In this document: piece by piece, positions 1 through 64,000 of the stretch
How positions within the stretch are numbered: the stretch's first letter is position 1
Layout of the letters: each line of letters begins with the position of its first letter
Virus record (IMG/VR): IMGVR_UViG_3300042323_000705
Coordinates: 1 to 64,000 of that record
Source: a virus
Length of the DNA stretch: 64,000 nt
Reading direction: 5' to 3' (one strand)
Position numbers and translations under genes: made by a program
The notes under the pieces: model-generated
What the model saw: the letters and a program-made list of their open reading frames with translations, nothing else
Database searches by the model: none
What the model was told of the DNA's origin: nothing

Positions 1-139
1 CCTTGTACCCCGGTTGCCTTTGTCCTTCCTGTAAAGAAGGAAAGATAAAAGAAATAACTGTATGGAATCATCGAGAAGGCTTTTTTGTTTGTTCTTCTTG
101 TGATTTTACATACCAGCCTCCTCAATATAGGTATAAAAA

Positions 140-313
140 ATGAAAACAAAAGAATTTAAAGAGTGGTTTGCTGATTTTGCTGCTGGTGTCGCTATCGAAG
201 GCCCCAACTCAGGTCAATGGCGTAAACTACAAACAATTGTCAATTCTCTAGAAGTAGAAGCTCCTAAACCAGTGGTTGAAAAAGCTCCTGTTGAGAAAAA
301 GATTAAAGAATAA
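140..313 (+). CDS. small hypothetical protein (57 aa, MKTKEFKEWF...)
   Basis: Read by eye, below ORF-track cutoff; ATG140 to TAA313, codon style like the head genes. Confidence 0.6.
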   Translation: MKTKEFKEWFADFAAGVAIEGPNSGQWRKLQTIVNSLEVEAPKPVVEKAPVEKKIKE

Positions 314-473
314 AAACAAGACTCTTCACGCTTACAGGGCTTAGCCCGCGAGATCGCCTGTGCGGTCGGCGCACCCCGAAGAGTCACTAATAACTATAAT
401 ACCATAGACTAACGAACTATTGTTGTACCTTTAGTTCTCTATTCAATGCTGTGCAAAAGGAAATACTATAACT

Positions 474-1154
474 ATGGCTGATCAAAACGACGATAATACT
501 GTCAATGATAATGAAGACGATAATGACACCAATCAACAAGACCTTTCCCAGCGGAAAGCCTCTCTTGCTGATGAGCATCAAGCTCTACTAAAACAATTGG
601 TGGCTGACGAGCTTAAACAAATGAAGGGCAATGTTGACAAAGCCTATAAAAAAGCTGAAGAGCTAGCACGTGAAAATGCTCGTCTCAAAGCAGAAGCTCA
701 AGATAAGCAACGTAAACAACTCGAAGACGAAGGCAAGCATTACGAAGTTGCAAAACTCAAACTTGCTGAACTAGAAGAAGAAAAGAAAATTCTGCAGGAT
801 AAACTTACTTCTGTTACTCGAGATCGTGAGCTAGAGAAGCACTTAGGCTCTCTCGAGTTCCGTAACGACTTCGCACGTGAAACTGCTTTCAAAACTATTC
901 TCCCTGAACTTGTCCAAGACGAGGACGGCTCATGGGTTCACAAGTCTGGCGCTAGTATTAATGACTATCTCAAGGCTTTTTCTAAAGATCCTAATAAGGA
1001 TTTTCTCTTTAAACCTAAAGAAAACTCAGGTGCTGGCTCAAACTCGAACAAGAACTCTGCTTCAATGTCACGTCCAAAGACTCTCTCTGGCATGACTACT
1101 GAAGAGCTACTTGCTCTTGCTGAATCAGGTAAACTCGGAACAGTGACTTTCTAA
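474..1154 (+). CDS. capsid scaffolding protein
   Basis: Acidic N-terminus, long coiled coil, low-complexity C-terminus, directly before the major capsid gene. Confidence 0.8.
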   Translation: MADQNDDNTVNDNEDDNDTNQQDLSQRKASLADEHQALLKQLVADELKQMKGNVDKAYKKAEELARENARLKAEAQDKQRKQLEDEGKHYEVAKLKLAELEEEKKILQDKLTSVTRDRELEKHLGSLEFRNDFARETAFKTILPELVQDEDGSWVHKSGASINDYLKAFSKDPNKDFLFKPKENSGAGSNSNKNSASMSRPKTLSGMTTEELLALAESGKLGTVTF

Positions 1155-1185
1155 GTCACCAATAATCTAAAAAAGGTACAACAAA

Positions 1186-2277
1186 ATGGCTATTAATCAT
1201 CTTAACTTTCAGAACGTAGCAGTTGCTATCTCTGCTTATGCAGAAGAGCGCTGGACCGAAGAAAAGCGTATTAACTCAACTGGTATGGTCGCAGCTTCAA
1301 CCGAACTAGACCCATCAGGTGAAGGCTTCGCTGGTCAGCTACGCTGGTACAAACCGCTATCAGCTACCATCAACAATGCTTCACTAACCACTGCTACTGA
1401 TGGTACTTATTCTTCAATTTCAACCGACATTGCTAACTATGTTAAGAATGCTCGCACCATCGGTGCTGAACAGGTTAACCTACAGCGCATCATCTCACAG
1501 CAGGACGGCCTAGCTTTCTTCGCTCGTAACTTCGCTCAGTCACGTGCTCAGGACGAGCATAACGCTGTTCTAAACATCATGAAGGGCGTTGCTGCTTCTG
1601 AAGTTGCTCTTGGTGCTGGTATTGTCGGCTTCGACACTGTTCCTTCAGGCTCAGTTGGTGCTTTCGTTGACGTTAACGCTGCTGGTGCTTTCGGCGCTGC
1701 TGCTACTGGCGCTGGCGATGCTCGCAAGCTAGTTGACTCCTCAGAAATCGGTGCTGCTCGTGGTGAGCGTCTATTCCGTGCTATGGGTATGTTCTACAAG
1801 GACTACGAACCAGACTTCGTCTATATGGTAACTTCACCTGAAGTTCTTGCTGACCTTCGTGCAGCTAACCTAATCGACCAAGACCGTGTTCGTGACGGTA
1901 ACCTAGACTTCCAAACCATCTTCGGTGGTAAGTTCCGTCTAGTCCTAACTCGTGCTGCTCAAGGCAACCTTGCTGCTTCAGCTAACGTTAACGACCAGTC
2001 AACCAAGACAACCTTCCTTGTCAAGCCTGGTTCAGTTGCTTTCCGCGAAATCCCAATGCCAGTCGCTACCGAAGTTGATCGTAATCCTGCTAGCTATGCT
2101 GGTGGTGGTTCAACCAACATCTGGTATCGCTATGGCTTCGTTGCTCATCCAATGGGCTACGACTGGGTTGGTGCAACCAACAACTTCGCTACCAATGCAA
2201 CCCTAGGGGCCGCTGGTTCATGGACCCGTACTATGGATCCACTAAACCTAGGTATTCTCCCCATCCTACACGCTTAA
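1186..2277 (+). CDS. major capsid protein
   Basis: 363 aa, strongly biased high-expression codons, follows scaffold; C-terminal HPMGYDW...W motif like coat proteins. Confidence 0.85.
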   Translation: MAINHLNFQNVAVAISAYAEERWTEEKRINSTGMVAASTELDPSGEGFAGQLRWYKPLSATINNASLTTATDGTYSSISTDIANYVKNARTIGAEQVNLQRIISQQDGLAFFARNFAQSRAQDEHNAVLNIMKGVAASEVALGAGIVGFDTVPSGSVGAFVDVNAAGAFGAAATGAGDARKLVDSSEIGAARGERLFRAMGMFYKDYEPDFVYMVTSPEVLADLRAANLIDQDRVRDGNLDFQTIFGGKFRLVLTRAAQGNLAASANVNDQSTKTTFLVKPGSVAFREIPMPVATEVDRNPASYAGGGSTNIWYRYGFVAHPMGYDWVGATNNFATNATLGAAGSWTRTMDPLNLGILPILHA

Positions 2278-2290
2278 GTTAGGAAGCATC

Positions 2291-2791
2291 ATGGCGCTAA
2301 TTTTATTTGAAAACTCTTACTTAGAGTCTGCTGACGATTATCTTGCAGACAACCCTTTTTGGGAAGCTGCAGATACAGATGCTCAAGAACAGGCGCTAGT
2401 TGATGCAACTCGAATTCTGGACCAAAATGAATGGATTGGGACGGCGGTAACGTCGTCTCAGTCTCTTGCTTGGCCTAGAGCTAAACTTAGTTTCTTTGAT
2501 CCTGTACTTTCTCTTCATGTTCCTGTTGAACAAGGAGAGATTCCTATTCGTCTAGAAAAAGCTGTAGCTTATCTAGCACTTCACTTAGTAAAACACCCAA
2601 CAGTAATTAAAGGTTATGAGACAACCTATGACTCTATTTCAATCGGACCTATTAGCTTGTCTAATACCGATGCTGGTCGTAGTTCTTCTCCTCAAGTTCC
2701 TTTAGTACCTGCTGAGATTAATAAGCTTATTGCTCCTTTAATCTTTAGCCAAGGTTACACTGCTGCAGGGGGCTGGTGGAGGTCAAACTAA
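2291..2791 (+). CDS. head-tail adaptor (DnaT-like family)
   Basis: NSY...AD.Y...AL..AT..LD...W.G...Q.LAWPR motif; position after capsid. Confidence 0.75.
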   Translation: MALILFENSYLESADDYLADNPFWEAADTDAQEQALVDATRILDQNEWIGTAVTSSQSLAWPRAKLSFFDPVLSLHVPVEQGEIPIRLEKAVAYLALHLVKHPTVIKGYETTYDSISIGPISLSNTDAGRSSSPQVPLVPAEINKLIAPLIFSQGYTAAGGWWRSN

Positions 2792-3126
2792 TGAGCCTAC
2801 TACAAACAGTAGAATCTGCAGTTGATCAAGCTTTTCAAGCTGCTGGTGACTTAGTACAGTTAGGTGTTCTTCTTGAAGAAACAGCTATAGGATTTAATTT
2901 CGGCACAGGTACTTTAATTTCTGATGAACAACCCTACTCAGTAGAATTTATCGAAGTTAGTTCTGTGTTAGACAAAGATTTAAATATCGTAAAGGAATTA
3001 GTTATTAGAACTAGAGATCTAGATGGTTCTCGTTATTCAACTATTAGTTTTGGAAACAAGACTTACCGTTTTGAAAAACTTGAGACTTATCCAGGAATTA
3101 CGCAATTAACAGTAAGGAGTGTTTGA
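2791..3126 (+). CDS. head closure/head-tail joining protein
   Basis: Synteny; ATG2791 overlaps upstream TAA. Confidence 0.55.
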   Translation: MSLLQTVESAVDQAFQAAGDLVQLGVLLEETAIGFNFGTGTLISDEQPYSVEFIEVSSVLDKDLNIVKELVIRTRDLDGSRYSTISFGNKTYRFEKLETYPGITQLTVRSV

Positions 3127-3518
3127 TGTTTGAAGATATCATAGACACTTTTTATTCGTTACCACAAAATAACTTACTAGCAAATTTGCCCGTTTATCCG
3201 GCTGATTACCGAGGAACAATCTCTGCCGTTCCTTTTTTGAAGCTTAATATTGTAACCGGAAAAGCAAATCAATTTGCCTATAGAGATAACAAATTAGTTA
3301 CTGGTCTCGTCATTGTAAGTATTTATTACCCTGCTGGTAGTGGTCAAAAAGAACCTACTACAATTGCTAACTCTTTAGATCTTGTGTTCCAAAATAAATT
3401 TTTAGCTTACGGTATTCAAACTAATGTAAGCTCTTTACAGTTCATTGGACCAGATCCCGATGACTCAACTCTTTCAAGAGCAGATTATTCTGTTCCTTTT
3501 TCTTACTATGGAGAATAA
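3126..3518 (+). CDS. tail terminator-like protein
   Basis: G.V.VSIYYP.G.G pattern; lies just before the tail tube gene; SD AAGGAG. Confidence 0.6.
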   Translation: MFEDIIDTFYSLPQNNLLANLPVYPADYRGTISAVPFLKLNIVTGKANQFAYRDNKLVTGLVIVSIYYPAGSGQKEPTTIANSLDLVFQNKFLAYGIQTNVSSLQFIGPDPDDSTLSRADYSVPFSYYGE

Positions 3519-3521
3519 CTA

Positions 3522-4100
3522 ATGGCTTTCCCAACTTCAATCTCAGCTGCACAGTTCTCAGCTCTTGCTGTTTCTCGTGATGCTGTCCCAACCTCTCTTA
3601 CTGAGAGCAATCTTAAAGCAAACTTTGCTACTGCTGCAGACTTCGCAGAAATTGAAAACATTCGCGACATGCCTAGCTTCGGTACTCCTGCTAACATCGT
3701 TAAAGTTCCTGTTTATGGTCAAGCTCAGACCCAGTCTATCGGTGCTCAGTCAGACGCTCCTGACCTAGAACTAACGATTAACTATGTACCTTCAGAGTGG
3801 GCAAAGGCTAACGCTTCTTTTGCTACTACTGGTACACTAGGCGATGCAGTCGCTGATGGTATTGCAAAGGTATTCCAATTCGCGCTACTTCCTGCTAAGC
3901 CCCCAGCACTAACTACTGCTGTAACTGCTGGCGTTGGTGGTACTCTTGCTGCTCCAGTTCCAAACGCACTCATTTACTTCGTAGGTAAAATCGAATCACT
4001 ACTCGTTAACCCTGCTCGTGATGACGCATCAACTGCTACTGTAGCTCTTTCTATTCAGTCAGACTTCTATGGTCCTTACACTGTAACTGCTACAAGCTAA
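3522..4100 (+). CDS. major tail tube protein
   Basis: High-expression codons, P.FG.PANIV.VPVYG...I..Q.DAP.LE.T.NYVP pattern, followed by a hairpin. Confidence 0.8.
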   Translation: MAFPTSISAAQFSALAVSRDAVPTSLTESNLKANFATAADFAEIENIRDMPSFGTPANIVKVPVYGQAQTQSIGAQSDAPDLELTINYVPSEWAKANASFATTGTLGDAVADGIAKVFQFALLPAKPPALTTAVTAGVGGTLAAPVPNALIYFVGKIESLLVNPARDDASTATVALSIQSDFYGPYTVTATS

Positions 4101-4108
4101 TTTAGGAA

Positions 4109-4131
4109 GGCCCCTTCGGGGGCCAACCTTT
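4109..4131 (+). terminator. GC hairpin after tail tube gene
   Basis: GGCCCC-TTCG-GGGCC type stem-loop; U-tract weak. Confidence 0.5.
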
Positions 4132-4145
4132 ACATAGGTATATAC

Positions 4146-4373
4146 ATGAATAAACCATTTTCAAATAGTTATGTCGTAAAAGAGACATTAAAACATATGC
4201 AATCAAGTGTAGCTATTTCTACGCAAAAAACAATCGCAAGACTACCTGAGTTTCAAGATCAACCAGAAAAACTTCAAGAAGTAATGACTACTCTTGCTAA
4301 TCTTGGTAAATTGAACGCTATGATTGAGTCAATTCGCGAAAATAATGAAAATATTCTAGGAGATAAAGAATGA
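4146..4373 (+). CDS. hypothetical protein in tail operon
   Basis: ORF track; ATGA overlap with next gene. Confidence 0.65.
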   Translation: MNKPFSNSYVVKETLKHMQSSVAISTQKTIARLPEFQDQPEKLQEVMTTLANLGKLNAMIESIRENNENILGDKE

Positions 4374-4717
4374 AACATCTATTAAATTCAAAACTTCCAG
4401 TTAAAACTTACGATTTTATGGGTCAAAAAAATTCTGTTGAGATTAGGAAACTTTCTGCACAAGAAGTTCTTGATTTCCAGACTTATGTTAAATCAGTAGT
4501 TCCACAAGATGATAAAGAAACGCAAACTGCTGACTCAGGTTTTGCTATTCAATTTTATTTAATTAAAAAAACTGTTAAAGGTGCAGAAGATATCTCTGAT
4601 GAAGAGCTAAAAACTTTTCCATTAGAAGACCTCTCACGCCTTACGGAAGAAATTTTAAAGTTTTCAGGGTTAGATACTTCTAAAGTAGAGGGAAACGACT
4701 CAGCGAAGAAGAAGTAG
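4370..4717 (+). CDS. tail assembly chaperone (lambda gpG-like)
   Basis: Between tube and tape measure genes; in-frame slippery heptamer G GGA AAC at 4690-4696. Confidence 0.8.
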   Translation: MKHLLNSKLPVKTYDFMGQKNSVEIRKLSAQEVLDFQTYVKSVVPQDDKETQTADSGFAIQFYLIKKTVKGAEDISDEELKTFPLEDLSRLTEEILKFSGLDTSKVEGNDSAKKK

Positions 4718-5028
4718 GCTACTATGAAATAGCTTATCATTTAAAGAAAAGTGTAAGTGAAATAAAGTCATTACCTTACGATGAGGTTTTAGGTTGGTTT
4801 GAATTTTTCGATAGATTTCCTCCAGAGTGGAGAGCAGATCGTAGAGCAGCTGTTATCACTATGTCTATGGCAGGAGATAAGGTAAAACCTGAAGACTTGT
4901 TTGATTCTTTACGAGTTATACGACATCAATACAACAAACAACAAGAGAAAGTTAATACAGTCAGCAATCGTTTTGTTGATAGGTTCAAACATCTATTTAC
5001 TGAGAAGGTAGACTTTTTAAATGATTAA
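4696..5028 (+). CDS. -1 frameshift extension of tail chaperone (gpGT-like)
   Basis: Open -1 frame RLSEEEVGYYEIAYHL...FLND* from the slippery site to TAA5028, filling the gap before ORF 5021. Confidence 0.8.
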   Translation, partial: RLSEEEVGYYEIAYHLKKSVSEIKSLPYDEVLGWFEFFDRFPPEWRADRRAAVITMSMAGDKVKPEDLFDSLRVIRHQYNKQQEKVNTVSNRFVDRFKHLFTEKVDFLND

Positions 5029-5335
5029 AGCAAGTATTACTTTCAAAAGAAAAGATTTAGAAAAACTAGTAAAGAAAGAAGTTTTAACAGAACTTTTAGA
5101 AGACAAAAATGATATTTTAACTTCAATGAAGCTAGCTACACCTGTTGATACCGGAGAAGCAAAATCTTCTTGGAAATTATTAGTTAAGAACGAAAAATTA
5201 TCTTTAGAAAATGATGAAAATTATATTTTCTATGTGAATAATGGAACATCTAAAATTCAACCTAGAAATTTTATAGAAAGAGTTTGTTTGTCTTTTGGTA
5301 AGATTGAGGGTAGTGCAGCTCGATTAACGCAATAA
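5021..5335 (+). CDS. HK97 gp10-like tail completion protein
   Basis: TPVDTG...SW...Y..YVN.GT motif. Confidence 0.75.
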   Translation: MIKASITFKRKDLEKLVKKEVLTELLEDKNDILTSMKLATPVDTGEAKSSWKLLVKNEKLSLENDENYIFYVNNGTSKIQPRNFIERVCLSFGKIEGSAARLTQ

Positions 5336-5340
5336 TATAT

Positions 5341-5384
5341 GCCCCATGATTTAACAATTGTGGGGCTTTTTTTTTTTTTTTTTT
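5341..5384 (+). terminator. intrinsic terminator with T18 tract before tape measure gene
   Basis: GCCCCAT...GTGGGGC stem followed by 18 T (5367-5384), then SD AGGAGG. Confidence 0.8.
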
Positions 5385-5395
5385 AGGAGGCCTAA

Positions 5396-8300
5396 ATGAC
5401 AGTTTATGTCGATTTCGAAGTAAGAGACGCTAAGGTTAGGTCTTCAGTAGAAAACATTAATAATTCTATTAATAGACTTACAAGTTCTACTATAAAGACG
5501 TCTAGTACAATGAATCGCCTAGGCGCTAGTGATCTTAGCAACATTAACAAACAACTAGCTAGTATTAATAAAAATATTAGTAATATGAATACTTCTACAG
5601 TAAACGCAGTTGCAAATATGAAAACTCTTGCAATTTCTGCAGGAGCAGCTCTTACTGGTATTTTTGCAGGTTCTGCTTTTACAAGAGCAGGCGATTCTTT
5701 AACTAGTATTAACAACCGTTTATCACTTATTGTAGGTAGAGGGCAAGAGCTAGGTAGACTTAGAACTGAACTAGAAAGAATTTCTTTAACTACTAAAACA
5801 TCTATTAATAGTGGAGCTGAGGTTTTTGGTAGAATCGGTTTAGTATTAAAAGAAAGATACCCAACTGAAGATTTACTTGCTGCAACAGAAGCTATCCAGC
5901 TAGCTGCAAAAATTGGTGGTGGAGCGCCTGAGTCTGTAGATGCTGCTCTAGTACAGCTAAGCCAAGCGTTTGCAGGTAACTTCCAAAATGCTGGTGCAGA
6001 ACTTACTTCTTTGCAAGAACAAGCTCCTAAAGTCGCCTTAGCTATCGCTGAAGGATTAAATATCCCTTACGGCGAACTTAAGAAACTTGCTGCTGATGGT
6101 AAACTAAACTCAGACATTGTTCTTAATGCGCTTATTGCTCAGCTAGGTTCTCTTAGAGAAGAAGCCAACTTAGTAGAAAGCACAGTATCTGGTTCTTTCA
6201 ATATCTTATCTGAATCTTTTTCTAAATTTTTTGGAGAAGTTAACGCAGGCTTAGGGACTAACAAGAGACTCACTAGTTGGATGGAATCTCTAGCTGACTC
6301 TATGTACTACTTGTCAGGATATATTAGAGAAGACGTAGAAGACATTGTAAGCTATATTACAAATTTTGTATCTGAAATTTATAGCTCTGTTACTAACTTT
6401 TATAATAACTTTGGCAAACCTATTGTAGACACTTTTATTAGTGTTGTAACTTCTGTATACAGCTATACTAAAGGTCTATGGTCTAGGATTGCTGACCCTG
6501 TAGTTGAAATGCTAGAGAACATTAAACAAGTTATCTGGGACTTTGGTGTTTGGTTAATTTGGAACTCAGTTTGGAAAGATATTTGGGAAGATGTAATTGC
6601 ATACACTGCTAACTTGTGGAGTATGACTAAGCAAGTATTTTTTAACTTTGTTAATAATATCAAAGGAGTTTTTGAAAGACTAAGAGAATCTATCTCTTCT
6701 ATCTTTACTAATATTAAAGAAACTATCTCTAAAATTGATTTTAACTCTCTAATTAATAAGTTTAAAGAGTTTGTTGGCACAATAACTGATATTGATTTTA
6801 ATCAAATTTTCTTCTTGTCTGTTGTTGGTTTAGCAACTCTTTTTAGCACAACTTTACGTGGTATTGTTGTTGATGGTATTAAGAAAGCTTTACTTATTGC
6901 TAGTACTCTCTTGTTAGACTTTGATTTTATAAGATCAATAGCTATCAACTTTGCTAATGGATTAACTTCTTATTTGTATGAAAACTTAGTTGGAGAATCA
7001 AAAAAGATTAGCAATACTGCCATGAGTAATATTATGGAAAGTATGTTCTTAGAAGCAGAGTCTACTAATGAAAAACTAATACCTAAGCTTTCCAGATCTT
7101 TTGGTAACTTATTGAATGCAATAGGGGTAGGTATTGGTGGAACTTTGATTCCCTCATTGTTTACCGATATGAACCAAGCAGAAGTAGAAAATGCTGTAAA
7201 ACGGTATGCAAGTCCTATTGGTACTGCAGTTGCGTTAGGTATTCTTACTATTATGAGTGAGACTTTTAGAGGTGCTGCTGCTAGCATTTTAAAGTTTATC
7301 TTTAACATTGGCGAAGAAGGTATGAGTAAGCGCATCAATGAAAGCATTGGTAATATTGGTACTTTCTACAAAAGAGCAATTACTTCTTCTTTAGGTCTTG
7401 CTGCAGGTTACTCTATTGGTGGAATTATCTCTCAGCAATTAGAGCTAGGTGAAGGTTCTTTACTTGACACTGCTACAAAAATTGGTTCTTCTTTGGGAGT
7501 AACTATTTTTCAAGATATGGTAATGGGTATAACTGAAGGTGCAGGTAGGGGTTCCATGGGAGACTATCTAAGACGTGCAGTTTTAGGTACTCTTGTAGGA
7601 TTTAGTATTGGTAGTATTTCTTCAGACTTAGTAGTTAAGCCATTAATCGAAAGTATTTCAGGAGCTTCACTAAGTGCAGACTCTGAACAATTCATAGATA
7701 TTGCCTCTGGTATTGTTACAGGTATTGCTTACTTCTTTGGAGAACCCTTAGCTAATGACACTTTTGAGTATTTAAAAACAAAAGGTGGCGAGCTAATAAG
7801 CAGCATGACTTCTGGTTTAAATAAAGGTATTACTGGAAAAACAAGTAAAGCTTCATTACTTAGAGACATAGGTATTTCTTTAGGCTTTGGTGCTTTAAGT
7901 TTTGGAATTGCTCAAAATATTATTGCTAGTTCAGGTATGGAATTAAGCCCTATTCAAGAAGCAGGTGTTTATGCTGGTACTCTAATAGCCGGTGAATTTT
8001 TAGCGATGCTTACCAGGTCTTTAATAAAAAAGATACCTACTGCTGCTATTAAAAATTTAGGTAAAAATTTTATTCAAGTAGTTAAAAAACTCTTAGGTAA
8101 ATCTTTTGGTCGTGGCCTTCTTGCTGGTGTTCTACTAGGTTATTTTACTACTTTTTCATCTTCTATTGAAGGAGAGCTAAGAGCATTAGGCGAACAAATC
8201 TTAGGTATTAAAATTGAAGCTGGTTCTTGGACAGAAGCAGGCATTTTCTTTGGTTCAATTATTGTCTTAGGTTTAATTGGAGGATTAGTTAGCGTAATTA

Positions 8301-10309
8301 CTAGTCTAGGTGCAACTATTATTGCAGCTATCGGCTCGGCTTTACTTGTTGCAATTACCTCTGTTCCTTTCATTGTGTTTACTGCTATTGGTTCTGTCAT
8401 TGCAGCTTCAATGGTTCAGTTTATGGCTAAAGGTCTAACAGGAAAAGGCATTATTGAAGGATTTATGCCAATTGGCTCTGAATGGATTGGCAAACTACTA
8501 GATGTTCTTGTTATGGGTATTCTTGCTGGTGCAGCTTTACTACTTGCAGGAGCTAGCTGGCCTATTGTAATTGCTGCAGCTATTGCCGCTGCAATTTGGC
8601 AAGCACTTCTTTCTTACAATGTTATAGACCAAGCAGCTGTAAATGCTTTCGTAGACTGGGTTTGGAGTTCTCTTGTTTCAGGGTTTAACTCTATTGCTAG
8701 TACTGGTAGAGAGATTTGGAATTATATTCTTAAGTTTGATGACATGAGCTGGACAGAAATCGGTGCAACAATTGCAAATGATATCTGGACAGGTTTAAAA
8801 AGTTTAGGTACTCAAATCAGTAACTGGTTTAAAAACTTATTTAGTTTAGAAAACAATAATAACTTCGATCCTAATACAGAGTTAGGTAGAGCTAACCTTA
8901 GAAGACAAATAAGAGAAGGTTCTGGCTTACCTGTAGGTCCTAGAGAAAACTTTGCTACAGGTGGTTTTGTATCCGGTCCTGGGACAGGTACTTCTGATTC
9001 TATTCCTGCGATGCTATCTAATGGCGAATTTGTAATTAACGCTAAAGCTAGTAAGAAGTTTGGGCCTTTATTAGCCTCTATCAATAAAGGAACTTATGGC
9101 CGATTTGCAGAAGGGTATACTCCTGGAGTTTCGCCTTCTTTTGAGGGTAGTGGTAGAACTTACGCAACTGCTCCAACAAATACACTAGAGGCGTTTATGT
9201 CTCTTTGGGACGGTAGCAAATCTAAAACTTTAGAAGAATTAATAGCCACACAAAAAGAAAGTAATTCTGAGACTAACAAAGAAATTTTAGCAAAAAGTGA
9301 AGCTAGTGATAAAACTTCAGAAGCTACAGATAAAATTAAGGAACTTAAAGAACAACTAAAGTCTATTGCTGAAAGTGCTATTGAGTTAACTACTATGAGC
9401 CCAGCTTATTTTGCTCAAGCGGGTTTAAGTGGTGCTGAGGCAATGCTACAATCTTTTAAAGATAACTTTAGTGGGCTACTTAAAGGTGAATTAAGTTTTA
9501 AAGATATGATTGGGGGATTGTTAGATACTTTTACTAATAATATTATTGATAATTTTGTTGGTGGTTTTACTAATGCTCTTTTTAATAAATTTGATCTAAC
9601 TTCTTTATTCGGAGGTTTATTTTCAAGCGCTGCAGGCACAGGCGCTCAAGCTGGCGGCGGAGTCTTAGCGCCTAATACTTCCGGGTTAATGCAAAACGGT
9701 ACTCCTGTTTTTGTTACTAATATGCCTATGAGTTCTGGAGCAGTTAGCCAAAATCCTTTAAGTGAAGGAGCAACTAATGGTGCTCAAGCAGGAGGAGGGT
9801 TCTTTAGTAGTCTCTTCTCAGGTATCCAAGGTTTCTTTGGAAACTTATTTGGTGGTATTGGTAACCTTTTCTCTGGCTTGTTTGGTAGTGGTGGCCTTGG
9901 TGGGTTATTTAGCCTATTTAGTGGTGGTAGCTTATTTGGTGGTTTTGCTACTGGCGGTTTTGTTTCAGGACCAGGAACAGCTACTTCAGATTCTATTATG
10001 GCTATGCTATCCAATGGTGAGTATGTAGTAAATGCTGCTACAACTAAACGTTGGTTGCCTTTCCTTGAAACACTAAATGCTAACAAAGGTCGTCTACCAG
10101 CTTTTGCTAATGGTGGACTAGTTGGACCGAGCAATCCTAGTGCTTTTAAAACACTACAAGAAAATAATAACAATAAGGACAAACAACAAGTGTTCAACAT
10201 TAATGTTTCAGGTGATGTCTCCATGCAAACTCGTAAAGAGATTGCCCGTATGATTCCGGAGATCACTGCTGGGGTCAATATGACTAATCGCGAGAGAGGA
10301 TCACGATAA
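5396..10309 (+). CDS. tail tape measure protein
   Basis: 1637 aa; N-terminal tape-measure domain (QL.QA.....EL.SL.EQAP), hydrophobic segments, FATGG.V.GPGT.TSDSI.AMLSNGE motifs. Confidence 0.92.
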   Translation: MTVYVDFEVRDAKVRSSVENINNSINRLTSSTIKTSSTMNRLGASDLSNINKQLASINKNISNMNTSTVNAVANMKTLAISAGAALTGIFAGSAFTRAGDSLTSINNRLSLIVGRGQELGRLRTELERISLTTKTSINSGAEVFGRIGLVLKERYPTEDLLAATEAIQLAAKIGGGAPESVDAALVQLSQAFAGNFQNAGAELTSLQEQAPKVALAIAEGLNIPYGELKKLAADGKLNSDIVLNALIAQLGSLREEANLVESTVSGSFNILSESFSKFFGEVNAGLGTNKRLTSWMESLADSMYYLSGYIREDVEDIVSYITNFVSEIYSSVTNFYNNFGKPIVDTFISVVTSVYSYTKGLWSRIADPVVEMLENIKQVIWDFGVWLIWNSVWKDIWEDVIAYTANLWSMTKQVFFNFVNNIKGVFERLRESISSIFTNIKETISKIDFNSLINKFKEFVGTITDIDFNQIFFLSVVGLATLFSTTLRGIVVDGIKKALLIASTLLLDFDFIRSIAINFANGLTSYLYENLVGESKKISNTAMSNIMESMFLEAESTNEKLIPKLSRSFGNLLNAIGVGIGGTLIPSLFTDMNQAEVENAVKRYASPIGTAVALGILTIMSETFRGAAASILKFIFNIGEEGMSKRINESIGNIGTFYKRAITSSLGLAAGYSIGGIISQQLELGEGSLLDTATKIGSSLGVTIFQDMVMGITEGAGRGSMGDYLRRAVLGTLVGFSIGSISSDLVVKPLIESISGASLSADSEQFIDIASGIVTGIAYFFGEPLANDTFEYLKTKGGELISSMTSGLNKGITGKTSKASLLRDIGISLGFGALSFGIAQNIIASSGMELSPIQEAGVYAGTLIAGEFLAMLTRSLIKKIPTAAIKNLGKNFIQVVKKLLGKSFGRGLLAGVLLGYFTTFSSSIEGELRALGEQILGIKIEAGSWTEAGIFFGSIIVLGLIGGLVSVITSLGATIIAAIGSALLVAITSVPFIVFTAIGSVIAASMVQFMAKGLTGKGIIEGFMPIGSEWIGKLLDVLVMGILAGAALLLAGASWPIVIAAAIAAAIWQALLSYNVIDQAAVNAFVDWVWSSLVSGFNSIASTGREIWNYILKFDDMSWTEIGATIANDIWTGLKSLGTQISNWFKNLFSLENNNNFDPNTELGRANLRRQIREGSGLPVGPRENFATGGFVSGPGTGTSDSIPAMLSNGEFVINAKASKKFGPLLASINKGTYGRFAEGYTPGVSPSFEGSGRTYATAPTNTLEAFMSLWDGSKSKTLEELIATQKESNSETNKEILAKSEASDKTSEATDKIKELKEQLKSIAESAIELTTMSPAYFAQAGLSGAEAMLQSFKDNFSGLLKGELSFKDMIGGLLDTFTNNIIDNFVGGFTNALFNKFDLTSLFGGLFSSAAGTGAQAGGGVLAPNTSGLMQNGTPVFVTNMPMSSGAVSQNPLSEGATNGAQAGGGFFSSLFSGIQGFFGNLFGGIGNLFSGLFGSGGLGGLFSLFSGGSLFGGFATGGFVSGPGTATSDSIMAMLSNGEYVVNAATTKRWLPFLETLNANKGRLPAFANGGLVGPSNPSAFKTLQENNNNKDKQQVFNINVSGDVSMQTRKEIARMIPEITAGVNMTNRERGSR

Positions 10310-10914
10310 TGACAGTTTATTATTTTGAGGGGAGCCCAATTGTGGCTCCTCTTACTATTGAATCTAATGAACCTGTATTTGTTGCAGATACAGTAAATCT
10401 TAAACAACAAAGGGCATCGCAAGGTGCCCAACGTTGGGAACTAAGCTTTCAAATTCAAACTAAAGATATAGAAGAAGATTACTTTGTTGGTATGGTAACA
10501 GGTATCAAAGATGCTAAGACTATGATTATGCCTCAGTTGCTTTCAGTTGATAAAAAAGTAACTGTAACTACTAACGGTTCGGCTAGTGCTACTTCTGCAG
10601 GAGCTGACTCTGTTCTTATTAATTTTTCTCAAGCATCTAGACTTTTACCTAAAGGGTCTTTTATTAAATTTGCTAGTCATAGTAAAATTTATACAGTTAC
10701 TGCAAACGTAACTACTCAAACAACTGTTGTTTCTGTGCCTATTTATCCATCTTTACGTCAAAGTATTTCTAGCTCAACTGTAGTTCACCATCCAGGCTCA
10801 ACTACAAAACCTGTTTTACAATACTACCGCGATTTAGAAACACTGCAAGGCATTATTTATGAAGACGGTGTACTTGTAAATCCTGGAACTATTAAGCTAT
10901 TAGAGGCATTTTAA
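10309..10914 (+). CDS. distal tail protein
   Basis: Directly after tape measure gene; QRWEL...G.FIKF..H.K.Y pattern. Confidence 0.6.
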   Translation: MTVYYFEGSPIVAPLTIESNEPVFVADTVNLKQQRASQGAQRWELSFQIQTKDIEEDYFVGMVTGIKDAKTMIMPQLLSVDKKVTVTTNGSASATSAGADSVLINFSQASRLLPKGSFIKFASHSKIYTVTANVTTQTTVVSVPIYPSLRQSISSSTVVHHPGSTTKPVLQYYRDLETLQGIIYEDGVLVNPGTIKLLEAF

Positions 10915-10915
10915 A

Positions 10916-11482
10916 ATGAGAACGCTAAGCGCAGCAGCATTAGCTGCAATAAATTTACCTAATCCAAAATTTGTATTATTTGCAAAAATTGTGCTAAAAA
11001 GCACTACACTCTTAGTAACTAGTAACTCTTTTAATCATGATTTTAATGAAGAAACTTATTTAAGTAATAACTCTTTAGTTAGTTTTGGACCTCCAAGAAT
11101 TTCAAGCTCAGTTGATCGTGAAGTATATGAGTTAATTTTCCTTGATCACGATAATTTAATTCAACAAGAATTAAGGCTTGGTATTACTGGGAAAAAAGTT
11201 ACTGTCTATGCTGCTTTTTACAATAGCTCAAATGTTTTACTTAACTCAGTAAACGATGTTTTAATTGCCTATGAAGGTTTAATTGATAGTGGTAAAGTAG
11301 TTAATGATGGTTCAGTTAAGCAAGCTATCATATCAGTAGCTTCGCCAATGGCTACTTTAGATTCTATTGGTGGCTACATCGTATCAAGAGATGGTATGGA
11401 TCAAGTTAGCTCTACAGATACTTCTTTTGATGAAGTTTATGCTGGTGGCGACACTGTTAATCTTAAGTGGGGAAAAGACTAA
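10916..11482 (+). CDS. minor tail/hub protein
   Basis: Synteny; Y.G.ID...S...D..F......L.WG C-terminal pattern of tail-tip proteins. Confidence 0.6.
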   Translation: MRTLSAAALAAINLPNPKFVLFAKIVLKSTTLLVTSNSFNHDFNEETYLSNNSLVSFGPPRISSSVDREVYELIFLDHDNLIQQELRLGITGKKVTVYAAFYNSSNVLLNSVNDVLIAYEGLIDSGKVVNDGSVKQAIISVASPMATLDSIGGYIVSRDGMDQVSSTDTSFDEVYAGGDTVNLKWGKD

Positions 11483-14400
11483 TGGCATTTTTTACAGCAT
11501 TTTTTACCACAGTAGTAGGCTTATCAGCAGCTGCTGCTGCTACTGCAGTTTCGTTAACCCTTACGGTAGCTTCAATAGCATATCAACAGTCTCGTATGAG
11601 AAAGCTTAGAAATGAGCTAGATAAGCGAAAGCAAGTTAACGTAGCTATAGATGGCGAACCTTTTTACTTGCCAATTGTTTACGGTAAAGCTAAAGTTTCA
11701 GGTGGTAAGGTTTATCATAAACTAAAAGATAGCTATACACATCCAACATCCATTAATGCTAATCAAACTTTTTTAAATGGATTGACATCTAGTCGAACAG
11801 GTTCTAAAAATGAATACCTTTTTGTTCAGCAAGCTATCTGTTATGGCGGTATTAACAATGTAGTTGACATTACTGTTGACGATAAAAATTGGGATGAAGA
11901 AACCTTAGCGTACGGGCAAAGAATTCATGTGTTTAAGGATGGTGGCGTAGCTGATACTATGGCAACCGCTAATGCAATTCCTTCAACTAACCGGTTTACA
12001 AATACTGCTTACGCTTCTATGATTTTTAGATTAAACAGAGAAGAGTATAACTACAATAGCTCACCTAATGTATCTTTCTTTATTGAAGGGCAAAAAGTTT
12101 ATGATATTGTAAATACTAGTGGTGTGTATTCTCTTTCTACTACTAAAAGTTTTACAGAAAATCCTGCTAGAATTCTTTTAGATTATCTTACAAATAACGT
12201 TTATGGAAAAGGGTTATCTCTTTCATCTATTGACTTAGCTTCTTTTTACAAAGCAAAAGTTATTTGTGATAGAATAGTTTCTACTAATGTTATACAAGAT
12301 GGGCGTATTAATGGACGTAGACCTGATGTTGAAAATGAAGATGGCACTATTACAACTCAACCTCAGTTACCTAATACTTCTATAAAATTGTATGAGTGTA
12401 ATATTGTTCTTGACTCAGAAAGACCTTTACGAGAAAATATTGAGATTATTTTAGAGTCTATGGAAGAGGCAGAACTAATTTGGTCAGGCGGTAAATACAA
12501 GTTAATGCTTGATGCCCCTATTGATTTAGCTGAGCAAGATGCATTAGTTGTAGCTACTTTTACAGAGGAAGACATTATCCGTGGAGGAATGGAGTTAGAG
12601 TTCCCTGACTCTTCTACACGTTACAACCAGTGCGTAGCTCGCTTTATGAGTGAATTTGAAAACTTTGTAGATGACACAGTTACTTGGCCAACTAGTTACT
12701 CTGCTCCTTACAATACTTACTTAACTGAAGATAGCGGAATTCTTTTAAAAACTGAAATTTATTTACCTTGCACTTCTGATCCTTATCATGCTTTAGCTAA
12801 AGCAGAGCAAATCGTCAGAACTTCTAGAAGAGAAATGAGAGCTAAATTTACAGCTTCTAAAAAGGGTTTGCTACTAGAACCTGGTGATATTATTAAGGTT
12901 ACTGATAGCACTAGTGGTTTGCTTAATGAAACTATGAAAGTTGATTCTGTCAAAACTAATGCAGATTTAACGGTAAATATTGAAGCTAGACAGTATAGTT
13001 TTGAAAATTTTGCTTGGAACGTTCCAGATAACATTCCGTATGCTTCTGTAAAAACAGATTACTACTATCCTGTTGTAAAACCAACTAACGTGCTGTTTAC
13101 CCCAGACAACCCTAATGGTGTTTTTGGAGTTAGCTCAGGAAAAATAACTTGGAATTATCCTAATACAGTTTCTGTAAACGGCTTTTTAGTAGAGGTTTCT
13201 TCAGACAATGGAGTTACTTGGCAAGCCTTAACTACTACTTTAACTAACAGTTATGATGTTGTTGGTTTAAATAACGGGGTTTACAAGTTTTCTGTACGTT
13301 CTTTAAATAACTTAAATAAGTATTCTGCTAGAGTTTTAGCTAAAGATGCTGCAACTCAATTAGTAGAATCTTTTACTATTCAAAAAGCAGCTGTTGATCA
13401 AGTAGCAGTTATTTATGCAAATAATGACAATATTGCAACTAACACTCAAACGTACTCTTTAGGCTTGAATGAGTATGTAGCTTACTATGTTTACTCAGGA
13501 GACTTACCAACACTACCTATCAGAACTGGAATTACTTTTGCTAGATTTATAGGTGCAGATGGTTTACCCGGTGTTAATGGTATTGATGGCACATCAGGTA
13601 CTAGTGTTGCACAACTACAGATTTACAAACGCTCTGCTACCGCTTTACCTACACCTACTGGTGGCTCTTTTAGTTTTGATACAGGAGTATTAACTCCTCC
13701 TAGTGGTTGGTCAGCTACACCTCCCGCTGGTACAGATCCTTTGTATTCCTGCTTAGCTACTGCATCTATTGTAGGCACTACTGGAACAGATACTAGTTTA
13801 ACTTGGTCTTCTCCTACTATAGTTGTTCAAAATGGTTCTGCTGGTAAATCAGTTTATACTGCTATTGTCTTTAAACGCTCTACTACAGTACCTACTGCAC
13901 CTACAGATGGATCTTTTAATTTTGGAACTAACGTTTTAACACCCCCTGTAGGCTGGTCTTTAGATGTACCTACAGGTACAGACCCTGTTTATGCAGTTAG
14001 GTTTGTGTTTTCTATTATTGGAGATTCTGGTTTACAAAATGTTAGTCCTGCTTGGTCAACGCCTTTTATATTTGTTCAAGATGGCACTGATGGGGCTACA
14101 GGAGCTCCTGGTTCAAACGGTATCAGCACTTACCAGCTAAGTGTTTTTAGACGTTCTGCTGCAGCACCTGCTGTCCCTACTGGAGGATCTTACAACTTTG
14201 GAACTCAGCTAGTAACAGCACCTTCTGGTTGGAGTGCTACTGTGCCTACAGGTACAGATCCTGTTTACGTTTCTACTGCTTTAGCTTCTGTTCAAGGCAC
14301 AACTGGTTTAGACGATACACTAACTTGGTCTACTCCGGCTATACTTGCTCAAAATGGAACTCCAGGAGCAGATGGTGAAGACGCTTGGCCAGCAACAGGT

Positions 14401-15231
14401 AATGCTGTTGGAGGTTACAACGACTTGCAGTCTAACGCTGCATCACTAGATACTGATGTAGAATACCGATTAATTTCCTCAGGTGTTACAAGTACAAATA
14501 ACTTAGCAATTACTACTGTATTACACATTGGCTATGCAAATGCTGATAATAATGTTCAGCAAAAGTTATCAACAGTTGTTGTTGGAGACTACGTTACCGT
14601 AACAGCTGTTTATGGAACAACAATTGTTAAGTTTGCTTATATCATAACTAGCGTAGCTAAACGTTCAAACTATACCTTTAACGCTATTGCTGGACAATAT
14701 TTTTATGAGTTTGGTGTTACTTTAATAAAGTCTAACGCTGCAAGTTCAGCTATTGACTACACAACTGGTGGAAGTACTGCTACTTTTGATTTTTCTAGAG
14801 CCGTTGGAACTAGAGGTGCAGGCTGGTGGCGTTATGACGCTGGGGCAGCAGACTTGTCGGGAGTAGACACTACTGCAGAAGTAAACGTGTATTGGGATGC
14901 ACTTCATACCCCAGATATTGATCCTGTAAAAGATGATCGTTTTGTTATTGCTACTACACATGTTAGCGGTACTAAAGCTTTTATATTTAACGGCACAGAC
15001 TGGGTAACACAAGCAGCCTTTGTAGATGGAAATCTTCTTGTAGCAGGTACTGTAACAGCTAACGCTTTAGCTGCAAACTCTGTTACTACAAACTCTATCT
15101 ATGTTGGTCCAACAGAGGGTCTAAGTGATTTAACTTCAAATGCTGGTACAATTACAGCGGGGGTTTTAAGAAATAGCTCTGGTACTTTCGTTATCAACTT
15201 AACAGCTGGAACTATTACAATTTCAGTATAA
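11482..15231 (+). CDS. central tail fibre / host-specificity protein (gpJ-like)
   Basis: LPIVYG, NPA.ILLDYL, LEPGD motifs, FN3-like segment, collagen-like GxxG stretches; ATG11482 overlaps upstream TAA. Confidence 0.85.
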   Translation: MAFFTAFFTTVVGLSAAAAATAVSLTLTVASIAYQQSRMRKLRNELDKRKQVNVAIDGEPFYLPIVYGKAKVSGGKVYHKLKDSYTHPTSINANQTFLNGLTSSRTGSKNEYLFVQQAICYGGINNVVDITVDDKNWDEETLAYGQRIHVFKDGGVADTMATANAIPSTNRFTNTAYASMIFRLNREEYNYNSSPNVSFFIEGQKVYDIVNTSGVYSLSTTKSFTENPARILLDYLTNNVYGKGLSLSSIDLASFYKAKVICDRIVSTNVIQDGRINGRRPDVENEDGTITTQPQLPNTSIKLYECNIVLDSERPLRENIEIILESMEEAELIWSGGKYKLMLDAPIDLAEQDALVVATFTEEDIIRGGMELEFPDSSTRYNQCVARFMSEFENFVDDTVTWPTSYSAPYNTYLTEDSGILLKTEIYLPCTSDPYHALAKAEQIVRTSRREMRAKFTASKKGLLLEPGDIIKVTDSTSGLLNETMKVDSVKTNADLTVNIEARQYSFENFAWNVPDNIPYASVKTDYYYPVVKPTNVLFTPDNPNGVFGVSSGKITWNYPNTVSVNGFLVEVSSDNGVTWQALTTTLTNSYDVVGLNNGVYKFSVRSLNNLNKYSARVLAKDAATQLVESFTIQKAAVDQVAVIYANNDNIATNTQTYSLGLNEYVAYYVYSGDLPTLPIRTGITFARFIGADGLPGVNGIDGTSGTSVAQLQIYKRSATALPTPTGGSFSFDTGVLTPPSGWSATPPAGTDPLYSCLATASIVGTTGTDTSLTWSSPTIVVQNGSAGKSVYTAIVFKRSTTVPTAPTDGSFNFGTNVLTPPVGWSLDVPTGTDPVYAVRFVFSIIGDSGLQNVSPAWSTPFIFVQDGTDGATGAPGSNGISTYQLSVFRRSAAAPAVPTGGSYNFGTQLVTAPSGWSATVPTGTDPVYVSTALASVQGTTGLDDTLTWSTPAILAQNGTPGADGEDAWPATGNAVGGYNDLQSNAASLDTDVEYRLISSGVTSTNNLAITTVLHIGYANADNNVQQKLSTVVVGDYVTVTAVYGTTIVKFAYIITSVAKRSNYTFNAIAGQYFYEFGVTLIKSNAASSAIDYTTGGSTATFDFSRAVGTRGAGWWRYDAGAADLSGVDTTAEVNVYWDALHTPDIDPVKDDRFVIATTHVSGTKAFIFNGTDWVTQAAFVDGNLLVAGTVTANALAANSVTTNSIYVGPTEGLSDLTSNAGTITAGVLRNSSGTFVINLTAGTITISV

Positions 15232-15243
15232 GGAATACTATAT

Positions 15244-15771
15244 ATGTATGAAATATTTTTAAATAAGATAGGTAAAAAATTTAATGTAGTTAATGGCGAG
15301 TTTGTAGAAGACAGTGATGGAATACTTACTGTCTCTACTTCTCCTTTTAATAATAGTATTTATTTAAACACGCTAAACAATACTTGGCTTGTAGTATCAG
15401 ACCTCTTAATTGGTATTCCTTACAGAATAGCTAGAGATGATTGTGCTACACTTTGCGCTAGATACTTGGATAAACACTTTGGGTCTAAAATAGAAGAAAA
15501 GCTTTTTTCCCTTACTTTAAAAGAATGGACAAACTACATTAAACTTGGTGGTGAAACTCTTATTAAAGAAGTAGGAGGCTACGAAGTAAACTTATCACAA
15601 CTAAAAGAAAAAGACGTAGTTTCTTATGAAATTGAAGATTCAAGAATTACGTCTCATCTTGCCGTTTATTTAGGAAACAACAAAATACTACATCATGTAC
15701 CTAACAAGTACTCTAGTATTGACGATATAGACATGTCAAAAGTAAAAAGGGTTTTTAGATATGGCAACTAG
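15244..15771 (+). CDS. NlpC/P60 tail-associated peptidase (gpK-like)
   Basis: DDCATL (Cys) and SHLAVYLG..KILHH (His) motifs. Confidence 0.75.
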   Translation: MYEIFLNKIGKKFNVVNGEFVEDSDGILTVSTSPFNNSIYLNTLNNTWLVVSDLLIGIPYRIARDDCATLCARYLDKHFGSKIEEKLFSLTLKEWTNYIKLGGETLIKEVGGYEVNLSQLKEKDVVSYEIEDSRITSHLAVYLGNNKILHHVPNKYSSIDDIDMSKVKRVFRYGN

Positions 15772-16288
15772 TACATTTTACGCAGATAAAGATACTGGAG
15801 CAGTAATGATATCAAACATTACTGCAGGGTCTCCTACCTATGCTCAAATCCTTGCTAGCCCACAAACATACTTGTCTTACATAAGATTCCATTCTAGTTT
15901 AAACTTTTTAACTATTAAAGGTGCAGTATCAGCGGCTTCAGTTACTTTTCCCGCATTTATTAGAGATACTTACACGGTAAGTCGCGATGGAGGCTGTCTT
16001 AACAGCGACGATTATTACACTACTATTGCACCTACAACAAAAATTCAAAGTGTAACAATTGGCACTTCACCTATTATTAACCCGGCATTTTGTCTGTTAG
16101 AGTATGCAGGAGAAATCTATGCAGATTTTTATGATGGCCTAACTACAGCAAGTGTAGATAGAAGAGTTTTTCCAGTGTATAACTCTGCAGACAATACTAT
16201 CAGGCTTCTTGCAGTAACTACTGCTGTATCTGCTGACGCAACTTCTCAAACACTAACTTCAGTTAAGGTTCATGTTGTAAATGGATAA
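15761..16288 (+). CDS. tail-tip associated protein
   Basis: Beta-rich composition, coupled to neighbours. Confidence 0.55.
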   Translation: MATSTFYADKDTGAVMISNITAGSPTYAQILASPQTYLSYIRFHSSLNFLTIKGAVSAASVTFPAFIRDTYTVSRDGGCLNSDDYYTTIAPTTKIQSVTIGTSPIINPAFCLLEYAGEIYADFYDGLTTASVDRRVFPVYNSADNTIRLLAVTTAVSADATSQTLTSVKVHVVNG

Positions 16289-16967
16289 GGTATTTATTAA
16301 CTCTAGCAAAATTGAATGCAAAGATAATAGCGGAAATATTACTTTTAGTTCTAACTTTAATTATTTAAAAACTAATTCCGCTTCAAAAACAGAAATATCG
16401 GGTATTGCACTTACAAGAGTCCCACAAGGAGTTTCTACTGACTCTCAAGGTTTTGTTTCTTCAAAACAAGTTGGTAATATGAATTTTATATCTGCAACAC
16501 CTAACAGCGGTGCACTTTTGGTTTTAAATCAAAGCATGAGTATTCAATTTTATTTTTCTAACTTTCACCCTGTGTCTATAATGGGTTTTATTGGTAACAA
16601 ACAAATTCTTCCTCAGTTTCAAACTGACCAGTCGATAAGCAGTACAAAGCATGCGCTTATTCAACAGTTTGTTAATGGTTCTTGGGTAACCAGGTATGAA
16701 AGCTTGTTAAACTCATTCTCTAGTTATTTTGCACCACAAGGAACACCACAGGCTTTTAATAGATTTTTTTATGTCCCTGATTGGGATAATGTTGCAATTA
16801 TAAACAACTTAATTTCAACGCATGGTGGTGGAAACTACAGATTTTTTATAAATAGTAATTGGAATGTAGGCATGACTCCAGCTAATACTACTTATTTAGA
16901 GTTTGCTATGGCAAATTATCAACAAAGTGGCGGAGCTAGACTTATTAATGCAGAGATTACACCATGA
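16281..16967 (+). CDS. tail-tip / receptor-binding candidate
   Basis: N-terminus resembles that of the next gene. Confidence 0.5.
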   Translation: MDKVFINSSKIECKDNSGNITFSSNFNYLKTNSASKTEISGIALTRVPQGVSTDSQGFVSSKQVGNMNFISATPNSGALLVLNQSMSIQFYFSNFHPVSIMGFIGNKQILPQFQTDQSISSTKHALIQQFVNGSWVTRYESLLNSFSSYFAPQGTPQAFNRFFYVPDWDNVAIINNLISTHGGGNYRFFINSNWNVGMTPANTTYLEFAMANYQQSGGARLINAEITP

Positions 16968-17458
16968 GCCTTAAAATTGATTCTAGCAAAATTTATATTC
17001 AAAACTCAAGTGGAGTCACTAAGTTTGATAGCTCTAATGGATTACTTTATCGTGCAGCTTACTTATCAGGAAGTCAAACATTTTCAGGAGCTACTAACTA
17101 CAACATTTCTCCACATGGTCTTAGCTATAACCCTAATACCGATATTATAGTAGGAAGCTACAAGATTACTGCATGCAGCGGTAACTTAGCCAGCGGCTTT
17201 CTTAATCTTCAACTACCTAGCTCTGTGCCTATTTGTTTACATGTAGAAAATGTAGCAGCAGTCCGTTCTTATGGCCAACTAGACTCAAGGCCAAATATTT
17301 TAAGCATGATGGTAGACACAACTAATATTATGCTGCAATTTAGGAAAATTGGTTCACGAAGTCCAATAACTAATGCTAATTTCGGAGCTCCAACTTTAAA
17401 CCCTGATGTTTCTGTATCATTCACTTGGCAAATATCTTTATATAAAAGGACATATTAA
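16964..17458 (+). CDS. tail-tip / receptor-binding candidate
   Basis: IDSSKIYIQNSSG.TKF.S resembles INSSKIECKDNSG.ITF.S of the previous gene. Confidence 0.5.
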   Translation: MSLKIDSSKIYIQNSSGVTKFDSSNGLLYRAAYLSGSQTFSGATNYNISPHGLSYNPNTDIIVGSYKITACSGNLASGFLNLQLPSSVPICLHVENVAAVRSYGQLDSRPNILSMMVDTTNIMLQFRKIGSRSPITNANFGAPTLNPDVSVSFTWQISLYKRTY

Positions 17459-17685
17459 TGGATATGACAAATAAAACTATTAAAATTAATCACTTAAGTG
17501 TTGATTTTATAAAAGAAAAAACTATCTGCGATGTTTCTGTATACCAAGTTATTTCAGAAGGTATTCACAAAAAAGTTTTAGATCTTAGCTTAGAGGTTAG
17601 TTCTAGCTTTCAAGATGCAAATGATGACAGACTCACACTTAAAATTTTAGAAATTATCGGAGGATTAGATGTACCAATTGGGTAA
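17458..17685 (+). CDS. hypothetical protein
   Basis: TAATG coupling. Confidence 0.55.
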   Translation: MDMTNKTIKINHLSVDFIKEKTICDVSVYQVISEGIHKKVLDLSLEVSSSFQDANDDRLTLKILEIIGGLDVPIG

Positions 17686-18091
17686 TAAATCTAAAGACAA
17701 ACTAAAAGGTGTTCACCCTACTCTAGTACGAGTCATCGAGAGAGCTATCGAGTTATCCTCTCAAGACTTTATGGTGTTAGAAGGGTTACGTACTCCTGAA
17801 CGTCAAGCAGAGCTGTACGCTCAAGGGCGTACTAAGCCAGGCCAAGTAGTTACTTGGACATTAAAATCAAGACATTTTGTTCAAGCAGATGGTTGGGGTC
17901 ATGCAGTAGATATTGCTCCGTATCCTCTTGATTGGAATGATTTGTCAAAGTTTGAAGCTATTGCCGATGCAATGTTTCAGGCTTCTAAAGAACTAGGTAC
18001 TCCGATTCGTTGGGGTGCTGACTGGGACCAAGATGGTCGTCCTCGTGAAAAAGGCGAAACAGATAGTCCCCATTTCGAGCTAGTAGTGTAA
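17669..18091 (+). CDS. endolysin, M15 family L-Ala-D-Glu peptidase
   Basis: EGLRT.ERQ..LY, SRH, GHAVD, RWG.DW, DSPHFE motifs. Confidence 0.9.
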   Translation: MYQLGNKSKDKLKGVHPTLVRVIERAIELSSQDFMVLEGLRTPERQAELYAQGRTKPGQVVTWTLKSRHFVQADGWGHAVDIAPYPLDWNDLSKFEAIADAMFQASKELGTPIRWGADWDQDGRPREKGETDSPHFELVV

Positions 18092-18300
18092 TGAAAACTT
18101 ACAAGCGTGAAGCGGCTATAGCAATTATCTTTTATCTTTGTTACTTGGGACTATACGGTCGTGTAGAAGCTCTAGAAGTTATCGCTTGGCCCTTCATGCT
18201 TTTTGTTGGAGCGGCCTTTGGTATGGATTGGGCAGGTAAACAAACCAGCTTAGTATCAAGAAAGAGAGAATACACAGATGATGAGCTTAATAACAAATAA
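18091..18300 (+). CDS. holin candidate
   Basis: 69 aa, two hydrophobic helices, charged tail, next to endolysin. Confidence 0.6.
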   Translation: MKTYKREAAIAIIFYLCYLGLYGRVEALEVIAWPFMLFVGAAFGMDWAGKQTSLVSRKREYTDDELNNK

Positions 18301-18523
18301 ACTTATGATAGGAGCGATTATTCTTCTTTTTAGCCTAGCAGGGGTAGCAAGCTATTACTTGTACAACAAAGGTTTTAAAGCTAAAGAGCAAGAGGTAATC
18401 ATACAACAACAAGAAACTTACATTCAAACTAGGAGAAGGATCGATGAAGCCACTAGTGATAATCGTTCTGTTAACGATGCTCTTGACAGGTTGCGGGCTA
18501 GGCAGAAATCTAGGAGTAAATGA
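18278..18523 (+). CDS. i-spanin (Rz-like)
   Basis: N-terminal TM helix plus periplasmic coiled coil. Confidence 0.7.
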   Translation: MMSLITNKLMIGAIILLFSLAGVASYYLYNKGFKAKEQEVIIQQQETYIQTRRRIDEATSDNRSVNDALDRLRARQKSRSK

Positions 18524-18665
18524 GAAAGGGCTATGTGACGGTTTATCACCTAAGATAGACCGATTAAATGACGCTCTTCTGATTGACGGTGGTCAACAAA
18601 CTATCCTTGCTGGTGAAGATGTAATTATAGGATTTGATGCAGGATGCTATGGACCAGTGGGTTGA
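18444..18665 (+). CDS. o-spanin lipoprotein (Rz1-like)
   Basis: Signal peptide with lipobox LLTGC, overlaps i-spanin in another frame. Confidence 0.7.
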   Translation: MKPLVIIVLLTMLLTGCGLGRNLGVNEKGLCDGLSPKIDRLNDALLIDGGQQTILAGEDVIIGFDAGCYGPVG

Positions 18666-18885
18666 CAAAATTATCGCAGGAGCAATAGCTACTGTCTTTG
18701 CTTCTATTACTTGGTTAGTTCGAACAGTTTTAACTAACAATCGTAAAATTGAGTTGCTACAATTAGAAATCAAAAATAGAGATCAACGTAGAGAAGAAGA
18801 TCGTAAAGCAGTAGCTGAGTTAAAACAAGAAATGAAGGATCTTCGTAAAGAGCTTCATGATTATTTCTTCAGCAAGAAAGACTGA
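18649..18885 (+). CDS. membrane protein with coiled coil (lysis cassette)
   Basis: One TM helix then coiled coil; last + strand gene of the block. Confidence 0.6.
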   Translation: MDQWVDKIIAGAIATVFASITWLVRTVLTNNRKIELLQLEIKNRDQRREEDRKAVAELKQEMKDLRKELHDYFFSKKD

Positions 18886-18886
18886 C

Positions 18887-18946
18887 AAAAAAAAAAAAAA
18901 AGAAAAGTGGATAGCCCCCGCCAGCGCAATGCTGACAGGGGCTTTC
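18887..18946 (-). terminator. terminator at convergence of the two main gene blocks
   Basis: On - strand a 13-bp stem AGCCCCTGTCAGC/GCTGGCGGGGGCT (G-U pairs) followed by TTTTC and T15 (A15 at 18887-18901 on +). Confidence 0.8.
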
Positions 18947-18949
18947 TTA

Positions 18950-19795
18950 TTAAAAGTTATTAAGTGTTAGGTTATTATAGCGTACTGCTGCTGCTTCTAC
19001 AGGCTCTGCAAGTACCCAATCGCCTATAATTGTAGTTGGCTTTTGAGGTTTAATCTCTCCTTTTTTCATGTTCTCTATTTTAAGTTGCAACTCAGGATGC
19101 AGCCTGTTAAGATAACCGTAGACTTTATTCTTGAAGTAAGCTGGGTGATCTAGGAAGTCTTCAGCCCAGTAACTAAAAGGAAAGTCAGTTAGCCCCCATT
19201 GAAACAACTCACCTAAACTTTCACAGTTTAGTACAAGTTCTCTTAACGCAGGTGCTTCTACAGGTAACCCTAGTGCTACTAGCTTTTCTGTATGTACTTC
19301 TGGCTTATTAAACCGTTCAACGATATACTCGAAGCAGTAACAGTAAGTTTCTAGCATAAGTACTAGGTCTTCTTTCGATACCTTCCTTTTCTTGTCTGCA
19401 AAGTGAAGATCTCGGAAAATAGCCGCAAGATACTGATCGTTCATCCTTTCAGTGATCACTAACTTTCTGTTGAAGCTAAAGAAGCGATTCCTTTCAAAGT
19501 TCTTGAAAGAATACTCTTCTAGCACCCTCAGAAAGTCTAACTTGAAGATAGAAAGATCTTCCTTGTAATCAGTACCGAAGTCTTTTGGTTCTGGTCCTCC
19601 TGCGAAGTAAAGGTTGAAATCATGCAACATCGTTTGAGCAAGCAGATTTCTGTTTTCTTCTGAGTAGTGAGTTCTCCAGTCTGCTCTGACTTTTAACCAA
19701 AACTCTGAAGATTCATAGCTCCATCCTAGATAATCAGGCTCAAACACCTTTTGAATCTGGTAGAGTACTTTAGATACTTTCCGGAAATTAATCAT
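18950..19795 (-). CDS. hypothetical protein, last gene of amidoligase cluster
   Basis: 281-aa ORF coupled to the ATP-grasp gene. Confidence 0.7.
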   Translation of the reverse strand: MINFRKVSKVLYQIQKVFEPDYLGWSYESSEFWLKVRADWRTHYSEENRNLLAQTMLHDFNLYFAGGPEPKDFGTDYKEDLSIFKLDFLRVLEEYSFKNFERNRFFSFNRKLVITERMNDQYLAAIFRDLHFADKKRKVSKEDLVLMLETYCYCFEYIVERFNKPEVHTEKLVALGLPVEAPALRELVLNCESLGELFQWGLTDFPFSYWAEDFLDHPAYFKNKVYGYLNRLHPELQLKIENMKKGEIKPQKPTTIIGDWVLAEPVEAAAVRYNNLTLNNF

Positions 19796-20585
19796 TCTTC
19801 AGCCTGTCAAACATTGCTACATAGTCTTCGATAGTAGAACCCTCTAGTCCGGGGGCAGTGTTTAGCTCTAGAGCATAAGCTGTTGCTTGCCTTTCATTGT
19901 AGATAACATCGACTGCACCAAAGTCAAGACCAGTTACAGCTAGCGCTTTTACTGCTTGCTCTTTACAGCCCTCTGGAACATCGATGTCTTGTTTAGCAAA
20001 GATGAAACCATTTGCATGATTTCGGATTTGGTAGTCCACTTCCTCATTAGGTACATCTTTCTTTTTCAGCTTTTCTTGAATGCAGAACACACCTGCTTTA
20101 CGATCTACGTGGAAACGAAACTCACGTTTCTTTGGAACGTAAACAACAAACATAGTGCCTTCAGCAATAGGGGCAAGATCCTCTACTGTGTTTACTTTTA
20201 CAATACCTTCACCAGAGTGCCCTGCTAGTACTGTACGAGCAAACAGTTTCTTAGGCTTATCTTCTGTTAGCCATTGTCTAGCTTGCTCTTTACTAAATGT
20301 AAACTCAGGAACATTAGGACCAGCTTCACCCGCTTCTTTAGCCAACTCAAAGAAGTTCTTTTTGTTACTAGCACGGTTAACTAAGCTAGGTGGGTTGATA
20401 ACTTTAGTCAGCCGCAGGATATCTGGCTCCATAGTTGTAGAACCCCAGTTAACTACTGTTTTTCTAGTAGAGGGTTTGAACTTAGAGTTCTCCAAACGAA
20501 TAACCTTGCCTTGAATACCTTGAGCAAGAGCAATAGCGCTGTTAGACCCTTGACGATAGGGGTAGACGAAGTTTTCAGTAGCCAT
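19788..20585 (-). CDS. ATP-grasp ligase (RimK/YheCD-like)
   Basis: GHSGEGI, EFR.HV, IRNH..G, GLDFGAVD, ELNTAPG motifs. Confidence 0.9.
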   Translation of the reverse strand: MATENFVYPYRQGSNSAIALAQGIQGKVIRLENSKFKPSTRKTVVNWGSTTMEPDILRLTKVINPPSLVNRASNKKNFFELAKEAGEAGPNVPEFTFSKEQARQWLTEDKPKKLFARTVLAGHSGEGIVKVNTVEDLAPIAEGTMFVVYVPKKREFRFHVDRKAGVFCIQEKLKKKDVPNEEVDYQIRNHANGFIFAKQDIDVPEGCKEQAVKALAVTGLDFGAVDVIYNERQATAYALELNTAPGLEGSTIEDYVAMFDRLKND

Positions 20586-20586
20586 G

Positions 20587-21414
20587 TTATTTAGTCTCCC
20601 AGTTGTTTAGAAATACCCAGTGTTGGATTTGACGAATACCCTCATACAAGGATTCTTCGAAGTTAGGTTTGCTGATTTGTTTTTCAGCATGAGCACCTAG
20701 CAGTTTTCTCACTACCTCTGCTCCACCGTTTGCAGACATACTGTTTAACAACTCTACAGGACTAGAAAATTCTTTTACTGTATTCTCTTTTAAAGTCAAA
20801 AAGAGATCAGCCCACTCGATAACCTTATCTGCTGTTTGCGGAGTACGTAAAGCTCGGAACTCAAGAGAACCAAACTTAGAGACGCTAACAAGATTCATTG
20901 CACCATAGCGCAAATTCTCGTTAGAAAAAATACCACCATCGGCTAGGAAGTCTCGATGCGTAAGACAACCCATAATACCTGTATTAACATAGTCTGCATC
21001 TGACAACCGCAAACAGAACAAATTACCTTGTCGCTCTTCTCCTGCATCCTCTGTTAGCAGATTCTCTAAACAGTAGTAAGCCGCCATTACAGTGAACAAC
21101 TGCTTGATAGTAAGTCGTTGACAGTTGACATGTACGTGAACACCTGCTCGCATAGAGTCATTGACTTTACCATCTAAATAAAGATAAAGATTCCTGACTT
21201 CTGCAAAAGCTACCTCCTTAGCTAGAGGCTTAGAGAAGACATATTCTTTGGCTTCACCACGTAAAGAACCATCGTTTAGTACTTTCCAGTAGCTATCTGG
21301 AATTTGAGTAGGTAGCTTTTGATTTGACTCTACCTCAACTTCAATTCCAAGATCACCTTCTTTGATAGAATGACCGAATACCTCGTATACTTTTTTAGCG
21401 AGAAAGTTTGTCAT
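20587..21414 (-). CDS. putative amidoligase (COOH-NH2 ligase fold)
   Basis: GIEVEVE, DGSL, E.V..P, GVHVHV, RY..MN, LEFR motifs. Confidence 0.88.
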   Translation of the reverse strand: MTNFLAKKVYEVFGHSIKEGDLGIEVEVESNQKLPTQIPDSYWKVLNDGSLRGEAKEYVFSKPLAKEVAFAEVRNLYLYLDGKVNDSMRAGVHVHVNCQRLTIKQLFTVMAAYYCLENLLTEDAGEERQGNLFCLRLSDADYVNTGIMGCLTHRDFLADGGIFSNENLRYGAMNLVSVSKFGSLEFRALRTPQTADKVIEWADLFLTLKENTVKEFSSPVELLNSMSANGGAEVVRKLLGAHAEKQISKPNFEESLYEGIRQIQHWVFLNNWETK

Positions 21415-22000
21415 TGCCGACCTCTTTTGTGAACTCTTCTTCGATAAAGTTAAACGCAGTGTACAGTTTAAACTTATCGTCTTTTGTTAGATCACCAACA
21501 GTAAACCCTTTATATAGCAGCTTGTACTTACTACTTAGAGCAAAGTTCTTGCTAAAAGCAATATCACCATTACATTCTTCAGCTAGCTCAATAACAGTGT
21601 CAAAGCTTTGGTATCTGTTTCTTAGACACTTGTTGACACTCTTTGCGTTACTCTCTAACCAGTTTTCAGAGAGGTTGTTATAAGAACCATTACGAACATG
21701 AGACAACTGAGAAGAACGTAAACCTTGACGGAAGTCTCGGCGAATCGGAAGACGACTAATAAACATAGCTGTTCCCGAATAAGCATCATTTACGTAACCT
21801 AGCTTTCCAATCGAGAAGTCTAGGTCTCTAATATTCAACTTAACTTCGTTTCGGTCTTCATCAAAGGCAATAATAGTCGCTTTATCTAAGTCATTAGTCT
21901 TAGAGTATATATCGACAATCTTGTAAAAGCCTTTTTCTTTACCTTTCATGTAACTAGAGTTAAGCCTTGACCTTGCATAGCTTGCATCATTATTGAACAT
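21395..22000 (-). CDS. hypothetical protein in amidoligase cluster
   Basis: Coupled on both sides; LGYVN...R.P.R...QGL pattern. Confidence 0.7.
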   Translation of the reverse strand: MFNNDASYARSRLNSSYMKGKEKGFYKIVDIYSKTNDLDKATIIAFDEDRNEVKLNIRDLDFSIGKLGYVNDAYSGTAMFISRLPIRRDFRQGLRSSQLSHVRNGSYNNLSENWLESNAKSVNKCLRNRYQSFDTVIELAEECNGDIAFSKNFALSSKYKLLYKGFTVGDLTKDDKFKLYTAFNFIEEEFTKEVGNDKLSR

Positions 22001-22835
22001 ATTGCGCCTTTAGGTTGTTAAAGATAGCTTCGCCAAGATAAGCCCAGTTGCTATTAATAATCTCTTGTGAGGGAAGATTAATAGCTCCTTTGAAGAAGGT
22101 TTGATTATTGAGACCCTTCCTCTGCTTTTTATCCATCAAGCTTGTAATCGCTTGAATAGTAGTATCATACACAAAACCGATTAACTCGTCAGACTTCAAC
22201 CATTGATTTGAACCAGAACGATACTCCATACCATAAGGTTTAGGACGGAAAGCACCCGCAGCACCGTAGATAGAACGACGAAGAGCATCTTTGTCCCAAG
22301 CAAGAGAAGCTGCACCCATGTAGTAGTCCATTTCTGCGGCTAGAGCAGCACAAGCCTCGATATGCTTAGGGTCTCGAGTAGGTAACCCAGCAGCCCAACC
22401 AATATGCACATGACCACCTGCTGATCGAATGTTAGGATCAGGTAGCCTAGGGCGAGGATTCTTGTCTAGAGTATAAGCATTGTAGTCAGGATCACAACCT
22501 AACTCAAGAGCTTCTTCAGGTTGAGCAGCCATGATCTCTGGAGAGAACTTGGCAATAGACGAAACTGACAGACTGTGACCCTCTGGCAGCATTTCTTTTA
22601 GTTGAGTTAGTACATCATTAATACGATAGACGAAGTCCCTTTTATTAGTGGCAGGATCGATACCAAATTCGAGAGCCATACCATCTACCTGAACCATACC
22701 GTTACGTACTTTTAGTGGTTCTGTTTTTGTTCCGGGAATCATTCCGTGAGCACTAACAAACTCACCTTTAGCATTAGTAACAAATACTTCAGGGTCACAG
22801 CCAATAAGGAATTCTACGTTATTGATGATAGTCAT
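21990..22835 (-). CDS. phiEco32-like COOH-NH2 ligase type 2
   Basis: IGCDPE, DG.A.E, GCDPDYNAY, RSAGGHVH, R..YG.AG.FR.KPYG.EYR motifs. Confidence 0.9.
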   Translation of the reverse strand: MTIINNVEFLIGCDPEVFVTNAKGEFVSAHGMIPGTKTEPLKVRNGMVQVDGMALEFGIDPATNKRDFVYRINDVLTQLKEMLPEGHSLSVSSIAKFSPEIMAAQPEEALELGCDPDYNAYTLDKNPRPRLPDPNIRSAGGHVHIGWAAGLPTRDPKHIEACAALAAEMDYYMGAASLAWDKDALRRSIYGAAGAFRPKPYGMEYRSGSNQWLKSDELIGFVYDTTIQAITSLMDKKQRKGLNNQTFFKGAINLPSQEIINSNWAYLGEAIFNNLKAQYVQ

Positions 22836-22852
22836 TTCCTAAGTCCTTCTAG

Positions 22853-23938
22853 TTAGGAAGCGTGTTTCCATTCTTTAGAACATGCAAGGCAGATAGGTGT
22901 TTCTCTATCCATCCACTTTACAAATCCTTCTACATGATCTTCGTATTCCAAGTCTGTTTGGCACATAGCACAACCGTCTCGAGCATCTTTGTCAAACTCC
23001 TCTTTAGTGATGTATGATCGATCCAACCAACCGGAGGCTGGACGAAAGGGTTCTTTTGATTTGTTAACCTCGCTAGCCCAGTTAGGCTTTTTATGGTTTA
23101 ACAACTTGACATGCTTGTTAGCAAAGGTAGTTACAACGCCCGTACTCCGATCCCCATAAGAACTGTTGGTAGGCTTCACTACTAAAGGGGCTACGGAGTT
23201 TACTTTTACCTCCTCGATTTTGTTGTCACCTAAAACAATCTCTACATGCTCGTTTACTGGAAACTCTTTAATATTTTTAACAAGTTCACTAAGTTTGCCT
23301 TTTACAAGAGCTACTCGTAGAATCCACTCTTCACTAGCATAAGCATAGACTGTTTTAGTGTCATTGTGAGTCAAGAATAACGATCGTTCTTTATTGCGGT
23401 AAATATTGAAGGTTTTCTTTTCAGAATCCCACCAAGTCATTGCCGCTGCACCAGTAACAGTATCCATAATCTTTTTGATAGACCAACCTTTGCTTAGAGC
23501 AAAGATTAGTTTTTCAGAGTCAGTATGGCCAGAGATAGCTTCTCCTGTCGGAAGAACCAACAGTCCTCCGCTAATAGTTCCATTATGGCAACCAGTGATT
23601 GATCCATGATGGAACGGATGAGCGTTAGTGGCGTTAACTGCACCAATAGTAGCCGCACGGTTATGACCCATTAAAAAGTCAAACCGTTCAGTCAGCTTAT
23701 TATGCAGCATACCCCTATGATCAAACAACTCTGGAAATTTACGTGTCAAGTTAGAAGGATGACCTTCTGTCTTAGCAACAATTACTTGTGAACGATTTTT
23801 CTTACCTACGAAAGACTTACGAAGAGCAATGCCCGTGGAGTCTTCTCCTCGAACAGTATCTAGATGTAGCATCCATTTGAATGCCTCAAGATGTAGAGTG
23901 GAAAGATTTGCTCCCACAATACCGACTAGTCCACACAT
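22853..23938 (-). CDS. class II (Ntn) glutamine amidotransferase
   Basis: N-terminal MCG, RG.DSTG, GHNR.AT.G, NAHPF, HNGT, TDSE; C-terminal CxxC...CxxC. Confidence 0.9.
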   Translation of the reverse strand: MCGLVGIVGANLSTLHLEAFKWMLHLDTVRGEDSTGIALRKSFVGKKNRSQVIVAKTEGHPSNLTRKFPELFDHRGMLHNKLTERFDFLMGHNRAATIGAVNATNAHPFHHGSITGCHNGTISGGLLVLPTGEAISGHTDSEKLIFALSKGWSIKKIMDTVTGAAAMTWWDSEKKTFNIYRNKERSLFLTHNDTKTVYAYASEEWILRVALVKGKLSELVKNIKEFPVNEHVEIVLGDNKIEEVKVNSVAPLVVKPTNSSYGDRSTGVVTTFANKHVKLLNHKKPNWASEVNKSKEPFRPASGWLDRSYITKEEFDKDARDGCAMCQTDLEYEDHVEGFVKWMDRETPICLACSKEWKHAS

Positions 23939-24540
23939 TATAGCATCCCTTGGAATTTATGTTTCATTAGTTCAGCAAAGAAGTCTACCGCATTTTCAGG
24001 GCAGTTTGAGTATTCTGGATGATACTGTACGCCTAAGAATCCACAACTAGTAGCTACTACTACCTCTGTAGAGCCTTCATGACTTACGTACACTTCATCC
24101 GCGTAGTCTACTTCATGGATAGGCACACACTGGTGATGAGAAGAGTTGATAGTTAACCCTTCCCATCCTTCGATTTCTTCCTCATCCATAGCTAGTAGGC
24201 GATGTGGTGTTCCTGCATGACCTGAGATATGCTGGATTAGTGTACCTCCATTAGCTACGTGTAACAACTGTAAACCTCTACAAATACCTAACATTGGAAT
24301 CTGCTTTAGTTTACCTGCAATAACTGTGCAGAAGTCTTGGTAGTCAACGTCACTGTCAGAGTAGGTACCTCTAAGCTTTTCAGCATTGTATAAAGAAGGA
24401 GAAACATCGTACCCTCCTCCAAAGACAATGAAGTCAGGTGTTTCCTTATCACTAACCTCTTGATAACCTAGTTTTCGTAGAAGACTAGCTACACCATAGT
24501 CAAAGCGACTCATTAGAAACTTAGCTGCCATGTTATTCAC
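23938..24540 (-). CDS. class I glutamine amidotransferase / peptidase C26
   Basis: GG.DV.P..Y, GICRG.Q, NS.HHQ, VQYHPE triad motifs. Confidence 0.9.
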   Translation of the reverse strand: MNNMAAKFLMSRFDYGVASLLRKLGYQEVSDKETPDFIVFGGGYDVSPSLYNAEKLRGTYSDSDVDYQDFCTVIAGKLKQIPMLGICRGLQLLHVANGGTLIQHISGHAGTPHRLLAMDEEEIEGWEGLTINSSHHQCVPIHEVDYADEVYVSHEGSTEVVVATSCGFLGVQYHPEYSNCPENAVDFFAELMKHKFQGML

Positions 24541-25519
24541 CTAGTTTGAGTTGTTTTGAAAGCATTTCGATTGGAGTCAAGTTGATAGGCACTCCATTCG
24601 AATCAGCTTTGTCTGTGATAATAAATGATTTTAACTCGTCAATAGCATCTTGCCACAAAGAAGCGTAGTCTACCTCAACTACTTCTGCTGCAGTGTTAAA
24701 CAGCATTGAGCCATTACCACGCATAATCTCAGAGAAAGATTGTTGTAGTTCAAACTCGTTTCTTCCTGTATACTCTTTAGCGAGAGGAGACAAGATGTAG
24801 TTACTGTTTGACGGCCAGCGTCCTTCTGTAAAACTAATCTGATTTACCCAACCAAAAGGTTTGTTTGGATCATCTTTACACATATCTTTTAGTGCAGCTA
24901 TAGACTCAGCGTACACTAGAGGTAGATGCGCACTATTAGAAGAGTGCAAACTATCACGAAGACTTTTTACTCTTGGAGTTCGTGTTGCCTTGACAGTTTT
25001 CTTGTCAGAAACAAGATTTAGCTCAGTAGCTACGAGTAGCAGTAGCATAGGGTGAATATCATAGCCTGAGGCTAGAATATCATAGACTGCATGCATAAAC
25101 TTTTTAAACTCACTAGTACTTAAACGAGCTAACTGAGCAGCACCTAACCACTTAGCCGCGGATACGTCTACTCGTTTAACGAAACCATAACGAAGACTTA
25201 GTACTGGGTCTTTACAAAGAAACACATCAGAGAAGAAGCTTTTATTAATTAGCCAGTCGTAGAATTGAATTGCACCTTGGTTGTCTACTAGTTTGTTATC
25301 TGCCATAGTAATAACAGCAAGAGCTTTGTCTCGATAGATTGCACTATTTACTGCTGCATGGCAAGCTCCTTGGACTATACCTCTAGTCCGATAACTACCT
25401 TCTGGATCATCATTGTGAGCAACATAACCTGTCATAGCATAAGTGCTATTTCTATAACCTTCAAAGATTTGATCGTAAAAGCCTTCAGCATGTTGACGTA
25501 GTACAGTTTGAATATCCAT
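24533..25519 (-). CDS. hypothetical protein, first gene of amidoligase cluster
   Basis: 328-aa ORF with SD AAGAGG. Confidence 0.7.
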   Translation of the reverse strand: MDIQTVLRQHAEGFYDQIFEGYRNSTYAMTGYVAHNDDPEGSYRTRGIVQGACHAAVNSAIYRDKALAVITMADNKLVDNQGAIQFYDWLINKSFFSDVFLCKDPVLSLRYGFVKRVDVSAAKWLGAAQLARLSTSEFKKFMHAVYDILASGYDIHPMLLLLVATELNLVSDKKTVKATRTPRVKSLRDSLHSSNSAHLPLVYAESIAALKDMCKDDPNKPFGWVNQISFTEGRWPSNSNYILSPLAKEYTGRNEFELQQSFSEIMRGNGSMLFNTAAEVVEVDYASLWQDAIDELKSFIITDKADSNGVPINLTPIEMLSKQLKLGE

Positions 25520-25545
25520 TTTAGGACCTCTTAGCTAGGTTAAGT

Positions 25546-25570
25546 AAAAAGCCCAGTTTTCACTGGGCCT
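25546..25570 (-). terminator. intrinsic terminator between RNR block and amidoligase cluster
   Basis: - strand GCCCAGT-GAAA-ACTGGGC-TTTTT. Confidence 0.7.
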
Positions 25571-25853
25571 TTGTTGAGGGTAGTTCTTTGTCTTTACCGC
25601 AAACATAGCGGCCAACAACTTCAAAAGTAAGAAGTTTCTTTTCATCTTCCATTAGCACGACAAGATAAACATCTTGGAAAGTTATAACCCAAGAATCTCT
25701 TAGACCAATAGAATGACTTACGATTCTTTCTACTTTTTCTCCTTCGATTTTAATGATGTCTCCTCGTTTAAGGGAACACCATTCTTCATACAGAGTAGAC
25801 ATGACGTTGAAACTCTGTAGCACCTCCGATGTAGTTTTCCATAGATACAGCAT
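25560..25853 (-). CDS. hypothetical protein (true start probably near 25802)
   Basis: ORF track. Confidence 0.5.
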   Translation of the reverse strand: MLYLWKTTSEVLQSFNVMSTLYEEWCSLKRGDIIKIEGEKVERIVSHSIGLRDSWVITFQDVYLVVLMEDEKKLLTFEVVGRYVCGKDKELPSTKAQ

Positions 25854-26016
25854 CTTTGAATACTACAGGAACTGTTTTTAAACCATTCTCTTGCATAAAC
25901 TCAATCATAGATTCTAATGATAACTCTTTGTAGTCTAATCCTGCCTTTTTAGCAAGATTCTTTACCATTTCACAGTAAACACAACGAGGAGTATCTCTTG
26001 TAATAAAGTAGTACAT
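25786..26016 (-). CDS. glutaredoxin
   Basis: CVYC, TVP, YIGG motifs; next to RNR. Confidence 0.85.
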   Translation of the reverse strand: MYYFITRDTPRCVYCEMVKNLAKKAGLDYKELSLESMIEFMQENGLKTVPVVFKDAVSMENYIGGATEFQRHVYSV

Positions 26017-27701
26017 TATGCCTCACAAGATGAGCAAGTTAACAAGTTTCGAACTAACTCTTGAGCAGGGTTAGTTGATCGTTGGTAGTACATCGTCTTT
26101 ACTCCTAGGTGCCAAGCCATAACAAGAAGATCATGGACATCACTTGGAGGGGAATTAGGATGCACAGTAATATTAAGAGATTGCGATTGATCAATATACT
26201 TTTGCCGATCTGCTGCTTGAATTACAATTTCTAGTTGTGAGATTTCTCCGAAGGTTTTGAAAACTTCTTTTTCGTGCTCACTGAGAAACTCGAGGTGTTG
26301 GACTGAACCTCCACGGATGAGGATTGATCGCCATACCTCTTCAGTATCTTTTTCATGAGTTGCGAGGACACTTTGAAGGTAGGGGTTTTTGTAGGTGTAT
26401 TTCCCTTTTGCAAGATCTTTCGTGAAGTAGTTACTAGCAAGTGGTTCAATACTAGGAGATACAGCACCAAGGATAAAACTTGAGCTAGTAGTAGGAGCAA
26501 TAGCCATGAGAGTGACATTACGACGACCATAACCTTTCAGTAGTTCAGGCTCACCAAACAACTTAGCCATTTCTTTAGAAGCAGCTAGTGATCTGATGTT
26601 AATAAAGTTGTGAATAGTTCGGTTTAGATCACGTGCTTCTTCTGATTCAAAGGCTAGTAGTTTAGACTGAAGTAAGCTATGATACCCAAGAGTACCAATC
26701 CCGAGAGCGCGTTGCTTAATAGCGAAATTACGAGCCGCTTCCATAAACCTGATGTTAGCGGTTTTTTCAATGTACTCTTCCATAACAGCATCGAGGAAGA
26801 AAGCCAAGACTTCAACTGCATCTGTTTCCTTCCATTCATCCCAAGTAGCCATGTTCATTGAAGACAAGTCGCAAACAAAAGATTCATCTTCTGTTGAAGA
26901 CAATGCAATCTCTGAACACAGGTTGCTTGAGTAGATTTTACGCCCTAGAGCCTTATAGACCTCTGGGGCTGCATTATTTACTGTGTCTGTCCAGAAGATA
27001 TAAGGATAGCCAGATTCGAAACGTTTACGAATAATAGCTCCCCATACCTTACGTTTGTCTTTATCACCACCAAGCATAGATTGCATCCAAGCGTCTGTAA
27101 TACAGACCCCTAGCGAAATGTCCTGAATCGGTGATCCTTCTTCTCGCATGTTGAGCCACTCGTGAATGTCTGGGTGCTCGACATCAAGGTAGCCCGCCCA
27201 GGCTCCGCGACGTGTAGTGCCTTGACTGATGACGCTTGTGGTCGTCTGAAACATTTCCACAAAATGTACAGGACCGTCAGCTGAACCACCAGACCTAATA
27301 GGAGTCCCCCTAGGACGAATGTGACCAAGATAGCCGCTAGTACCTGCTCCATGTTTTGTTTGCATCCCCACTTCTGCTACTTTTTCAAGAATACCACCCA
27401 TGTCATCCGGAACATAAACGTTATTGCAACTGATAGGTAGTCCTTCACGACCAAAGTTTGACCACACAGGAGAGGCTAGACTATAGAAGCCTCGTGACAT
27501 GTAGTCGTAGAATTTAGCCTCTAACTGATCTACAAACTTGTAGTCAGCCTCAACTAGCATGTTAGAAACAACTACACCGAATCGTTTAGCGATGTTTCCT
27601 ACTCGTTGTTGTACCGTTTCTCCGTTACGAAGATAGCTACCTCCTTTAGACATAAAATCGACAGTATCTTTTGTTACCCAGTACCAAGGTTCTTGCATCA
27701 C
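26016..27701 (-). CDS. nrdA: ribonucleotide reductase class I large subunit
   Basis: SPVWSNFG, ISC, SNLCSEI, APTTSSS, YYQR, C-terminal CSSC. Confidence 0.95.
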   Translation of the reverse strand: MMQEPWYWVTKDTVDFMSKGGSYLRNGETVQQRVGNIAKRFGVVVSNMLVEADYKFVDQLEAKFYDYMSRGFYSLASPVWSNFGREGLPISCNNVYVPDDMGGILEKVAEVGMQTKHGAGTSGYLGHIRPRGTPIRSGGSADGPVHFVEMFQTTTSVISQGTTRRGAWAGYLDVEHPDIHEWLNMREEGSPIQDISLGVCITDAWMQSMLGGDKDKRKVWGAIIRKRFESGYPYIFWTDTVNNAAPEVYKALGRKIYSSNLCSEIALSSTEDESFVCDLSSMNMATWDEWKETDAVEVLAFFLDAVMEEYIEKTANIRFMEAARNFAIKQRALGIGTLGYHSLLQSKLLAFESEEARDLNRTIHNFINIRSLAASKEMAKLFGEPELLKGYGRRNVTLMAIAPTTSSSFILGAVSPSIEPLASNYFTKDLAKGKYTYKNPYLQSVLATHEKDTEEVWRSILIRGGSVQHLEFLSEHEKEVFKTFGEISQLEIVIQAADRQKYIDQSQSLNITVHPNSPPSDVHDLLVMAWHLGVKTMYYQRSTNPAQELVRNLLTCSSCEA

Positions 27702-28681
27702 TTAAAAATATCCTCTAGATCGAAACTTTTGTTGTTTTTAGCATACTCGACTGGACGCTTGTGAAAGAAATCTGTCATGTTAGACCCTAGTGTTTCTTCT
27801 TCCATCCAAAGTGTTTGCTTTACTAATTCTTTTTCTTCTGTTGACTCTTCTAGTTTGGGAAACCCAATCTGTTCCATAGAGTCATTAATACGTCTTTTAA
27901 TATAGGCTTTTAGAATGTCCTGTGATAAGTGTTTGTTAGTGTACCCTTGTAGGATCCAGTCGATAACTTTAGCTTCAGCTTCATAAGCTGCTTGGCATTC
28001 CTCTTTAATCCTTTGTTTGAGTTCTTCGTCGAATAGCTCAGGATATTCCTCTTTCAGTTTGTTGATAAGATAGATACCAACTTGTGCATGAAGCATTTCT
28101 TCATTTCGAGTATACTGGATTTGTTGTGCTACATCTTTTAACACGTTATCAAAACGGTTAAAGTGCATCATAGTATAGAACTGACTGAAAAGAGATACGT
28201 TTTCTACGAACAGAGTGAAGAGACAGATAGCATAGACATACTGTTTCTTATCATCTTTATATTTCTTTTCAAGGTACTTTTGTAGATACTTGACACGGTT
28301 AGCTACGACATCTTTCTTTAGATTCTCTTCGAATACCGCTTCTAAACCTAGAACTGTAAGTAACTTCTCATAAGCAATGTTATGAATGACTTCTGAGTTA
28401 GCCATAACATAACCTAAGTCTTTAATAGCAGGATGGGGTAAGTGATCACCTAGCTGTGCCCAAAAGCTTTTGACAGCTACTTCAATTTGACCGATAGCAG
28501 AAAGAGTGCGTACTACTACTTCTTTTTCTTCTTCAGTTAATTGAGTTTTGAACTGAGCATAGTCGGACTTGAATGAAAATTCATTACTAGTCCAAAAGCC
28601 TGACCACATAGCATCGATGAATTGTTGTGTTTCCGGATAGTTATTAGGTTTCCGTGATACCTGTTTGTCGAATAAGCCCAT
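27698..28681 (-). CDS. nrdB: ribonucleotide reductase class I small subunit
   Basis: FW...EF, E.IH..AY, E..SLF.QF, EE..H, DFF..RP.EY; ATG28681 with SD GAGGG preferred over the track start. Confidence 0.93.
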   Translation of the reverse strand: MGLFDKQVSRKPNNYPETQQFIDAMWSGFWTSNEFSFKSDYAQFKTQLTEEEKEVVVRTLSAIGQIEVAVKSFWAQLGDHLPHPAIKDLGYVMANSEVIHNIAYEKLLTVLGLEAVFEENLKKDVVANRVKYLQKYLEKKYKDDKKQYVYAICLFTLFVENVSLFSQFYTMMHFNRFDNVLKDVAQQIQYTRNEEMLHAQVGIYLINKLKEEYPELFDEELKQRIKEECQAAYEAEAKVIDWILQGYTNKHLSQDILKAYIKRRINDSMEQIGFPKLEESTEEKELVKQTLWMEEETLGSNMTDFFHKRPVEYAKNNKSFDLEDIFK

Positions 28682-28874
28682 AGTTCCCTCGTCGTTTCTT
28701 ATTGTAAATTGTCTCTGCTTTATAGCTAAGAGGTGAACCAAGTTTCAGTACTGTTGTTACAATACGTTCTTGTTCTTTATTATGGATTTTTGTATAAACA
28801 GCAATATAGAACTGCTGCTTTACATAGGTTCTATCAAGTTCCAGCAGCTCGGCTGCTTTGTCCCACAAGCTCAT
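28644..28874 (-). CDS. hypothetical protein
   Basis: ORF track; fills the gap between neighbours. Confidence 0.5.
   Translation of the reverse strand: MSLWDKAAELLELDRTYVKQQFYIAVYTKIHNKEQERIVTTVLKLGSPLSYKAETIYNKKRRGNYGLIRQTGITET
28713..28735 (-). promoter_or_regulatory. putative phage RNAP promoter (upstream of nrdB)
   Basis: CACCTCTTAGCTATAAAGCAGAG on - strand; one of five near-identical 23-mers. Confidence 0.75.
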
Positions 28875-29172
28875 TTGCGATATCCTTTACAATAAGTGGG
28901 TAATCTTCTTCAGCAAGTAGTAGCGTTCCAGCAGCTAAATTTTCCTTATCTATCAACTGTTTATGCCTATGCTCTATAGTGTCATAGTTTGCTAACAGCT
29001 CTTTTGCCATCGTGTCGAACTTAGCATCAGTGATAAGACTCTCGTCTAGTATGTAGTATGCGTAGGCCGTGATCAGATACCACGGCACAAGCATGTTAGG
29101 GTTAGTCTTTGTTACCTTGAAGTTTTTTATACTTAGCAAGGATTTCTTCGATCGCAATCGGTTTGTAGTCAT
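28834..29172 (-). CDS. stand-alone NAD-ligase subdomain Ia (Nlig-Ia)-like protein; start uncertain
   Basis: AYAYY..DESLITD..FD...KEL resembles the LigA domain Ia motif YY..D.P..SD..YD.L..EL. Confidence 0.65.
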   Translation of the reverse strand: MTTNRLRSKKSLLSIKNFKVTKTNPNMLVPWYLITAYAYYILDESLITDAKFDTMAKELLANYDTIEHRHKQLIDKENLAAGTLLLAEEDYPLIVKDIANELVGQSSRAAGT

Positions 29173-29638
29173 TCTGTTCTACACAAGCGTTAAAGTAAGG
29201 ACCTGGAGGGCTATCGTTATTATGGATATGCCCGTGAACATTAACACCACCAGCTACAACAATACGCTCATGGATGCTAGCTTCATGAATAGGGACATGA
29301 GTCAGTAGAAGGTTCCATTCAGTAAAGACTCGCCACATAGAAACTTTTTTAAACCATCCACCTTTTGACAAGAATGGAATATCATCATGGTTTCCTACGA
29401 TCAACCGTTTAGATCCATGTAGCTTACTTAGTAGACTACCTAGCTCTTCATAGCAGTTCTTACCCATACCAACATCACCAAGATGATAGACCTTATCACC
29501 GGGCTTTACTACAGAGTTCCAGTTATCAATAAGGCACTCATTCATTAACTCTGCATTAGCAAAAGGACGACCACAGTACTGGATAATATTGTCGTGAAAG
29601 AAGTGAGTGTCAGAAGTAACCCAGATATCATGCGCCAT
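29102..29638 (-). CDS. calcineurin-like metallophosphoesterase
   Basis: SDTH, LGD, GNHD, THVP, HGHIH motifs. Confidence 0.9.
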   Translation of the reverse strand: MAHDIWVTSDTHFFHDNIIQYCGRPFANAELMNECLIDNWNSVVKPGDKVYHLGDVGMGKNCYEELGSLLSKLHGSKRLIVGNHDDIPFLSKGGWFKKVSMWRVFTEWNLLLTHVPIHEASIHERIVVAGGVNVHGHIHNNDSPPGPYFNACVEQNDYKPIAIEEILAKYKKLQGNKD

Positions 29639-29951
29639 TCTTAGGACTCCATAACTTTGCAAACTTCAGTACGTTAGGATATTCCGCACGAGGGCAAACT
29701 ACTGCACAAGCCTTACGTGCTTCTAGTGTACGGTTCTCATGTGCTAAGTATACATCAGGTAACTCCGCAATTTTATCAAATTCTTTTTGATTTACACGAA
29801 CTACACACTTTTTGAAACTGTTATCAATCCAATCTTCATAGTCTTTCTTAAATTCAAAAGTTAGATGAGCACCAAGAACAGCATGAGCTACAAGAGTGGG
29901 GACCATGTAGTCAGGGAATTCATCTAGTACTGCGATGTATAACTTAGTCAT
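29628..29951 (-). CDS. peptidyl-tRNA hydrolase 2-like protein
   Basis: LYI.V......VAHA...W.....K.VV.V...E...V.PR layout of the PTH2 fold. Confidence 0.55.
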   Translation of the reverse strand: MTKLYIAVLDEFPDYMVPTLVAHAVLGAHLTFEFKKDYEDWIDNSFKKCVVRVNQKEFDKIAELPDVYLAHENRTLEARKACAVVCPRAEYPNVLKFAKLWSPKNGA

Positions 29952-30237
29952 GACTCATCCCATTACCCATTGAAATCTTACGATACTTTTCAATCTTTAC
30001 AAACTTCATATCAAGTAGATCTGCGTTAGGGTCATACTCAAAACGAGGATCTTCACCTTCAACAAGAATAGCACAAGCGCAGACATCGTTCCACTCTTTA
30101 ATAAGAGCTTCATAGTTTTTCTCAAGAGTGTTAGGATGAACTTCATCCATACCAAACTGAGCGCACTTGATAGCTACTTGAGCTAGCTCTGCTGCTTCTT
30201 CTGCTAGCTTTAGAAGGTAGTATTGCTGCTTATTCAT
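29944..30237 (-). CDS. MazG-like NTP pyrophosphohydrolase
   Basis: LAEE.AEL...K...E..DV motif. Confidence 0.7.
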   Translation of the reverse strand: MNKQQYYLLKLAEEAAELAQVAIKCAQFGMDEVHPNTLEKNYEALIKEWNDVCACAILVEGEDPRFEYDPNADLLDMKFVKIEKYRKISMGNGMSHD

Positions 30238-30388
30238 TTTTGCATTCCACTTTTGTGTCTAGTGTTGGGGGTAACTGATACTGTTCAACTATTAACTTTT
30301 CACCACAAGTTTCGCAGACATAAACTTTTCTTAAGGTATTAATCAGAATGTCATGGAATTTCCATTTGCAAGCTTTTACCTTTATCAT
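30230..30388 (-). CDS. small Zn-ribbon protein (52 aa)
   Basis: Read by eye; C..H...CETCG; coupled on both sides. Confidence 0.55.
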   Translation of the reverse strand: MIKVKACKWKFHDILINTLRKVYVCETCGEKLIVEQYQLPPTLDTKVECKNE

Positions 30389-30834
30389 TACAAAGCTTTC
30401 TTGTAAGTGAACTCGATAGCCTCATAACCAAGCTTAGTATAAAGCAGACCTAAGTTACTCATCTTACTAGTATAAGTCATAACTACAAAATCTGCTTTAG
30501 CTTTTTCTTTAGCCCACGTTTCAAAGTCTTTAAGCATAGCTAGGCTCTTACGCCCTCGGTAATCAGGCTTGACATACCAACCTAACTCTGAGGCAAGTAC
30601 ATCATCAAAGTAGATTCCTTCGCTAGCAACACCAACTAGCAATCCTACTAGCTTGTTCTCTTCTTTTAAAACAGAGCAGTAGTAGTTTTTATCGTAAACG
30701 AGAGAAGCTTCTAAGATCCTTCTCAGCTTAGCTCGGTTAAACTTTTTAGAAGTTCCATAAAGAGTATTGAACTCAGCAGCTAAATCTAAAGTAGCCTCAA
30801 TATCAAACACTTGTAATTTTTCTAGCTGAGTCAC
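30388..30834 (-). CDS. GNAT acetyltransferase
   Basis: WYV.P.YRG, LY.KLGY motifs; GTG start. Confidence 0.8.
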   Translation of the reverse strand: MTQLEKLQVFDIEATLDLAAEFNTLYGTSKKFNRAKLRRILEASLVYDKNYYCSVLKEENKLVGLLVGVASEGIYFDDVLASELGWYVKPDYRGRKSLAMLKDFETWAKEKAKADFVVMTYTSKMSNLGLLYTKLGYEAIEFTYKKAL

Positions 30835-30835
30835 T

Positions 30836-32545
30836 TTATGCTACCTCTGTTGTAATTATTTCAAAGTCGTCCTCATCTTTTTTCTCAACTTCTTCAAGGC
30901 GACCTGTAGCTGAGTTGAATCGATACGCACCTGCAGGACCTGTATTTCCGGTTTTCCGGTCTTTGAGAAGGTAGATTTGACTACGATTTCGAACCAGCTC
31001 ATTTTCTGCAAGCTTGTTCCTTGAAATCGCAATAGTCTGAAAGGAGATTTGCTTAAGTGATCCAGAGCCTTTAAGGTCATCTTCACTAATTGGAGCACCT
31101 GACTCAAATGAGTCTTCCCCCGACTTAACTTTTCTAAGATGCGATACAACTCCGACCCAAATGTTGTGGCGTTTAACGATCTTAAGTAGATCGGACATGA
31201 ATCGATCGATTGCAGCGTTAACATTGCCATCTTCTGTCTCCGATACTGCGATAGTAATATGGTCTAGATAAATATAACGGCAACCATTTAAAGCCATGTA
31301 TTCAATCTTGTCTATCAACCCGTTATCGCTAACAGAGCCTTGATGATCAAGAAGAATAACACGGTTAGGTAGACCTACAGTAGATTCCCAAGCTTTACGC
31401 TCTTCTTCTTCTGTGATCTCTACTCCTGGAAGTCCTAAACGTTTGTTCAGATACAAACCCATGATACCACCAACAGTTTCGCCTACATCTTCTTCAAGGA
31501 AGATACAACCGATTTTTTCTTCAGTTGTTTTTAGAAGATGAAAGATATCTTCTCGAAGCATAGTAGACTTACCGATTGAAGTACCAGCAGCAATCATAGT
31601 AATAGTGCTTAGTGCACGACCATGAGTCAACTCATTTAGTCGATTAAGGAAAGGAGGCCAAGGAACAAACTCTAGGTTTTTAAACTCGTTGTAACGTTCC
31701 CAAGTCTCTTCACCAGCAATAATACCAGAAGGACTGTAGGGTTTAGCATCCCAGATGTAAGCCCAAGCTTTCTTAGTGCCTTCCTCTGATCCATACTTCT
31801 TTAGTGTGTCACAAGCATCTTTTTCATTAGCCTTGACAATCTTTACTTTGTCAGCTCCAAGAATCTTTGCAGCTTCTTTAGATGCTTTTTGACCTTGTTC
31901 ATCTGCATCAAACCAGATAACAATCTCGTTGAACTTTCGAAGTACGTCACGATTCTTTAGAAGATAATTAGTTTGATTAACTCCTCCCATAGAACAAACA
32001 GGATAGATGCTACCATACTTAAGTAGACTAGTCTGTGCAACCGCGAGTGCATCCTCTTCTCCCTCAGTGATAACAATACGCTTACCGCCATTCATGAAGT
32101 GCTCAATGCCGAAAAGGTTTTTAGCTTCTCCGATAGCGTAAGTGTCTGATTTATCTTTAGGATTTTTAGTTTTGTATCCAGCAGTAACCGTACCTGTAGA
32201 ATCAGGGAAAGGAAAGTAATAACGGTCTACGTCTCCTTTCTCATCATAAGAAGCCTTAACATTAAAAAATTCGGATACTGCTTTAGTAATAAGTCTCTCA
32301 GAAAATCCCCTAGAAGGTAACACCATCACATCTTCAAGGGCAATCTCTTTTTTGTAGTGACTTCTTCGGTAGTTGTCTGTTTTATAGACGATCTCTCCTT
32401 TATCGTGTTTCTTTGCATACTCTTTGTTGTAGTCATAAGAGGCTTTACAAGAGAAGCAGTGAGCTGGACCTTCCTCATAAATTTGAGCAGCATCACTAGA
32501 AGCACAACGAAGGCAAGGTTGGTTACGATGTAATACTTTTCCCAT
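30836..32545 (-). CDS. T7 gp4-like primase-helicase
   Basis: CxxC..CxxC Zn finger, TOPRIM ITEGEEDA/FDAD, Walker A GKST, YLDH, HLRK, LKGSGS, K.R.TG.TG. Confidence 0.95.
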   Translation of the reverse strand: MGKVLHRNQPCLRCASSDAAQIYEEGPAHCFSCKASYDYNKEYAKKHDKGEIVYKTDNYRRSHYKKEIALEDVMVLPSRGFSERLITKAVSEFFNVKASYDEKGDVDRYYFPFPDSTGTVTAGYKTKNPKDKSDTYAIGEAKNLFGIEHFMNGGKRIVITEGEEDALAVAQTSLLKYGSIYPVCSMGGVNQTNYLLKNRDVLRKFNEIVIWFDADEQGQKASKEAAKILGADKVKIVKANEKDACDTLKKYGSEEGTKKAWAYIWDAKPYSPSGIIAGEETWERYNEFKNLEFVPWPPFLNRLNELTHGRALSTITMIAAGTSIGKSTMLREDIFHLLKTTEEKIGCIFLEEDVGETVGGIMGLYLNKRLGLPGVEITEEEERKAWESTVGLPNRVILLDHQGSVSDNGLIDKIEYMALNGCRYIYLDHITIAVSETEDGNVNAAIDRFMSDLLKIVKRHNIWVGVVSHLRKVKSGEDSFESGAPISEDDLKGSGSLKQISFQTIAISRNKLAENELVRNRSQIYLLKDRKTGNTGPAGAYRFNSATGRLEEVEKKDEDDFEIITTEVA

Positions 32546-32708
32546 CAGGTTCCCGATTAAATTCTTTTTCTTTAAAGGTTACAATAGCAATTAGAGTTCG
32601 AAGTGTCCCTACACTAATACCTAAAAGTTCCTCATTTGTACGAGGGAAACCTTCATGGTCATAGGTTTGTTTTGTTAACCAATCAACTAGTTCTTTACTT
32701 GCTTTCAT
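32523..32708 (-). CDS. hypothetical protein
   Basis: ORF track, coupled. Confidence 0.5.
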   Translation of the reverse strand: MKASKELVDWLTKQTYDHEGFPRTNEELLGISVGTLRTLIAIVTFKEKEFNREPDGKSITS

Positions 32709-32901
32709 AGTACCAACGCCTCCAATTCCAGTTAAAGGTCAACAGTCTAGTTAAATGCTTATCAAAGGTAACCTCTTTATAGTTAAAGAAAACTACAGGG
32801 TTGTACTCTAGCTCTTTGTATACAATTGCCCTTTGACGGTGAGTTTGCACGTAGCAGATAAAAAACCAAATCACTGGTAGATAAACCACATATTCAAACA
32901 T
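32695..32901 (-). CDS. small membrane protein
   Basis: N-terminal hydrophobic helix. Confidence 0.5.
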   Translation of the reverse strand: MFEYVVYLPVIWFFICYVQTHRQRAIVYKELEYNPVVFFNYKEVTFDKHLTRLLTFNWNWRRWYYESK

Positions 32902-33331
32902 ACTTGTACTTCTTCATGTAGTGTTTTAACCTCCGCTTATGACGAGCTGTTACAGGTTCTGTTACTTTCCAAGTTACTTTATCAATGAAACGATTCATGA
33001 ATTCATCGTTGTTACTTGGTGTTTCTACAAAAACCTGACTCCAAGTCTCTGCAAAGCTTAAACCTCCAACAGTATGATACTCCTCAAGTATGATAAACTC
33101 AAACTTGTCTTTACCTTTCTCTTTTATTAAGTCGTTAAGGTAGGAGCTAGAACTTGTGTAAGTCTTCCAGTTGGAAGCCTGACCTTTATTCAACTTGCCC
33201 CTACCTTTGTAGTTCTTTTTACCGATATACTTTTGGTTAGTTTCGGTATAAACTATCATGTAAACAAAGCCGATTGCACCAGCAGGATCTAGTTTTAAAC
33301 CTGTGCAATCCCAATGGCCTTGTTTAGTAAT
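32894..33331 (-). CDS. GIY-YIG endonuclease (probable ATT start at 33331)
   Basis: GFVY...KYIGKK...W..Y.SSS; the GFVY half lies upstream of the first ATG (33259). Confidence 0.75.
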   Translation of the reverse strand: MTKQGHWDCTGLKLDPAGAIGFVYMIVYTETNQKYIGKKNYKGRGKLNKGQASNWKTYTSSSSYLNDLIKEKGKDKFEFIILEEYHTVGGLSFAETWSQVFVETPSNNDEFMNRFIDKVTWKVTEPVTARHKRRLKHYMKKYKYV

Positions 33332-33346
33332 GCAACCTCGCTAAGT

Positions 33347-33541
33347 TCATAAAAATTCCTTTTTCAATTGTTCCCAGTAGTGCAACTCTGCTTGCTCAAA
33401 GTTGTAAAAAGTTTTAGAGTGGTAAAATTTATTTTTATCCCACAGTTCTACTTTATAGGTAACTGGTCGTTTTTCTGTCTTTTCTTGACGTGTAACACAA
33501 GCGTAACCTAGGTCTTTAAGCCGGAATTCCAGTACGATCAT
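33347..33541 (-). CDS. hypothetical protein
   Basis: ORF track. Confidence 0.5.
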   Translation of the reverse strand: MIVLEFRLKDLGYACVTRQEKTEKRPVTYKVELWDKNKFYHSKTFYNFEQAELHYWEQLKKEFL

Positions 33542-34259
33542 TTAGGAAACTCTCCTTGAAGGTGTCTAGAGTAAACCAATCATAATCTTTACGTTGTAAC
33601 CAAAGTAGCTTTCCGTTAGATAAGAAGTAGCTCTCCCAGTCTTTATCATAGGTAAGAAAGTAATGATCAAGAACAGCACTAGCTGCCTCTTTCACAGTGT
33701 CATACGAGTCGATGATCTTTTCTGCCTTGATAGGTCCATACTTAGGTAAGCCTGGAATCTTATCCATTGCGTCTCCCATAAGCAACTGCTTTAGGAAGAA
33801 CCGATCTGCTTGTTCTTGATCGAGAATATAGTAACGCTCTCGATTATACTTAGGATTGTAGTGCTTACCAGACAACTGATCCATGTCTTTGTCAACAGTA
33901 ACAATGACACAGTCTTCACCTAGCTGTCTACTAAGAATACCTAGCAGGTCATCTGCTTCTATGTTGTCTCCAACTACAACATTCTCTAGTGAGTACAAGT
34001 ACTCTTTTACCTTAGCAAAGTGTTCAGGACGTTCACCACGACCTTTTACTCGCATAGGAGTTTGTTTGTAGTCAGGGTACAAGTCGTCTCGGTAGTTCTT
34101 ACCGTTTAACGGACCAACAGCAATGACGCATTCATTGCAGAAGGCCCCATCAGTGTAATCTTCAATGTTGTATAGTAGTTTAGACAAGGCATCTTCATAG
34201 TTACTAGTCTCCCAGAGTGTTGCGTGAAGTAGAACATCACCATCAATTAACGCTATCAA
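33516..34259 (-). CDS. 5'-3' exonuclease (T7 gp6-like)
   Basis: LIDGD, NYR....P.YK, EADD, DKD..Q, GD..D.IPG...GP.KA motifs. Confidence 0.9.
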   Translation of the reverse strand: MIALIDGDVLLHATLWETSNYEDALSKLLYNIEDYTDGAFCNECVIAVGPLNGKNYRDDLYPDYKQTPMRVKGRGERPEHFAKVKEYLYSLENVVVGDNIEADDLLGILSRQLGEDCVIVTVDKDMDQLSGKHYNPKYNRERYYILDQEQADRFFLKQLLMGDAMDKIPGLPKYGPIKAEKIIDSYDTVKEAASAVLDHYFLTYDKDWESYFLSNGKLLWLQRKDYDWFTLDTFKESFLNDRTGIPA

Positions 34260-34650
34260 ATTCTTCCACTACCTCTAACTTGTAGTCAATATCGATTCGC
34301 TCATCGAGTTGACCAATAAGGTTTTCAATACCTTCGATTAAGTGTTTTCCTTTAGTAAAAGTCTCACCTTGCTTTACAGGCTCTAACTTACAAGTATAAA
34401 CCAAGATATCGTTATAGACAACGAACTCTTGTAAATTCTTGTGAATAGATAACAAGTTATCTGTGAGAAAATCACAAAGGTCGTAATATTTTTCTGTCGA
34501 AATAAAGTCTTCATTACGAAGAGCACAATATTGACAGAAATGGTAAAAAAGGAGTGCGTGTTCAACGCACCCCAGTTTTAGAGTTTTATCTAGTTCCTTT
34601 TCGTACTCTTCTTTAGTGTAGTACTCAGGATAGATAGCTTTACTTGACAT
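34243..34650 (-). CDS. hypothetical protein, divergent Nlig-Ia-like
   Basis: Y...QY.....DFISTE.YYDLC..L weakly parallels ORF 28834. Confidence 0.45.
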   Translation of the reverse strand: MSSKAIYPEYYTKEEYEKELDKTLKLGCVEHALLFYHFCQYCALRNEDFISTEKYYDLCDFLTDNLLSIHKNLQEFVVYNDILVYTCKLEPVKQGETFTKGKHLIEGIENLIGQLDERIDIDYKLEVVEEFDSVN

Positions 34651-34984
34651 TTGCACGGACCATAGCTGAGAGGATGTCTTTAGTGTGTTTAGTGCCTGGA
34701 AGCAGAGTGTAATGTTTTTCATTTTGCAGATCATAACGTTCTACAAAAGGAGTCGTTACATTCCAACCAAAGGAATTTTTAGGTGTTTTGTGTACAATAC
34801 CACGTGAAGGCAGCTTACCTAGTGTATAAGCAGTGCTTAGAAACTCACGGAGTAACTCAGTAGTTTCACGCTTAGTGATATCCCACTTTACAGGCTTGTC
34901 ACCACCGTAAAAGGTTAGAACACCTTTGTCGATGTTTAGACGACCATCTTGATTTCGAAATTGTGCGCGGATTACGTTAGCCAT
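34640..34984 (-). CDS. hypothetical protein
   Basis: ORF track, coupled. Confidence 0.6.
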   Translation of the reverse strand: MANVIRAQFRNQDGRLNIDKGVLTFYGGDKPVKWDITKRETTELLREFLSTAYTLGKLPSRGIVHKTPKNSFGWNVTTPFVERYDLQNEKHYTLLPGTKHTKDILSAMVRANVK

Positions 34985-35193
34985 TAGTTGATTCCTTCTA
35001 ATTTATAATAGTTGTTTTCTTGCATAGCTGCAAAGTAGGCTCTTGCAACTAGATCGTTAGGGAAGTGTTTAATTTCAACTTCATCATTGAAGCTGTTATT
35101 CCAGCCATAGGAGATCCAAGTTTCAGGTGGATCTACCTGTGCTTTACCTTTAAATAACTCATACTCTTCTCGAGTCATTCCATACTTAGACAT
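34984..35193 (-). CDS. hypothetical protein
   Basis: TAATG coupling. Confidence 0.55.
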   Translation of the reverse strand: MSKYGMTREEYELFKGKAQVDPPETWISYGWNNSFNDEVEIKHFPNDLVARAYFAAMQENNYYKLEGIN

Positions 35194-37064
35194 TAGTGTG
35201 TCTCATACCAGTTTTTACCGATAGCTGCAGAGCCATCCATAATCATTGCTCCTAGTTGTTTTGGTGCTTCTCTAAAAGCTTCAAGAGCTAGTTCTTTAGC
35301 TGCTTCAGCTTGGTCTTCTCGAACAAGAAACTGACACTCATCATGATAAACAATTAGAGGTTGCCAGTCAAACCCTCCTTCATCAAGCCTCGTTTGTAGT
35401 TGATCAATAGCAGAAGCTACAGTGATTTTTTCAAAAGACTGTAGTAGGTAGTTCAAAGCAAGTCGCTTACCTTCCATGTAGATCGGTCTACCATCTAGTG
35501 CCATGATGTAACCTTTACCAGTTTTAGAGTTAGTAGCGTCAAACATCTTCTCTAGTTTAGTAACTAACTCGTTTAAGCCTGGGATTTTTCTGAGGAATTC
35601 ATCTTTAATCTTTTGCCCAACAGAGGCATCACGACGACCTGTAACGATCAACGCTAGTTTGCCTGCACCACCTGCGAAGATCAGAGCGTAGAAGAAAGCC
35701 TTAGCTCGCTTACGTCCGTCTGGTCCCATAGGTCCAACAATAGACTCAAGAATCTTTCGGTTGAAGTCATGAATGTCACCTGTACAAATAGCTTCTGTAT
35801 AGGCAGCATTGTTTAGATAGTGGGCTAGAGCACGGTTTTGGTTACCCTTAGAGTCTGCACCAACAATGACATAGCCCGGTGGACTAGAGAACAAACTACG
35901 AATCTCAGGACCAAAAGTAGCATCTGCTGACGGAATGTTAGCAATGATACCATGTCTAGAACGTGCAGTAGGTGTACCGATAACGAAGCAGTCACCATGA
36001 ATTCGGTTATACTCAGTTAAGTTCTCTTCCATCCAAGTCTTCAAGATAGAATGCCTAGAACGAAGAGTATAGTATTGGTCAACCATCAACCCTAGCTCAC
36101 CTAGTGGCTCTAGTGAAGCAGTGGTTAACTTTGGGCTAGACTTGACCAAGTTACCCTTAGCATCTTTAACGTAGTTCCACTCGTCAGGCTCCCAACCTTG
36201 CTCATACAGCAACGCCTTAACAGACTCCATAGACCCGATATCAGGGTGAACAGCCTCTACTCTGCAGTAGTCTCCCCACACAGGACGATCGTCTTCTTGT
36301 CCTCTAACTGGATCAAACTCAAACCATCCAGCTGTTCTTGCTGCATAGTTTCCTGTCTTAACCCAAGCAGGTGACTTGAACTCAGGATCTCTGTCCATTT
36401 GAGCTAACTTTAGTTTTAGTTTAGGATTGATGTAGTCTTCAATCTTACCCATTTCTTCTTCAAGTTTTGCTTTGACTTCTTTTGCTTTTTCAATATCAAA
36501 AGGCCAACCATGAAGAATAGAACGCCCCACAAAGCGGGAAGTACCATGTTCTGCTTTTAACCCTAGTTTTAACTTTTCTTTGTTCTTTCTAGAGTTCAAC
36601 TCTTTAACGAGATAGTTATAAACCATCACGTTTAACTTTACGTCTGTTACACACCGTTCACGCATTTCAGGACTGTATTGTGACCAGTCTTCATGCTCCT
36701 TCTTTGGATAACCAAAAAACTCACCCCACTTCTCTAGACTATGACCAAATCCAAAACGTTTATAGTTAAGGACTTGGGACATGACCATAGTATCTACTAG
36801 TTTCTGATTCTGTTTGGGTTTCCAGCCTAACAGTTTTTCTAAGATCAACACATCATACATAAGGATATGGTGACCTGCTAGCATCCTACAGGAATCTAGA
36901 AAAGCAGGGAGTTCTTTAAGTGGTTTAGCGTCTTTGTCTTCGTCCGAGAAAACTGTCTGCTCACCAGTAACTAAGTCTTCAGCTACAAAAATCCAAATAG
37001 TTTCTGCCTCATGTAACAGACCATTGGTCTCGAGGTCAAATACTACTTGTTTAGTTGGTAACAT
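35193..37064 (-). CDS. family A DNA polymerase with 3'-5' exonuclease
   Basis: DLETNG, DT.V.S, HSLE.WG, motif A GADSKGNQNR, motif B R..AK.F.YA, motif C YHDE. Confidence 0.95.
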   Translation of the reverse strand: MLPTKQVVFDLETNGLLHEAETIWIFVAEDLVTGEQTVFSDEDKDAKPLKELPAFLDSCRMLAGHHILMYDVLILEKLLGWKPKQNQKLVDTMVMSQVLNYKRFGFGHSLEKWGEFFGYPKKEHEDWSQYSPEMRERCVTDVKLNVMVYNYLVKELNSRKNKEKLKLGLKAEHGTSRFVGRSILHGWPFDIEKAKEVKAKLEEEMGKIEDYINPKLKLKLAQMDRDPEFKSPAWVKTGNYAARTAGWFEFDPVRGQEDDRPVWGDYCRVEAVHPDIGSMESVKALLYEQGWEPDEWNYVKDAKGNLVKSSPKLTTASLEPLGELGLMVDQYYTLRSRHSILKTWMEENLTEYNRIHGDCFVIGTPTARSRHGIIANIPSADATFGPEIRSLFSSPPGYVIVGADSKGNQNRALAHYLNNAAYTEAICTGDIHDFNRKILESIVGPMGPDGRKRAKAFFYALIFAGGAGKLALIVTGRRDASVGQKIKDEFLRKIPGLNELVTKLEKMFDATNSKTGKGYIMALDGRPIYMEGKRLALNYLLQSFEKITVASAIDQLQTRLDEGGFDWQPLIVYHDECQFLVREDQAEAAKELALEAFREAPKQLGAMIMDGSAAIGKNWYETH

Positions 37065-37242
37065 AGTCTACAATCTTAAACTTTTCTGAGCTGATTGAAC
37101 GTAGTTGGTTCACAAGAATTTTAGCGGTACCGTGGATATAAGGACCCTCTGGAAACCCTAGCTGACGTAGGAGAGGACCACTATAACCTGTACCACCCTT
37201 ATAGCTATCACGATCACGAACAACGACAAATTTTTCTAGCAT
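37051..37242 (-). CDS. hypothetical protein
   Basis: ORF track. Confidence 0.5.
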   Translation of the reverse strand: MLEKFVVVRDRDSYKGGTGYSGPLLRQLGFPEGPYIHGTAKILVNQLRSISSEKFKIVDYVTN

Positions 37243-37244
37243 TA

Positions 37245-38126
37245 TTATACTTCTCCGAGTACTTGGACAACCTTGTCTAGATCTACTTTATCTTCTGTAG
37301 AACACATCTCAAGGATTTGTTTTAATGTTTTGTTTTCAATACCATAGATACCGAGCAGCTCCTCTTCAAGAGCTTGTCGGTTAGCCCAGTCTACTTTACT
37401 AGAAGACACAGCTAAAGACAACAAAGAAGAAGGGCTAATACCCCAACCTCTCTTAATAAACTTATTCAACCGACTAACTGCCGACAACACGAAACGAGTG
37501 TTTCCAGTGTAGATCAACTCGTTCTTAGCGATAGACTCTTGACTACGACCTTCATAGGTTACAGTACCAAGTAACAGACCTAGCGGATTAGGACGCCAGT
37601 ATACTTTGCAATGCTCATAGTCAAAGGTAGTGAAGACTTCTTTTGGTTCTCCGATAAACCGGAAAATCAGCTGAATTCCGTTGTTTAGCGTTAGAGCATT
37701 CTTAGACAAGTAAGCAGGAACAACCTTGTGAGATCGACCTGAAGTTTTGAAACTTTTACAGTTTTGGTTAAACTCGTCAATCATATCCTCTAAACTCTTT
37801 ACATTCTCTTGAGGCCATTGAACTACAGCTGACTTAAGAGTCCCTCTTTCTAAGTTAGGATTCTTTTCGTCTTTAGTTACTTCCAATTGAAAGTTACTAC
37901 CTCCTGGAACTCTTTGCACTAGAGAGTTAAATAGTGTTACTGCAGAAGTTCCTTTAGTTACAAACAAGTCATAATCTTTAATCTTTTCTTCTTTAGAAAC
38001 AGAGATAATTGCTCCCCCTGCAATAAAAGAGTTACACAGTATGTGAGAACTAAAAAACTTACCTCCGAAGTTAAGTTCTTTAAGTTTAGCTTCACAGAGA
38101 TTATTGACTGTTCTTAGAAAGCTCAT
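37245..38126 (-). CDS. nucleotidyltransferase-like protein (poly(A) polymerase/CCA head-like)
   Basis: FIAGGAI...IKDYDLF, IQLI, FDY..C, R..K...RGW. Confidence 0.7.
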   Translation of the reverse strand: MSFLRTVNNLCEAKLKELNFGGKFFSSHILCNSFIAGGAIISVSKEEKIKDYDLFVTKGTSAVTLFNSLVQRVPGGSNFQLEVTKDEKNPNLERGTLKSAVVQWPQENVKSLEDMIDEFNQNCKSFKTSGRSHKVVPAYLSKNALTLNNGIQLIFRFIGEPKEVFTTFDYEHCKVYWRPNPLGLLLGTVTYEGRSQESIAKNELIYTGNTRFVLSAVSRLNKFIKRGWGISPSSLLSLAVSSSKVDWANRQALEEELLGIYGIENKTLKQILEMCSTEDKVDLDKVVQVLGEV

Positions 38127-38401
38127 TGTTTCATCCGTTTATAGACACTACGAAGATATTCGATGTACCACGCAGACTTACCTAACTCTTGAACTTCATC
38201 ATCTTTTCCTCCAAGTCGAAGCATGTACTTCCACGCTTGACCTTTAAGGTGACCTTGGAACTCTTCCTGAGTCATGATATACTCCATAACTTCAATGTAT
38301 TGAAGAGTGATGTTGCCATCGATATCAGTATGATAGGTTACTCGATCCTTAGGAATTACTAACACACCCTGATAGTGTTTAGGGTTAATTGCGTCAGCCA
38401 T
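38123..38401 (-). CDS. DUF3310 (T7 gp1.7-like) protein
   Basis: INPKHY...G...KY..R.G.K....E..K..WY. Confidence 0.8.
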   Translation of the reverse strand: MADAINPKHYQGVLVIPKDRVTYHTDIDGNITLQYIEVMEYIMTQEEFQGHLKGQAWKYMLRLGGKDDEVQELGKSAWYIEYLRSVYKRMKQ

Positions 38402-38657
38402 GTTGTCTTACTCCTACTCTGTCTACTAAGACACAGATAAATTCGTTTAGTTCTTCATAGTCTTCAGTTTCCCAAACTAGCCCTGTGGCTAAGTGTTTAA
38501 CCTTAACTAACGGTTCTGTTTTAAGTCGATTACTCTTTAACGTTTTACGAAAAAATCTTTGAGCCTCTGTCGGATCAAAGCATACACGATTAGGACCCTT
38601 GTCAGGATTAACATGAATTGAGAATTCCCAGTTTGAGTTTCTTCTTTTGAGAGACAT
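38394..38657 (-). CDS. hypothetical protein
   Basis: ORF track. Confidence 0.55.
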   Translation of the reverse strand: MSLKRRNSNWEFSIHVNPDKGPNRVCFDPTEAQRFFRKTLKSNRLKTEPLVKVKHLATGLVWETEDYEELNEFICVLVDRVGVRQHG

Positions 38658-38659
38658 GA

Positions 38660-39070
38660 TTACCTGTAATAAGCTAAAGTTGCTTCCAGTGCGTCTTCAA
38701 GTGTGTGGTGTAACTCTGTTGCAAAAACATCGACAAAAGGATGTTTAAATCCTTCTTCTAGCACAACAACAATTGTTTTACCCTCGTTATAAGCAAGAAT
38801 CAACTCACAAATAGTACCCCAAGCTTTACCTGCTCCTCGATCTTTAAGATTCATAAGAATAACATTTGATTCACAAATATCGTTAAGATCCATTCTAACA
38901 ATTTTGTTTGCTAGATTTCTGGAGTAAGGTTGATCATGAAACTTTTTACGTCGAGTAGGGTCTAGTGTAGGAATTTTATGCTTAAAAAAGAAGTTAGTGG
39001 CAGTCTCCCGCCACTTTGTTGCTTCCTCTAGAGATACGCCTTCAATTGGCCCAGCCAAATAGACGGTCAT
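38660..39070 (-). CDS. nucleoside 2-deoxyribosyltransferase-like protein
   Basis: VYLAGPI, WR, D...I...., GT..E...A. Confidence 0.8.
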   Translation of the reverse strand: MTVYLAGPIEGVSLEEATKWRETATNFFFKHKIPTLDPTRRKKFHDQPYSRNLANKIVRMDLNDICESNVILMNLKDRGAGKAWGTICELILAYNEGKTIVVVLEEGFKHPFVDVFATELHHTLEDALEATLAYYR

Positions 39071-39080
39071 TTAGTGCTCC

Positions 39081-39578
39081 TTAGTAAGGGTCATTCTCTG
39101 AGTTGTTTGGATCGATAACTTCGAAGTTATCTGTTAGCTCAAATTCATCGTCGTCTCCACGAGCTTCGAACTTGATTAGCTTAGTAACTTGGATACCTTT
39201 TAGTGTACGACCAGACTTATCTTCTTTCGTAAAGAAGCTAACGTTAGCAATTGAGCCATTGCCAACAGTGTTTGGATCTAGCTGAGTACCATCAGCAAGA
39301 ATAACGTTGACTGGTTTGTTTGGTTTTGTTAGATCTTCATTACCGTCTGGACCAGAACCATAAGCATAGCGAGAGATACTGGTTTTGTAGATAACTTTAT
39401 CATCTACTTCCATAGGAGAAAACTTGAAACCATAATCCTTTTCATAAGCCTCTTTTACCTTCTTGTCACGTACACGAAGTTGAATCGAGAACTTAGCTGG
39501 ACCTTTGCCTTGATAACGCTCAGGTTTTGCAGGATCACACTTTACCCAGTGAATTTCAACGTTGTTAATAATAGCCAT
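39081..39578 (-). CDS. single-stranded DNA-binding protein (T7 gp2.5-like)
   Basis: VGNGS..NV...L.GIQV pattern; acidic tail ending in an aromatic residue. Confidence 0.8.
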   Translation of the reverse strand: MAIINNVEIHWVKCDPAKPERYQGKGPAKFSIQLRVRDKKVKEAYEKDYGFKFSPMEVDDKVIYKTSISRYAYGSGPDGNEDLTKPNKPVNVILADGTQLDPNTVGNGSIANVSFFTKEDKSGRTLKGIQVTKLIKFEARGDDDEFELTDNFEVIDPNNSENDPY

Positions 39579-39640
39579 TAGACATTTCCTTTTTCTTATT
39601 TTTATACATAGTTAGACAAACAAAAAGCGGTTTTTCAGCT

Positions 39641-39663
39641 TTCTGCTTTAACGTTAAGAGGTG
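39641..39663 (-). promoter_or_regulatory. putative phage RNAP promoter (upstream of SSB and replication genes)
   Basis: CACCTCTTAACGTTAAAGCAGAA on - strand, 1 nt after the RNAP stop codon. Confidence 0.75.
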
Positions 39664-39664
39664 G

Positions 39665-41845
39665 TTAACAGAAGCAAAAATCAGACTCAAGAACTTTCTT
39701 GATATCAAGATTTCCCCGTTTAGGTAACATTGAAGCACAACCTAACTGAGTTAGAACGTGCTTTAGTGGATCAGCTTCGTATAGCTCTACAAACTTTTCA
39801 CGAACTAAAGTAAAAAGTTTTCCCATAGAGCCAGCAGTAGTACCCCAAGAGTCGTGGATAGCAGCTACATCAAAGCTAGCAGCATGCACTACCATAGACA
39901 TGTGCACAGCATCAAGACTGTGAACAATGTTTGGAGAGGCACCGAGTTTCTGGGAGTCTTTGTCTAGAGTAGACTCTTCCCAGTTTTCAACTACAACATG
40001 AAAACGAGCATCACCATAAGATAACCAAGTACGGTTACTTGTTGGTTGACGATAGTTTTGAACTACAGGGAAGTTAGTCACAGGTGACTTCCAAGCCATG
40101 TACTCATGTTTTTCATTATACTGGTCAGCAACTTGCTCGAACAACTTTAGAAGCCCACCGGGACCTTTTAAGTCTTCATAACAAGCAGCATGTAACTCAC
40201 GACCTAGCATAGACGCCCAGAGTTTTTCTTGACGACCAAGATACTCATTGATAGTGCGAGTATCATCCCAGACTTGTTGACCCATACCATAAGGTACAGC
40301 TCCATAGGCTGAAGTCATTGTAGGACGTTTGGTAATCTTTCGTCGAACTTTTAAGTCTTTGATACGATTCCAATAGACGGGATAAAGAGCTTCTCGTAGT
40401 TTACGATTATTGTTTCTCCAGGTTTGAACTGAAGTATAGGCCAATGCTTTCCGTTCGGATCCAGCTGGTGCTTCATCATACTCCTTTTGCAGACGCTCTG
40501 CTTCTTCAAGAACGTAGTCTAGTTGATTATAAATCACGCTAGGGATACGCATTTCTAGTTCTTCAAGTCGTTTCCAAACTTTCTCAGCTACAAGAGCATA
40601 CAGATCTCCTGGAACTTCACTAGGTACTAGGTTCACATAAGGGGCTAGCTCTTCATCTTTTGACATTGCTGTAAGATGCTGAGAACCATTGTTTGAACCG
40701 TCAATAAACAGAGGTAAGTGAGAAACAAACAACTCTTGTTCGTTACCTGCTTCACACCAAGTTTGTAGCAACTTCAGTTCCATGCAGAAAGCTAAGAAAC
40801 TGAAGGGCTTATCTGCTTTCATCCAGCCAGTGTTCTGAGTAGGATCACTAGCATAAGACAGAAACAAGTCATAGTTCTGAAGGCAAAACTCTGCTCGGTC
40901 ATCAAGAGAGCACTTGTCATTACCCCAAGTATTAGAACCATGAATCAGCATCCAATACAGACCCTCCTCACCAATAGGTTGCCCATTAGCAAAGAGTAAA
41001 AGAGACTTAGCGTTATCACTAGACTGCTCATGAAGGAAAGCAGTGTTAGGATACAGTCGGCCTCGAAAATCTGTATTGTAAAGATGGTAGAACACCTTGT
41101 CGATATTCTTTTTAGCTAATCGCTGAATAGAACTCAACTCGATGTAAAGACTCTCTTTTTTCTCGAAGTCCTTTTCTTGTTTGTATTTTAGAGGGTTTCC
41201 TTCCTCAGGTGCTTCCATGTAATACTCAATAACATCCAGAAGAGGCTTGTTGATTATCCAAGGAGTTGACCCGAGTTTGTTTAGAACATCAAATAACATC
41301 TGATGCTCTTCTTTGTTGATCTTACTAGTAATCTCAGGGCTAGACTTCTTGATGATAGAGTAGCCAAGAGGATGCATAGGTCCTGTCCAAGGTTCAGGAG
41401 GAGTATTGACTGGGAAAAGATCAATCTCTTCTTCAGTGTTTAACTCCTCCCAAAGCTCGAACAAGGCTTTCTTGTTTTTAACGCTAACAGTATAAGTAAG
41501 GTACTTAGAACGACGACCCTTCTTATCTGTCTTAACTAGTTTGTACTCTAAAAGGCCAATCTCAAAGAATGAGACTAGCACAAAGAAGCCAACATGGCAA
41601 GCTGCAGTACTGTTACGAGACAACCTTAGTTTTTGTCGTACTCTACGGCCTAGGGTAACTGCCAGATCAACCAACGTAGCTTTCCGCTCAACACCCTTAA
41701 TGATGTGACCAAACGAGAACAAAATAATTCTACGTGCGTCTTCATCTTTAAGAAAGTGGGTGTATTGGTTTCTGTCAGCCCTAAGAGTAGCTTTACGAAA
41801 ATTAAAATCGTCAATAAGTGCTTTTAAAATAGAGTTTTCTGACAA
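39665..41845 (-). CDS. single-subunit T7-like RNA polymerase (726 aa, TTG start)
   Basis: DFRGRLYP, IDGSNNG.QH, R...K...M..AYG, PNIVHSLDA.H, IHDS motifs. Confidence 0.95.
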   Translation of the reverse strand: MSENSILKALIDDFNFRKATLRADRNQYTHFLKDEDARRIILFSFGHIIKGVERKATLVDLAVTLGRRVRQKLRLSRNSTAACHVGFFVLVSFFEIGLLEYKLVKTDKKGRRSKYLTYTVSVKNKKALFELWEELNTEEEIDLFPVNTPPEPWTGPMHPLGYSIIKKSSPEITSKINKEEHQMLFDVLNKLGSTPWIINKPLLDVIEYYMEAPEEGNPLKYKQEKDFEKKESLYIELSSIQRLAKKNIDKVFYHLYNTDFRGRLYPNTAFLHEQSSDNAKSLLLFANGQPIGEEGLYWMLIHGSNTWGNDKCSLDDRAEFCLQNYDLFLSYASDPTQNTGWMKADKPFSFLAFCMELKLLQTWCEAGNEQELFVSHLPLFIDGSNNGSQHLTAMSKDEELAPYVNLVPSEVPGDLYALVAEKVWKRLEELEMRIPSVIYNQLDYVLEEAERLQKEYDEAPAGSERKALAYTSVQTWRNNNRKLREALYPVYWNRIKDLKVRRKITKRPTMTSAYGAVPYGMGQQVWDDTRTINEYLGRQEKLWASMLGRELHAACYEDLKGPGGLLKLFEQVADQYNEKHEYMAWKSPVTNFPVVQNYRQPTSNRTWLSYGDARFHVVVENWEESTLDKDSQKLGASPNIVHSLDAVHMSMVVHAASFDVAAIHDSWGTTAGSMGKLFTLVREKFVELYEADPLKHVLTQLGCASMLPKRGNLDIKKVLESDFCFC

Positions 41846-41865
41846 GAGTTTTCCTCTTTGTTTTA

Positions 41866-42036
41866 TTATTTTTTAGGTGTTTCTTCTAGGATAAGTAGTC
41901 CACCATCCCAACCAGCCTTTTCGGCTGCTTCTAACACTAGATCTTCCTCTTTCACGCTTTCATAGGTATGTCCCCACTTTTTGTCGATATCTTGGACTAG
42001 TTTAGAGAAGGTAGCATCTTCGAGTTTCTTAGTCAT
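41866..42036 (-). CDS. small acidic protein (56 aa)
   Basis: Read by eye; SD AAGGGG. Confidence 0.55.
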   Translation of the reverse strand: MTKKLEDATFSKLVQDIDKKWGHTYESVKEEDLVLEAAEKAGWDGGLLILEETPKK

Positions 42037-42179
42037 CTAATATTACCCCTTCTTAGGTATTCACTTCCGTGCCTGTTTTAGGTAATCATAATTAGATCTG
42101 ACTTACTGTTGTTTCTTTGCAATGAATTGTACAAGACAAAGCAAAAGAATAGCTGCAAGTAGATCCAAATTATTTCCTC

Positions 42180-42686
42180 TTATGGTAGGTCACACCAGTT
42201 TGGCTTTTCACCTGTTGACCAAGTAGGTGGTTTCTTGTCTTCTTTCCAACGATGGTTTAGATAAAGACGATAAGCTAGATGTACGTCTTTTACATTCTTG
42301 TAGTTGATTCCTGCTCCTTCATTTGCAGCACAATTTTGAAAGGTCATTACATCGTTGTTAGGCAACCTCCAAAAGTTTGTAGTTAACCACTCTTTACACA
42401 AGTTGTAGTTAGTGTAGCACTTGTGATCTTTTTTACCTCGCAACTCTAGCAACCAACGAGTATGCTCTAGTAGCCAAGCAAAGTTTTGCCTACTAGCTTG
42501 AGTCCACAACCCACAAGGATGATTAGGATTGAAGTTTTTGTAGGTCTTTAACCCATGATCAGGATGCACAGTGTTGATAGTAGTAGACAACAGCTGACAA
42601 GATTCAAGAATCATCTTGTTAGCTCGTAAGTCGTCTAGCCAAAGAGCGCAGAGCCTTGGACTAGAATGTGTAGCAAAGATATTCAT
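42180..42686 (-). CDS. pyrimidine-dimer glycosylase-like protein
   Basis: MNIF...D....KMILE..QLLST, HPC..W...N..WL, AYR.Y motifs. Confidence 0.7.
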   Translation of the reverse strand: MNIFATHSSPRLCALWLDDLRANKMILESCQLLSTTINTVHPDHGLKTYKNFNPNHPCGLWTQASRQNFAWLLEHTRWLLELRGKKDHKCYTNYNLCKEWLTTNFWRLPNNDVMTFQNCAANEGAGINYKNVKDVHLAYRLYLNHRWKEDKKPPTWSTGEKPNWCDLP

Positions 42687-43072
42687 CGTTTCCACTCATA
42701 AGCTTGATGTTCTTCGTTTACTGGACAAGGAGCACCTCCACCATAACGACCGTCAGGCACCTCATAAATCCAAGCCTTTACTTTTTCCTCAAAGAAATCA
42801 AGGATCTTTACGTCTCTGATCACACGAGTATAGAAGTGACCGTTGCTCTCAAGACGATCTAAAGCTCTCACGACTTCATCAGAAGAAACGTCATATAACT
42901 CTCCTAGTAAGGGTAATCCATCATTGTAAGGCATAGCCTGTGGAAAACCCATGTGATAAACAGTGTAGTTACTTAGAGTTAACCCTTTACCTAAATACTT
43001 ACAGTCTTTTAGAAGAATATGGTTACCTTGATTTTTCTTCAAAGTACCATACACAAAGAACAGGTTAGTCAT
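42683..43072 (-). CDS. gamma-glutamylcyclotransferase (GGCT/AIG2)
   Basis: FVYGTLK, GE.Y.V....LD.LE...Y.R, AW.Y. Confidence 0.88.
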   Translation of the reverse strand: MTNLFFVYGTLKKNQGNHILLKDCKYLGKGLTLSNYTVYHMGFPQAMPYNDGLPLLGELYDVSSDEVVRALDRLESNGHFYTRVIRDVKILDFFEEKVKAWIYEVPDGRYGGGAPCPVNEEHQAYEWKR

Positions 43073-43394
43073 GAGGTATCATCCTTAGTGAGATTAGCTT
43101 TGAGCCTTCTGGAATTACTTCTGGTTTTTCATCATACTTCACGTAATCGTTGATATCACGAATCAACAGATAGCACAGTTGCTTTTCTTTCTGAGCTGTT
43201 AAGCTTCGTTCATGCGCCATTAGCATACCTAGTGTAGTTTTGACAAGGTAAACGTTAGTCTCTCGAACATCACAGTAATGTCTAGATACAATCTTACCTG
43301 TCCACTTTTGATGATGTTTACCACCTTCTACAAACACTCGTTTCAACCCAACAGGGTACACTTCTTGGCCTACTTTAAACTTATACTTGGGCAT
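43065..43394 (-). CDS. hypothetical protein
   Basis: KFKVG..V SH3-like start. Confidence 0.55.
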   Translation of the reverse strand: MPKYKFKVGQEVYPVGLKRVFVEGGKHHQKWTGKIVSRHYCDVRETNVYLVKTTLGMLMAHERSLTAQKEKQLCYLLIRDINDYVKYDEKPEVIPEGSKLISLRMIPHD

Positions 43395-43701
43395 TGTTTT
43401 CCACCTCTACTTCGAAAGTGACTTGATAGTATAGTTCTTTTTCAGCTTCTGGTACTTGATAGTTTACAAACTCAACTTGCAACTCATTGGTTTCTAACAA
43501 TTTAAGTGTTAGGTTTACTTTCTTTCTTACTTTTAGAACTAATTGTAGGTTTTCTAGTCGTACTACTTGATACCCAGCACCGTGTCCAAACGGGCCTGTA
43601 TAACTTACAGCTCCATACAGTTTCCCCTCTTCCATCCAGATAGATTTCAGCACTACAGGTCTATGCTGCCAGTAGTAAGTCTTGTTTAGCTCGTAACTCA
43701 T
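43381..43701 (-). CDS. hypothetical protein
   Basis: ORF track. Confidence 0.55.
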   Translation of the reverse strand: MSYELNKTYYWQHRPVVLKSIWMEEGKLYGAVSYTGPFGHGAGYQVVRLENLQLVLKVRKKVNLTLKLLETNELQVEFVNYQVPEAEKELYYQVTFEVEVENNAQV

Positions 43702-43704
43702 AGC

Positions 43705-44280
43705 TTACTCCTTTGCAAGAACTAAGATGTTTTCTTTAAGATCCCAATTGTTACGAATAGTAGAGGATAGTTTGTTAACTTGAAAACCAGTTACAAGTTT
43801 GAAACCCATGTTAACTAAGTGCGGTATACAAAAAGATCTTGTAGAATAGCCTCCATCTACAAAACTTACATACTCATAATCTTTAGTGTAAATTTCTTTT
43901 TTAAATTGTTCTTTAGAAATACCTTTTCTATAACGATTGGTTTTTGATATCACGTTTACAATTAAAAGGTTATTGTCTAGGTTGGCCACTTTAGCTTCGA
44001 TAGGTAGCTTACGTTTAACATCAGTGTCAGCTCCCCAAGAAGTAAAGTAAGGTAAATGTTTAGTAAAGAAAGCTACTTTTTTACTTTCAACAACCTTCAG
44101 CGAGAAATTATTATAAAACTCTCTCAGTTCTTTAAGCTCTTTAAGATCTTTGTAGTTCTTAATCATTAACGAGTTTGTATTAGTTAGCTTGAAAAAAGAT
44201 TGCAACACCTCTTCAGCATTATGTGTTTTGTTGTCTGCTTCAAGCAGGCTAGGTAGTCCAAGAGCGTTAGATTTTAGCAA
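43705..44280 (-). CDS. hypothetical protein (TTG start)
   Basis: SD AAGAGGTG supplied by the reverse complement of the promoter motif. Confidence 0.6.
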   Translation of the reverse strand: MLKSNALGLPSLLEADNKTHNAEEVLQSFFKLTNTNSLMIKNYKDLKELKELREFYNNFSLKVVESKKVAFFTKHLPYFTSWGADTDVKRKLPIEAKVANLDNNLLIVNVISKTNRYRKGISKEQFKKEIYTKDYEYVSFVDGGYSTRSFCIPHLVNMGFKLVTGFQVNKLSSTIRNNWDLKENILVLAKE

Positions 44281-44285
44281 GTTTT

Positions 44286-44308
44286 CACCTCTTTGCTATA
44301 AAGAAGAA
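44286..44308 (+). promoter_or_regulatory. putative phage RNAP promoter (small-terminase island)
   Basis: CACCTCTTTGCTATAAAGAAGAA on + strand, followed by SD AAGGAG and ATG44321. Confidence 0.75.
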
Positions 44309-44320
44309 AAGGAGAACCAT

Positions 44321-44560
44321 ATGAACTATTCCGACTATTTCGAAAATAAAGTAGCTGCTGCCCTTTCTAACAAGTTAAACCTTATCATCGTAAAAACAAA
44401 GGCTGCTACTCAGCTTGACTTCATTTCTGAGACTATGTTACTAGACTCAATGAAGGAAGTTTGGTCAGTTATTGACTCACTCGATCCTTATTCTGTAACT
44501 CTAACAGATAAGATTGTCACTGTAAAAGTTATGGACTATGGCCAAGAAAAAGTACAATAA
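44321..44560 (+). CDS. hypothetical protein
   Basis: ATG44321 with strong SD. Confidence 0.65.
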   Translation: MNYSDYFENKVAAALSNKLNLIIVKTKAATQLDFISETMLLDSMKEVWSVIDSLDPYSVTLTDKIVTVKVMDYGQEKVQ

Positions 44561-45029
44561 GGCAAGACCTGGTCATTACAAGCCAGGTTCTAACTTTGCT
44601 GGTTATAGGAAAGGTTATGAGCCTAAAACAGGCGAGTTTAGAGAACCTTTTAAAGCATACAAAGTCAACGAAAGGGCTATCGCAATGCTAAAAGACTACG
44701 AAGAAGGCGGTGGCTTTAGAAAAGGCTCAGGAGCAAAGGCTCACAGAGCGGCTACCGACAAACTAAGAGATCTAGATTTTGATCCTCTCGAAGAGTTAGT
44801 TAAACAACTAGATGATATTGAAGAACTCCTAGCTAAAGAGCAAGGAATGACAAACCCAAGAATCATGGTTATTAACAATCTTATTAACTGTAAAATGAGA
44901 ATTCTTGAGAGCCTGCTGCCTTACCGGTATGGTAAAGCACCTACACTTACAGTAGAGTCGGCAGATATTCGAGAACCTATTAAGATTGTATTAGAACATG
45001 ATTTTACAACTAATTATCCGAAAACCTGA
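44538..45029 (+). CDS. terminase small subunit candidate
   Basis: Basic G-rich N-terminus, L....FDP.EEL, LLPY.YGK pattern of TerS-like proteins. Confidence 0.6.
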   Translation: MAKKKYNKARPGHYKPGSNFAGYRKGYEPKTGEFREPFKAYKVNERAIAMLKDYEEGGGFRKGSGAKAHRAATDKLRDLDFDPLEELVKQLDDIEELLAKEQGMTNPRIMVINNLINCKMRILESLLPYRYGKAPTLTVESADIREPIKIVLEHDFTTNYPKT

Positions 45030-45249
45030 TCAAGAGTTGTCTGAGGCTATTCTTGTAGGCACTAGACATTCTGAAGAGGTTTGTATTGAGTCTATTAAAC
45101 TGCTTCTAAATGACAAGATTACACCTTCTATTGCTAAACTTTGTTTTGGATTTTTTCCAGAAGGGTTTATAATAGAGGGAGTAGCTTATGGTCAACCAGA
45201 AGAAGAACCTATAGATGCTTACGACTTAGAACTAAAGGTACTGCATTGA
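44998..45249 (+). CDS. hypothetical protein
   Basis: ORF track. Confidence 0.5.
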   Translation: MILQLIIRKPDQELSEAILVGTRHSEEVCIESIKLLLNDKITPSIAKLCFGFFPEGFIIEGVAYGQPEEEPIDAYDLELKVLH

Positions 45250-45509
45250 TTGCTTATTATGAAATCCAATTAACTTGGTTATCGCCAAAAACTAAACGTC
45301 AAGAAATGGTGTTTGCACGTGATTTAACTCATGAACAGACAAACAGTCTTCTTGGTCGAATTTTCAACTATCAAGACTGGTCAGAATTAAAGTCTTTTAT
45401 TGAACAACATGAGGGAGAAAAAATCTCTTACATTGTTAGCGGAGTAAGACGTTCTGCTAATACTTATGTTGTTCCAATTATTGTGTCAGGAGTTAAAAAT
45501 GCTAAATAA
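45246..45509 (+). CDS. hypothetical protein (TTG start overlapping upstream stop)
   Basis: Trimmed from ORF 45141. Confidence 0.5.
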   Translation: MIAYYEIQLTWLSPKTKRQEMVFARDLTHEQTNSLLGRIFNYQDWSELKSFIEQHEGEKISYIVSGVRRSANTYVVPIIVSGVKNAK

Positions 45510-45636
45510 AGAAACACAAAAAGAAGTGCTTAAGCTAGAACCAAAGGATCCCTTTGAAGCTCTATATAAAGAACTTCTTAAAAAACCACAAGGCGACATT
45601 ATGGTTGCTAGAATTAAAAAATTCTTAGAACTTTAA
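45499..45636 (+). CDS. small hypothetical protein (45 aa)
   Basis: Read by eye; SD AGGAG. Confidence 0.5.
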   Translation: MLNKETQKEVLKLEPKDPFEALYKELLKKPQGDIMVARIKKFLEL

Positions 45637-45643
45637 GTAAATC

Positions 45644-45669
45644 GGGGGGCCGCGAAGCCCCCCTTTTTT
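45644..45669 (+). terminator. terminator closing the small-terminase island
   Basis: GGGGGGC-CGCGAA-GCCCCCC-TTTTTT. Confidence 0.85.
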
Positions 45670-45671
45670 AT

Positions 45672-46013
45672 TTACTCCATAGGCTCGTAGGTCCAACCTA
45701 AGTCATAGAGATCTTTTTCAATCTCAGCATCTACATGCCCCTCACTACCTGAGCAGTAAAACTCCATATAGTCGCTTATCCGGCTAGTACCGTGATGAAG
45801 TTCAGAGGTAACACCGCCAGCGGTTCGCCAACTGACTGCCCAAGGCTTTTGATCATTGTAAGCATAGCCTTCCTTTTTCCAGTAGTTGTTGCAGAGAGCT
45901 GCATAGAGTTTTTGAGCATATTCATAATGAGACGCTTTCTCCATCAACTCGCGTGATTGTTTAAACTCGTAGTCTAGCTCTGGGTAGGCTTGTTCAAGCA
46001 TGATAGTACTCAT
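45672..46013 (-). CDS. hypothetical protein
   Basis: YA..LYAALCNN...SWR..GG...YMEFYCSG.EG. Confidence 0.65.
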   Translation of the reverse strand: MSTIMLEQAYPELDYEFKQSRELMEKASHYEYAQKLYAALCNNYWKKEGYAYNDQKPWAVSWRTAGGVTSELHHGTSRISDYMEFYCSGSEGHVDAEIEKDLYDLGWTYEPME

Positions 46014-46200
46014 ATCCTGGGACGGTTGCGTTGTAGTCTTTTTCTAACTTTTCTCTTTTGGCTTTTTCCAAAAGATAAGCTTCATAATAGTCACAGGTAA
46101 CATTCTTCTTTAGCTCCTCATGTTCTTTCAAGAGTTGATCATACTTCTCTTGAAGTTCATCGAGTTGAGCTTGCTCTGAAGGTACACCCCACTTAGCCAT
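45994..46200 (-). CDS. coiled-coil hypothetical protein
   Basis: ORF track. Confidence 0.55.
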   Translation of the reverse strand: MAKWGVPSEQAQLDELQEKYDQLLKEHEELKKNVTCDYYEAYLLEKAKREKLEKDYNATVPGYEYYHA

Positions 46201-46508
46201 TAGTTACTCCATTTGTAGGTTGAGTTTTTAGTTTTGAAGACTACAATTACTGTACCGTCTTCTTCCTCTTCACGAGACACAATCTCAGTAACAGCAGTAG
46301 TCATCCACCAGTCTCGAGAAGAAAAACTACGAGCATAAGGTGTACCTACTTGCATACAGCAGCCTACTTTTGGTTCTGCATTGTATTTTACCCCTACAAG
46401 ACTCTTCCCGTCTTCTCCAACTTCGTGAGCAGCAGACATAGGTCCGCTATCTCCCTTGTACTCATTATAAGACCCATCTGGGTTTAGAGCATACATCCAG
46501 TAAGCCAT
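46200..46508 (-). CDS. hypothetical protein
   Basis: ATG46508 with SD AAGGA; W.TT.V.EI...FKT.NS.Y. Confidence 0.6.
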   Translation of the reverse strand: MAYWMYALNPDGSYNEYKGDSGPMSAAHEVGEDGKSLVGVKYNAEPKVGCCMQVGTPYARSFSSRDWWMTTAVTEIVSREEEEDGTVIVVFKTKNSTYKWSN

Positions 46509-46510
46509 GG

Positions 46511-46678
46511 TTATTCCTTTTTGATATAGCCGGGACATCCAACACTAAAGTCGGATTGAGCGATAGGTAGCCCAAAGTCATGAGCTTCCTTTGCTAGACC
46601 TTTGTACATAAAACGACGACAAGTCGTGTTTGCACAGTCTGACTTGCAAAAAGTCATATCTTTGTAGCAAAGTGCCAT
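46511..46678 (-). CDS. small Cys-rich protein (55 aa, MALCYKDMTFC...)
   Basis: Read by eye; TAATG coupling. Confidence 0.6.
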   Translation of the reverse strand: MALCYKDMTFCKSDCANTTCRRFMYKGLAKEAHDFGLPIAQSDFSVGCPGYIKKE

Positions 46679-46872
46679 TACTGTTTTGCTCCTCGCTTCA
46701 TACGGTCTTCTTCTTTAAAGATCAACTCATCGATCTGCCAACGATTGATACCCATATCGAGTAGAGCTGCATCACTCAAAGAGTTTAGCGTCTTAATTGT
46801 CTCTCGATGTTTACGCCAAGTTACCATGTAACGCCAGTAACGAACAAACACATTCTCAGTTAGTAACTTCAT
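46678..46872 (-). CDS. DUF1127 (YjiS-like) small protein
   Basis: WR..R.T...L..LSD..L.D.GI.R..I. Confidence 0.85.
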   Translation of the reverse strand: MKLLTENVFVRYWRYMVTWRKHRETIKTLNSLSDAALLDMGINRWQIDELIFKEEDRMKRGAKQ

Positions 46873-47089
46873 GATACACCTTTTTGATTAGAGTTAGATC
46901 GGGTTCGCCATAGACACCTATCAAGCTTCCTGTAAGAGAGTGGCCAGTTACAAGATCCTCAAAGACTTCGTCAACAAGAAAGTAGTGCTCATCCCAACTG
47001 TCTAGTAAGACTCCATTCATAGTAGTAGGTTCACGGAAAGCTTCCTGAGAACTTTTAATAACTACAATGTCTCCGGAATGAACTTTCAT
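46856..47089 (-). CDS. hypothetical protein
   Basis: ORF track. Confidence 0.55.
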   Translation of the reverse strand: MKVHSGDIVVIKSSQEAFREPTTMNGVLLDSWDEHYFLVDEVFEDLVTGHSLTGSLIGVYGEPDLTLIKKVYHEVTN

Positions 47090-47229
47090 CGACCTTGCCC
47101 TCGATAAGCTTTTGTTGCTCGACGTTTAGCTTTGTTCATTGAGCTTGTTTTCATAGCTCCTTGGTGAGTTGCCTGAGAAGTATGCTTATACTTGGGTTCA
47201 ACTCGGCTTAGACCACCTTTTTTGCTCAT
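47086..47229 (-). CDS. small basic protein ending YRGQGR (47 aa)
   Basis: Read by eye; ATGA overlaps on both sides. Confidence 0.65.
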   Translation of the reverse strand: MSKKGGLSRVEPKYKHTSQATHQGAMKTSSMNKAKRRATKAYRGQGR

Positions 47230-47414
47230 TGTGCTTTATCCTTCTTGAAGATGTGAATTAGTACTAGAGGCAATCCTACAAAGGCTACCAATGTAGTACC
47301 TAGGATAGACTTCAGCCCATCTTTGTGGATAGGTGACTGAGGTAAGCTGTAACTAGAGTAGAATACAGTAACAAGAACATTTAACACGATTAGTGCGGGT
47401 AGATAATCAAACAT
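47226..47414 (-). CDS. small two-TM membrane protein
   Basis: Two hydrophobic stretches. Confidence 0.55.
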   Translation of the reverse strand: MFDYLPALIVLNVLVTVFYSSYSLPQSPIHKDGLKSILGTTLVAFVGLPLVLIHIFKKDKAQ

Positions 47415-47697
47415 TATTCCATAGCCTTTTCTTTAGCCCCCGTGAGGGTAGCCATCTAACACAAACAAAAGTTTCTTTTTCTTCTTTAGGTTCTAGCTTA
47501 AAGGTTTTAAAGTTAGACTGAGGCATTTTTCTTTCAAACGTAACGAAAGAACCGATACCTCTTAGTACTGTGTTATTCCTTTCAACTAGACCCTCAGTAA
47601 TTGTTTCGAAGATTACATCGATAGCTCCTTTTATGGTTTCTGCTTTCAAGTGAGGAAAGTCTTTTCTTAATTTTAAATATAAATCTGTTTTCGTCAA
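47407..47697 (-). CDS. HU/IHF-like DNA-binding protein
   Basis: MTK.DL...IFE.I...L.....LRG.GSF...R...V.W.PS..LK. Confidence 0.8.
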   Translation of the reverse strand: MTKTDLYLKLRKDFPHLKAETIKGAIDVIFETITEGLVERNNTVLRGIGSFVTFERKMPQSNFKTFKLEPKEEKETFVCVRWLPSRGLKKRLWNNV

Positions 47698-47708
47698 TAG
47701 GATATCCC

Positions 47709-49064
47709 ATGTCAGTTATTAAATTACATCGCGCCCAATCTGAGGTGATTCACCATTTGTTTAAACCAGTGGAGCCTAACACAGAAGATTGGAAGATGCG
47801 CTTTGCTGTAGTTGTTGGTTCTCGTGGTTTTGGCAAGTCTTATGTTTCTGGTGCTGCTGTTACTCTTGCAGTAGGTGAACTAGAAACGCTTAACGAATCT
47901 GTTCCCAACAAAAACATTGCTCTTCTATGCGGTAGCCATACACAGGTAACCGACATTTACTGGCCTATGCTAGCTTACCAGTTTGGACTTGAGAGTCGTT
48001 GTTGGAAGCATTCACGCAGTCTCGGTAAATTTATCTTTGCAAATGGTACAGAAATCCGTTGTTGGTCAGCAGACGCTTATGAACGACTTCGTGGTTCAGG
48101 TCAGTACTTAGTAATTTCAGACGAACTACCTTCTTGGAAAGTCCCCGGTGGATCAATCAAGGATGCGTGGGAGTCTGTTATCGAGCCTTGTGTTATTACT
48201 CGTTGGAGTCCAAAGCAGGCAGCTGCAGTAGGCGCTCCTAGCCCTGGACGTGCACTTCTTCCAAGTACGCCTCTTGGTAAAGACTACTTTTATGATCTTG
48301 CTCAACGTGAGCATATCGACGATCGTTGGAAGACTTTTTCTTACTCCTACAAAGACAGCCCACTGTTGTCTGAAGAAGAAATTGAGAAGGCTAAGAAGCA
48401 TAGCGATCCTCTAAAGTTTGCTCGTGAATATGAAGCAAGCTTCGAAGAGTCTGGTCTAACGCTGTTCCATACATTTTCTCGTAAACTCCATGTTGATCCT
48501 GATTTACCTTACTTTGAGGAAGATGAAACAGTACACTGTGCTATCGACTTTAACATCATGCTTAACGCTACAAGCTTCCACGCTATTCGAGGTGGACAAG
48601 TGCATACTCTTGACGAGTCAAAAGGCACGGCTAACACTGAGGAACTTGCCCGTCTCATTCGTTCCAAATTCCCTAAAAATAAGATCGTCTGCTATCCAGA
48701 CCCTGCTGGGAAGGCCCGGAAGACGTCTGCAGCTGTGGGCGTGACAGACTTCAGCATACTCCGCGAGGCGGGATTTACCGTACTGGCGAAAGACAAAGCT
48801 CCCGCTATTGTTGATAGTGTGGCTGCTGTTAATCGGAAACTCCTTAATGCTGATGGTGATGTAGACATGCTGATTCATCCTCGTTGTACTGGGTTAATCA
48901 GTTCTTTTGAGCGTACTAGCTGGCTTGAAAACCGACCAGAAACAGCTACAATTGACAAGACTCAAGGTGTAGAGCACTACACTGACGGAGTTCGTTATTT
49001 TGTAGACTATCTCTGGCCGATTGTTCATTCAAGACCTAGTATTGTTGTTAGCTCAATGTTCTAA
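47709..49064 (+). CDS. terminase large subunit
   Basis: Walker A GSRGFGKS, Walker B VISDE, STP coupling motif, F.REY.A.F, nuclease IDFN, YPDPAG, H..DG.RY. Confidence 0.93.
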   Translation: MSVIKLHRAQSEVIHHLFKPVEPNTEDWKMRFAVVVGSRGFGKSYVSGAAVTLAVGELETLNESVPNKNIALLCGSHTQVTDIYWPMLAYQFGLESRCWKHSRSLGKFIFANGTEIRCWSADAYERLRGSGQYLVISDELPSWKVPGGSIKDAWESVIEPCVITRWSPKQAAAVGAPSPGRALLPSTPLGKDYFYDLAQREHIDDRWKTFSYSYKDSPLLSEEEIEKAKKHSDPLKFAREYEASFEESGLTLFHTFSRKLHVDPDLPYFEEDETVHCAIDFNIMLNATSFHAIRGGQVHTLDESKGTANTEELARLIRSKFPKNKIVCYPDPAGKARKTSAAVGVTDFSILREAGFTVLAKDKAPAIVDSVAAVNRKLLNADGDVDMLIHPRCTGLISSFERTSWLENRPETATIDKTQGVEHYTDGVRYFVDYLWPIVHSRPSIVVSSMF

Positions 49065-49276
49065 TTAACACCAAGTACTTTTCGGATCTCTTTTTGTTGG
49101 TGTTGTTTACCAAGGTTGTACATATCACGCAAAGCCGAGACTACTACTTTAGATTGTTCTAAAGGAATCCTTCCAGATTGGAAGTAGTAGATTTTAGCAT
49201 GTTGAGTTCCCTCTGCACGAGGATCGGGATTTTCAACGTAAACTTCTCCTGCATGGTAGTCAAATATGATAGTCAT
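49061..49276 (-). CDS. hypothetical protein
   Basis: SD GGGAG; convergent overlap with terminase stop. Confidence 0.55.
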   Translation of the reverse strand: MTIIFDYHAGEVYVENPDPRAEGTQHAKIYYFQSGRIPLEQSKVVVSALRDMYNLGKQHQQKEIRKVLGVN

Positions 49277-49317
49277 AGGTCTCTCCCAGGTTGAAGAAAA
49301 AAGTGAAGTAATAAGAT

Positions 49318-49345
49318 GGGGGGCGCGAAGCCCCCCGTTTTATTT
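49318..49345 (+). terminator. terminator closing the large-terminase island
   Basis: GGGGGGC-GCGAA-GCCCCCC-GTTTTATTT, nearly identical to 45644. Confidence 0.75.
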
Positions 49346-49526
49346 ATACGTGTCGAAACACCAAACGTTTTTGATCGTCTGATGCTTCGGGTAGACTACA
49401 AAGCTTTGCAGCTTTTCGTTGATAAGTCGTCCACTCGATATTCCATAGTAGTTTTTTCTTATTAAGAACTTTTCTTTCAATAGACATCATTTTGCGAATG
49501 TAATATGACAACTCAATCAGATGCAT
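49344..49526 (-). CDS. hypothetical protein
   Basis: SD AAGGAG. Confidence 0.55.
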   Translation of the reverse strand: MHLIELSYYIRKMMSIERKVLNKKKLLWNIEWTTYQRKAAKLCSLPEASDDQKRLVFRHV

Positions 49527-49544
49527 TGTTTTGCTCCTTGTATT

Positions 49545-49814
49545 TCACAGGTTAGCTTTTTTAGACATGAGGTAAGTTTCTAGCTCGTTACTAAGTTTTT
49601 CGAGCTCTGCTTGCTTTTTATTTTTTATTTTTTCTACTTCTCTAGTAAAGTTAGCTCTTACTTCTTGTTTAGCCTTTCTATACTTTTCTAGCATAGCTTC
49701 TAATTCGTCTGTTATAGGGTAACTTGAGTTGTCAATTAAAAAGTCAATTGGCCCTGCAATGATCTTGTCGTACTTTTCTGTGTTTGTTTCTTTCCGAGAG
49801 AAAAAACTAAACAT
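49545..49814 (-). CDS. coiled-coil hypothetical protein
   Basis: SD AAGGA. Confidence 0.6.
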   Translation of the reverse strand: MFSFFSRKETNTEKYDKIIAGPIDFLIDNSSYPITDELEAMLEKYRKAKQEVRANFTREVEKIKNKKQAELEKLSNELETYLMSKKANL

Positions 49815-49833
49815 GGGTTTTCCTTTGTTGAAT

Positions 49834-49925
49834 TGGTAGAAGTGCCGAGTTTCGATCTCGGTCCAGAACAGTCATCTACTGCTAAAGGGATTATAAGGCC
49901 CTCCTGCGTCCCAACGCCCACTTCC
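49834..49925 (-). tRNA. non-canonical tRNA-like RNA, anticodon UAU (Ile-type), 92 nt
   Basis: Acceptor GGAAGTG/CACTTCT + A-CCA; D arm GCGT-TGGG-ACGC; loop CT-TAT-AA; long V arm; T arm CCGAG-ATCGAAA-CTCGG. Confidence 0.75.
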
Positions 49926-49930
49926 ATACT

Positions 49931-50107
49931 TTAACGATGATCCTTTGACTTTGGTTTAGCACGTTTATGCTTTTGAGTTTGGTATGTGCTAGTTGCACGA
50001 GTATGTTTGCGCCCTTTACGAAGATCACCACCTGCACAACAGCGACAGTGAGGGCGAACACCAAGACGAACGTCACAGTTAGCTTTTTCGTGATTTCCTG
50101 AATCCAT
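49931..50107 (-). CDS. small Cys-rich basic protein (58 aa, MDSGNHEKANC...)
   Basis: Read by eye; SD AAGAGG, stop 5 nt before the tRNA-like RNA. Confidence 0.55.
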   Translation of the reverse strand: MDSGNHEKANCDVRLGVRPHCRCCAGGDLRKGRKHTRATSTYQTQKHKRAKPKSKDHR

Positions 50108-50120
50108 GTTAGCCTCTTAG

Positions 50121-50687
50121 CTATATCTCATTTAGTTTAGCAAATTCACCATGGTATTTTAAAGCTGCTTCGTTATAAGCTTTTGCAGCTTCTATTAGGT
50201 CTTCAAAATAACCAATATGTTTAGTTATCGTATTTATCATTACTCTAGCTTGCCATTTTTCTTTTTCTTTATTCCAATGAACACCTTTATACCCAGAAGT
50301 ATTATTTTTAGGTTTTTTAGAATTTCTAGAATTTTCTTTTTGATTAGCTAACCTTAAATTCTCTAGTTTATTGTTAGAAGGATTCCCATCTATATGATCA
50401 ATATAGTATCCTTCAGGTATAGGACCATTAAACATTTGCCAGATTATCCTATGAACTCTAAAAGGACTACCTGCAATTGTTACTTCGAAATAGACTTTAC
50501 TGCTCTTATTTCCAGCAAGATCTCCTACTTTTTTATTATTACACATAGGATGAACAATTTTCCAGTAAATTTCTCCATTTTTATACTCAAAAATTTCATT
50601 AAGAGGTTTATTAAGAAATTCATTTTTTAACTGTTCTGCTTTTTGTTTTTTAATTTCATTATTTTTATGTAAATGTTCCCATCCCAT
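50121..50687 (-). CDS. HNH homing endonuclease with AP2 domain
   Basis: HRIIW...IDHIDG...NN...NLR, N...NTSGYKGV.W...KW.A...IGYF....EAA.AY...A...HGEFA; very AT-rich. Confidence 0.92.
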   Translation of the reverse strand: MGWEHLHKNNEIKKQKAEQLKNEFLNKPLNEIFEYKNGEIYWKIVHPMCNNKKVGDLAGNKSSKVYFEVTIAGSPFRVHRIIWQMFNGPIPEGYYIDHIDGNPSNNKLENLRLANQKENSRNSKKPKNNTSGYKGVHWNKEKEKWQARVMINTITKHIGYFEDLIEAAKAYNEAALKYHGEFAKLNEI

Positions 50688-50704
50688 ATTAGTTTCCTTT
50701 TTAA

Positions 50705-50780
50705 TGGCAGCTCCGGGGTGAATTGCACACCCGACCTAGAATTTAGAAGATTCTTGCTCTGTCTGCTGAGCTACGGAGCC
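50705..50780 (-). tRNA. tRNA-Arg(UCU), 76 nt
   Basis: GGCTCCG/CGGAGCT, D stem GCTC/GAGC, AGAAT-CTTCTAA-ATTCT, T arm GGGTG-TGCAATT-CACCC, G-CCA. Confidence 0.88.
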
Positions 50781-50786
50781 ATACCT

Positions 50787-50809
50787 TTCTGCTTTAGCGT
50801 TAAGAGGTG
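50787..50809 (-). promoter_or_regulatory. putative phage RNAP promoter (tRNA locus)
   Basis: CACCTCTTAACGCTAAAGCAGAA ending 6 nt before the tRNA-Arg 5' end. Confidence 0.75.
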
Positions 50810-50852
50810 AGAAGGCCAGCCATTAGTCACACAGCCAGCCTTCTCAAGTTTA

Positions 50853-51035
50853 TTACTGCATAGTCTCTACGATCTTGTCGATACGTTGATGCAGTCCTTC
50901 AAGTGTAGTCACAATTTCTTTCGTTGAAGTCCACTCATCGTCTTCATCTTTGCCTGAGTAGTTTAGGACAAAGCCGTTACTAACGATTTCAACATCAAAA
51001 GTTTCTACTTTTTTAGTTACAGGTTTCTTAGCCAT
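50853..51035 (-). CDS. hypothetical protein
   Basis: ..NGF.L...G pattern; SD GGAG. Confidence 0.55.
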   Translation of the reverse strand: MAKKPVTKKVETFDVEIVSNGFVLNYSGKDEDDEWTSTKEIVTTLEGLHQRIDKIVETMQ

Positions 51036-51368
51036 TTATGTCTCCAGTTTGTCAAGAGCAAACCACCACAGTTTCAACCGGGTGTTTGCATGTGATGTTT
51101 TAGTTGCCCACTTAGTGGATTTAAAACCAATGTCTTTCAAGAAGGCATTAGCTTTTACTTGTTTGTCGTTGGTAAAGGCTGTAACCATAGCCTTTCCTTC
51201 GTTTTTAAGCTTTAGCATTTCATTTAGCAAAGCTTCTTTAGTTTCTTCAACTTTCATGCCTGGATAGTTATAATCAGCTCCTTGAGCAGGAACTCCATCA
51301 CCATCAAAGCGAAAGCTAGACAGGACCACAGCAGTACAGCACGAGGCTACGTTATCTACTTTCATCAC
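51036..51368 (-). CDS. hypothetical protein, possibly degenerate GNAT fold
   Basis: CC...A.T...Q......L...GF layout. Confidence 0.45.
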   Translation of the reverse strand: MMKVDNVASCCTAVVLSSFRFDGDGVPAQGADYNYPGMKVEETKEALLNEMLKLKNEGKAMVTAFTNDKQVKANAFLKDIGFKSTKWATKTSHANTRLKLWWFALDKLET

Positions 51369-51964
51369 AGTTCTCCTACGACAAGACGCTTGCAGTTTTT
51401 AGCCGACAACTCAGAACAGTTATCTTGCTTAGTATCTAGCTCCGCTACAGTCCAAATTGTAGCGCCATACACAATAACATCATTCTGTTTCAGCTTATCC
51501 TTTTCAACAGTAGCATGACGAGGATTACCTGTTCCAGCCAACGGTACAAGTTTAACAGTATAAGGTTTCACTTCCTCAAGAGCATCTTTCTTAAATGCCT
51601 TGATAGCGTTGTTAGCGTCACCGCGAATCTCAAGTACTAGCTCACCAGCAGTATTGGTACCGATGTGGATACCATACACTTCTTCACCGATAACTTTGAA
51701 TAGCTTAGACATGGTTTTCTTTTCCTCTTTTGTGTTGCCGATTACTGTGTAGTTGCTTAGGCTGTAGTTATCACCATCATACAAGGTACAATCGTTTAAA
51801 CCTTTAGTATTGTAGTCTTGACCTTCCCAACGTTCTAAGGGACGGCAACTTGCTGTGTCTGCTCTGTCATTTCTAAGATGAATCTTGTAGACTTCAAGAG
51901 GCACCTTGTTACGTCGATGCTTTAGAACATCACCTTCTTTTAGATACTTTAGTACTACTGCCAT
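51365..51964 (-). CDS. hypothetical protein
   Basis: ORF track. Confidence 0.6.
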   Translation of the reverse strand: MAVVLKYLKEGDVLKHRRNKVPLEVYKIHLRNDRADTASCRPLERWEGQDYNTKGLNDCTLYDGDNYSLSNYTVIGNTKEEKKTMSKLFKVIGEEVYGIHIGTNTAGELVLEIRGDANNAIKAFKKDALEEVKPYTVKLVPLAGTGNPRHATVEKDKLKQNDVIVYGATIWTVAELDTKQDNCSELSAKNCKRLVVGEL

Positions 51965-52182
51965 TTTACCCCCAAGGTGTCTTTCCCAAATACAACGTAA
52001 AAGGGATTAGTGATTGCTGATGGAGCCTCTGAATAGCTCATGTGTTCATGATGGTCCCAGTCGTCTTCGTTCCAAGCCTTGTGCTCCTTTATCAGGTTAA
52101 ACTCTGCTTTACTCATAGAACGTATGTTCGCCATAGCGTCCGATCCTTTTTCTAGTGTTAAAGAAACCTTTACGAGATCCAC
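51955..52182 (-). CDS. hypothetical protein (start probably near 52134)
   Basis: ORF track. Confidence 0.45.
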   Translation of the reverse strand: MDLVKVSLTLEKGSDAMANIRSMSKAEFNLIKEHKAWNEDDWDHHEHMSYSEAPSAITNPFYVVFGKDTLGVKWQ

Positions 52183-52465
52183 TGTGGAAAAACAAAGCTT
52201 CAGTACCAGGTAACTCTGTGTGACCCCAGTATACTTCTCCTGCCATGGTTACTGAGTCTAAGAAGACAGCTTCAGTAATAGGCAGGTCTTTGTCAGACCA
52301 AGCGAATTGTTTAGGCTGGTAGACTACCTCACAAATAGTTGCTGGGAAGTCTTCGTGTTTAACTCTGTTCATGATAACCTCAGCTACAAGTAACTGGGCT
52401 TCGATAGTTTCTGAACGAGCTTCGTGGTAGAGAGCTAGGGCTAAGCATAGTACGCTTTCTAGCAT
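52109..52465 (-). CDS. SleB-like cell wall hydrolase
   Basis: CLA.A.YHEAR.E...VA.VI.NRV....FP.TIC.VV.Q..QF.W, H.FY. Confidence 0.9.
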   Translation of the reverse strand: MLESVLCLALALYHEARSETIEAQLLVAEVIMNRVKHEDFPATICEVVYQPKQFAWSDKDLPITEAVFLDSVTMAGEVYWGHTELPGTEALFFHSGSRKGFFNTRKRIGRYGEHTFYE

Positions 52466-52479
52466 GCTACCTCCTTTGT

Positions 52480-52680
52480 TTAGAAAGGAATCAGTAGAGA
52501 CTCCACGTACTGCATGTGATTTTCACTCATCTCTGCTAGGTCTTCATCAGTTATCTCTTTCCAAGTTGAGTTGTCTAAGGAACGCTCGATGTGTCTCCAG
52601 TCTCGACATCGATAGTACCAAACGGTTCCGTCGAACTCTGTGTAAGAGTTCAAAGGATCTATGCGGCAGTCGTTACACAT
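52480..52680 (-). CDS. hypothetical protein
   Basis: ORF track. Confidence 0.5.
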   Translation of the reverse strand: MCNDCRIDPLNSYTEFDGTVWYYRCRDWRHIERSLDNSTWKEITDEDLAEMSENHMQYVESLLIPF

Positions 52681-53089
52681 AGTTTATTGTCACTCCTGCT
52701 TCTTGTAGCATTGATCGTGCTACTGTGAAGTTACGATACCAAGAAGACCAAGGTTCAGGTGCAGGTGCTACTACTCTACTGATTCCTCGCTGTATAGCTA
52801 ACCCTGCACAAGTACTGCAGAGAAAGCTGGTACAGTAAAGAGTGGCTCCGTGGCAGTCGTTAGAGGAGAGAAGAGCATAAGTCTCTGCATGCACTACAAT
52901 TAGGTTCTTATACTCTTTGTCAGCCCAACGAGCATCGGTGTTAGCGATACCTTTAGGAAACTGGTTAAAGCCTCTAGTAAGGACTCTACCGTTTCTTGCA
53001 ACTACGCAACCTACTTTTTTGTTAGGATCTAGAGACCAAGAAGCTTGTTCTTGCGCTAGTCCAAAGTAGAACTGATCCTGATCATTCAT
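52673..53089 (-). CDS. dCMP deaminase-like protein
   Basis: S.DP..KVGCV, GFN..P.G, HAE, LYCT...C..C...I..GI..V. Confidence 0.88.
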   Translation of the reverse strand: MNDQDQFYFGLAQEQASWSLDPNKKVGCVVARNGRVLTRGFNQFPKGIANTDARWADKEYKNLIVVHAETYALLSSNDCHGATLYCTSFLCSTCAGLAIQRGISRVVAPAPEPWSSWYRNFTVARSMLQEAGVTINYV

Positions 53090-53262
53090 TCCAGTTCCTC
53101 TGTACAGTCACAGTCGTATACGTACTCAGACCAGATAGAGTCGTAACCAATGTCCATCTTAGCTTTCCATTCTCCTAGCGAAGTAGGGTCAAGCAGCAAA
53201 GAAAGACCAAACATAAACAGGATAGCCTTGTAGACTTGGTTGATGTACTCGTTCAGTCTCAT
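53086..53262 (-). CDS. small membrane protein (58 aa)
   Basis: Read by eye; ATGA overlaps on both sides. Confidence 0.5.
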   Translation of the reverse strand: MRLNEYINQVYKAILFMFGLSLLLDPTSLGEWKAKMDIGYDSIWSEYVYDCDCTEELE

Positions 53263-53669
53263 TTGTTTTCTCCTTTGATTTCTGCTATGAGGTCTTTGAT
53301 ACGTTTATTGTAAACTCCAGCACCACTGTGCATAGAGCTATTGTAACCTAATACTGATTTTAATAACTCTAGAGTCTTCTCGAGAAGTAGCTCCTTTTTG
53401 TGTAGTTTTTCAGCTAGTCGATCAGAAACAGCAGAGTGAGTCTTTATTGCTTCTTCAAGGTGATCTACTGGGCGTTCTCCTTCGTAGGCTTGCCAAAGTA
53501 AGTTGTAGTAACCTAGCTTGGCTTCAAGGGCTTCGATGCGATCGGCGCGGACGTATTCGATGCAAGGCTTATCGTTCAGCGTCTTGCCCTCGTTGTCGTC
53601 CCAATCGCCCTCGCTCCAATCGCCTTCGCGCCAAGGAGCAATCCAAATCCGTTCTGGTGCGTCAGTCAT
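53259..53669 (-). CDS. hypothetical protein, compositionally chimeric
   Basis: GC-rich 5' part (MTDAPERIW...EYVRAD), AT-rich 3' part. Confidence 0.65.
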   Translation of the reverse strand: MTDAPERIWIAPWREGDWSEGDWDDNEGKTLNDKPCIEYVRADRIEALEAKLGYYNLLWQAYEGERPVDHLEEAIKTHSAVSDRLAEKLHKKELLLEKTLELLKSVLGYNSSMHSGAGVYNKRIKDLIAEIKGENK

Positions 53670-53829
53670 AATGACACCCCAGTCTTCCGCAAATCATGCA
53701 GCGCGTTTCAAATACGATGTGACCGCGATCAGTGACATGGACTCGGCTAACCTTGTTTTTATGCAGACCAATCCAGTGCAGGAGTCTCCAAATCATTTCC
53801 CAGATTTGCCCGTTGTTGTAGTCAGTCAT
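53662..53829 (-). CDS. small protein (55 aa, MTDYNNGQIW...CMICG)
   Basis: Read by eye; ATGACTGA overlaps at both ends. Confidence 0.55.
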   Translation of the reverse strand: MTDYNNGQIWEMIWRLLHWIGLHKNKVSRVHVTDRGHIVFETRCMICGRLGCHYD

Positions 53830-54151
53830 CTCTTGCCTCTACATACTTCACGGCGATGCGGACATCGTGAGGGCTGACATAGCGAAGGGCGGCTTCTTTT
53901 GATGTGAAGGTCACCAAGCCGCCTCCTTTCGTCTCATTCACCCAGATCACCTTCGGCTCGACATGCTGTTTGACCACTTGGAAGGCGATGATATCTGCGT
54001 CACCATAGTCATGCCGCCATGAAATAAGTTTAGCCTGCCATAAAATAGGCAAACCCAAGTTTCTCCGCCACGCTCTAACCTCAGTCTCAGGATGCACAGG
54101 ACAGTCGCCACCGTTCCAGCCGTGGATTTTTCCGTCGTTGTAGTTGGTCAT
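53822..54151 (-). CDS. hypothetical protein (MTNYNDGKIHGWNGGDCPV...)
   Basis: SD GAGGAGG, ATG54151; W.GG.CPV...W.H.....DIIA pattern. Confidence 0.65.
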   Translation of the reverse strand: MTNYNDGKIHGWNGGDCPVHPETEVRAWRRNLGLPILWQAKLISWRHDYGDADIIAFQVVKQHVEPKVIWVNETKGGGLVTFTSKEAALRYVSPHDVRIAVKYVEARDD

Positions 54152-54213
54152 TTCGTCCTCCTCGCCGGGCAATCTCTACCTTGATTACAGTTGTTGTTAC
54201 AGGGTGGGCACAT
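54148..54213 (-). CDS. Cys-rich micropeptide MCPPCNNNCNQGRDCPARRTK (21 aa)
   Basis: SD AAGGAG, ATGA coupling to next gene. Confidence 0.55.
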   Translation of the reverse strand: MCPPCNNNCNQGRDCPARRTK

Positions 54214-54240
54214 GGTTCTCTCCTTAGTTTGTTAACCTCC

Positions 54241-54263
54241 CACCTCTTAGCTATAAAGAAGAA
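54241..54263 (+). promoter_or_regulatory. putative phage RNAP promoter with no + strand gene downstream
   Basis: CACCTCTTAGCTATAAAGAAGAA, full consensus. Confidence 0.75.
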
Positions 54264-54386
54264 TGAGAGTTCTTTGGGGGTCGTCATCAGTGGTTCAGTT
54301 AGAAGAACTATGATGTTTTTCCTACTTTCCGGTGACTAGCGTCAGCTATAGGGGGTAGGGGGCCATCATAGTGGTTAGTTAGAAGA
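54256..54386 (+). ncRNA. candidate structured ncRNA / replication primer RNA
   Basis: Hairpin 54307-54372 relying on G-U pairs on the + strand; two imperfect direct repeats; G5-TA-G5 tract. Confidence 0.4.
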
Positions 54387-54650
54387 GAGAAGAAATAAAT
54401 CAGTCACATCTAACTTCTTTTCTTCTTCTTTCTTCTTATACTGATCTAGTATCAACTGTGCTTCTTCTTGTGTTTTAACCACACAATAAAATAGCTGTAA
54501 ATCTGGAAAGCGAAAAGTAGTCAACTCTGAACATACACCAGACCACTCATACACTGGTTTAGACCACCAGAGCATACCTGTTGTTCTTCCTGTTGATTTC
54601 CAAACCTGAGGAACATAGCCTTTAGTGACCACGACAATACGTGTTTTCAT
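54375..54650 (-). CDS. hypothetical protein (start MKTRIVV...)
   Basis: SD GGAGG before ATG54650. Confidence 0.55.
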   Translation of the reverse strand: MKTRIVVVTKGYVPQVWKSTGRTTGMLWWSKPVYEWSGVCSELTTFRFPDLQLFYCVVKTQEEAQLILDQYKKKEEEKKLDVTDLFLLSSN

Positions 54651-54651
54651 G

Positions 54652-54903
54652 TTACGCCTCCAGACGGTTGTGAACAGCCAACGGTACTTCATTATGACGT
54701 ACCTTTGTCCAGTGTTCTTTAGCGAGACTAAACACATAGTCTCCCTGTTTGTAACTGTACTCGTAGTCAAGGTCAGCCCACATAATCTTTACCTTGTCTA
54801 CAGTGATACGTGCCCACTTGTTACGTACAGGATGGTGATACCAACCCTGTGCACAGTAGTAGCCACGGTTGTTGACGGTAGTTACAGCGGTGTCCTTGCT
54901 CAT
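54652..54903 (-). CDS. hypothetical protein
   Basis: ORF track, coupled. Confidence 0.55.
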   Translation of the reverse strand: MSKDTAVTTVNNRGYYCAQGWYHHPVRNKWARITVDKVKIMWADLDYEYSYKQGDYVFSLAKEHWTKVRHNEVPLAVHNRLEA

Positions 54904-55199
54904 AGTCCTAGTTCCTTCTTTAGCTGTTCATATTGTGAGCGTTTGTAAGCTTGCTGTCGAGTAGCTTCTAATACTACTCTTTTATTGTACTCTTCTTCTG
55001 TCTCTCCACGATAGAAGATCCAACGTAGTTCTACTGAACCTTCATAGTCTGTACAATATTCGAAGTAAACACCATCACAGCCAAATAGAGACTTAGCTCT
55101 TTCTTGTGCTGCTTTAGTTTCTGCTTCTATTGTGCTTGCAGGAGTTTCATATCCCCAGTTTATTACTTCTTCGACTAGGTTAAACTTACGACGAGTCAT
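54900..55199 (-). CDS. hypothetical protein
   Basis: R.ET.EEY..R...YE.LK.E pattern. Confidence 0.6.
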   Translation of the reverse strand: MTRRKFNLVEEVINWGYETPASTIEAETKAAQERAKSLFGCDGVYFEYCTDYEGSVELRWIFYRGETEEEYNKRVVLEATRQQAYKRSQYEQLKKELGL

Positions 55200-55337
55200 A
55201 CTGCCTCCAGTTGTTTGTAATGTTTCTTAAAGGGTCGATAGTAAGGTTTAGTTTTTAACAACACCATACCATCCCCAAGAAAAGCTTCAATTCTAGCTTC
55301 ATGTCCAGTATTTGAAATTCGAACTAACTCTCCTTTG

Positions 55338-55721
55338 CTAAAGGGACCTCCACCCTTCTTTTGTGGTGTAGTAGGTTCTTTTGATTCCGAATGCTTCAAT
55401 TGCACGTGAGCATCCATCGCAAGGGCAACTTGACGCTGTACTTCCATCTTTACAAGTTCTAGCAACATAAAGAGTGCACTCCTTTAGTATTTCGGTTCCA
55501 TAAAGATTCACTGCCCTGATTATGCAGTCTATTTCTGCATGCAAGTTTACACAGTCAGGGTGTTTATTGTAACGTAGCATCATAGGATGCGTTTTGTAGC
55601 GGTTGACTCCTGTGGCCAACAACCGGCCTCGGTAGTAGAGTCCCGCTGCATGTTTAGAGCGGAACACTGGTTCTGTTTTCCTTGCCAGTTCGATTATATA
55701 ACTAGCGTGATTTACTTCCAC
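55338..55721 (-). CDS. second zinc-dependent deaminase (CMP/dCMP superfamily)
   Basis: H.A...G.N, LHAE.D, LYVAR, S.PC..C...I...GI...YYT. Confidence 0.85.
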   Translation of the reverse strand: MEVNHASYIIELARKTEPVFRSKHAAGLYYRGRLLATGVNRYKTHPMMLRYNKHPDCVNLHAEIDCIIRAVNLYGTEILKECTLYVARTCKDGSTASSCPCDGCSRAIEAFGIKRTYYTTKEGWRSL

Positions 55722-56068
55722 GATCGACCTAGCTCAAACACGTACCTAAAGTATTCTTTTTCTAGTAGATAAGAAGACTTATCTTTAGCTTCTTCCCAAG
55801 CTTTCTCCCAAGGTTCTAGCTTGTTTTCTAAATAGTAACTTACTGCATTTGTTGTAGTTAAGAATCGGAAAGTAATAGCAGAGACACGATGTATAGATCC
55901 TCCTGCATTCTCTACAATTAGCTCTCCTTGTCGATTTTTACCGATGTAATGAAAGTCACCCCAACCTTTAACTGTGAGAGGTTTAGATAAATCTACTGTA
56001 GGCATTTTAGTTTCCTTTGCAGGTGGATAGTCTCGTTGACAGATAGAACAACTTCCAGATAGACACAT
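55712..56068 (-). CDS. hypothetical protein, paralog of next gene
   Basis: Ends FELGRSWK. Confidence 0.6.
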   Translation of the reverse strand: MCLSGSCSICQRDYPPAKETKMPTVDLSKPLTVKGWGDFHYIGKNRQGELIVENAGGSIHRVSAITFRFLTTTNAVSYYLENKLEPWEKAWEEAKDKSSYLLEKEYFRYVFELGRSWK

Positions 56069-56556
56069 TATTTCCAGCTCCTACCTAGCTCAAAAGCATC
56101 TTTGAAGGTTTGTTCAACTGAGTATTCTTTTTCAGCTGGTTGACCTTTCCAGAGCTCAAAAGCTTGTTTCCACTCTTGTGGTGGGTTAGTTACTCGAACA
56201 AATCCTAGTTGACCTTGTACAAGTCCTGTATCTTTGTAAGCAGCGTAGACTGTTCCATCTGCAGTCTCTACTACTACCTTGTCTCCTTTTTTAGTTGAAG
56301 AGACTAAGAGAGTACAAGTCAGAGGAGCTTGACCTAAACCTTCGATTTGTAGCGGTTCTTTCCAGTTTACTGTCATTTTAAGTTTCCTGAATAGTGTGTA
56401 CTTAAGGTTTCCTAACCGACGAACACCTGTACTAGTTTCAATAGTAAGGTAGCCGTTAGCGTCTTGTTTCAGTTGATAACGTTCACCATGTTGAGTCTCA
56501 ACACAGTCTCCACGGCAAACACTATAAACGATTTCATCTCCATACTTCCAAGTCAT
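56068..56556 (-). CDS. hypothetical protein
   Basis: Ends FELGRSWK. Confidence 0.6.
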   Translation of the reverse strand: MTWKYGDEIVYSVCRGDCVETQHGERYQLKQDANGYLTIETSTGVRRLGNLKYTLFRKLKMTVNWKEPLQIEGLGQAPLTCTLLVSSTKKGDKVVVETADGTVYAAYKDTGLVQGQLGFVRVTNPPQEWKQAFELWKGQPAEKEYSVEQTFKDAFELGRSWK

Positions 56557-56777
56557 GTTGCGGTATAGGTCCCTTCTGGTAGCCCAAGAGCGGTTAACGC
56601 TTCTCTTAGCTGTTGGTTTGTCATTTCTACGACTTCATAACGCTCATACTCTTCATTCCACTGACGAACAAAGACTCCCTGCTCGTCGAGTAGCCATTCA
56701 ACGTCTTCTAGTCGTCCACTGTCGTCTAGTACTGTTATAATCGACTCCGCGAACACATGCTCTACTGTGAAGGTCAT
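56553..56777 (-). CDS. hypothetical protein
   Basis: FTVE...IT.LD..G..EDV...V..RQW...AL.LPEG.Y. Confidence 0.6.
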   Translation of the reverse strand: MTFTVEHVFAESIITVLDDSGRLEDVEWLLDEQGVFVRQWNEEYERYEVVEMTNQQLREALTALGLPEGTYTAT

Positions 56778-56952
56778 TGCTTTGATACCGCCTGATACCA
56801 GAACAAACCCTCTTTATAGGTTGCTCCTGTTGTTGACCAGCCTAGACGAGTTAGCTTTGCTACATCAGATAGTAGCTTAGATTCTGAGTAAGCGCGTAGT
56901 ACTTGTTGGATCATTTTGACCTCAGTTAGCCATGAAAAAAATAATGAAGTTT

Positions 56953-56979
56953 AGAAAGCCCCCGCCGAAGCGGGAGCCT
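56953..56979 (-). terminator. early-region terminator-like hairpin
   Basis: - strand GGCTCCCGC-TTCG-GCGGGGGCT-TTCT. Confidence 0.65.
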
Positions 56980-56983
56980 TATC

Positions 56984-57169
56984 TTACCAAAACAACACAG
57001 CAGTTACTAGGAAAGCACCTATTCCTGCTTGATAGTTTTCGGAAGAAACTCCTACAAAGATACCAAACAGCAATGCAGCAAGCAAAGCAGAAGGACCTAG
57101 TCGAAGTCTTGGTAGTTTCAGAGAAGAAACTATGATTACAAACAGTATGATGCTACCTATGATAATCAT
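56984..57169 (-). CDS. small hydrophobic membrane protein
   Basis: Three hydrophobic stretches. Confidence 0.55.
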   Translation of the reverse strand: MIIIGSIILFVIIVSSLKLPRLRLGPSALLAALLFGIFVGVSSENYQAGIGAFLVTAVLFW

Positions 57170-57180
57170 CTATTTTTACC

Positions 57181-57426
57181 TTACACAAGAGTAGGGGCAG
57201 TAAAGCCGGGGTAGTAAACTGCAATACGCTTTGCAGACTTGTTTAGTAAACGTTGAAAAATCTCAACGTCTTGGTTATTACCTTTATCGTAGTCAGCAAG
57301 TAACTTATAGAAGTAACGAAGCTCTAGTTTCTTATATGCTTCTTTCTGTTTACGATGCTCAAGATACTCATGAACACCAACAACAATACCGATGAAAAAC
57401 AATGCCACAAAGGTTGCAGTCCACAT
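57181..57426 (-). CDS. membrane-anchored hypothetical protein
   Basis: N-terminal TM helix; SD GGAG. Confidence 0.55.
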   Translation of the reverse strand: MWTATFVALFFIGIVVGVHEYLEHRKQKEAYKKLELRYFYKLLADYDKGNNQDVEIFQRLLNKSAKRIAVYYPGFTAPTLV

Positions 57427-57427
57427 T

Positions 57428-57646
57428 TCACACTCTCCGTCCAGTGAAGGGTTTTTGATCTGAAGCTAGCTCGTATAGTCTTTGCCAAGCTACTTCGGTT
57501 GAAGCGTAGTATACCTCAGCCCAAACGAATCCGGGCTGAAGCTTTCTGTTACAGACGAACTGTCCAAATCTCAAAGACGACCGAAGACTTGAATCGCCAA
57601 TCCAAGTGTTCCAGAGCGTTCTAAGCTCTTCAGTTGTGAGTTCCAT
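57428..57646 (-). CDS. hypothetical protein
   Basis: LRFGQF..N pattern. Confidence 0.55.
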   Translation of the reverse strand: MELTTEELRTLWNTWIGDSSLRSSLRFGQFVCNRKLQPGFVWAEVYYASTEVAWQRLYELASDQKPFTGRRV

Positions 57647-57795
57647 TTCTTTTTGTTCCCTTTCATTCTAAACACGATAGCAAGTTCAGCTTCTTTCAGC
57701 CGATGCTTCCAACCATGTTCGGTTACGAGTAACTCGTAGGTCACCCAAGAAACTTCGAGTAACTTTCCTGAGTCTAGTTGTGCGTAGTATCTCAT
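57571..57795 (-). CDS. hypothetical protein
   Basis: SD AAGGAG. Confidence 0.5.
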   Translation of the reverse strand: MRYYAQLDSGKLLEVSWVTYELLVTEHGWKHRLKEAELAIVFRMKGNKKKWNSQLKSLERSGTLGLAIQVFGRL

Positions 57796-57853
57796 GTTTC
57801 TCTCCTTAAGAGGGTTGTAGTCGAGCAGTTAGTCGCTTGCTCAGGCCAAGACT

Positions 57854-58042
57854 CTACAGAGTCATTACCAGTTCGTACACCGCAACACCTGCAAGAGTCT
57901 TAGTTACGTCCTCATGCAACTCAAGGGCTTTTTTCAAAGCTTCTTCTTTGTTACCTGCCATGAAGTAATCGCTTGTCATAAAACCGTTTTCACCATCGTC
58001 AGTGGTGAAAGCCAGTTTAACAAAGTACGGCATTGCTCTCAT
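57854..58042 (-). CDS. hypothetical protein, first gene of the - strand block
   Basis: SD GGAGG before ATG58042. Confidence 0.5.
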   Translation of the reverse strand: MRAMPYFVKLAFTTDDGENGFMTSDYFMAGNKEEALKKALELHEDVTKTLAGVAVYELVMTL

Positions 58043-58144
58043 AAGAGCCTCCATCGTTGGGGGTTAAGAGATTTCTCGTCTTGAGATTATCTCATTATAG
58101 ATACACACTTTTCCTCACTTTTTTAGCATACCAAAAGGAATAAA

Positions 58145-58822
58145 ATGACCAAAAGAATTCGTACTCGCCCACGACCTCTAGTTGAAAAGGCTGTCCACAT
58201 TCAGCCAAAGACTCAAAACCAAGATCGGCTAATCAGAGCTATCGAGCAAAACCAGTTAGTAGTTACAATTGGTCCAGCAGGTGTTGGTAAAACTTATTGT
58301 GCTGTTAACGCAGCTGTAAACTTGCTTGTGCAAGGTCGTGTAAAGAAACTGGTACTAGTTCGTGCTAATATTCCTACAGGAAAAACTCTTGGTTCTTTCC
58401 CCGGTGACATTTACGATAAGCTTGGTCCTTGGTTAGCTCCCATGACTAGTGAGATTAAAAAGAGACTTGGTGCAAATGACTACGATGCTAAGCGTCATTC
58501 AGGTCAAATCGAGTTTCATCCGCTAGAAACTATTCGTGGTGCTAGCTTTGAGGACACAATTATTCTTGTTGACGAATCTCAGAACTTAACTTATGAAGAA
58601 GTGAAGGCAATTACTACAAGAATCGGTGAGAACTCTAAAATGATTCTTATGGGTGATCCAATGCAAAGAGATACACGTGACTCTGGTCTAACAACCTTTA
58701 AAAAGATTATTAATCAATTTAACTTAGAGATTCCTGTTGTTGAGTTTGATCTAGACGATATCGTTCGTTCTGATCTAGTTGCTCAGCTTGTGAAAGCCTA
58801 TGTAAAATATGAGAAAAACTAA
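58145..58822 (+). CDS. phoH: PhoH-like ATPase
   Basis: GPAGVGKT, LG.FPG, RGASF, DE.QN, TRIG, GD..Q.D, DIVRS. Confidence 0.93.
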   Translation: MTKRIRTRPRPLVEKAVHIQPKTQNQDRLIRAIEQNQLVVTIGPAGVGKTYCAVNAAVNLLVQGRVKKLVLVRANIPTGKTLGSFPGDIYDKLGPWLAPMTSEIKKRLGANDYDAKRHSGQIEFHPLETIRGASFEDTIILVDESQNLTYEEVKAITTRIGENSKMILMGDPMQRDTRDSGLTTFKKIINQFNLEIPVVEFDLDDIVRSDLVAQLVKAYVKYEKN

Positions 58823-58906
58823 CACACACTAACGCCCATTGTTTTCAGGCCAAAAACTTTACTAAAAGAATCGACCCTGAAACTCTAAAAATAAAGGACA
58901 ACAAAT

Positions 58907-59215
58907 ATGGCAAGAAATCAAGCAGCAGTGCATGTACCAGTTGGTGTATGGACTGAACTAACTGGCGGTGATGCAACTAAGATCACATGGCAAATCGTCA
59001 CTAACGAAGACAAACTAAACGGTGTTTACGTTCGTGTAACAGATACTGGCACAGCTCCAACAGACCAGTACGGCCTCCATTTCGCAACTTGGGATGATGC
59101 TGAGATTAATCGTGCACTTACAGACTATCGTGCAGGTGTAGCAGGCTCTAAACGTGTCTGGGCCAAAGCAATTAAAGAAGCTGTTGTAGTAGTCGTATCA
59201 GACGATAGCGTATAA
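58907..59215 (+). CDS. small putative virion protein
   Basis: Beta-rich, high-expression codons, SD AAGGA. Confidence 0.55.
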   Translation: MARNQAAVHVPVGVWTELTGGDATKITWQIVTNEDKLNGVYVRVTDTGTAPTDQYGLHFATWDDAEINRALTDYRAGVAGSKRVWAKAIKEAVVVVVSDDSV

Positions 59216-59231
59216 CTCTAAGGAGAACTAA

Positions 59232-60803
59232 ATGACCCAGATACCAACTCTTACTTCGAAGTCTAGTGTTGGCACTCCAACTTACGAATATGAATCTATG
59301 GTTCGTATCTGGAAACGTTGCCGCGCTATTCTAAACGGAGAGCTTTATGCTAAAGAGCATGACCGTTATCTCGATCAAGTTAACTACACTAACCTACTAG
59401 TACCTTTTAGTCCTCGTATGTCAGCAGAACAGTATCGCTGGTACGTAGCTGAAGCAGAACTACCCGGTTTAACTTCACAGTATGCAAAGATTCTTACAGG
59501 TGGTTTGCTTCGTAAGCCACCAGAAATTATGCTACCTGAAACAGTACCTGAAGAAGCTGCCTCTTGGCTACGTAACCGCTTTACGGAAGATGGTCGTCCA
59601 ATTATTGCTTTTCTTGATGCTGCTATTTGGGAAGAGCTATCGACTTCACGTGGTTGGGTTTCTGTAGACTTTCCTATGGTTCCTAACTACACTGATTTAG
59701 ATCCTGAACAAAAACAAATGATTGCGCCTTATCCAGTTCTTTGGAGAGCTGAGGACGTTATTAACTGGCAAACAGGTATTGATAAATCCACTGGTCGTCC
59801 AACTCTTACTCGTATTGTTTTCCGTTACATTGGCAGAACTTATAGAGACTCTGAGTGGCATCCTAACTTAGACATTGTTGCTGCGGATCATTATCTTGAT
59901 GAAGAAGGTATTTACAGAGTACAATACTACAAAAAAGAAGGTGAAGCTACAGTAGACCTGATTAACGGTGACATTAAAATGACTCAGCTCTTTGGTACTG
60001 AGCTGTTTAGTAATGACCACTGGATTGCAGACGGTGAACCTTTAACTCCAATGATGTGGGGTGAGCCAATGACACAGCTCCCTATTTTCCCATTAAATGG
60101 TGAAGTTACCCTCGAAGCTCCAATGCTAACTCCTCTTATTGACAAAGAAATTGCTCTTTACAACAAAATCTCTCGTCGTAATCATCTTCTTTATGGTGCA
60201 GCTACTTTTACTCCTGTAGTGTTTTCAGACATGAGCAACGAAGACTTTCAACAAGTAGTTAATGCTGGTTTAGGCTCCTGGATTAAATTAGGCTCACAAG
60301 ACAAAATTGATGCTTTTAAAACTCCAACGGATGCTTTGTCAGATATGGATCGTGCAATTGAAGGTGCCTTAGCTGAAATGTCTCGTTTCGGTACTCAGAT
60401 TCTAGCACCAGACGCAAGAACTGGAGACTCTGGTATTGCGCTTGAAATTAGAAACTCTAGCATCACAGCTCAGCTAGGACTTCTTAACAACAAGCTCTCT
60501 GCTACTATGGCAGAAGTTCTTAAGCTAATGATTAGATGGCGTTATGGAAAAGATGTAGAAGTTGAAGATCTTAAATTCAAACTATCAGCAGACTTTAACC
60601 CAACACCTCTTGGTTCTGAATGGACTCGTCTAGTAACTGAATGGTATCAGAATCGTTTGATTCCTCGTTCTGTATGGCTTTCTGTAGCTAAGCAGCATGA
60701 TATTATTCCTAATGATTATGATGATGTAGCAGGTATGGAAGAGATCGGCCAAGATCCTCTGATTCAAGATAACTCTGGCATGGACATAGAGGACAATATA
60801 TAA
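59232..60803 (+). CDS. portal protein (DUF4055-like)
   Basis: 523 aa; Y..Y...AE.P, G...RK, VD.P, E..INW, P.L..L. Confidence 0.85.
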   Translation: MTQIPTLTSKSSVGTPTYEYESMVRIWKRCRAILNGELYAKEHDRYLDQVNYTNLLVPFSPRMSAEQYRWYVAEAELPGLTSQYAKILTGGLLRKPPEIMLPETVPEEAASWLRNRFTEDGRPIIAFLDAAIWEELSTSRGWVSVDFPMVPNYTDLDPEQKQMIAPYPVLWRAEDVINWQTGIDKSTGRPTLTRIVFRYIGRTYRDSEWHPNLDIVAADHYLDEEGIYRVQYYKKEGEATVDLINGDIKMTQLFGTELFSNDHWIADGEPLTPMMWGEPMTQLPIFPLNGEVTLEAPMLTPLIDKEIALYNKISRRNHLLYGAATFTPVVFSDMSNEDFQQVVNAGLGSWIKLGSQDKIDAFKTPTDALSDMDRAIEGALAEMSRFGTQILAPDARTGDSGIALEIRNSSITAQLGLLNNKLSATMAEVLKLMIRWRYGKDVEVEDLKFKLSADFNPTPLGSEWTRLVTEWYQNRLIPRSVWLSVAKQHDIIPNDYDDVAGMEEIGQDPLIQDNSGMDIEDNI

Positions 60804-60997
60804 TGTTTTTAGCAATGCTACTAGTGTGCACTTCAGCTGAAGTACAATCTTGCGAAATCTTTTACAATACTGAAGAGGTCTTTGTAACTCAAGAAGCTTG
60901 TGAAGCAGATCTTGATGAAGCTTCTACTTTTCTTGACAGTCCTGAAGTTTACTACAGCAAGACTGGTTGCATTGTTCTTCCAGGAGACTCTGCATAA
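60803..60997 (+). CDS. small Cys-containing protein
   Basis: TAATG coupling; L.C......C...F.T...C...C. Confidence 0.55.
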
Positions 60998-61143
60998 TGC
61001 CACTTAAAAAAGGTTATTCACAAAAGACCATTTCTTCAAATATTCGTAGAGAGAAAAAACGTGGTCATTCACAGAAACAATCTGTAGCTATCGCTTTGTC
61101 GGTAGCTGCAGAGGCTAAGAAGAAAAGAAATAAAAAGAAATAA
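60997..61143 (+). CDS. small basic protein (48 aa, MPLKKG...KQSVAIALS)
   Basis: Read by eye; TAATG coupling; pattern common in phage head modules. Confidence 0.65.
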
Positions 61144-61207
61144 CTCTCCTCAATGAAGGACCCCAACAACACAACCCAGCTGAGGCTCGGTTAGAGGAGA
61201 CACACAC

Positions 61208-61645
61208 ATGGCACGCAGTAAAATTACTTCTGCTTCCCAAGATCTTATCTCTGATAATGGAGCAGTCTTAGCAAGTATTGTTGACGGAGAACAGATTCAA
61301 TTAGATGTAACACTAAACTGGCTAACCAATCTTACAGGTTATCAGATGAAAGTTACTGTCATTGAAGCTCAAAATACTGGTGATGGTAAGATTCCTACGG
61401 CTGTGCAGCCTAGTGGAGTTATTACTCAGCTACCTATTTTAGATTCTCTCGTAACCGATAATACTTTCAAGATTGTTTTCCCAGAGAACTTGATTGCTAC
61501 TTGGAACGTACAACCTTCCCCTGACAAACCTGTTTATGGTTATATCGAACTAGAAGTAAAAGACACAGGAACAGGGAATCTACAACAAATTTGGAAACCT
61601 CTCAGAGGACTAGTAGAAGTCTTATATTCTCCAACGGAGTTCTAA
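61208..61645 (+). CDS. virion structural protein (BppU-N-like fibre attachment candidate)
   Basis: LTGY.....E...Y.ELEV......WKP.RG.VEV pattern. Confidence 0.55.
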   Translation: MARSKITSASQDLISDNGAVLASIVDGEQIQLDVTLNWLTNLTGYQMKVTVIEAQNTGDGKIPTAVQPSGVITQLPILDSLVTDNTFKIVFPENLIATWNVQPSPDKPVYGYIELEVKDTGTGNLQQIWKPLRGLVEVLYSPTEF

Positions 61646-61646
61646 G

Positions 61647-62129
61647 ATGACATACAAACTAAGCACTAAAGGCAATAAGTTAGAACTTTCTCTAACTAAA
61701 AACGAACTTGTTACAGAAGTAGACAAGCTAGAATACACAGTTTCTCTTGCTAGGACAGGAGGGCAGGGTTCTAAAGGCGATACTATTAGTAATGTTTATG
61801 TTGATGCTAACCAACACCTTATTGTACAAACGGTTAACTCTGCAGGAGTAACCACTACAATCGATGCAGGTGATGTTGAAGCTGAAATCAACTTAGACCA
61901 TCTTGAAGATGTTATTTTTAACAACTTACAAAATGCTGACTACATCGCTTACGACTTACCTACTCAAACCTTTAGAAACTACCAGCTAACAACTTCTCGT
62001 ATGGTAGATGTAAACAATGACGATAGAACTGACGGTTCTCTTCTTGTGTTTAAAGAAACTGATAACAAGTATGTTGCAACAAACGTACTTAATAATCCAA
62101 ATACTATCATTACTGGGGGTAACTTCTAA
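61647..62129 (+). CDS. fibre-associated protein
   Basis: G.QG.KGD, L..L.DV repeats, ends ITGGNF. Confidence 0.55.
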   Translation: MTYKLSTKGNKLELSLTKNELVTEVDKLEYTVSLARTGGQGSKGDTISNVYVDANQHLIVQTVNSAGVTTTIDAGDVEAEINLDHLEDVIFNNLQNADYIAYDLPTQTFRNYQLTTSRMVDVNNDDRTDGSLLVFKETDNKYVATNVLNNPNTIITGGNF

Positions 62130-63223
62130 TGGCAACTAAAATTCTTCTTAAAAAATCTAGTACAGCAGGTGCTGTGCCGCTAACAACCGATCTTGAAATT
62201 GGTGAAGTAGCACTTAACCTTGCTGACCGTAAACTTTATTCTAAAAACAATTCTAACATTGTAGTACCCATTGGTTCTGCTTATGTTGGTGGTACTGCTC
62301 CTACTGCTCCTGCTGAAGGTGACCTTTGGTACGATTCTGCTAACGATTTGTTAAAAGCTTACAACGGTACTGCTTGGGCAGCTGCAGGCTACACCTCTCT
62401 CACCCAGTTCGGTGTTAATGCTAGTGCTGCAGAGCTAAACATCCTTGACGGCGCTACCCTAACTACTACTGAGCTAAATTATGTAGACGGTGTTACCTCT
62501 GCTATTCAAACGCAGTTAGACGGCAAATCTTCTACCTCTCATAACCACACTGTTGACTCTCTTTCAAACGTCCTTGTTATTGACAACTCTGATAACGAAG
62601 TACTAGCTTGGGACTCTACAAGCTCTAAGTGGATTAACCAAACAGCAGCAGAAGCTGGTCTTGCCACTTCAACTCACAACCACACTCTAGACTCTCTTTC
62701 TAACGTTACGATCACATCAAATGCTAGTGGTGAGATCTTAAAGTGGAATGGTACTGCTTGGATTAACAACACTCTTGCAGAAGCAGGTATTCAACCAGCT
62801 GGCTCTTATTTAACTGCTGAAGTCGATACTCTTGCTACCGTAACAGGTCGTGGTGCAACCACTTCAACTGCTATTTCTATTGCTAATGCTACAAGTTCTA
62901 CTGGAACTACTAGTGGTGCTTTAACTGTAGCTGGTGGTGTAGGCATCGTAGAAAACCTTAACGTTGGTGGTAATGCTATTATCACAGGCAACTTGACTGT
63001 TAATGGTACAACTACTACTGTAAACTCAAACACTGTTAACATTGGCGACAACATCATTGTTCTTAACGCAGACGAAACAGGAGCAGCCAGTCAAAATGCT
63101 GGTTTTGAAGTAGAGCGTGGCACTGATACAAACGTACAGTTTATTTGGAATGAAGCTAACGATGCTTGGGACATGGGTGACTATCCACTACAAAACGTAA
63201 AGCTTGACGGCGGTACTTACTAA
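62129..63223 (+). CDS. fibre protein
   Basis: N-terminal I..K.S.....P...L..GE.A.N..D.KL, H.H..DSL.NV repeats, GNLTV.GTTT.VNS..., ends LDGGTY. Confidence 0.75.
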   Translation: MATKILLKKSSTAGAVPLTTDLEIGEVALNLADRKLYSKNNSNIVVPIGSAYVGGTAPTAPAEGDLWYDSANDLLKAYNGTAWAAAGYTSLTQFGVNASAAELNILDGATLTTTELNYVDGVTSAIQTQLDGKSSTSHNHTVDSLSNVLVIDNSDNEVLAWDSTSSKWINQTAAEAGLATSTHNHTLDSLSNVTITSNASGEILKWNGTAWINNTLAEAGIQPAGSYLTAEVDTLATVTGRGATTSTAISIANATSSTGTTSGALTVAGGVGIVENLNVGGNAIITGNLTVNGTTTTVNSNTVNIGDNIIVLNADETGAASQNAGFEVERGTDTNVQFIWNEANDAWDMGDYPLQNVKLDGGTY

Positions 63224-63245
63224 GACATAGAAAGGTCTCATCTAT

Positions 63246-64000
63246 ATGGCGACTAAAATTATTCACAAGAAGTCTAGCGTTGCTGAAAAAGTACCGCTAA
63301 CGACTGATCTTGAAGTTGGCGAGCTTGCTATCAACCTTGTCGACAAAAAACTATTCTCAAAAGATGGCAACGGTAACATCATCGAGTTCGGCTCTGTAGA
63401 AGTACAGCAGTTAACTGTATACAACGGTACTGGCGCTACAATTACTAAAGGCTCTGTTGTTTATATCAACGGAGCACAAGGACAAAGACCAAGTATTGCG
63501 CTTGCTAGCAACTCTTCTGAAGCTACTTCCAGCAAGACTATTGGTTTTGTTGTTGCAGACATTCTCAATGGAGCAGAAGGAACAGTAACCACAGAAGGTT
63601 TAGTTTACAACCTAAATACTCTTGGTTTAACTGAAGGGGGTCCTGTTTACTTAGGATCAACAGCAGGGTCTATTACTCAGACTAAGCCTGTTGCTCCTGC
63701 TCACTTAGTTTCTCTTGGTTGGGTAGTTAAGGCTAATGCTAGCTCAGGCCGTATTCTTGCTCATGTGCAGAATGGTTTTGAGTTAAATGAAATTCATGAT
63801 GTCCTTATCTCTAGCCCTACTAATGGCCAAGTTTTAGCTTATGAAACTTCTTCAGGTCTTTGGAAGAATACCACAAGTCAAAGTACTGCAAGCTCATATG
63901 CAACTGGAAAAGTAACGCTATCAACAACTACTGCAGATCAAATTATAGATAGCTTTTTAGTTACAGCAGTAAAAACTACAAAATATTATGTAGAAGCAAC
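63246..64000 (+). CDS. fibre protein, truncated by window end
   Basis: Read by eye: MATKIIHKKSSVAEKVPLTTDLEVGELAINL... open to the end; N-terminus paralogous to 62129. Confidence 0.8.
   Translation, partial: MATKIIHKKSSVAEKVPLTTDLEVGELAINLVDKKLFSKDGNGNIIEFGSVEVQQLTVYNGTGATITKGSVVYINGAQGQRPSIALASNSSEATSSKTIGFVVADILNGAEGTVTTEGLVYNLNTLGLTEGGPVYLGSTAGSITQTKPVAPAHLVSLGWVVKANASSGRILAHVQNGFELNEIHDVLISSPTNGQVLAYETSSGLWKNTTSQSTASSYATGKVTLSTTTADQIIDSFLVTAVKTTKYYVEA

Follow-up and report, generated by a model that had tools for sequence, protein, structure and literature searches.

A conserved phage tRNA gene with a UAU anticodon arm and a second, GAU-bearing hairpin

Described tRNAs closest to the two-arm gene

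Reading of the isoleucine codon AUA is a weak point of bacterial translation, and it normally needs the essential enzyme TilS. Here we describe a tRNA gene with the anticodon UAU that lies in a window of 64,000 nucleotides from a virus (positions 1 to 64,000 of IMG/VR record IMGVR_UViG_3300042323_000705). The gene belongs to type 1 of a family that we term two-arm tRNA-Ile(UAU), in which the UAU anticodon arm is followed by a conserved hairpin with GAU in its loop.

The tRNA-Ile2 of Mycoplasma mobile also carries UAU in a C-U-UAU-A-A loop, and the two-arm tRNA likely shares its task of reading AUA as isoleucine without lysidine. However, tRNAs of this type are class I cloverleafs with a 5-nt variable loop, and they are served by an isoleucyl-tRNA synthetase (IleRS) adapted to UAU (Arg865) (PMC3575796), whereas the two-arm tRNA has a miniature D arm, an anticodon stem of 6-7 bp and the GAU hairpin, and would rely on whatever IleRS its host provides. 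In E. coli, IleRS charges a tRNA with the anticodon UAU poorly, and on the ribosomes of this species such a tRNA misreads AUG (PMC3575796). Thus, ordinary isoleucine function of the two-arm tRNA is not automatic. Its A73 matches a reported isoleucine determinant of E. coli tRNA-Ile (PMC9976931). The D-loop determinants reported for E. coli IleRS are G16, D20 and D21 (review PMC9976931), and these cannot all exist in the two-arm tRNA, because its D loop is 4 nt.

Allo-tRNAs (Mukai et al. 2017, PMC5389517) resemble the family in having a long extra arm, a lengthened anticodon stem and a D tetraloop. UAU is their commonest anticodon, and irregular tRNAs have been reported in phage tRNA clusters (PMC5389517). 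By contrast with the allo-tRNAs, which have a long D stem and an 8/4 or 9/3 split between acceptor and T stems (allo-tRNA(UAU) being compared here by its description), the two-arm family has a 4-bp D stem and a 7/5 split, both supported by covariation. Pairing of the 8/4 or 9/3 kind was considered for the two-arm RNAs and rejected: base 8 (G or A) faces G65 unpaired, and pair 7:66 and the first T-stem pair hold. The nematode nev-tRNA-Ile(UAU) (Hamashima et al. 2012, PMC3333845) likewise combines a long variable arm with the isoleucine anticodon UAU. However, nev-tRNAs are eukaryotic, keep to the standard class II body in other respects and accept leucine, whereas in the phages described here AUA keeps its isoleucine sense and the GAU of the extra-arm loop is fixed.

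In tRNA-Sec, too, the D arm is compact with a 4-nt loop, the anticodon stem is lengthened and the extra arm is long. The acceptor/T split of bacterial tRNA-Sec is 8/5. An earlier reading of the window made from the sequence alone (the sequence-only reading) had likened the RNA to tRNA-Sec and to allo-tRNAs; the short D arm and long anticodon stem do agree, but membership in either family fails because the split is 7/5. As a candidate, tRNA-Sec (RF01852) was also rejected on score and anticodon: a type-1 relative matches it better than any other Rfam family, but the 27.9 bits lie below the gathering score of 47; the window copy does not match it; and the anticodon is UAU, not UCA.

Literature searches found no paper that describes a two-arm UAU/GAU tRNA architecture. 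When type-1 sequences were compared by blastn with 50,697 GenBank phage records, type 1 was absent, and only generic T-arm and acceptor matches were returned.

Conservation and fold of the window gene

Our searches recovered 210 copies of type 1, representing 120 distinct sequences in 209 contigs or loci that are mostly viral. Among close homologs of the window gene (95.7% identity), conservation starts at G1 and stops at CCA, and the flanks have diverged. The features of the window copy are collected in the table below, with their conservation in the family. Every feature of the cloverleaf described in the sequence-only reading is present base for base, including the T loop AUCGAAA, which most relatives in the 81-sequence set replace by the canonical UUCGAAU.

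Features of the window tRNA gene and of its neighbors (positions in the window; fractions refer to distinct family sequences or to base pairs)
Feature	Positions	Strand	Details
Whole tRNA gene, type 1 of the two-arm tRNA-Ile(UAU) family	49834..49925	-	92 nt, G1 to encoded CCA
Acceptor stem, 5' strand, with G1.U72	49919..49925	-	Partner 49838-49844; both-side changes in 7/7 pairs across the family
Connector base G8, single	49918	-	Precedes the D arm
Miniature D arm, 4-bp stem GCGU/ACGC with loop UGGG	49906..49917	-	3/4 pairs compensatory
Anticodon arm, 6 pairs (two G.U) plus C.U apposition adjoining the loop	49884..49904	-	4 stem pairs compensatory
Anticodon loop CUUAUAA (CU-UAU-AA)	49891-49897	-	Y-U-UAU-A-N in 81/81
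Anticodon UAU, reads AUA	49893..49895	-	UAU in 66/67 new variants from a search pattern that did not constrain the anticodon
Extra ("variable") arm, AGCAG(U)/(A)CUGUU with loop (U)AGAUG(A)	49867..49883	-	17 nt; same length in 80/81
GAU triplet in the extra-arm loop	49874..49876	-	19/19 and 76/77 distinct variants in two scans that left the loop free
Linker CUGGA, extra arm to T arm	49862..49866	-	5 nt; C and G of the linker invariant in 81/81
T arm, 5-bp stem CCGAG/CUCGG with loop AUCGAAA	49845..49861	-	4/5 pairs compensatory
Acceptor stem, 3' strand, discriminator A73 and encoded CCA	49834..49844	-	A73 in 81/81, CCA in 77/81
HNH endonuclease ORF between tRNA-Arg and UAU tRNA	50121..50687	-	PHROG 99, E = 1e-65
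Canonical tRNA-Arg(UCU), usual partner gene	50705..50780	-	ARAGORN; Rfam tRNA 58.9 bits

The minimum-free-energy fold of the window copy is the same cloverleaf, with a z-score of -1.0; a value this small makes the fold energy of the single sequence uninformative either way. Covariation, which the sequence-only reading had named as a test, was assessed in 81 distinct type-1 sequences and found in all five helices. Both-side changes occur in 21 of the 29 pairs, and 96.1% of cells are paired, compared with 39-53% after the partners have been shifted by 1-3 columns; no shuffle reached the observed values. RNAalifold independently yields the same structure. At 1:72, 54 of the 81 sequences have G.U. 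In addition, the second base of the D loop changes together with position 55 of the T loop, G going with U and A with G, and a G:C56 pair is kept. This covariation between the loops supports an L-shaped fold, as judged from aligned sequences and not from a three-dimensional structure.

A custom covariance model of the kind proposed in the sequence-only reading (R1) separates the family from other tRNAs across phage sequences: members score 74-107 bits, all other tRNAs score at most 34 bits, and each phage has one copy. The window copy scores 101 bits and was among the training sequences of the model. Homologs with sharp boundaries, together with covariation, indicate more than a chance fold. 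Comparative sequence analysis confirms the described structure and supports a real, strongly conserved tRNA gene for the rare isoleucine codon AUA.

Compared with canonical tRNAs, the window RNA has the expected 7-bp acceptor stem and 5-bp T stem, both with compensatory changes, a discriminator base and CCA, and its 7-nt anticodon loop has U33 and a purine at position 37. It differs in having one connector base rather than two (8 and 9), a D loop of 4 nt rather than 7-11 nt, and an anticodon stem of 6-7 layers rather than 5 bp. It carries UAU with A37, A38 and discriminator A73, the traits of lysidine-free tRNA-Ile(UAU). The long variable arm, a hairpin with its linker, is a class II trait, whereas the constant UAU anticodon and the nonstandard D arm are unlike the class II tRNAs for leucine, serine and tyrosine.

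Standard tools often pass over these genes. ARAGORN does not call the window copy; among the type-1 variants it misses 48 of 120, and of the five type-2 genes tested it calls none. Rfam does not call the window copy either: neither the general tRNA model (RF00005; no match at E <= 10 in searches of 2 kb and of 104 nt) nor the tRNA-Sec model matches it. Because of these misses, phage tRNA counts and analyses of codon supply undercount two-arm genes.

Codon sense, gene context and the predicted role in AUA decoding

Among 2,504 ortholog pairs from phages that carry the two-arm gene, AUA is matched by isoleucine, valine and leucine at 0.43, 0.19 and 0.20, respectively. This pattern resembles those of AUU and AUC, and it is unlike that of leucine codons, which are matched by leucine at 0.68-0.76 in the same test. 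By this measure, AUA has isoleucine sense in these phages. Two other comparisons gave no signal. AUA usage showed no trend between terminase-related phages with and without the gene, in samples that were too small, and acceptor-stem similarity to tRNAs of the same cluster gave no isoleucine signal, with Val, Pro and Tyr slightly higher.

The codon-sense result bears on a proposal of the sequence-only reading, which it renders very unlikely, that the RNA is a mischarged recoding tRNA. As such it would be a substrate of the synthetase for leucine (LeuRS), or of SerRS or TyrRS, and AUA would be read in part as another amino acid. The long extra arm, A73 and G2-C71 (the latter in 71 of 81 sequences) would suit such a role, and there are precedents in nev-tRNAs, which are charged with leucine (PMC3333845), and in allo-tRNAs, which insert serine at leucine codons (PMC5389517). 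However, the genes of the window phage contain 110 AUA codons, so misreading would damage the phage's own proteins. The features that E. coli LeuRS reads lie in the D-loop region, and the tiny D arm of the two-arm tRNA has no room for an ordinary D loop. Charging by SerRS is also disfavored, because tRNA-Ser carries G73 (review PMC9976931) and A73 is found here.

Two-arm genes reside in phage tRNA clusters, among tRNAs for other A-ending codons. The commonest neighbor is tRNA-Arg(UCU), which lies within 1.5 kb in 59 of the 120 variants; Leu(UAA) and a CAU tRNA are nearby in 37 variants each. In two relatives (L005 and L006) tRNA-Arg(UCU) is 5 nt from the two-arm gene. The HNH endonuclease ORF lies between the two tRNA genes only in the window phage, being absent there from L003, L005 and L006. 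Small phages retain just tRNA-Arg(UCU) and the two-arm tRNA, as in the window phage for type 1 and E. coli phage ESCO41 for type 2. Large clusters carry a probable tRNA-Ile2(CAU) adjoining the two-arm gene, as well as a canonical tRNA-Ile(GAU), and the two-arm tRNA may be redundant in them.

No conserved protein neighbor, such as a dedicated synthetase or modification enzyme, was detected: the commonest real neighbors are replication proteins such as gp59, gp32 and a DnaB-like helicase, and none of these accompanies more than 15 of the 81 variants. Using the downstream 89-aa protein as a query for related loci identified no relatives, and a scan for promoters and terminators found nothing adjoining the window gene. 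A single metatranscriptome contig of 374 nt covers the gene and both flanks; such data consist of contigs that may include DNA, they give neither ends nor strand, and gaps in their coverage carry no weight.

The sequence-only reading had also raised roles outside translation, as a decoy for anticodon nucleases or as an aminoacyl donor for non-ribosomal chemistry. More broadly, the RNA might be a tRNA-like decoy or competitor for a host tRNA-targeting defense or enzyme, or a processing or regulatory element. The distance of the architecture from canonical tRNAs, its evasion of tRNA detectors and the possible redundancy with tRNA-Ile2(CAU) are all compatible with this view. Moreover, most allo-tRNA(UAU) species, which occur near toxin-antitoxin genes in soil bacteria, were judged to be possibly or probably outside translation (Mukai et al., PMC5389517). 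However, a decoy for an anticodon nuclease would require no more than the anticodon stem-loop, yet selection has also preserved the acceptor/T branch of 12 bp, A73 with CCA, U33, A37 and the contact at the elbow. These options leave the full set of tRNA constraints unexplained, and no protein partner is conserved beside the gene. We therefore consider a non-translational role improbable.

Of the functions put forward in the sequence-only reading, decoding of AUA independently of TilS is the best supported, by the UAU loop with U33 and A37, A73 and CCA, the tertiary covariation, the cluster context and the isoleucine sense of AUA. On this sequence evidence, the two-arm RNA is likely a functional phage tRNA that accepts isoleucine and reads AUA without TilS. 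Its expression, processing, attached amino acid and use by the ribosome are what we infer. The tRNA would be released from a polycistronic transcript of the phage, with host RNase P and 3' processing as the probable means, and would most likely be charged with isoleucine. The UAU arm would then read the rare AUA codon on the ribosome, with no need for lysidine modification by host TilS because the anticodon is UAU. Together with tRNA-Arg(UCU), the two-arm tRNA would supply decoders for A-ending codons that the phage uses.

The GAU hairpin and the sister type

The sequence-only reading had described the extra arm as a 6-bp variable arm. A helix of this length is present (AGCAGU/ACUGUU, loop AGAUG), but the fixed length of the arm and its constant GAU were missed. 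Across the family, the three inner pairs of the arm are compensatory and the three basal pairs are invariant, and RNAalifold assigns it 5 bp and a 7-nt loop. The loop of the window type follows the pattern Y-A-GAU-K-R.

A sister type (type 2) of 101-104 nt is found in cultured phages of E. coli, Pectobacterium, Vibrio and Klebsiella. It is annotated as tRNA-Ile in the GenBank records of Pectobacterium phage PhiM1 and Vibrio phage WD615, and it is unannotated in E. coli phage vB_EcoS_ESCO41. A blastn search with a coliphage type-2 gene gave no match in 5,426 E. coli genomes. Type 2 resembles type 1 in its UAU loop, G1.U72 in most copies, A73, GAU hairpin, basal AGC motif in the extra arm and adjoining tRNA-Arg(UCU). 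However, its D region and its linkers are longer, its anticodon stem has 5 bp and its extra-arm loop reads YAGAUAA, whereas type 1 has a D hairpin of 4 bp and 4 nt, a 7-layer anticodon stem and no linker before the extra arm. When the loop was left free, YAGAUAA was recovered in 28 of 28 distinct type-2 variants, and this sequence is the loop of tRNA-Ile(GAU) except at U33. Against a gathering score of 29, type 2 reaches 39.9 bits with the general Rfam tRNA model; the alignment fits the GAU arm to the position of the anticodon arm and treats the UAU hairpin as inserted sequence.

Taken literally, this alignment would make the GAU arm the anticodon arm proper, a reader of AUC and AUU, and the UAU hairpin an accessory element inserted in the D region. 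The 5-nt linker 3' of the GAU arm, which has the length of a canonical variable loop, agrees with such an arrangement. However, U33 is missing from the GAU loop, where the position is mostly A; position 37 is frequently a pyrimidine in the window type; and closure could shrink the loop to 5 nt. The full decoding signature sits instead in the UAU loop, large clusters already carry a canonical tRNA-Ile(GAU), and the pairing with tRNA-Arg(UCU) in phages with two tRNAs fits supply of rare codons. We judge decoding by the GAU arm to be the least probable of the readings considered here.

A refinement of the preferred reading, in which the UAU arm decodes AUA, is that the two hairpins divide the work. 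The UAU arm would serve the ribosome, and the GAU hairpin would act as a pseudo-anticodon that supplies IleRS with G34-A35-U36, so that an ordinary host IleRS could efficiently charge a UAU tRNA, whose anticodon it would otherwise reject. In the sister type, the GAU arm would also supply the A37-A38 determinants. Several observations favor this possibility. GAU is retained in 76 of 77 variants recovered with no constraint on the loop while the stem around it covaries, the arm has a fixed length and the dimensions of an anticodon arm, the sister loop matches that of tRNA-Ile(GAU) save U33, and the Rfam model places the sister arm where an anticodon arm belongs. The family also occurs in phages of E. 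coli, whose IleRS reportedly charges UAU poorly (PMC3575796).

However, the geometry by which IleRS would reach the GAU loop with CCA in its active site is hypothetical, and the window type is without the A37 determinant, because GAU is followed by G, U or C, and by A only once in 81 sequences. Canonical one-arm tRNA-Ile(UAU) genes are also present in phages (L022 and L058), and the scans with an unconstrained loop speak to constancy within the family, a general link between UAU and GAU being a separate matter. We therefore hold this division of labor, in which the five helices may switch between two arrangements, only as a tentative proposal.

We know of no other natural tRNA in which synthetase and ribosome read different anticodon-like loops. 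The retention of UAU together with a fixed GAU hairpin over more than 150 distinct sequences suggests an architectural answer by phages to the charging problem, in which the GAU arm may be the means by which the host charging enzyme accepts the two-arm tRNA. If the GAU arm does recruit IleRS, the finding would bear on the rules of tRNA identity and on the engineering of orthogonal tRNAs.

The UAU tRNA gene and its surroundings

The window comes from a virus record of 73,778 bp, rated complete, whose phage is found in many lake-water metagenomes. The phage encodes its own RNA polymerase, DNA polymerase, primase/helicase and ribonucleotide reductase, as well as a major head protein, portal and terminase. 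The sequence-only reading described a non-canonical cloverleaf with a UAU anticodon, and this description is accurate. Minimum-free-energy folding gives exactly this cloverleaf. However, its z-score relative to shuffled sequences is -1.0, and thus the element's own sequence cannot prove that the fold is real. ARAGORN calls a tRNA-Arg(UCU) as the sole tRNA in the window and leaves the element uncalled, and the element matches nothing in Rfam's tRNA clan at E ≤ 10, whether 2 kb or 104 nt was searched.

Coordinates of features in the window and in other phage or chromosomal loci (L handles)
Feature	Position	Strand	Description
UAU tRNA, whole element	49925 to 49834	-	Read 5' to 3' from sequence
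Acceptor stem	within 49834-49925	-	7 bp, G1·U72
Connector	within 49834-49925	-	Single G after acceptor 5' strand
D arm	within 49834-49925	-	4-bp stem, tetraloop UGGG, then A
Anticodon arm	within 49834-49925	-	Six pairs plus C·U apposition, loop CUUAUAA
Extra hairpin	within 49834-49925	-	6 pairs, loop AGAUG, directly 3' of anticodon stem
Linker	within 49834-49925	-	CUGGA, extra hairpin to T arm
T arm	within 49834-49925	-	5-bp stem, loop AUCGAAA
3' end	3' end of 49834-49925	-	Acceptor 3' strand, A73, CCA
58-codon ORF	49931-50107	-	Between tRNA-Arg(UCU) and UAU tRNA
HNH endonuclease gene	50121-50687	-	Between tRNA-Arg(UCU) and UAU tRNA
tRNA-Arg(UCU)	50705-50780		ARAGORN call
Terminator hairpin	49318-49336		7 bp, all G:C, T runs on both strands
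Type-1 copy, Roseovarius MAG	L162:1966-2057	+	
CAU tRNA	L019:5986-6061	-	
CAU tRNA	L014:1649-1724	+	
One-arm tRNA-Ile(UAU)	L022:7539-7613	-	75 nt
One-arm tRNA-Ile(UAU)	L058:13780-13854	-	75 nt
Long-armed tRNA	L014:9398-9484	+	87 nt, Thr anticodon UGU
"tRNA-His"	L036:5359-5450	+	92 nt
tRNA-Leu(UAA)	L019:6066-6141	-	76 nt, no long arm
Permuted tmRNA gene	L012:2190-2575	-	

The gene is flanked by two small minus-strand ORFs. Because a promoter and terminator scan found neither adjoining it, release from a longer transcript would be needed. A 374-nt contig from an RNA library (metatranscriptome) covers the gene plus both flanks, which is weak evidence of expression. In the close relatives L005 and L006, tRNA-Arg(UCU) and the UAU tRNA are 5 nt apart; the HNH gene and 58-codon ORF therefore look like a mobile endonuclease insertion into the window's tRNA cluster.

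A strong, likely bidirectional terminator hairpin separates the converging terminase unit from the tRNA-containing unit. In one contig from an estuary metatranscriptome, 49559 is joined directly to 49828, and the 89-codon ORF that follows the tRNA is missing. This junction probably reflects a variant phage genome without the ORF, rather than RNA processing.

Two related types with UAU and GAU loops

Phages L003, L005 and L006, which have a related terminase, carry the element at 95.7% identity, with a canonical tRNA (Arg(UCU) or Leu(UAA)) 5-9 nt upstream. The conserved block starts at G1 and stops at CCA, and the flanks are diverged. All substitutions are compatible with the cloverleaf: C-G is replaced by U-A in both the D and T stems, and G·U by A-U in the anticodon stem.

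Pattern scans, three of IMG/VR and one covering 185,579 species genomes, produced at least 210 copies of this family, termed type 1, in at least 209 loci, and at least 120 are distinct. In an alignment of 81 distinct sequences, standard pairs occupy 96.1% of cells, versus 39-53% when partners are slid by 1-3 columns. Both sides change at 21 of 29 pairs, with all five helices represented, and no shuffle reached the observed pairing and covariation values. RNAalifold, run independently, gives the same structure. The cloverleaf is therefore not a chance fold. The second base of the D loop also covaries with T-loop position 55, G occurring with U (UUCGAAU and AUCGAAA types) and A with G (AGCGUAA types), and the adjacent G:C56 pair is kept throughout; the covarying pair is predicted to be the elbow contact of an L-shaped tRNA. 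All 81 sequences have A73 and 77 have CCA, and the 1:72 pair is G·U in 54/81.

The earlier reading also proposed a covariance model as a check. Our model, built from the alignment, sets the family (74-107 bits) apart from every other cluster tRNA (≤34 bits), with exactly one copy per phage. Among the matches listed, ARAGORN reports a 92-94 nt "tRNA-Ile (tat)" for 72 of 120 variants; those it misses, the window's included, have a non-UUC T loop. Only five copies were recovered from cellular genome bins, all in MAGs. One of these, in a 3.9-Mb Roseovarius MAG chromosome, lies beside a phage-integrase fragment and truncated helicase and also adjoins sugar-utilisation genes; it probably marks the edge of an integrated element.

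All 81 aligned sequences have the anticodon loop Y-U-UAU-A-N. A second pattern, which specified the extra and T arms and left the anticodon free, produced 67 new variants among the matches listed; 66 are family members, and all 66 have UAU on differing anticodon stems. The extra arm is 17 nt in 80/81 sequences (the other is one basal base short), with three invariant basal pairs (A-U, G·U, C-G) and covarying inner pairs. RNAalifold draws it as a 5-bp stem and 7-nt loop, the size of an anticodon arm, and the loop reads Y-A-GAU-K-R. GAU occupied this loop in 19/19 distinct sequences from the first scan and in 76/77 from a scan leaving 11 bases of the arm free (among the matches listed in each), although these counts, like those for UAU, measure constancy inside the family and not whether UAU anticodons go with GAU loops in general.

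A sister type, type 2, was traced from one odd match (L024). Its members are 101-104 nt, versus 90-93 nt for type 1, and carry the same CUUAUAA loop on a 5-bp anticodon stem, whereas the type-1 stem has 6-7 layers. The D region is longer than the 4-bp stem and 4-nt loop of type 1. G1·U72 is found in 24/28 sequences and A73 in 28/28. All five extra-arm pairs covary, and the loop is YAGAUAA in 28/28 distinct sequences recovered by a scan in which it was left free; this is the tRNA-Ile(GAU) anticodon loop, save for U33 to A. The general tRNA model of Rfam accepts type 2 (39.9 bits); its alignment puts the GAU arm in the anticodon-arm position and counts the UAU hairpin as 32 nt inserted into the D loop. 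The best Rfam match of a type-1 relative is tRNA-Sec, at a sub-threshold 27.9 bits, and there the UAU arm is aligned as the anticodon arm. ARAGORN called none of five type-2 genes. Three type-2 members (L264, L266, L267) have an added insertion of ~10 nt between the two arms and extra bases 3' of the GAU arm, and keep the loop UAGAUAA.

Type 1 was not found in GenBank phages; type 2 has near-full-length matches in 22 records. E. coli phage vB_EcoS_ESCO41 carries the gene without annotation, immediately behind an annotated tRNA-Arg(tct). In Pectobacterium phage PhiM1 it is annotated as a 98-nt tRNA-Ile, and in Vibrio phage WD615 as tRNA-Ile, adjoining a canonical tRNA-Ile(GAU). Klebsiella, Xanthomonas and other phages also carry it. 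A search of 5,426 complete E. coli genomes found nothing that matches the coliphage gene.

Allo-tRNAs, defined by an 8/4 or 9/3 acceptor/T split (PMC5389517), are ruled out by the 7/5 split of the element's family. Score, anticodon and acceptor/T split rule out tRNA-Sec, and anticodon and D arm rule out class II Leu, Ser and Tyr tRNAs. The M. mobile-type tRNA-Ile(UAU) shares the anticodon and likely function but has a different body. Nematode nev-tRNA-Ile(UAU) shares the long arm and UAU but is charged with Leu (PMC3333845). Our literature search found no description of a tRNA with UAU and GAU arms.

Phage tRNA clusters

Type-1 members sit in phage tRNA clusters of up to ~30 genes, with the recurring order Arg(UCU), Leu(UAA), CAU tRNA, UAU tRNA, Leu(CAA). 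Arg(UCU) is ≤1.5 kb from 59 of 120 variants among the matches listed, and small phages retain Arg(UCU) and the UAU tRNA alone. No protein family consistently accompanies the gene.

Among the covariance model's non-family matches, the neighbouring CAU tRNA ranks first. It is similar to a tRNA-Ile from an E. coli plasmid, annotated by PGAP and likewise with a CAU anticodon. The copies in clusters L019 and L014 have the D arm, anticodon arm and C4/C5 in common with the plasmid tRNA. The CAU tRNA is therefore probably tRNA-Ile2. Large clusters probably carry lysidine-dependent and lysidine-independent AUA decoders close together (~200 nt in L019). Two loci (L022, L058) hold canonical one-arm tRNA-Ile(UAU) genes with a near-identical anticodon stem-loop; thus, phages carry both one-arm and two-arm AUA decoders.

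Clusters of UAU-tRNA phages also include an irregular long-armed tRNA with a Thr anticodon, an irregular "tRNA-His" and a tRNA-Leu(UAA) without a long arm. A permuted tmRNA gene, with the tag ANDNAPFAMAVAA or ANDNNASRLALAA, occurs in small UAU-tRNA phages (L012, L013, L018, L020, L030, L047, L054, L062, L063, L066) and also in L052 and L067; in ARAGORN's call it overlaps the start of tRNA-Arg(UCU).

AUA codons and a possible role of the second arm

The window phage has 110 AUA codons, 11% of its Ile codons. In phages with the UAU tRNA gene, AUA is replaced by I, V and L at 0.43, 0.19 and 0.20, as measured over 2,504 ortholog pairs. The values for AUU and AUC are 0.46-0.48 (AUA counted as Ile), 0.23-0.26 and 0.15, and those for Leu codons are 0.06-0.09, 0.03-0.04 and 0.68-0.76. 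Orthologs of the window's own genes agree. Because the AUA profile is like that of AUU and AUC, these comparisons indicate that AUA means isoleucine in such phages.

A UAU-anticodon tRNA is poorly charged by E. coli IleRS and misreads AUG on E. coli ribosomes (PMC3575796), yet type 2 is present in coliphages. The GAU hairpin might display the anticodon determinants of IleRS, which could explain charging. We consider this idea rather doubtful, because the A after GAU is missing in the window's type 1, and one-arm UAU tRNAs exist in phages too.

By our count, the 4-bp D stem, tetraloop and 7-layer anticodon stem give ~14 stacked layers, versus ~15 in a standard tRNA; the compact core would keep the anticodon-elbow distance near that of a normal tRNA. 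The 12-bp acceptor/T branch, A73 and CCA, the elbow contact, U33 and A37, and the constant anticodon point to a charged RNA that would be used in decoding. Given the sense of AUA codons and the neighbouring decoders of A-ending codons, isoleucine and AUA would be the natural assignment for the UAU tRNA.

What the first reader, a model, noticed from the sequence alone, without database searches (positions are those of the whole stretch)
54241..54386. Orphan consensus promoter driving a structured G-rich non-coding segment: candidate RNA-primed origin or regulatory RNA
Seen: a full-consensus motif copy points + into a gap, with the next convincing + strand gene 3.9 kb away. Downstream lie a stem AGTTCTT/AAGAACT, a long hairpin ACTATGATG(54307)...CATCATAGT(54372) whose inner U-rich/G-rich arms pair only through G-U on this strand, two imperfect direct repeats (GGGGG..CATCA..GTGGTT.AGTTAGAAGA at 54276-54306 and 54358-54386), and GGGGGTAGGGGG at 54351-54362, about 95 nt from the predicted start. 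Established: T7 RNAP transcripts prime T7 replication, and the T7-like mitochondrial RNAP forms a primer R-loop at the split G-tract of CSB II about 100 nt from its promoter. Inference: a CSB II-like switch between hairpin and R-loop that sets priming versus read-through to the late genes, or an antisense/sRNA.
Basis: partly seen in the sequence, partly recalled or inferred. Interest (0 to 1): 0.8.

Follow-up and report, generated by a model that had tools for sequence, protein, structure and literature searches.

The report
Backward-facing phage promoter with G-rich leader
A lake-water phage keeps one copy of its own RNA-polymerase promoter pointing against its early genes; it is followed by a conserved folded leader that hides a G-run like the one that sets replication priming in mitochondria, and it is probably the start of the late (head and portal) transcript.

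Summary
The motif at 54241-54258 is one of only five copies in the 73.8-kb phage record, which encodes a T7-type RNA polymerase. It faces + inside a minus-strand operon.

The promoter and its 105-135-nt leader recur in seven diverged sequence types from lake metagenomes. All seven share:
- an invariant 5' hairpin followed by G5;
- two direct repeats that change together;
- a middle segment complementary to both repeats;
- a pyrimidine tract that pairs, half through G-U, with a split G-tract G5(A/UA)G5-6 found once per genome.

Its start (AAGA) puts it in the late class. No other promoter copy or strong terminator lies before the PhoH-portal block at 58145. A 70%-related clade has the same promoter directly in front of that block. 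Metatranscriptome contigs begin at 54269 and run on to 61000, but their strand is unknown.

Best reading (0.55): this is the late promoter, reading antisense through 3.9 kb of early genes, with a leader that gates read-through.

The scan had already noted this same stretch in an overlapping window, but not on other DNA.

The parts
54241..54263 (+). Promoter of the phage T7-type RNA polymerase, late class. It has 17 nt upstream, then G at 54258 as the inferred +1, followed by AAGAA.
   Evidence: One of 5 copies in the genome, against 0.28 expected. The RNAP gene is at 39665-41845(-). All + strand late-module copies are followed by an A-rich start (AAGA, AAAG or AGGG), and all minus-strand copies by CAGA or CATA.
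54258..54275 (+). 5'-terminal hairpin H1: 7 bp closed by a GAGA tetraloop, starting at the inferred +1.
   Evidence: Present in the minimum-energy fold of five of the seven types, window included. Its sequence is invariant in all seven, so there is no covariation to score.
54276..54306 (+). Repeat R1: invariant G5 (54276-80), a variable part, and the box AGTTAGAAGA (54297-54306).
   Evidence: Conserved in all seven types. Box changes (TCAG in type D, TAAAAG in type F) are the same in R1 and R2 of a given genome.
54304..54315 (+). Middle segment M, complementary to the variable part of both R1 and R2 (alternative pairings).
   Evidence: Cognate M x R1 and M x R2 duplex energies beat permuted pairings among the seven types (p = 0.008 and 0.003). 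The ensemble favours M:R1 in types A, D and F, and M:R2 in types B, C, E and G.
54316..54330 (+). Pyrimidine tract that pairs with the split G-tract.
   Evidence: It pairs with the G-tract in 7 of 7 types when the segment from the R1 box to the R2 box is folded alone. The interrupting A pairs with U, and UA pairs with UA. Over all types the tract makes 29 G-C and 30 G-U pairs. In the full-leader ensemble the window type instead favours M:R1.
54351..54362 (+). Split G-tract G5-UA-G5 (G5AG6 or G4AG5 in five other types), resembling mitochondrial CSB II.
   Evidence: It is the only such tract in each of the five genomes or contigs that carry the element. No G changes to A in any type, although half of its partners are U. 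It lies 70-94 nt from +1.
54358..54386 (+). Repeat R2: the 3' run of the G-tract, a variable part, and the box AGTTAGAAGA (54377-86). The box overlaps the stop and last codons of the minus-strand gene 54375-54650.
   Evidence: The box stays conserved although it sits in different reading positions, or outside the gene, in types B, F and G.
54307..54372 (+). Long hairpin: M plus pyrimidine tract paired with G-tract plus the R2 variable part.
   Evidence: The + strand folds at -19 to -41 kcal/mol against -5 to -22 for the minus strand. The + strand z-score is -2.1 to -4.4 in six of seven types.
54387..58144 (+). Inferred read-through path, antisense to the minus-strand early genes 54375-58054.
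   Evidence: No convincing + gene lies here. No strong + terminator of the phage's G6C..GC6 type lies here. RNA-library contigs cover it and bridge 58005-58401.
58145..60803 (+). First genes of the late block (PhoH-like 58145-58822, portal 59232-60803), with no promoter copy of their own.
   Evidence: Pfam matches to PhoH and to the portal-associated DUF4055. No motif copy lies in 58055-58144. In clade G003 two promoter copies sit directly upstream of the PhoH homologue.

Best explanation
This is a working late-class promoter for the phage's own T7-type RNA polymerase, placed head-on inside the minus-strand early operon.

Transcription is inferred to start at G 54258. The first 105-135 nt form a conserved cis-acting leader with four parts:
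- a 5'-terminal GAGA-tetraloop hairpin;
- a free G5;
- two repeats that compete for one complementary middle segment;
- a pyrimidine tract that masks a split G-tract through a weak, G-U-rich helix.

Polymerases that pass the leader continue about 3.9 kb antisense through the early genes and into the PhoH-portal-head block. This is the only phage promoter available to that block. Late transcription would therefore oppose early expression by collision and by antisense RNA.

The leader is inferred to act as a gate. With the G-tract masked, the polymerase reads through. With it unmasked, the polymerase pauses, stops or leaves an RNA-DNA hybrid.

What is shown: the promoter family, the conservation, strand-specific pairing with compensating changes, and the genome layout.

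What is inferred: the start site, the read-through, and the gating.
For: Promoter family:
- Five copies of the motif against 0.28 expected. Four of them sit just upstream of transcription units on the matching strand.
- A cognate T7-type RNAP gene is present.
- Across six genomes every late-module copy starts A-rich (AAGA, AAAG or AGGG) and every replication-module copy starts CAGA or CATA. The orphan copy starts AAGA.

Genome layout:
- No motif copy lies between 54241 and the late genes.
- The other + units are closed by strong terminators at 45644 and 49318. None lies between 54259 and 58145.
- In clade G003, whose RNAP is 70% identical, two copies lie directly before the PhoH homologue, and the second has the same AAGAATGA start.

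Conservation:
- The element keeps the same syntenic place, 3.6-4.8 kb from the late block, in every contig long enough to show it (types A, B, C and F), while neighbouring proteins are only 37-66% identical.

Structure:
- + strand-specific pairing with compensating changes.

RNA libraries:
- In run X19 depth is 0 over 53411-54212 and 13-25 from 54213 to 61000. A contig begins at 54269 and another bridges 58005-58401.
- Runs X20 and X21 show the same step at the promoter.
Against: - The RNA evidence comes from contigs without strand or true ends. A minus-strand early transcript ending in the gap, plus a separate late start, would look similar. One X21 contig also extends upstream of the promoter in a relative.
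- The late genes could be served by host RNA polymerase or by the second, head-borne polymerase from an unrecognised promoter.
- The leader has no canonical terminator (no U-run), so a gate has no demonstrated stop mechanism.
- The strict conservation of the G-runs and of both repeats is more than a plain mRNA leader needs, which points to an extra function.
- Only seven sequence types exist, and some are related, so the compensating changes represent few independent events.
Confidence: 0.55

Rival explanations
1. Transcription-primed replication origin. The phage polymerase starts at 54258. [quoted passage not shown] The pyrimidine tract and the R1/M/R2 competition would decide how often this happens. 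This can coexist with read-through, as at T7 promoters 1.1A/B and at the mitochondrial LSP.
For: - The split tract (G5AG6, G4AG5 or G5UAG5) lies 70-94 nt from a T7-type promoter in all seven types and occurs once per genome.
- The G-runs never change to A, although 30 of 59 pairs are G-U, so the G-runs themselves are under selection.
- The CSB II RNA used in PMC3488243 reads G5AG7. There T7 polymerase forms a CSB II-dependent, 7-deaza-GTP-sensitive R-loop of about 120 bp.
- The genome encodes a T7-like DNA polymerase and a primase-helicase.
- The element is absent where the promoter directly abuts the late gene (clade G003).
Against: - There is no replication evidence of any kind.
- GC skew shows no turning point at 54 kb and follows gene orientation.
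- The G-tract is predicted to be paired with the pyrimidine tract in six of seven types in the full-leader ensemble, all but the window's own.
- An RNA contig passes straight through it.
- The cultured relative DSS3_VP1 has no split G-tract.
Confidence: 0.2
2. Stand-alone small or antisense RNA. The product that matters is the first 100-150 nt, or a processed piece of it. It would act on the complementary early mRNA or on a host factor, and late genes would have another promoter.
For: - Conserved + strand structure and an invariant 5' hairpin.
- Whichever pairing M adopts, one repeat copy is left single-stranded.
- The transcript is fully complementary to the early operon upstream of 54375.
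Against: - No terminator follows R2.
- No other target site exists in the phage genome beyond chance 9-11-mers.
- No Rfam family matches: the only hit is a 23-nt chance match below threshold.
- RNA contigs continue beyond the element.
Confidence: 0.1
3. DNA-level protein sites. R1, M (inverted) and R2 are three copies of a binding site for a phage-specific DNA-binding protein. That protein could be a repressor or roadblock on the late promoter, an initiator binding iterons, or a terminase small subunit at a packaging site, as with the orphan promoters near T7 genome ends.
For: - The three segments change together between phage types.
- R1 keeps two extra C's relative to R2 in four of the seven types (B, C, E and G), so plain gene conversion does not explain the likeness.
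- A fast-evolving small gene (54375-54650) is adjacent in six of seven types.
Against: - The pyrimidine tract / G-tract helix depends on G-U pairs and so makes sense only as + strand RNA.
- Type C lacks the adjacent gene.
- The model of that gene's protein (pLDDT 88.6) matches no DNA-binding fold: the best Z is 5.9 to a PH domain and AP2-type domains reach only Z 3.5.
- Genome termini are unknown.
Confidence: 0.1
4. Minus-strand function. The C-rich, untranslated complement of the element would be a Rho-loading or anti-termination site that divides the early operon, and the + promoter would be incidental.
For: - The gap is untranslated.
- It is C-rich and G-poor on the minus strand.
- Early transcripts must cross it to reach 54213-49891.
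Against: - Minus-strand folds are weak and close to shuffled values (z = -0.5 to -2.1).
- The pairing pattern is specific to the + strand.
- The promoter, the 5' hairpin and G5 are invariant over 41 nt in all types.
Confidence: 0.05

Closest known systems
Late (class III-type) promoters of T7-like phages with 5' stem-loop leaders (e.g. T7 phi10)
   Same: - A conserved motif of about 23 bp read by the phage's own single-subunit polymerase.
- A G-initiated transcript.
- A hairpin at the very 5' end.
- It drives structural genes.
   Different: - It lies 3.9 kb from its genes and fires head-on into an early operon.
- It carries a leader of 105-135 nt with two co-evolving repeats and a masked split G-tract.
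- The genome is 74 kb, bidirectional, and has a second, head-borne polymerase.
Mitochondrial LSP / CSB II primer-or-read-through switch (POLRMT)
   Same: - A T7-family polymerase.
- A split G-tract (G5AG6 against G5-6AG7-8) on the non-template strand, roughly 70-120 nt from the promoter.
- A further G-run upstream.
- The same promoter would serve both gene expression and, possibly, priming.
   Different: - No evidence here for termination, a hybrid quadruplex or priming.
- A conserved pyrimidine tract pairs with the G-tract, and repeats flank it.
- No U-rich stretch follows the tract.
T7 primary origin (promoters 1.1A/1.1B) and the orphan end promoters phiOL/phiOR
   Same: Phage-polymerase promoters whose transcripts have roles beyond mRNA, in priming and in concatemer processing. 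phiOR has no gene of its own downstream.
   Different: - A single promoter, not a tandem pair.
- A G-rich structured leader instead of an AT-rich priming zone.
- Its position relative to the genome ends is unknown.
ColE1 RNA II primer formation
   Same: - Alternative folds of a nascent RNA.
- A G-rich segment that can hold the RNA on the C-rich template.
- A complementary counter-transcript exists (here the early mRNA).
   Different: - Host polymerase and a 550-nt pre-primer in ColE1.
- No RNase H site or origin is defined here.
Convergent (face-to-face) promoter switches such as coliphage 186 pR/pL
   Same: A late or alternative promoter firing against an early operon, so that collision and antisense RNA lower early expression.
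   Different: - Here the opposing polymerase is the phage's own T7-type enzyme.
- The overlap is 3.9 kb.
- The antisense transcript goes on to encode the late proteins.

Membership tests
T7-type single-subunit RNAP promoter | A conserved motif of about 17-23 bp, repeated in the genome far above chance and oriented with the downstream units. | tested here: met
   5 copies against 0.28 expected. Four directly precede a gene or tRNA on the same strand. The same motif occupies syntenic places in five relatives.
T7-type single-subunit RNAP promoter | A cognate single-subunit polymerase encoded by the same genome. | tested here: met
   PF00940, E = 4.9e-76, for 39665-41845(-). An earlier scan note reports a second polymerase fused to MuF. 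Which enzyme reads the motif is not known.
T7-type single-subunit RNAP promoter | Transcripts start at the predicted +1. | tested here: inconclusive
   An RNA-library contig begins at 54269 (+12), and depth steps from 0 to 13.5 at the promoter. Contigs give neither strand nor true ends.
CSB II-type G-quadruplex / R-loop primer element | A split G-tract on the non-template strand, about 100 nt downstream of a T7-family promoter. | tested here: met
   G5UAG5 at 54351-62, 93 nt from 54258. G5AG6, G4AG5 or G5UAG5 at 70-94 nt in the other types. The tract is unique in each genome.
CSB II-type G-quadruplex / R-loop primer element | G-dependent premature termination just downstream of the tract. | not testable with these tools
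   This needs in vitro transcription or stranded 3'-end data. The one RNA contig crossing the site (54269-55046) shows only that some molecules cover it.
CSB II-type G-quadruplex / R-loop primer element | A stable RNA-DNA hybrid and RNA-to-DNA transitions (a replication start). | not testable with these tools
   No raw reads or replication data are available. GC skew is uninformative.
Intrinsic terminator / classical attenuator | A stable hairpin immediately followed by a U-run. | tested here: not met
   No U-run follows the long hairpin or R2 in any type. The phage's real terminators (G6C..GC6 plus a T-run) lie at 45644 and 49318 only.
T7 primary origin | Tandem phage promoters followed by an AT-rich priming zone. 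| tested here: not met
   There is a single promoter. The first 130 nt are G-rich and structured. The next 60 nt are about 30% GC but are coding sequence.
Any curated RNA family (Rfam 15) | A match at or above the family's gathering score. | tested here: not met
   The only hit is a 23-nt match to HIV-1 SL3 at 20.8 bits, against a gathering score of 33.

The most novel reading that the evidence does not exclude
A T7-family phage polymerase uses a CSB II-like split G-tract, normally masked by a pyrimidine tract and set by competing repeats, to switch between making a replication primer (R-loop or hybrid quadruplex) and reading through to the late genes. This would be a phage counterpart, and a possible forerunner, of the mitochondrial LSP/CSB II transcription-replication switch.
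Probability: 0.2. Interest if true: 0.85.

Novelty: new variant of a known kind. Interest (0 to 1): 0.6.

Why it matters
If the main reading holds, this phage group times its late genes with its own polymerase firing backwards through the early operon. A single promoter would then both start late expression and oppose early expression. A conserved RNA leader sits at that decision point.

The leader is small, sharply defined, and has natural variants that already show which parts must match. It can be tested in vitro with one purified polymerase.

If the G-tract turns out to stop the polymerase or to hold the RNA on the DNA, it would be the first phage example of the mechanism that mitochondria use to choose between transcription and replication. 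The mitochondrial enzymes are themselves of T7-phage descent.

Tried and rejected
- **Rfam:** a scan of 53000-56000 at a permissive threshold gave one chance hit only.
- **Sigma-70 promoters and intrinsic terminators:** a scan of 49500-58400 found nothing above shuffles near the element.
- **More distant carriers of the element:**
  - The scan for G5WG5...AGTTAGAAGA in viral contigs found only the same clade plus two chance hits.
  - The 18-mer scan of viral contigs gave no new types.
  - The search through homologues of the neighbouring protein gave no new types.
- **Relatives at about 50% protein identity:** they have no gap at the homologous place.
- **DSS3_VP1, the nearest cultured phage (43% RNAP identity):** all its genes are on one strand and it has no split G-tract, so it is no model for this arrangement.
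- **Trans targets of the repeats in the phage genome:** only chance 9-11-mers.
- **A coding reading of the leader:** the short AUG frames differ in every type and have no ribosome-binding site.
- **Function of the adjacent gene 54375-54650:**
  - No Pfam or PHROG match.
  - The Atlas gave only weak fold likeness to integrase arm-binding domains, TM 0.39-0.45.
  - A good model (pLDDT 88.6) found no clear fold: no Foldseek match with E <= 0.001, and best VIA Z 5.9.
- **MAFFT alignment of the seven leaders:** it does not keep the helix registers. I scored pairing per sequence and by cognate-versus-permuted arms instead.
- **GC skew:** it follows gene direction and has no turning point at 54 kb.
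- **RNA coverage:** parts without cover in the RNA contigs are not used as evidence of absence beyond the step at the promoter.

Full report
**What the window is**

The window is the first 64 kb of a 73,778-nt IMG/VR virus record from lake water. It encodes a T7-type single-subunit RNA polymerase (39665-41845, minus strand; PF00940, E = 4.9e-76). It also encodes a family-A DNA polymerase, a primase-helicase and ribonucleotide reductase.

The nearest cultured phages are the roseophages DSS3_VP1 and DSS3_PM1 of the Naomviridae, at 43% polymerase identity.

The record is not closed. A close relative, G001 (90-97% identical), has 1.83 kb more between the record's end and its start. That stretch lies inside a very long + gene and carries one further promoter copy.

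**The observation**

The motif CACCTCTTWRCNNTAAAG occurs 5 times against 0.28 expected, and exactly 5 times in the whole record.

| Position | Strand | What follows |
|---|---|---|
| 28718 | minus | the ribonucleotide reductase small-subunit gene |
| 39646 | minus | the unit that follows the polymerase gene |
| 50792 | minus | a tRNA-Arg, 12 nt downstream |
| 44286 | plus | an ATG, 20 nt downstream |
| 54241 | plus | no gene: it faces a run of minus-strand genes, and the next + gene starts at 58145 |

The geometry of 17 nt followed by a conserved G puts the likely start at G 54258. This start is inferred.

The real non-coding gap is 54214-54374. On one side lies a 91-codon minus-strand gene (54375-54650). 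On the other lies a 21-codon Cys-rich micro-ORF (54148-54213) with its own ribosome-binding site. Its stop overlaps the next start codon, and its amino-acid sequence is kept through synonymous changes in a relative.

**Conservation**

The promoter-based scan of viral contigs, followed by BLAST of the early block against the loci it fetched, and a motif scan of metagenome contigs found the element in seven sequence types. These are A (the window and G001), B, C, D, E, F and G.

The element keeps the same syntenic place. It lies next to the homologue of gene 54375-54650 in six of seven types. It lies 3.6-4.8 kb from the PhoH-portal block in the four types (A, B, C, F) whose contigs reach that block. 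The neighbouring proteins are only 37-66% identical.

All types share the following, in order:
- the promoter;
- an invariant 18-nt start that folds into a 7-bp hairpin with a GAGA loop;
- an invariant G5;
- repeat R1, made of a variable part and the box AGTTAGAAGA;
- a middle segment M;
- a pyrimidine tract;
- a short loop;
- a split G-tract, G5AG6, G4AG5 or G5UAG5;
- repeat R2, made of a variable part and the same box.

When the box changes, it changes in both repeats of that genome: AGTCAGAAGA in type D and AGTTAAAAGA in type F. R1 carries two extra C's relative to R2 in types B, C, E and G.

The R2 box overlaps the last codons and the stop of the neighbouring gene in the window. In other types it sits in other reading positions or outside the gene, so coding does not explain its conservation.

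The split G-tract is the only one in each genome that carries the element.

**Structure**

The + strand leader folds at -19 to -41 kcal/mol. Its complement folds at -5 to -22 kcal/mol. Against dinucleotide shuffles the + strand z-scores are -2.1, -4.4, 0.0, -2.6, -3.0, -4.2 and -2.7.

In all seven types the pyrimidine tract pairs with the split G-tract when the stretch from the R1 box to the R2 box is folded alone.
- The interrupting A pairs with a U in the five types that have it.
- The interrupting UA pairs with a UA in the two types that have it.
- Over all types the tract makes 29 G-C and 30 G-U pairs. The helix therefore exists only in + strand RNA.
- The G's never become A, although A-U would pair better. 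The G-runs are thus selected for themselves and not only for pairing.

In the ensemble of the full leader this helix holds in six types. In the window's own type the M:R1 fold wins instead.

The arms outside this helix differ in every type, yet they stay complementary. I compared cognate pairings with all 5,040 permuted pairings of the seven types. Cognate M x R2 duplexes are better (p = 0.003), and so are M x R1 duplexes (p = 0.008).

M can therefore pair with either repeat. The ensemble favours M:R1 in types A, D and F, and M:R2 in types B, C, E and G. This explains why the two repeats must stay alike.

**What the promoter serves**

Across six genomes or contigs the copies fall into two classes by what follows the motif.
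- Every copy that runs with the replication module is followed by CAGA or CATA.
- Every copy that runs with the packaging or structural module is followed by an A-rich start (AAGA, AAAG or AGGG).

The orphan copy is AAGA.

The other + units end at strong terminators of the form G6C..GC6 plus a T-run, at 45644 and 49318. None lies between 54259 and 58145. The gap before the first late gene (58055-58144) holds no motif copy. It holds only a conserved minus-strand element with a TATAAT.

In clade G003 (70% polymerase identity) two promoter copies lie directly in front of the PhoH homologue. The second has the same AAGAATGA start as the orphan, and no repeats or masked G-tract follow it. The simplest history is that the same late promoter now sits behind an early-gene block in the window's clade.

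**RNA libraries**

Four metatranscriptome runs hold the phage, as contigs only.
- In X19, depth is 0 over 53411-54212 and 13-25 from 54213 to 61000.
- One X19 contig begins at 54269, which is +12. It runs through the whole element to 55046.
- Another X19 contig bridges the divergent gap (58005-58401).
- X20 and X21 show the same step at the promoter: 0.4 to 7.5 and 0.6 to 6.4.

This fits a + strand transcript from the promoter into the late genes. Contigs carry no strand and no true ends, so I count it as a weak hint.

**Reading**

The best-supported account is a late promoter that fires head-on through the early operon into the late block, with a conserved leader at its start (confidence 0.55). 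The leader's design suggests a gate on elongation: a 5' hairpin, competing pairings, and a weak G-U helix over G-runs that are conserved for their own sake.

It has real biochemical precedent with T7 polymerase (PMC3488243, PMC3664831), and it would explain the invariant G-runs. Nothing here shows termination, a hybrid or a replication start, and GC skew is silent on the point. I put it at about 0.2. It could hold alongside read-through.

The lesser rivals are a stand-alone small RNA, DNA-level protein sites, and a minus-strand function. The first has no terminator or target behind it. The G-U dependence of the pairing argues against the other two.

**Limits**

- There are only seven sequence types, and they are partly related.
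- There are no stranded reads.
- The host is unknown.
- The genome ends are unknown.
- It is not known which of the two polymerases reads the motif.

Noticed in passing
window 54148-54213 (-): A 21-codon Cys-rich micro-ORF (MCPPCNNNCNQGRDCPARRTK) with its own ribosome-binding site. Its stop overlaps the next start codon (ATGA). The amino-acid sequence is identical in type B through many synonymous changes, so it is probably a real mini-protein.
   Followed up: partly
window 1 and record end (73778); L180 880-2900: The record is cut inside a very long + gene. Relative G001 has 1.83 kb more there, including a sixth promoter copy followed by a G-rich and then C-rich hairpin leader. The CheckV figure of '100% complete' is therefore too generous.
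   Followed up: partly
window 58090-58116 (-); L185 about 388-420 and 3170-3196: A conserved element, GAGGAAAA-N4-GTATCTATAATGAGA, lies on the minus strand at the head of the early operon. It occurs twice in clade G003. It is a candidate early promoter, for the host or the virion polymerase.
   Followed up: no
window 45644-45663 and 49318-49336: Two near-identical G6C..GC6 hairpins with T-runs close the two + strand packaging islands. The stem is self-complementary, but only the + strand is followed by a clear T-run.
   Followed up: partly
L199/L200 (DSS3_VP1) 2333, 19202, 19237, 45926, 46393, 46551, 59196: The cultured relative has its own promoter family, ATAGGGTGCGTTAAAG followed by AGGGGGA. 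It shares the CGTTAAAG end with the window's motif. Two full copies and a partial third sit just upstream of the portal gene.
   Followed up: partly
L180 1579-1596 (G001:21579) and G003:11085: A one-mismatch promoter copy (GACCTCTTAGC..TAAAG followed by AAAGA) lies inside the long MuF-polymerase gene, at what looks like the same place in two clades. It is either an internal promoter or a coding coincidence.
   Followed up: no
L185 3224-3247 (G003): Between the two tandem late promoters of clade G003 lies a G-rich and then C-rich stretch (GGGAGGG..C6TGC5). It is the only split G/C tract of that contig, and here the C-run is on the transcribed sense.
   Followed up: no
L035 6935-7150: Another late-class promoter copy in clade G003 is followed by a long structured leader ending in a T-arm-like GGTTCGATTC...CCA. 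ARAGORN calls no tRNA there.
   Followed up: partly
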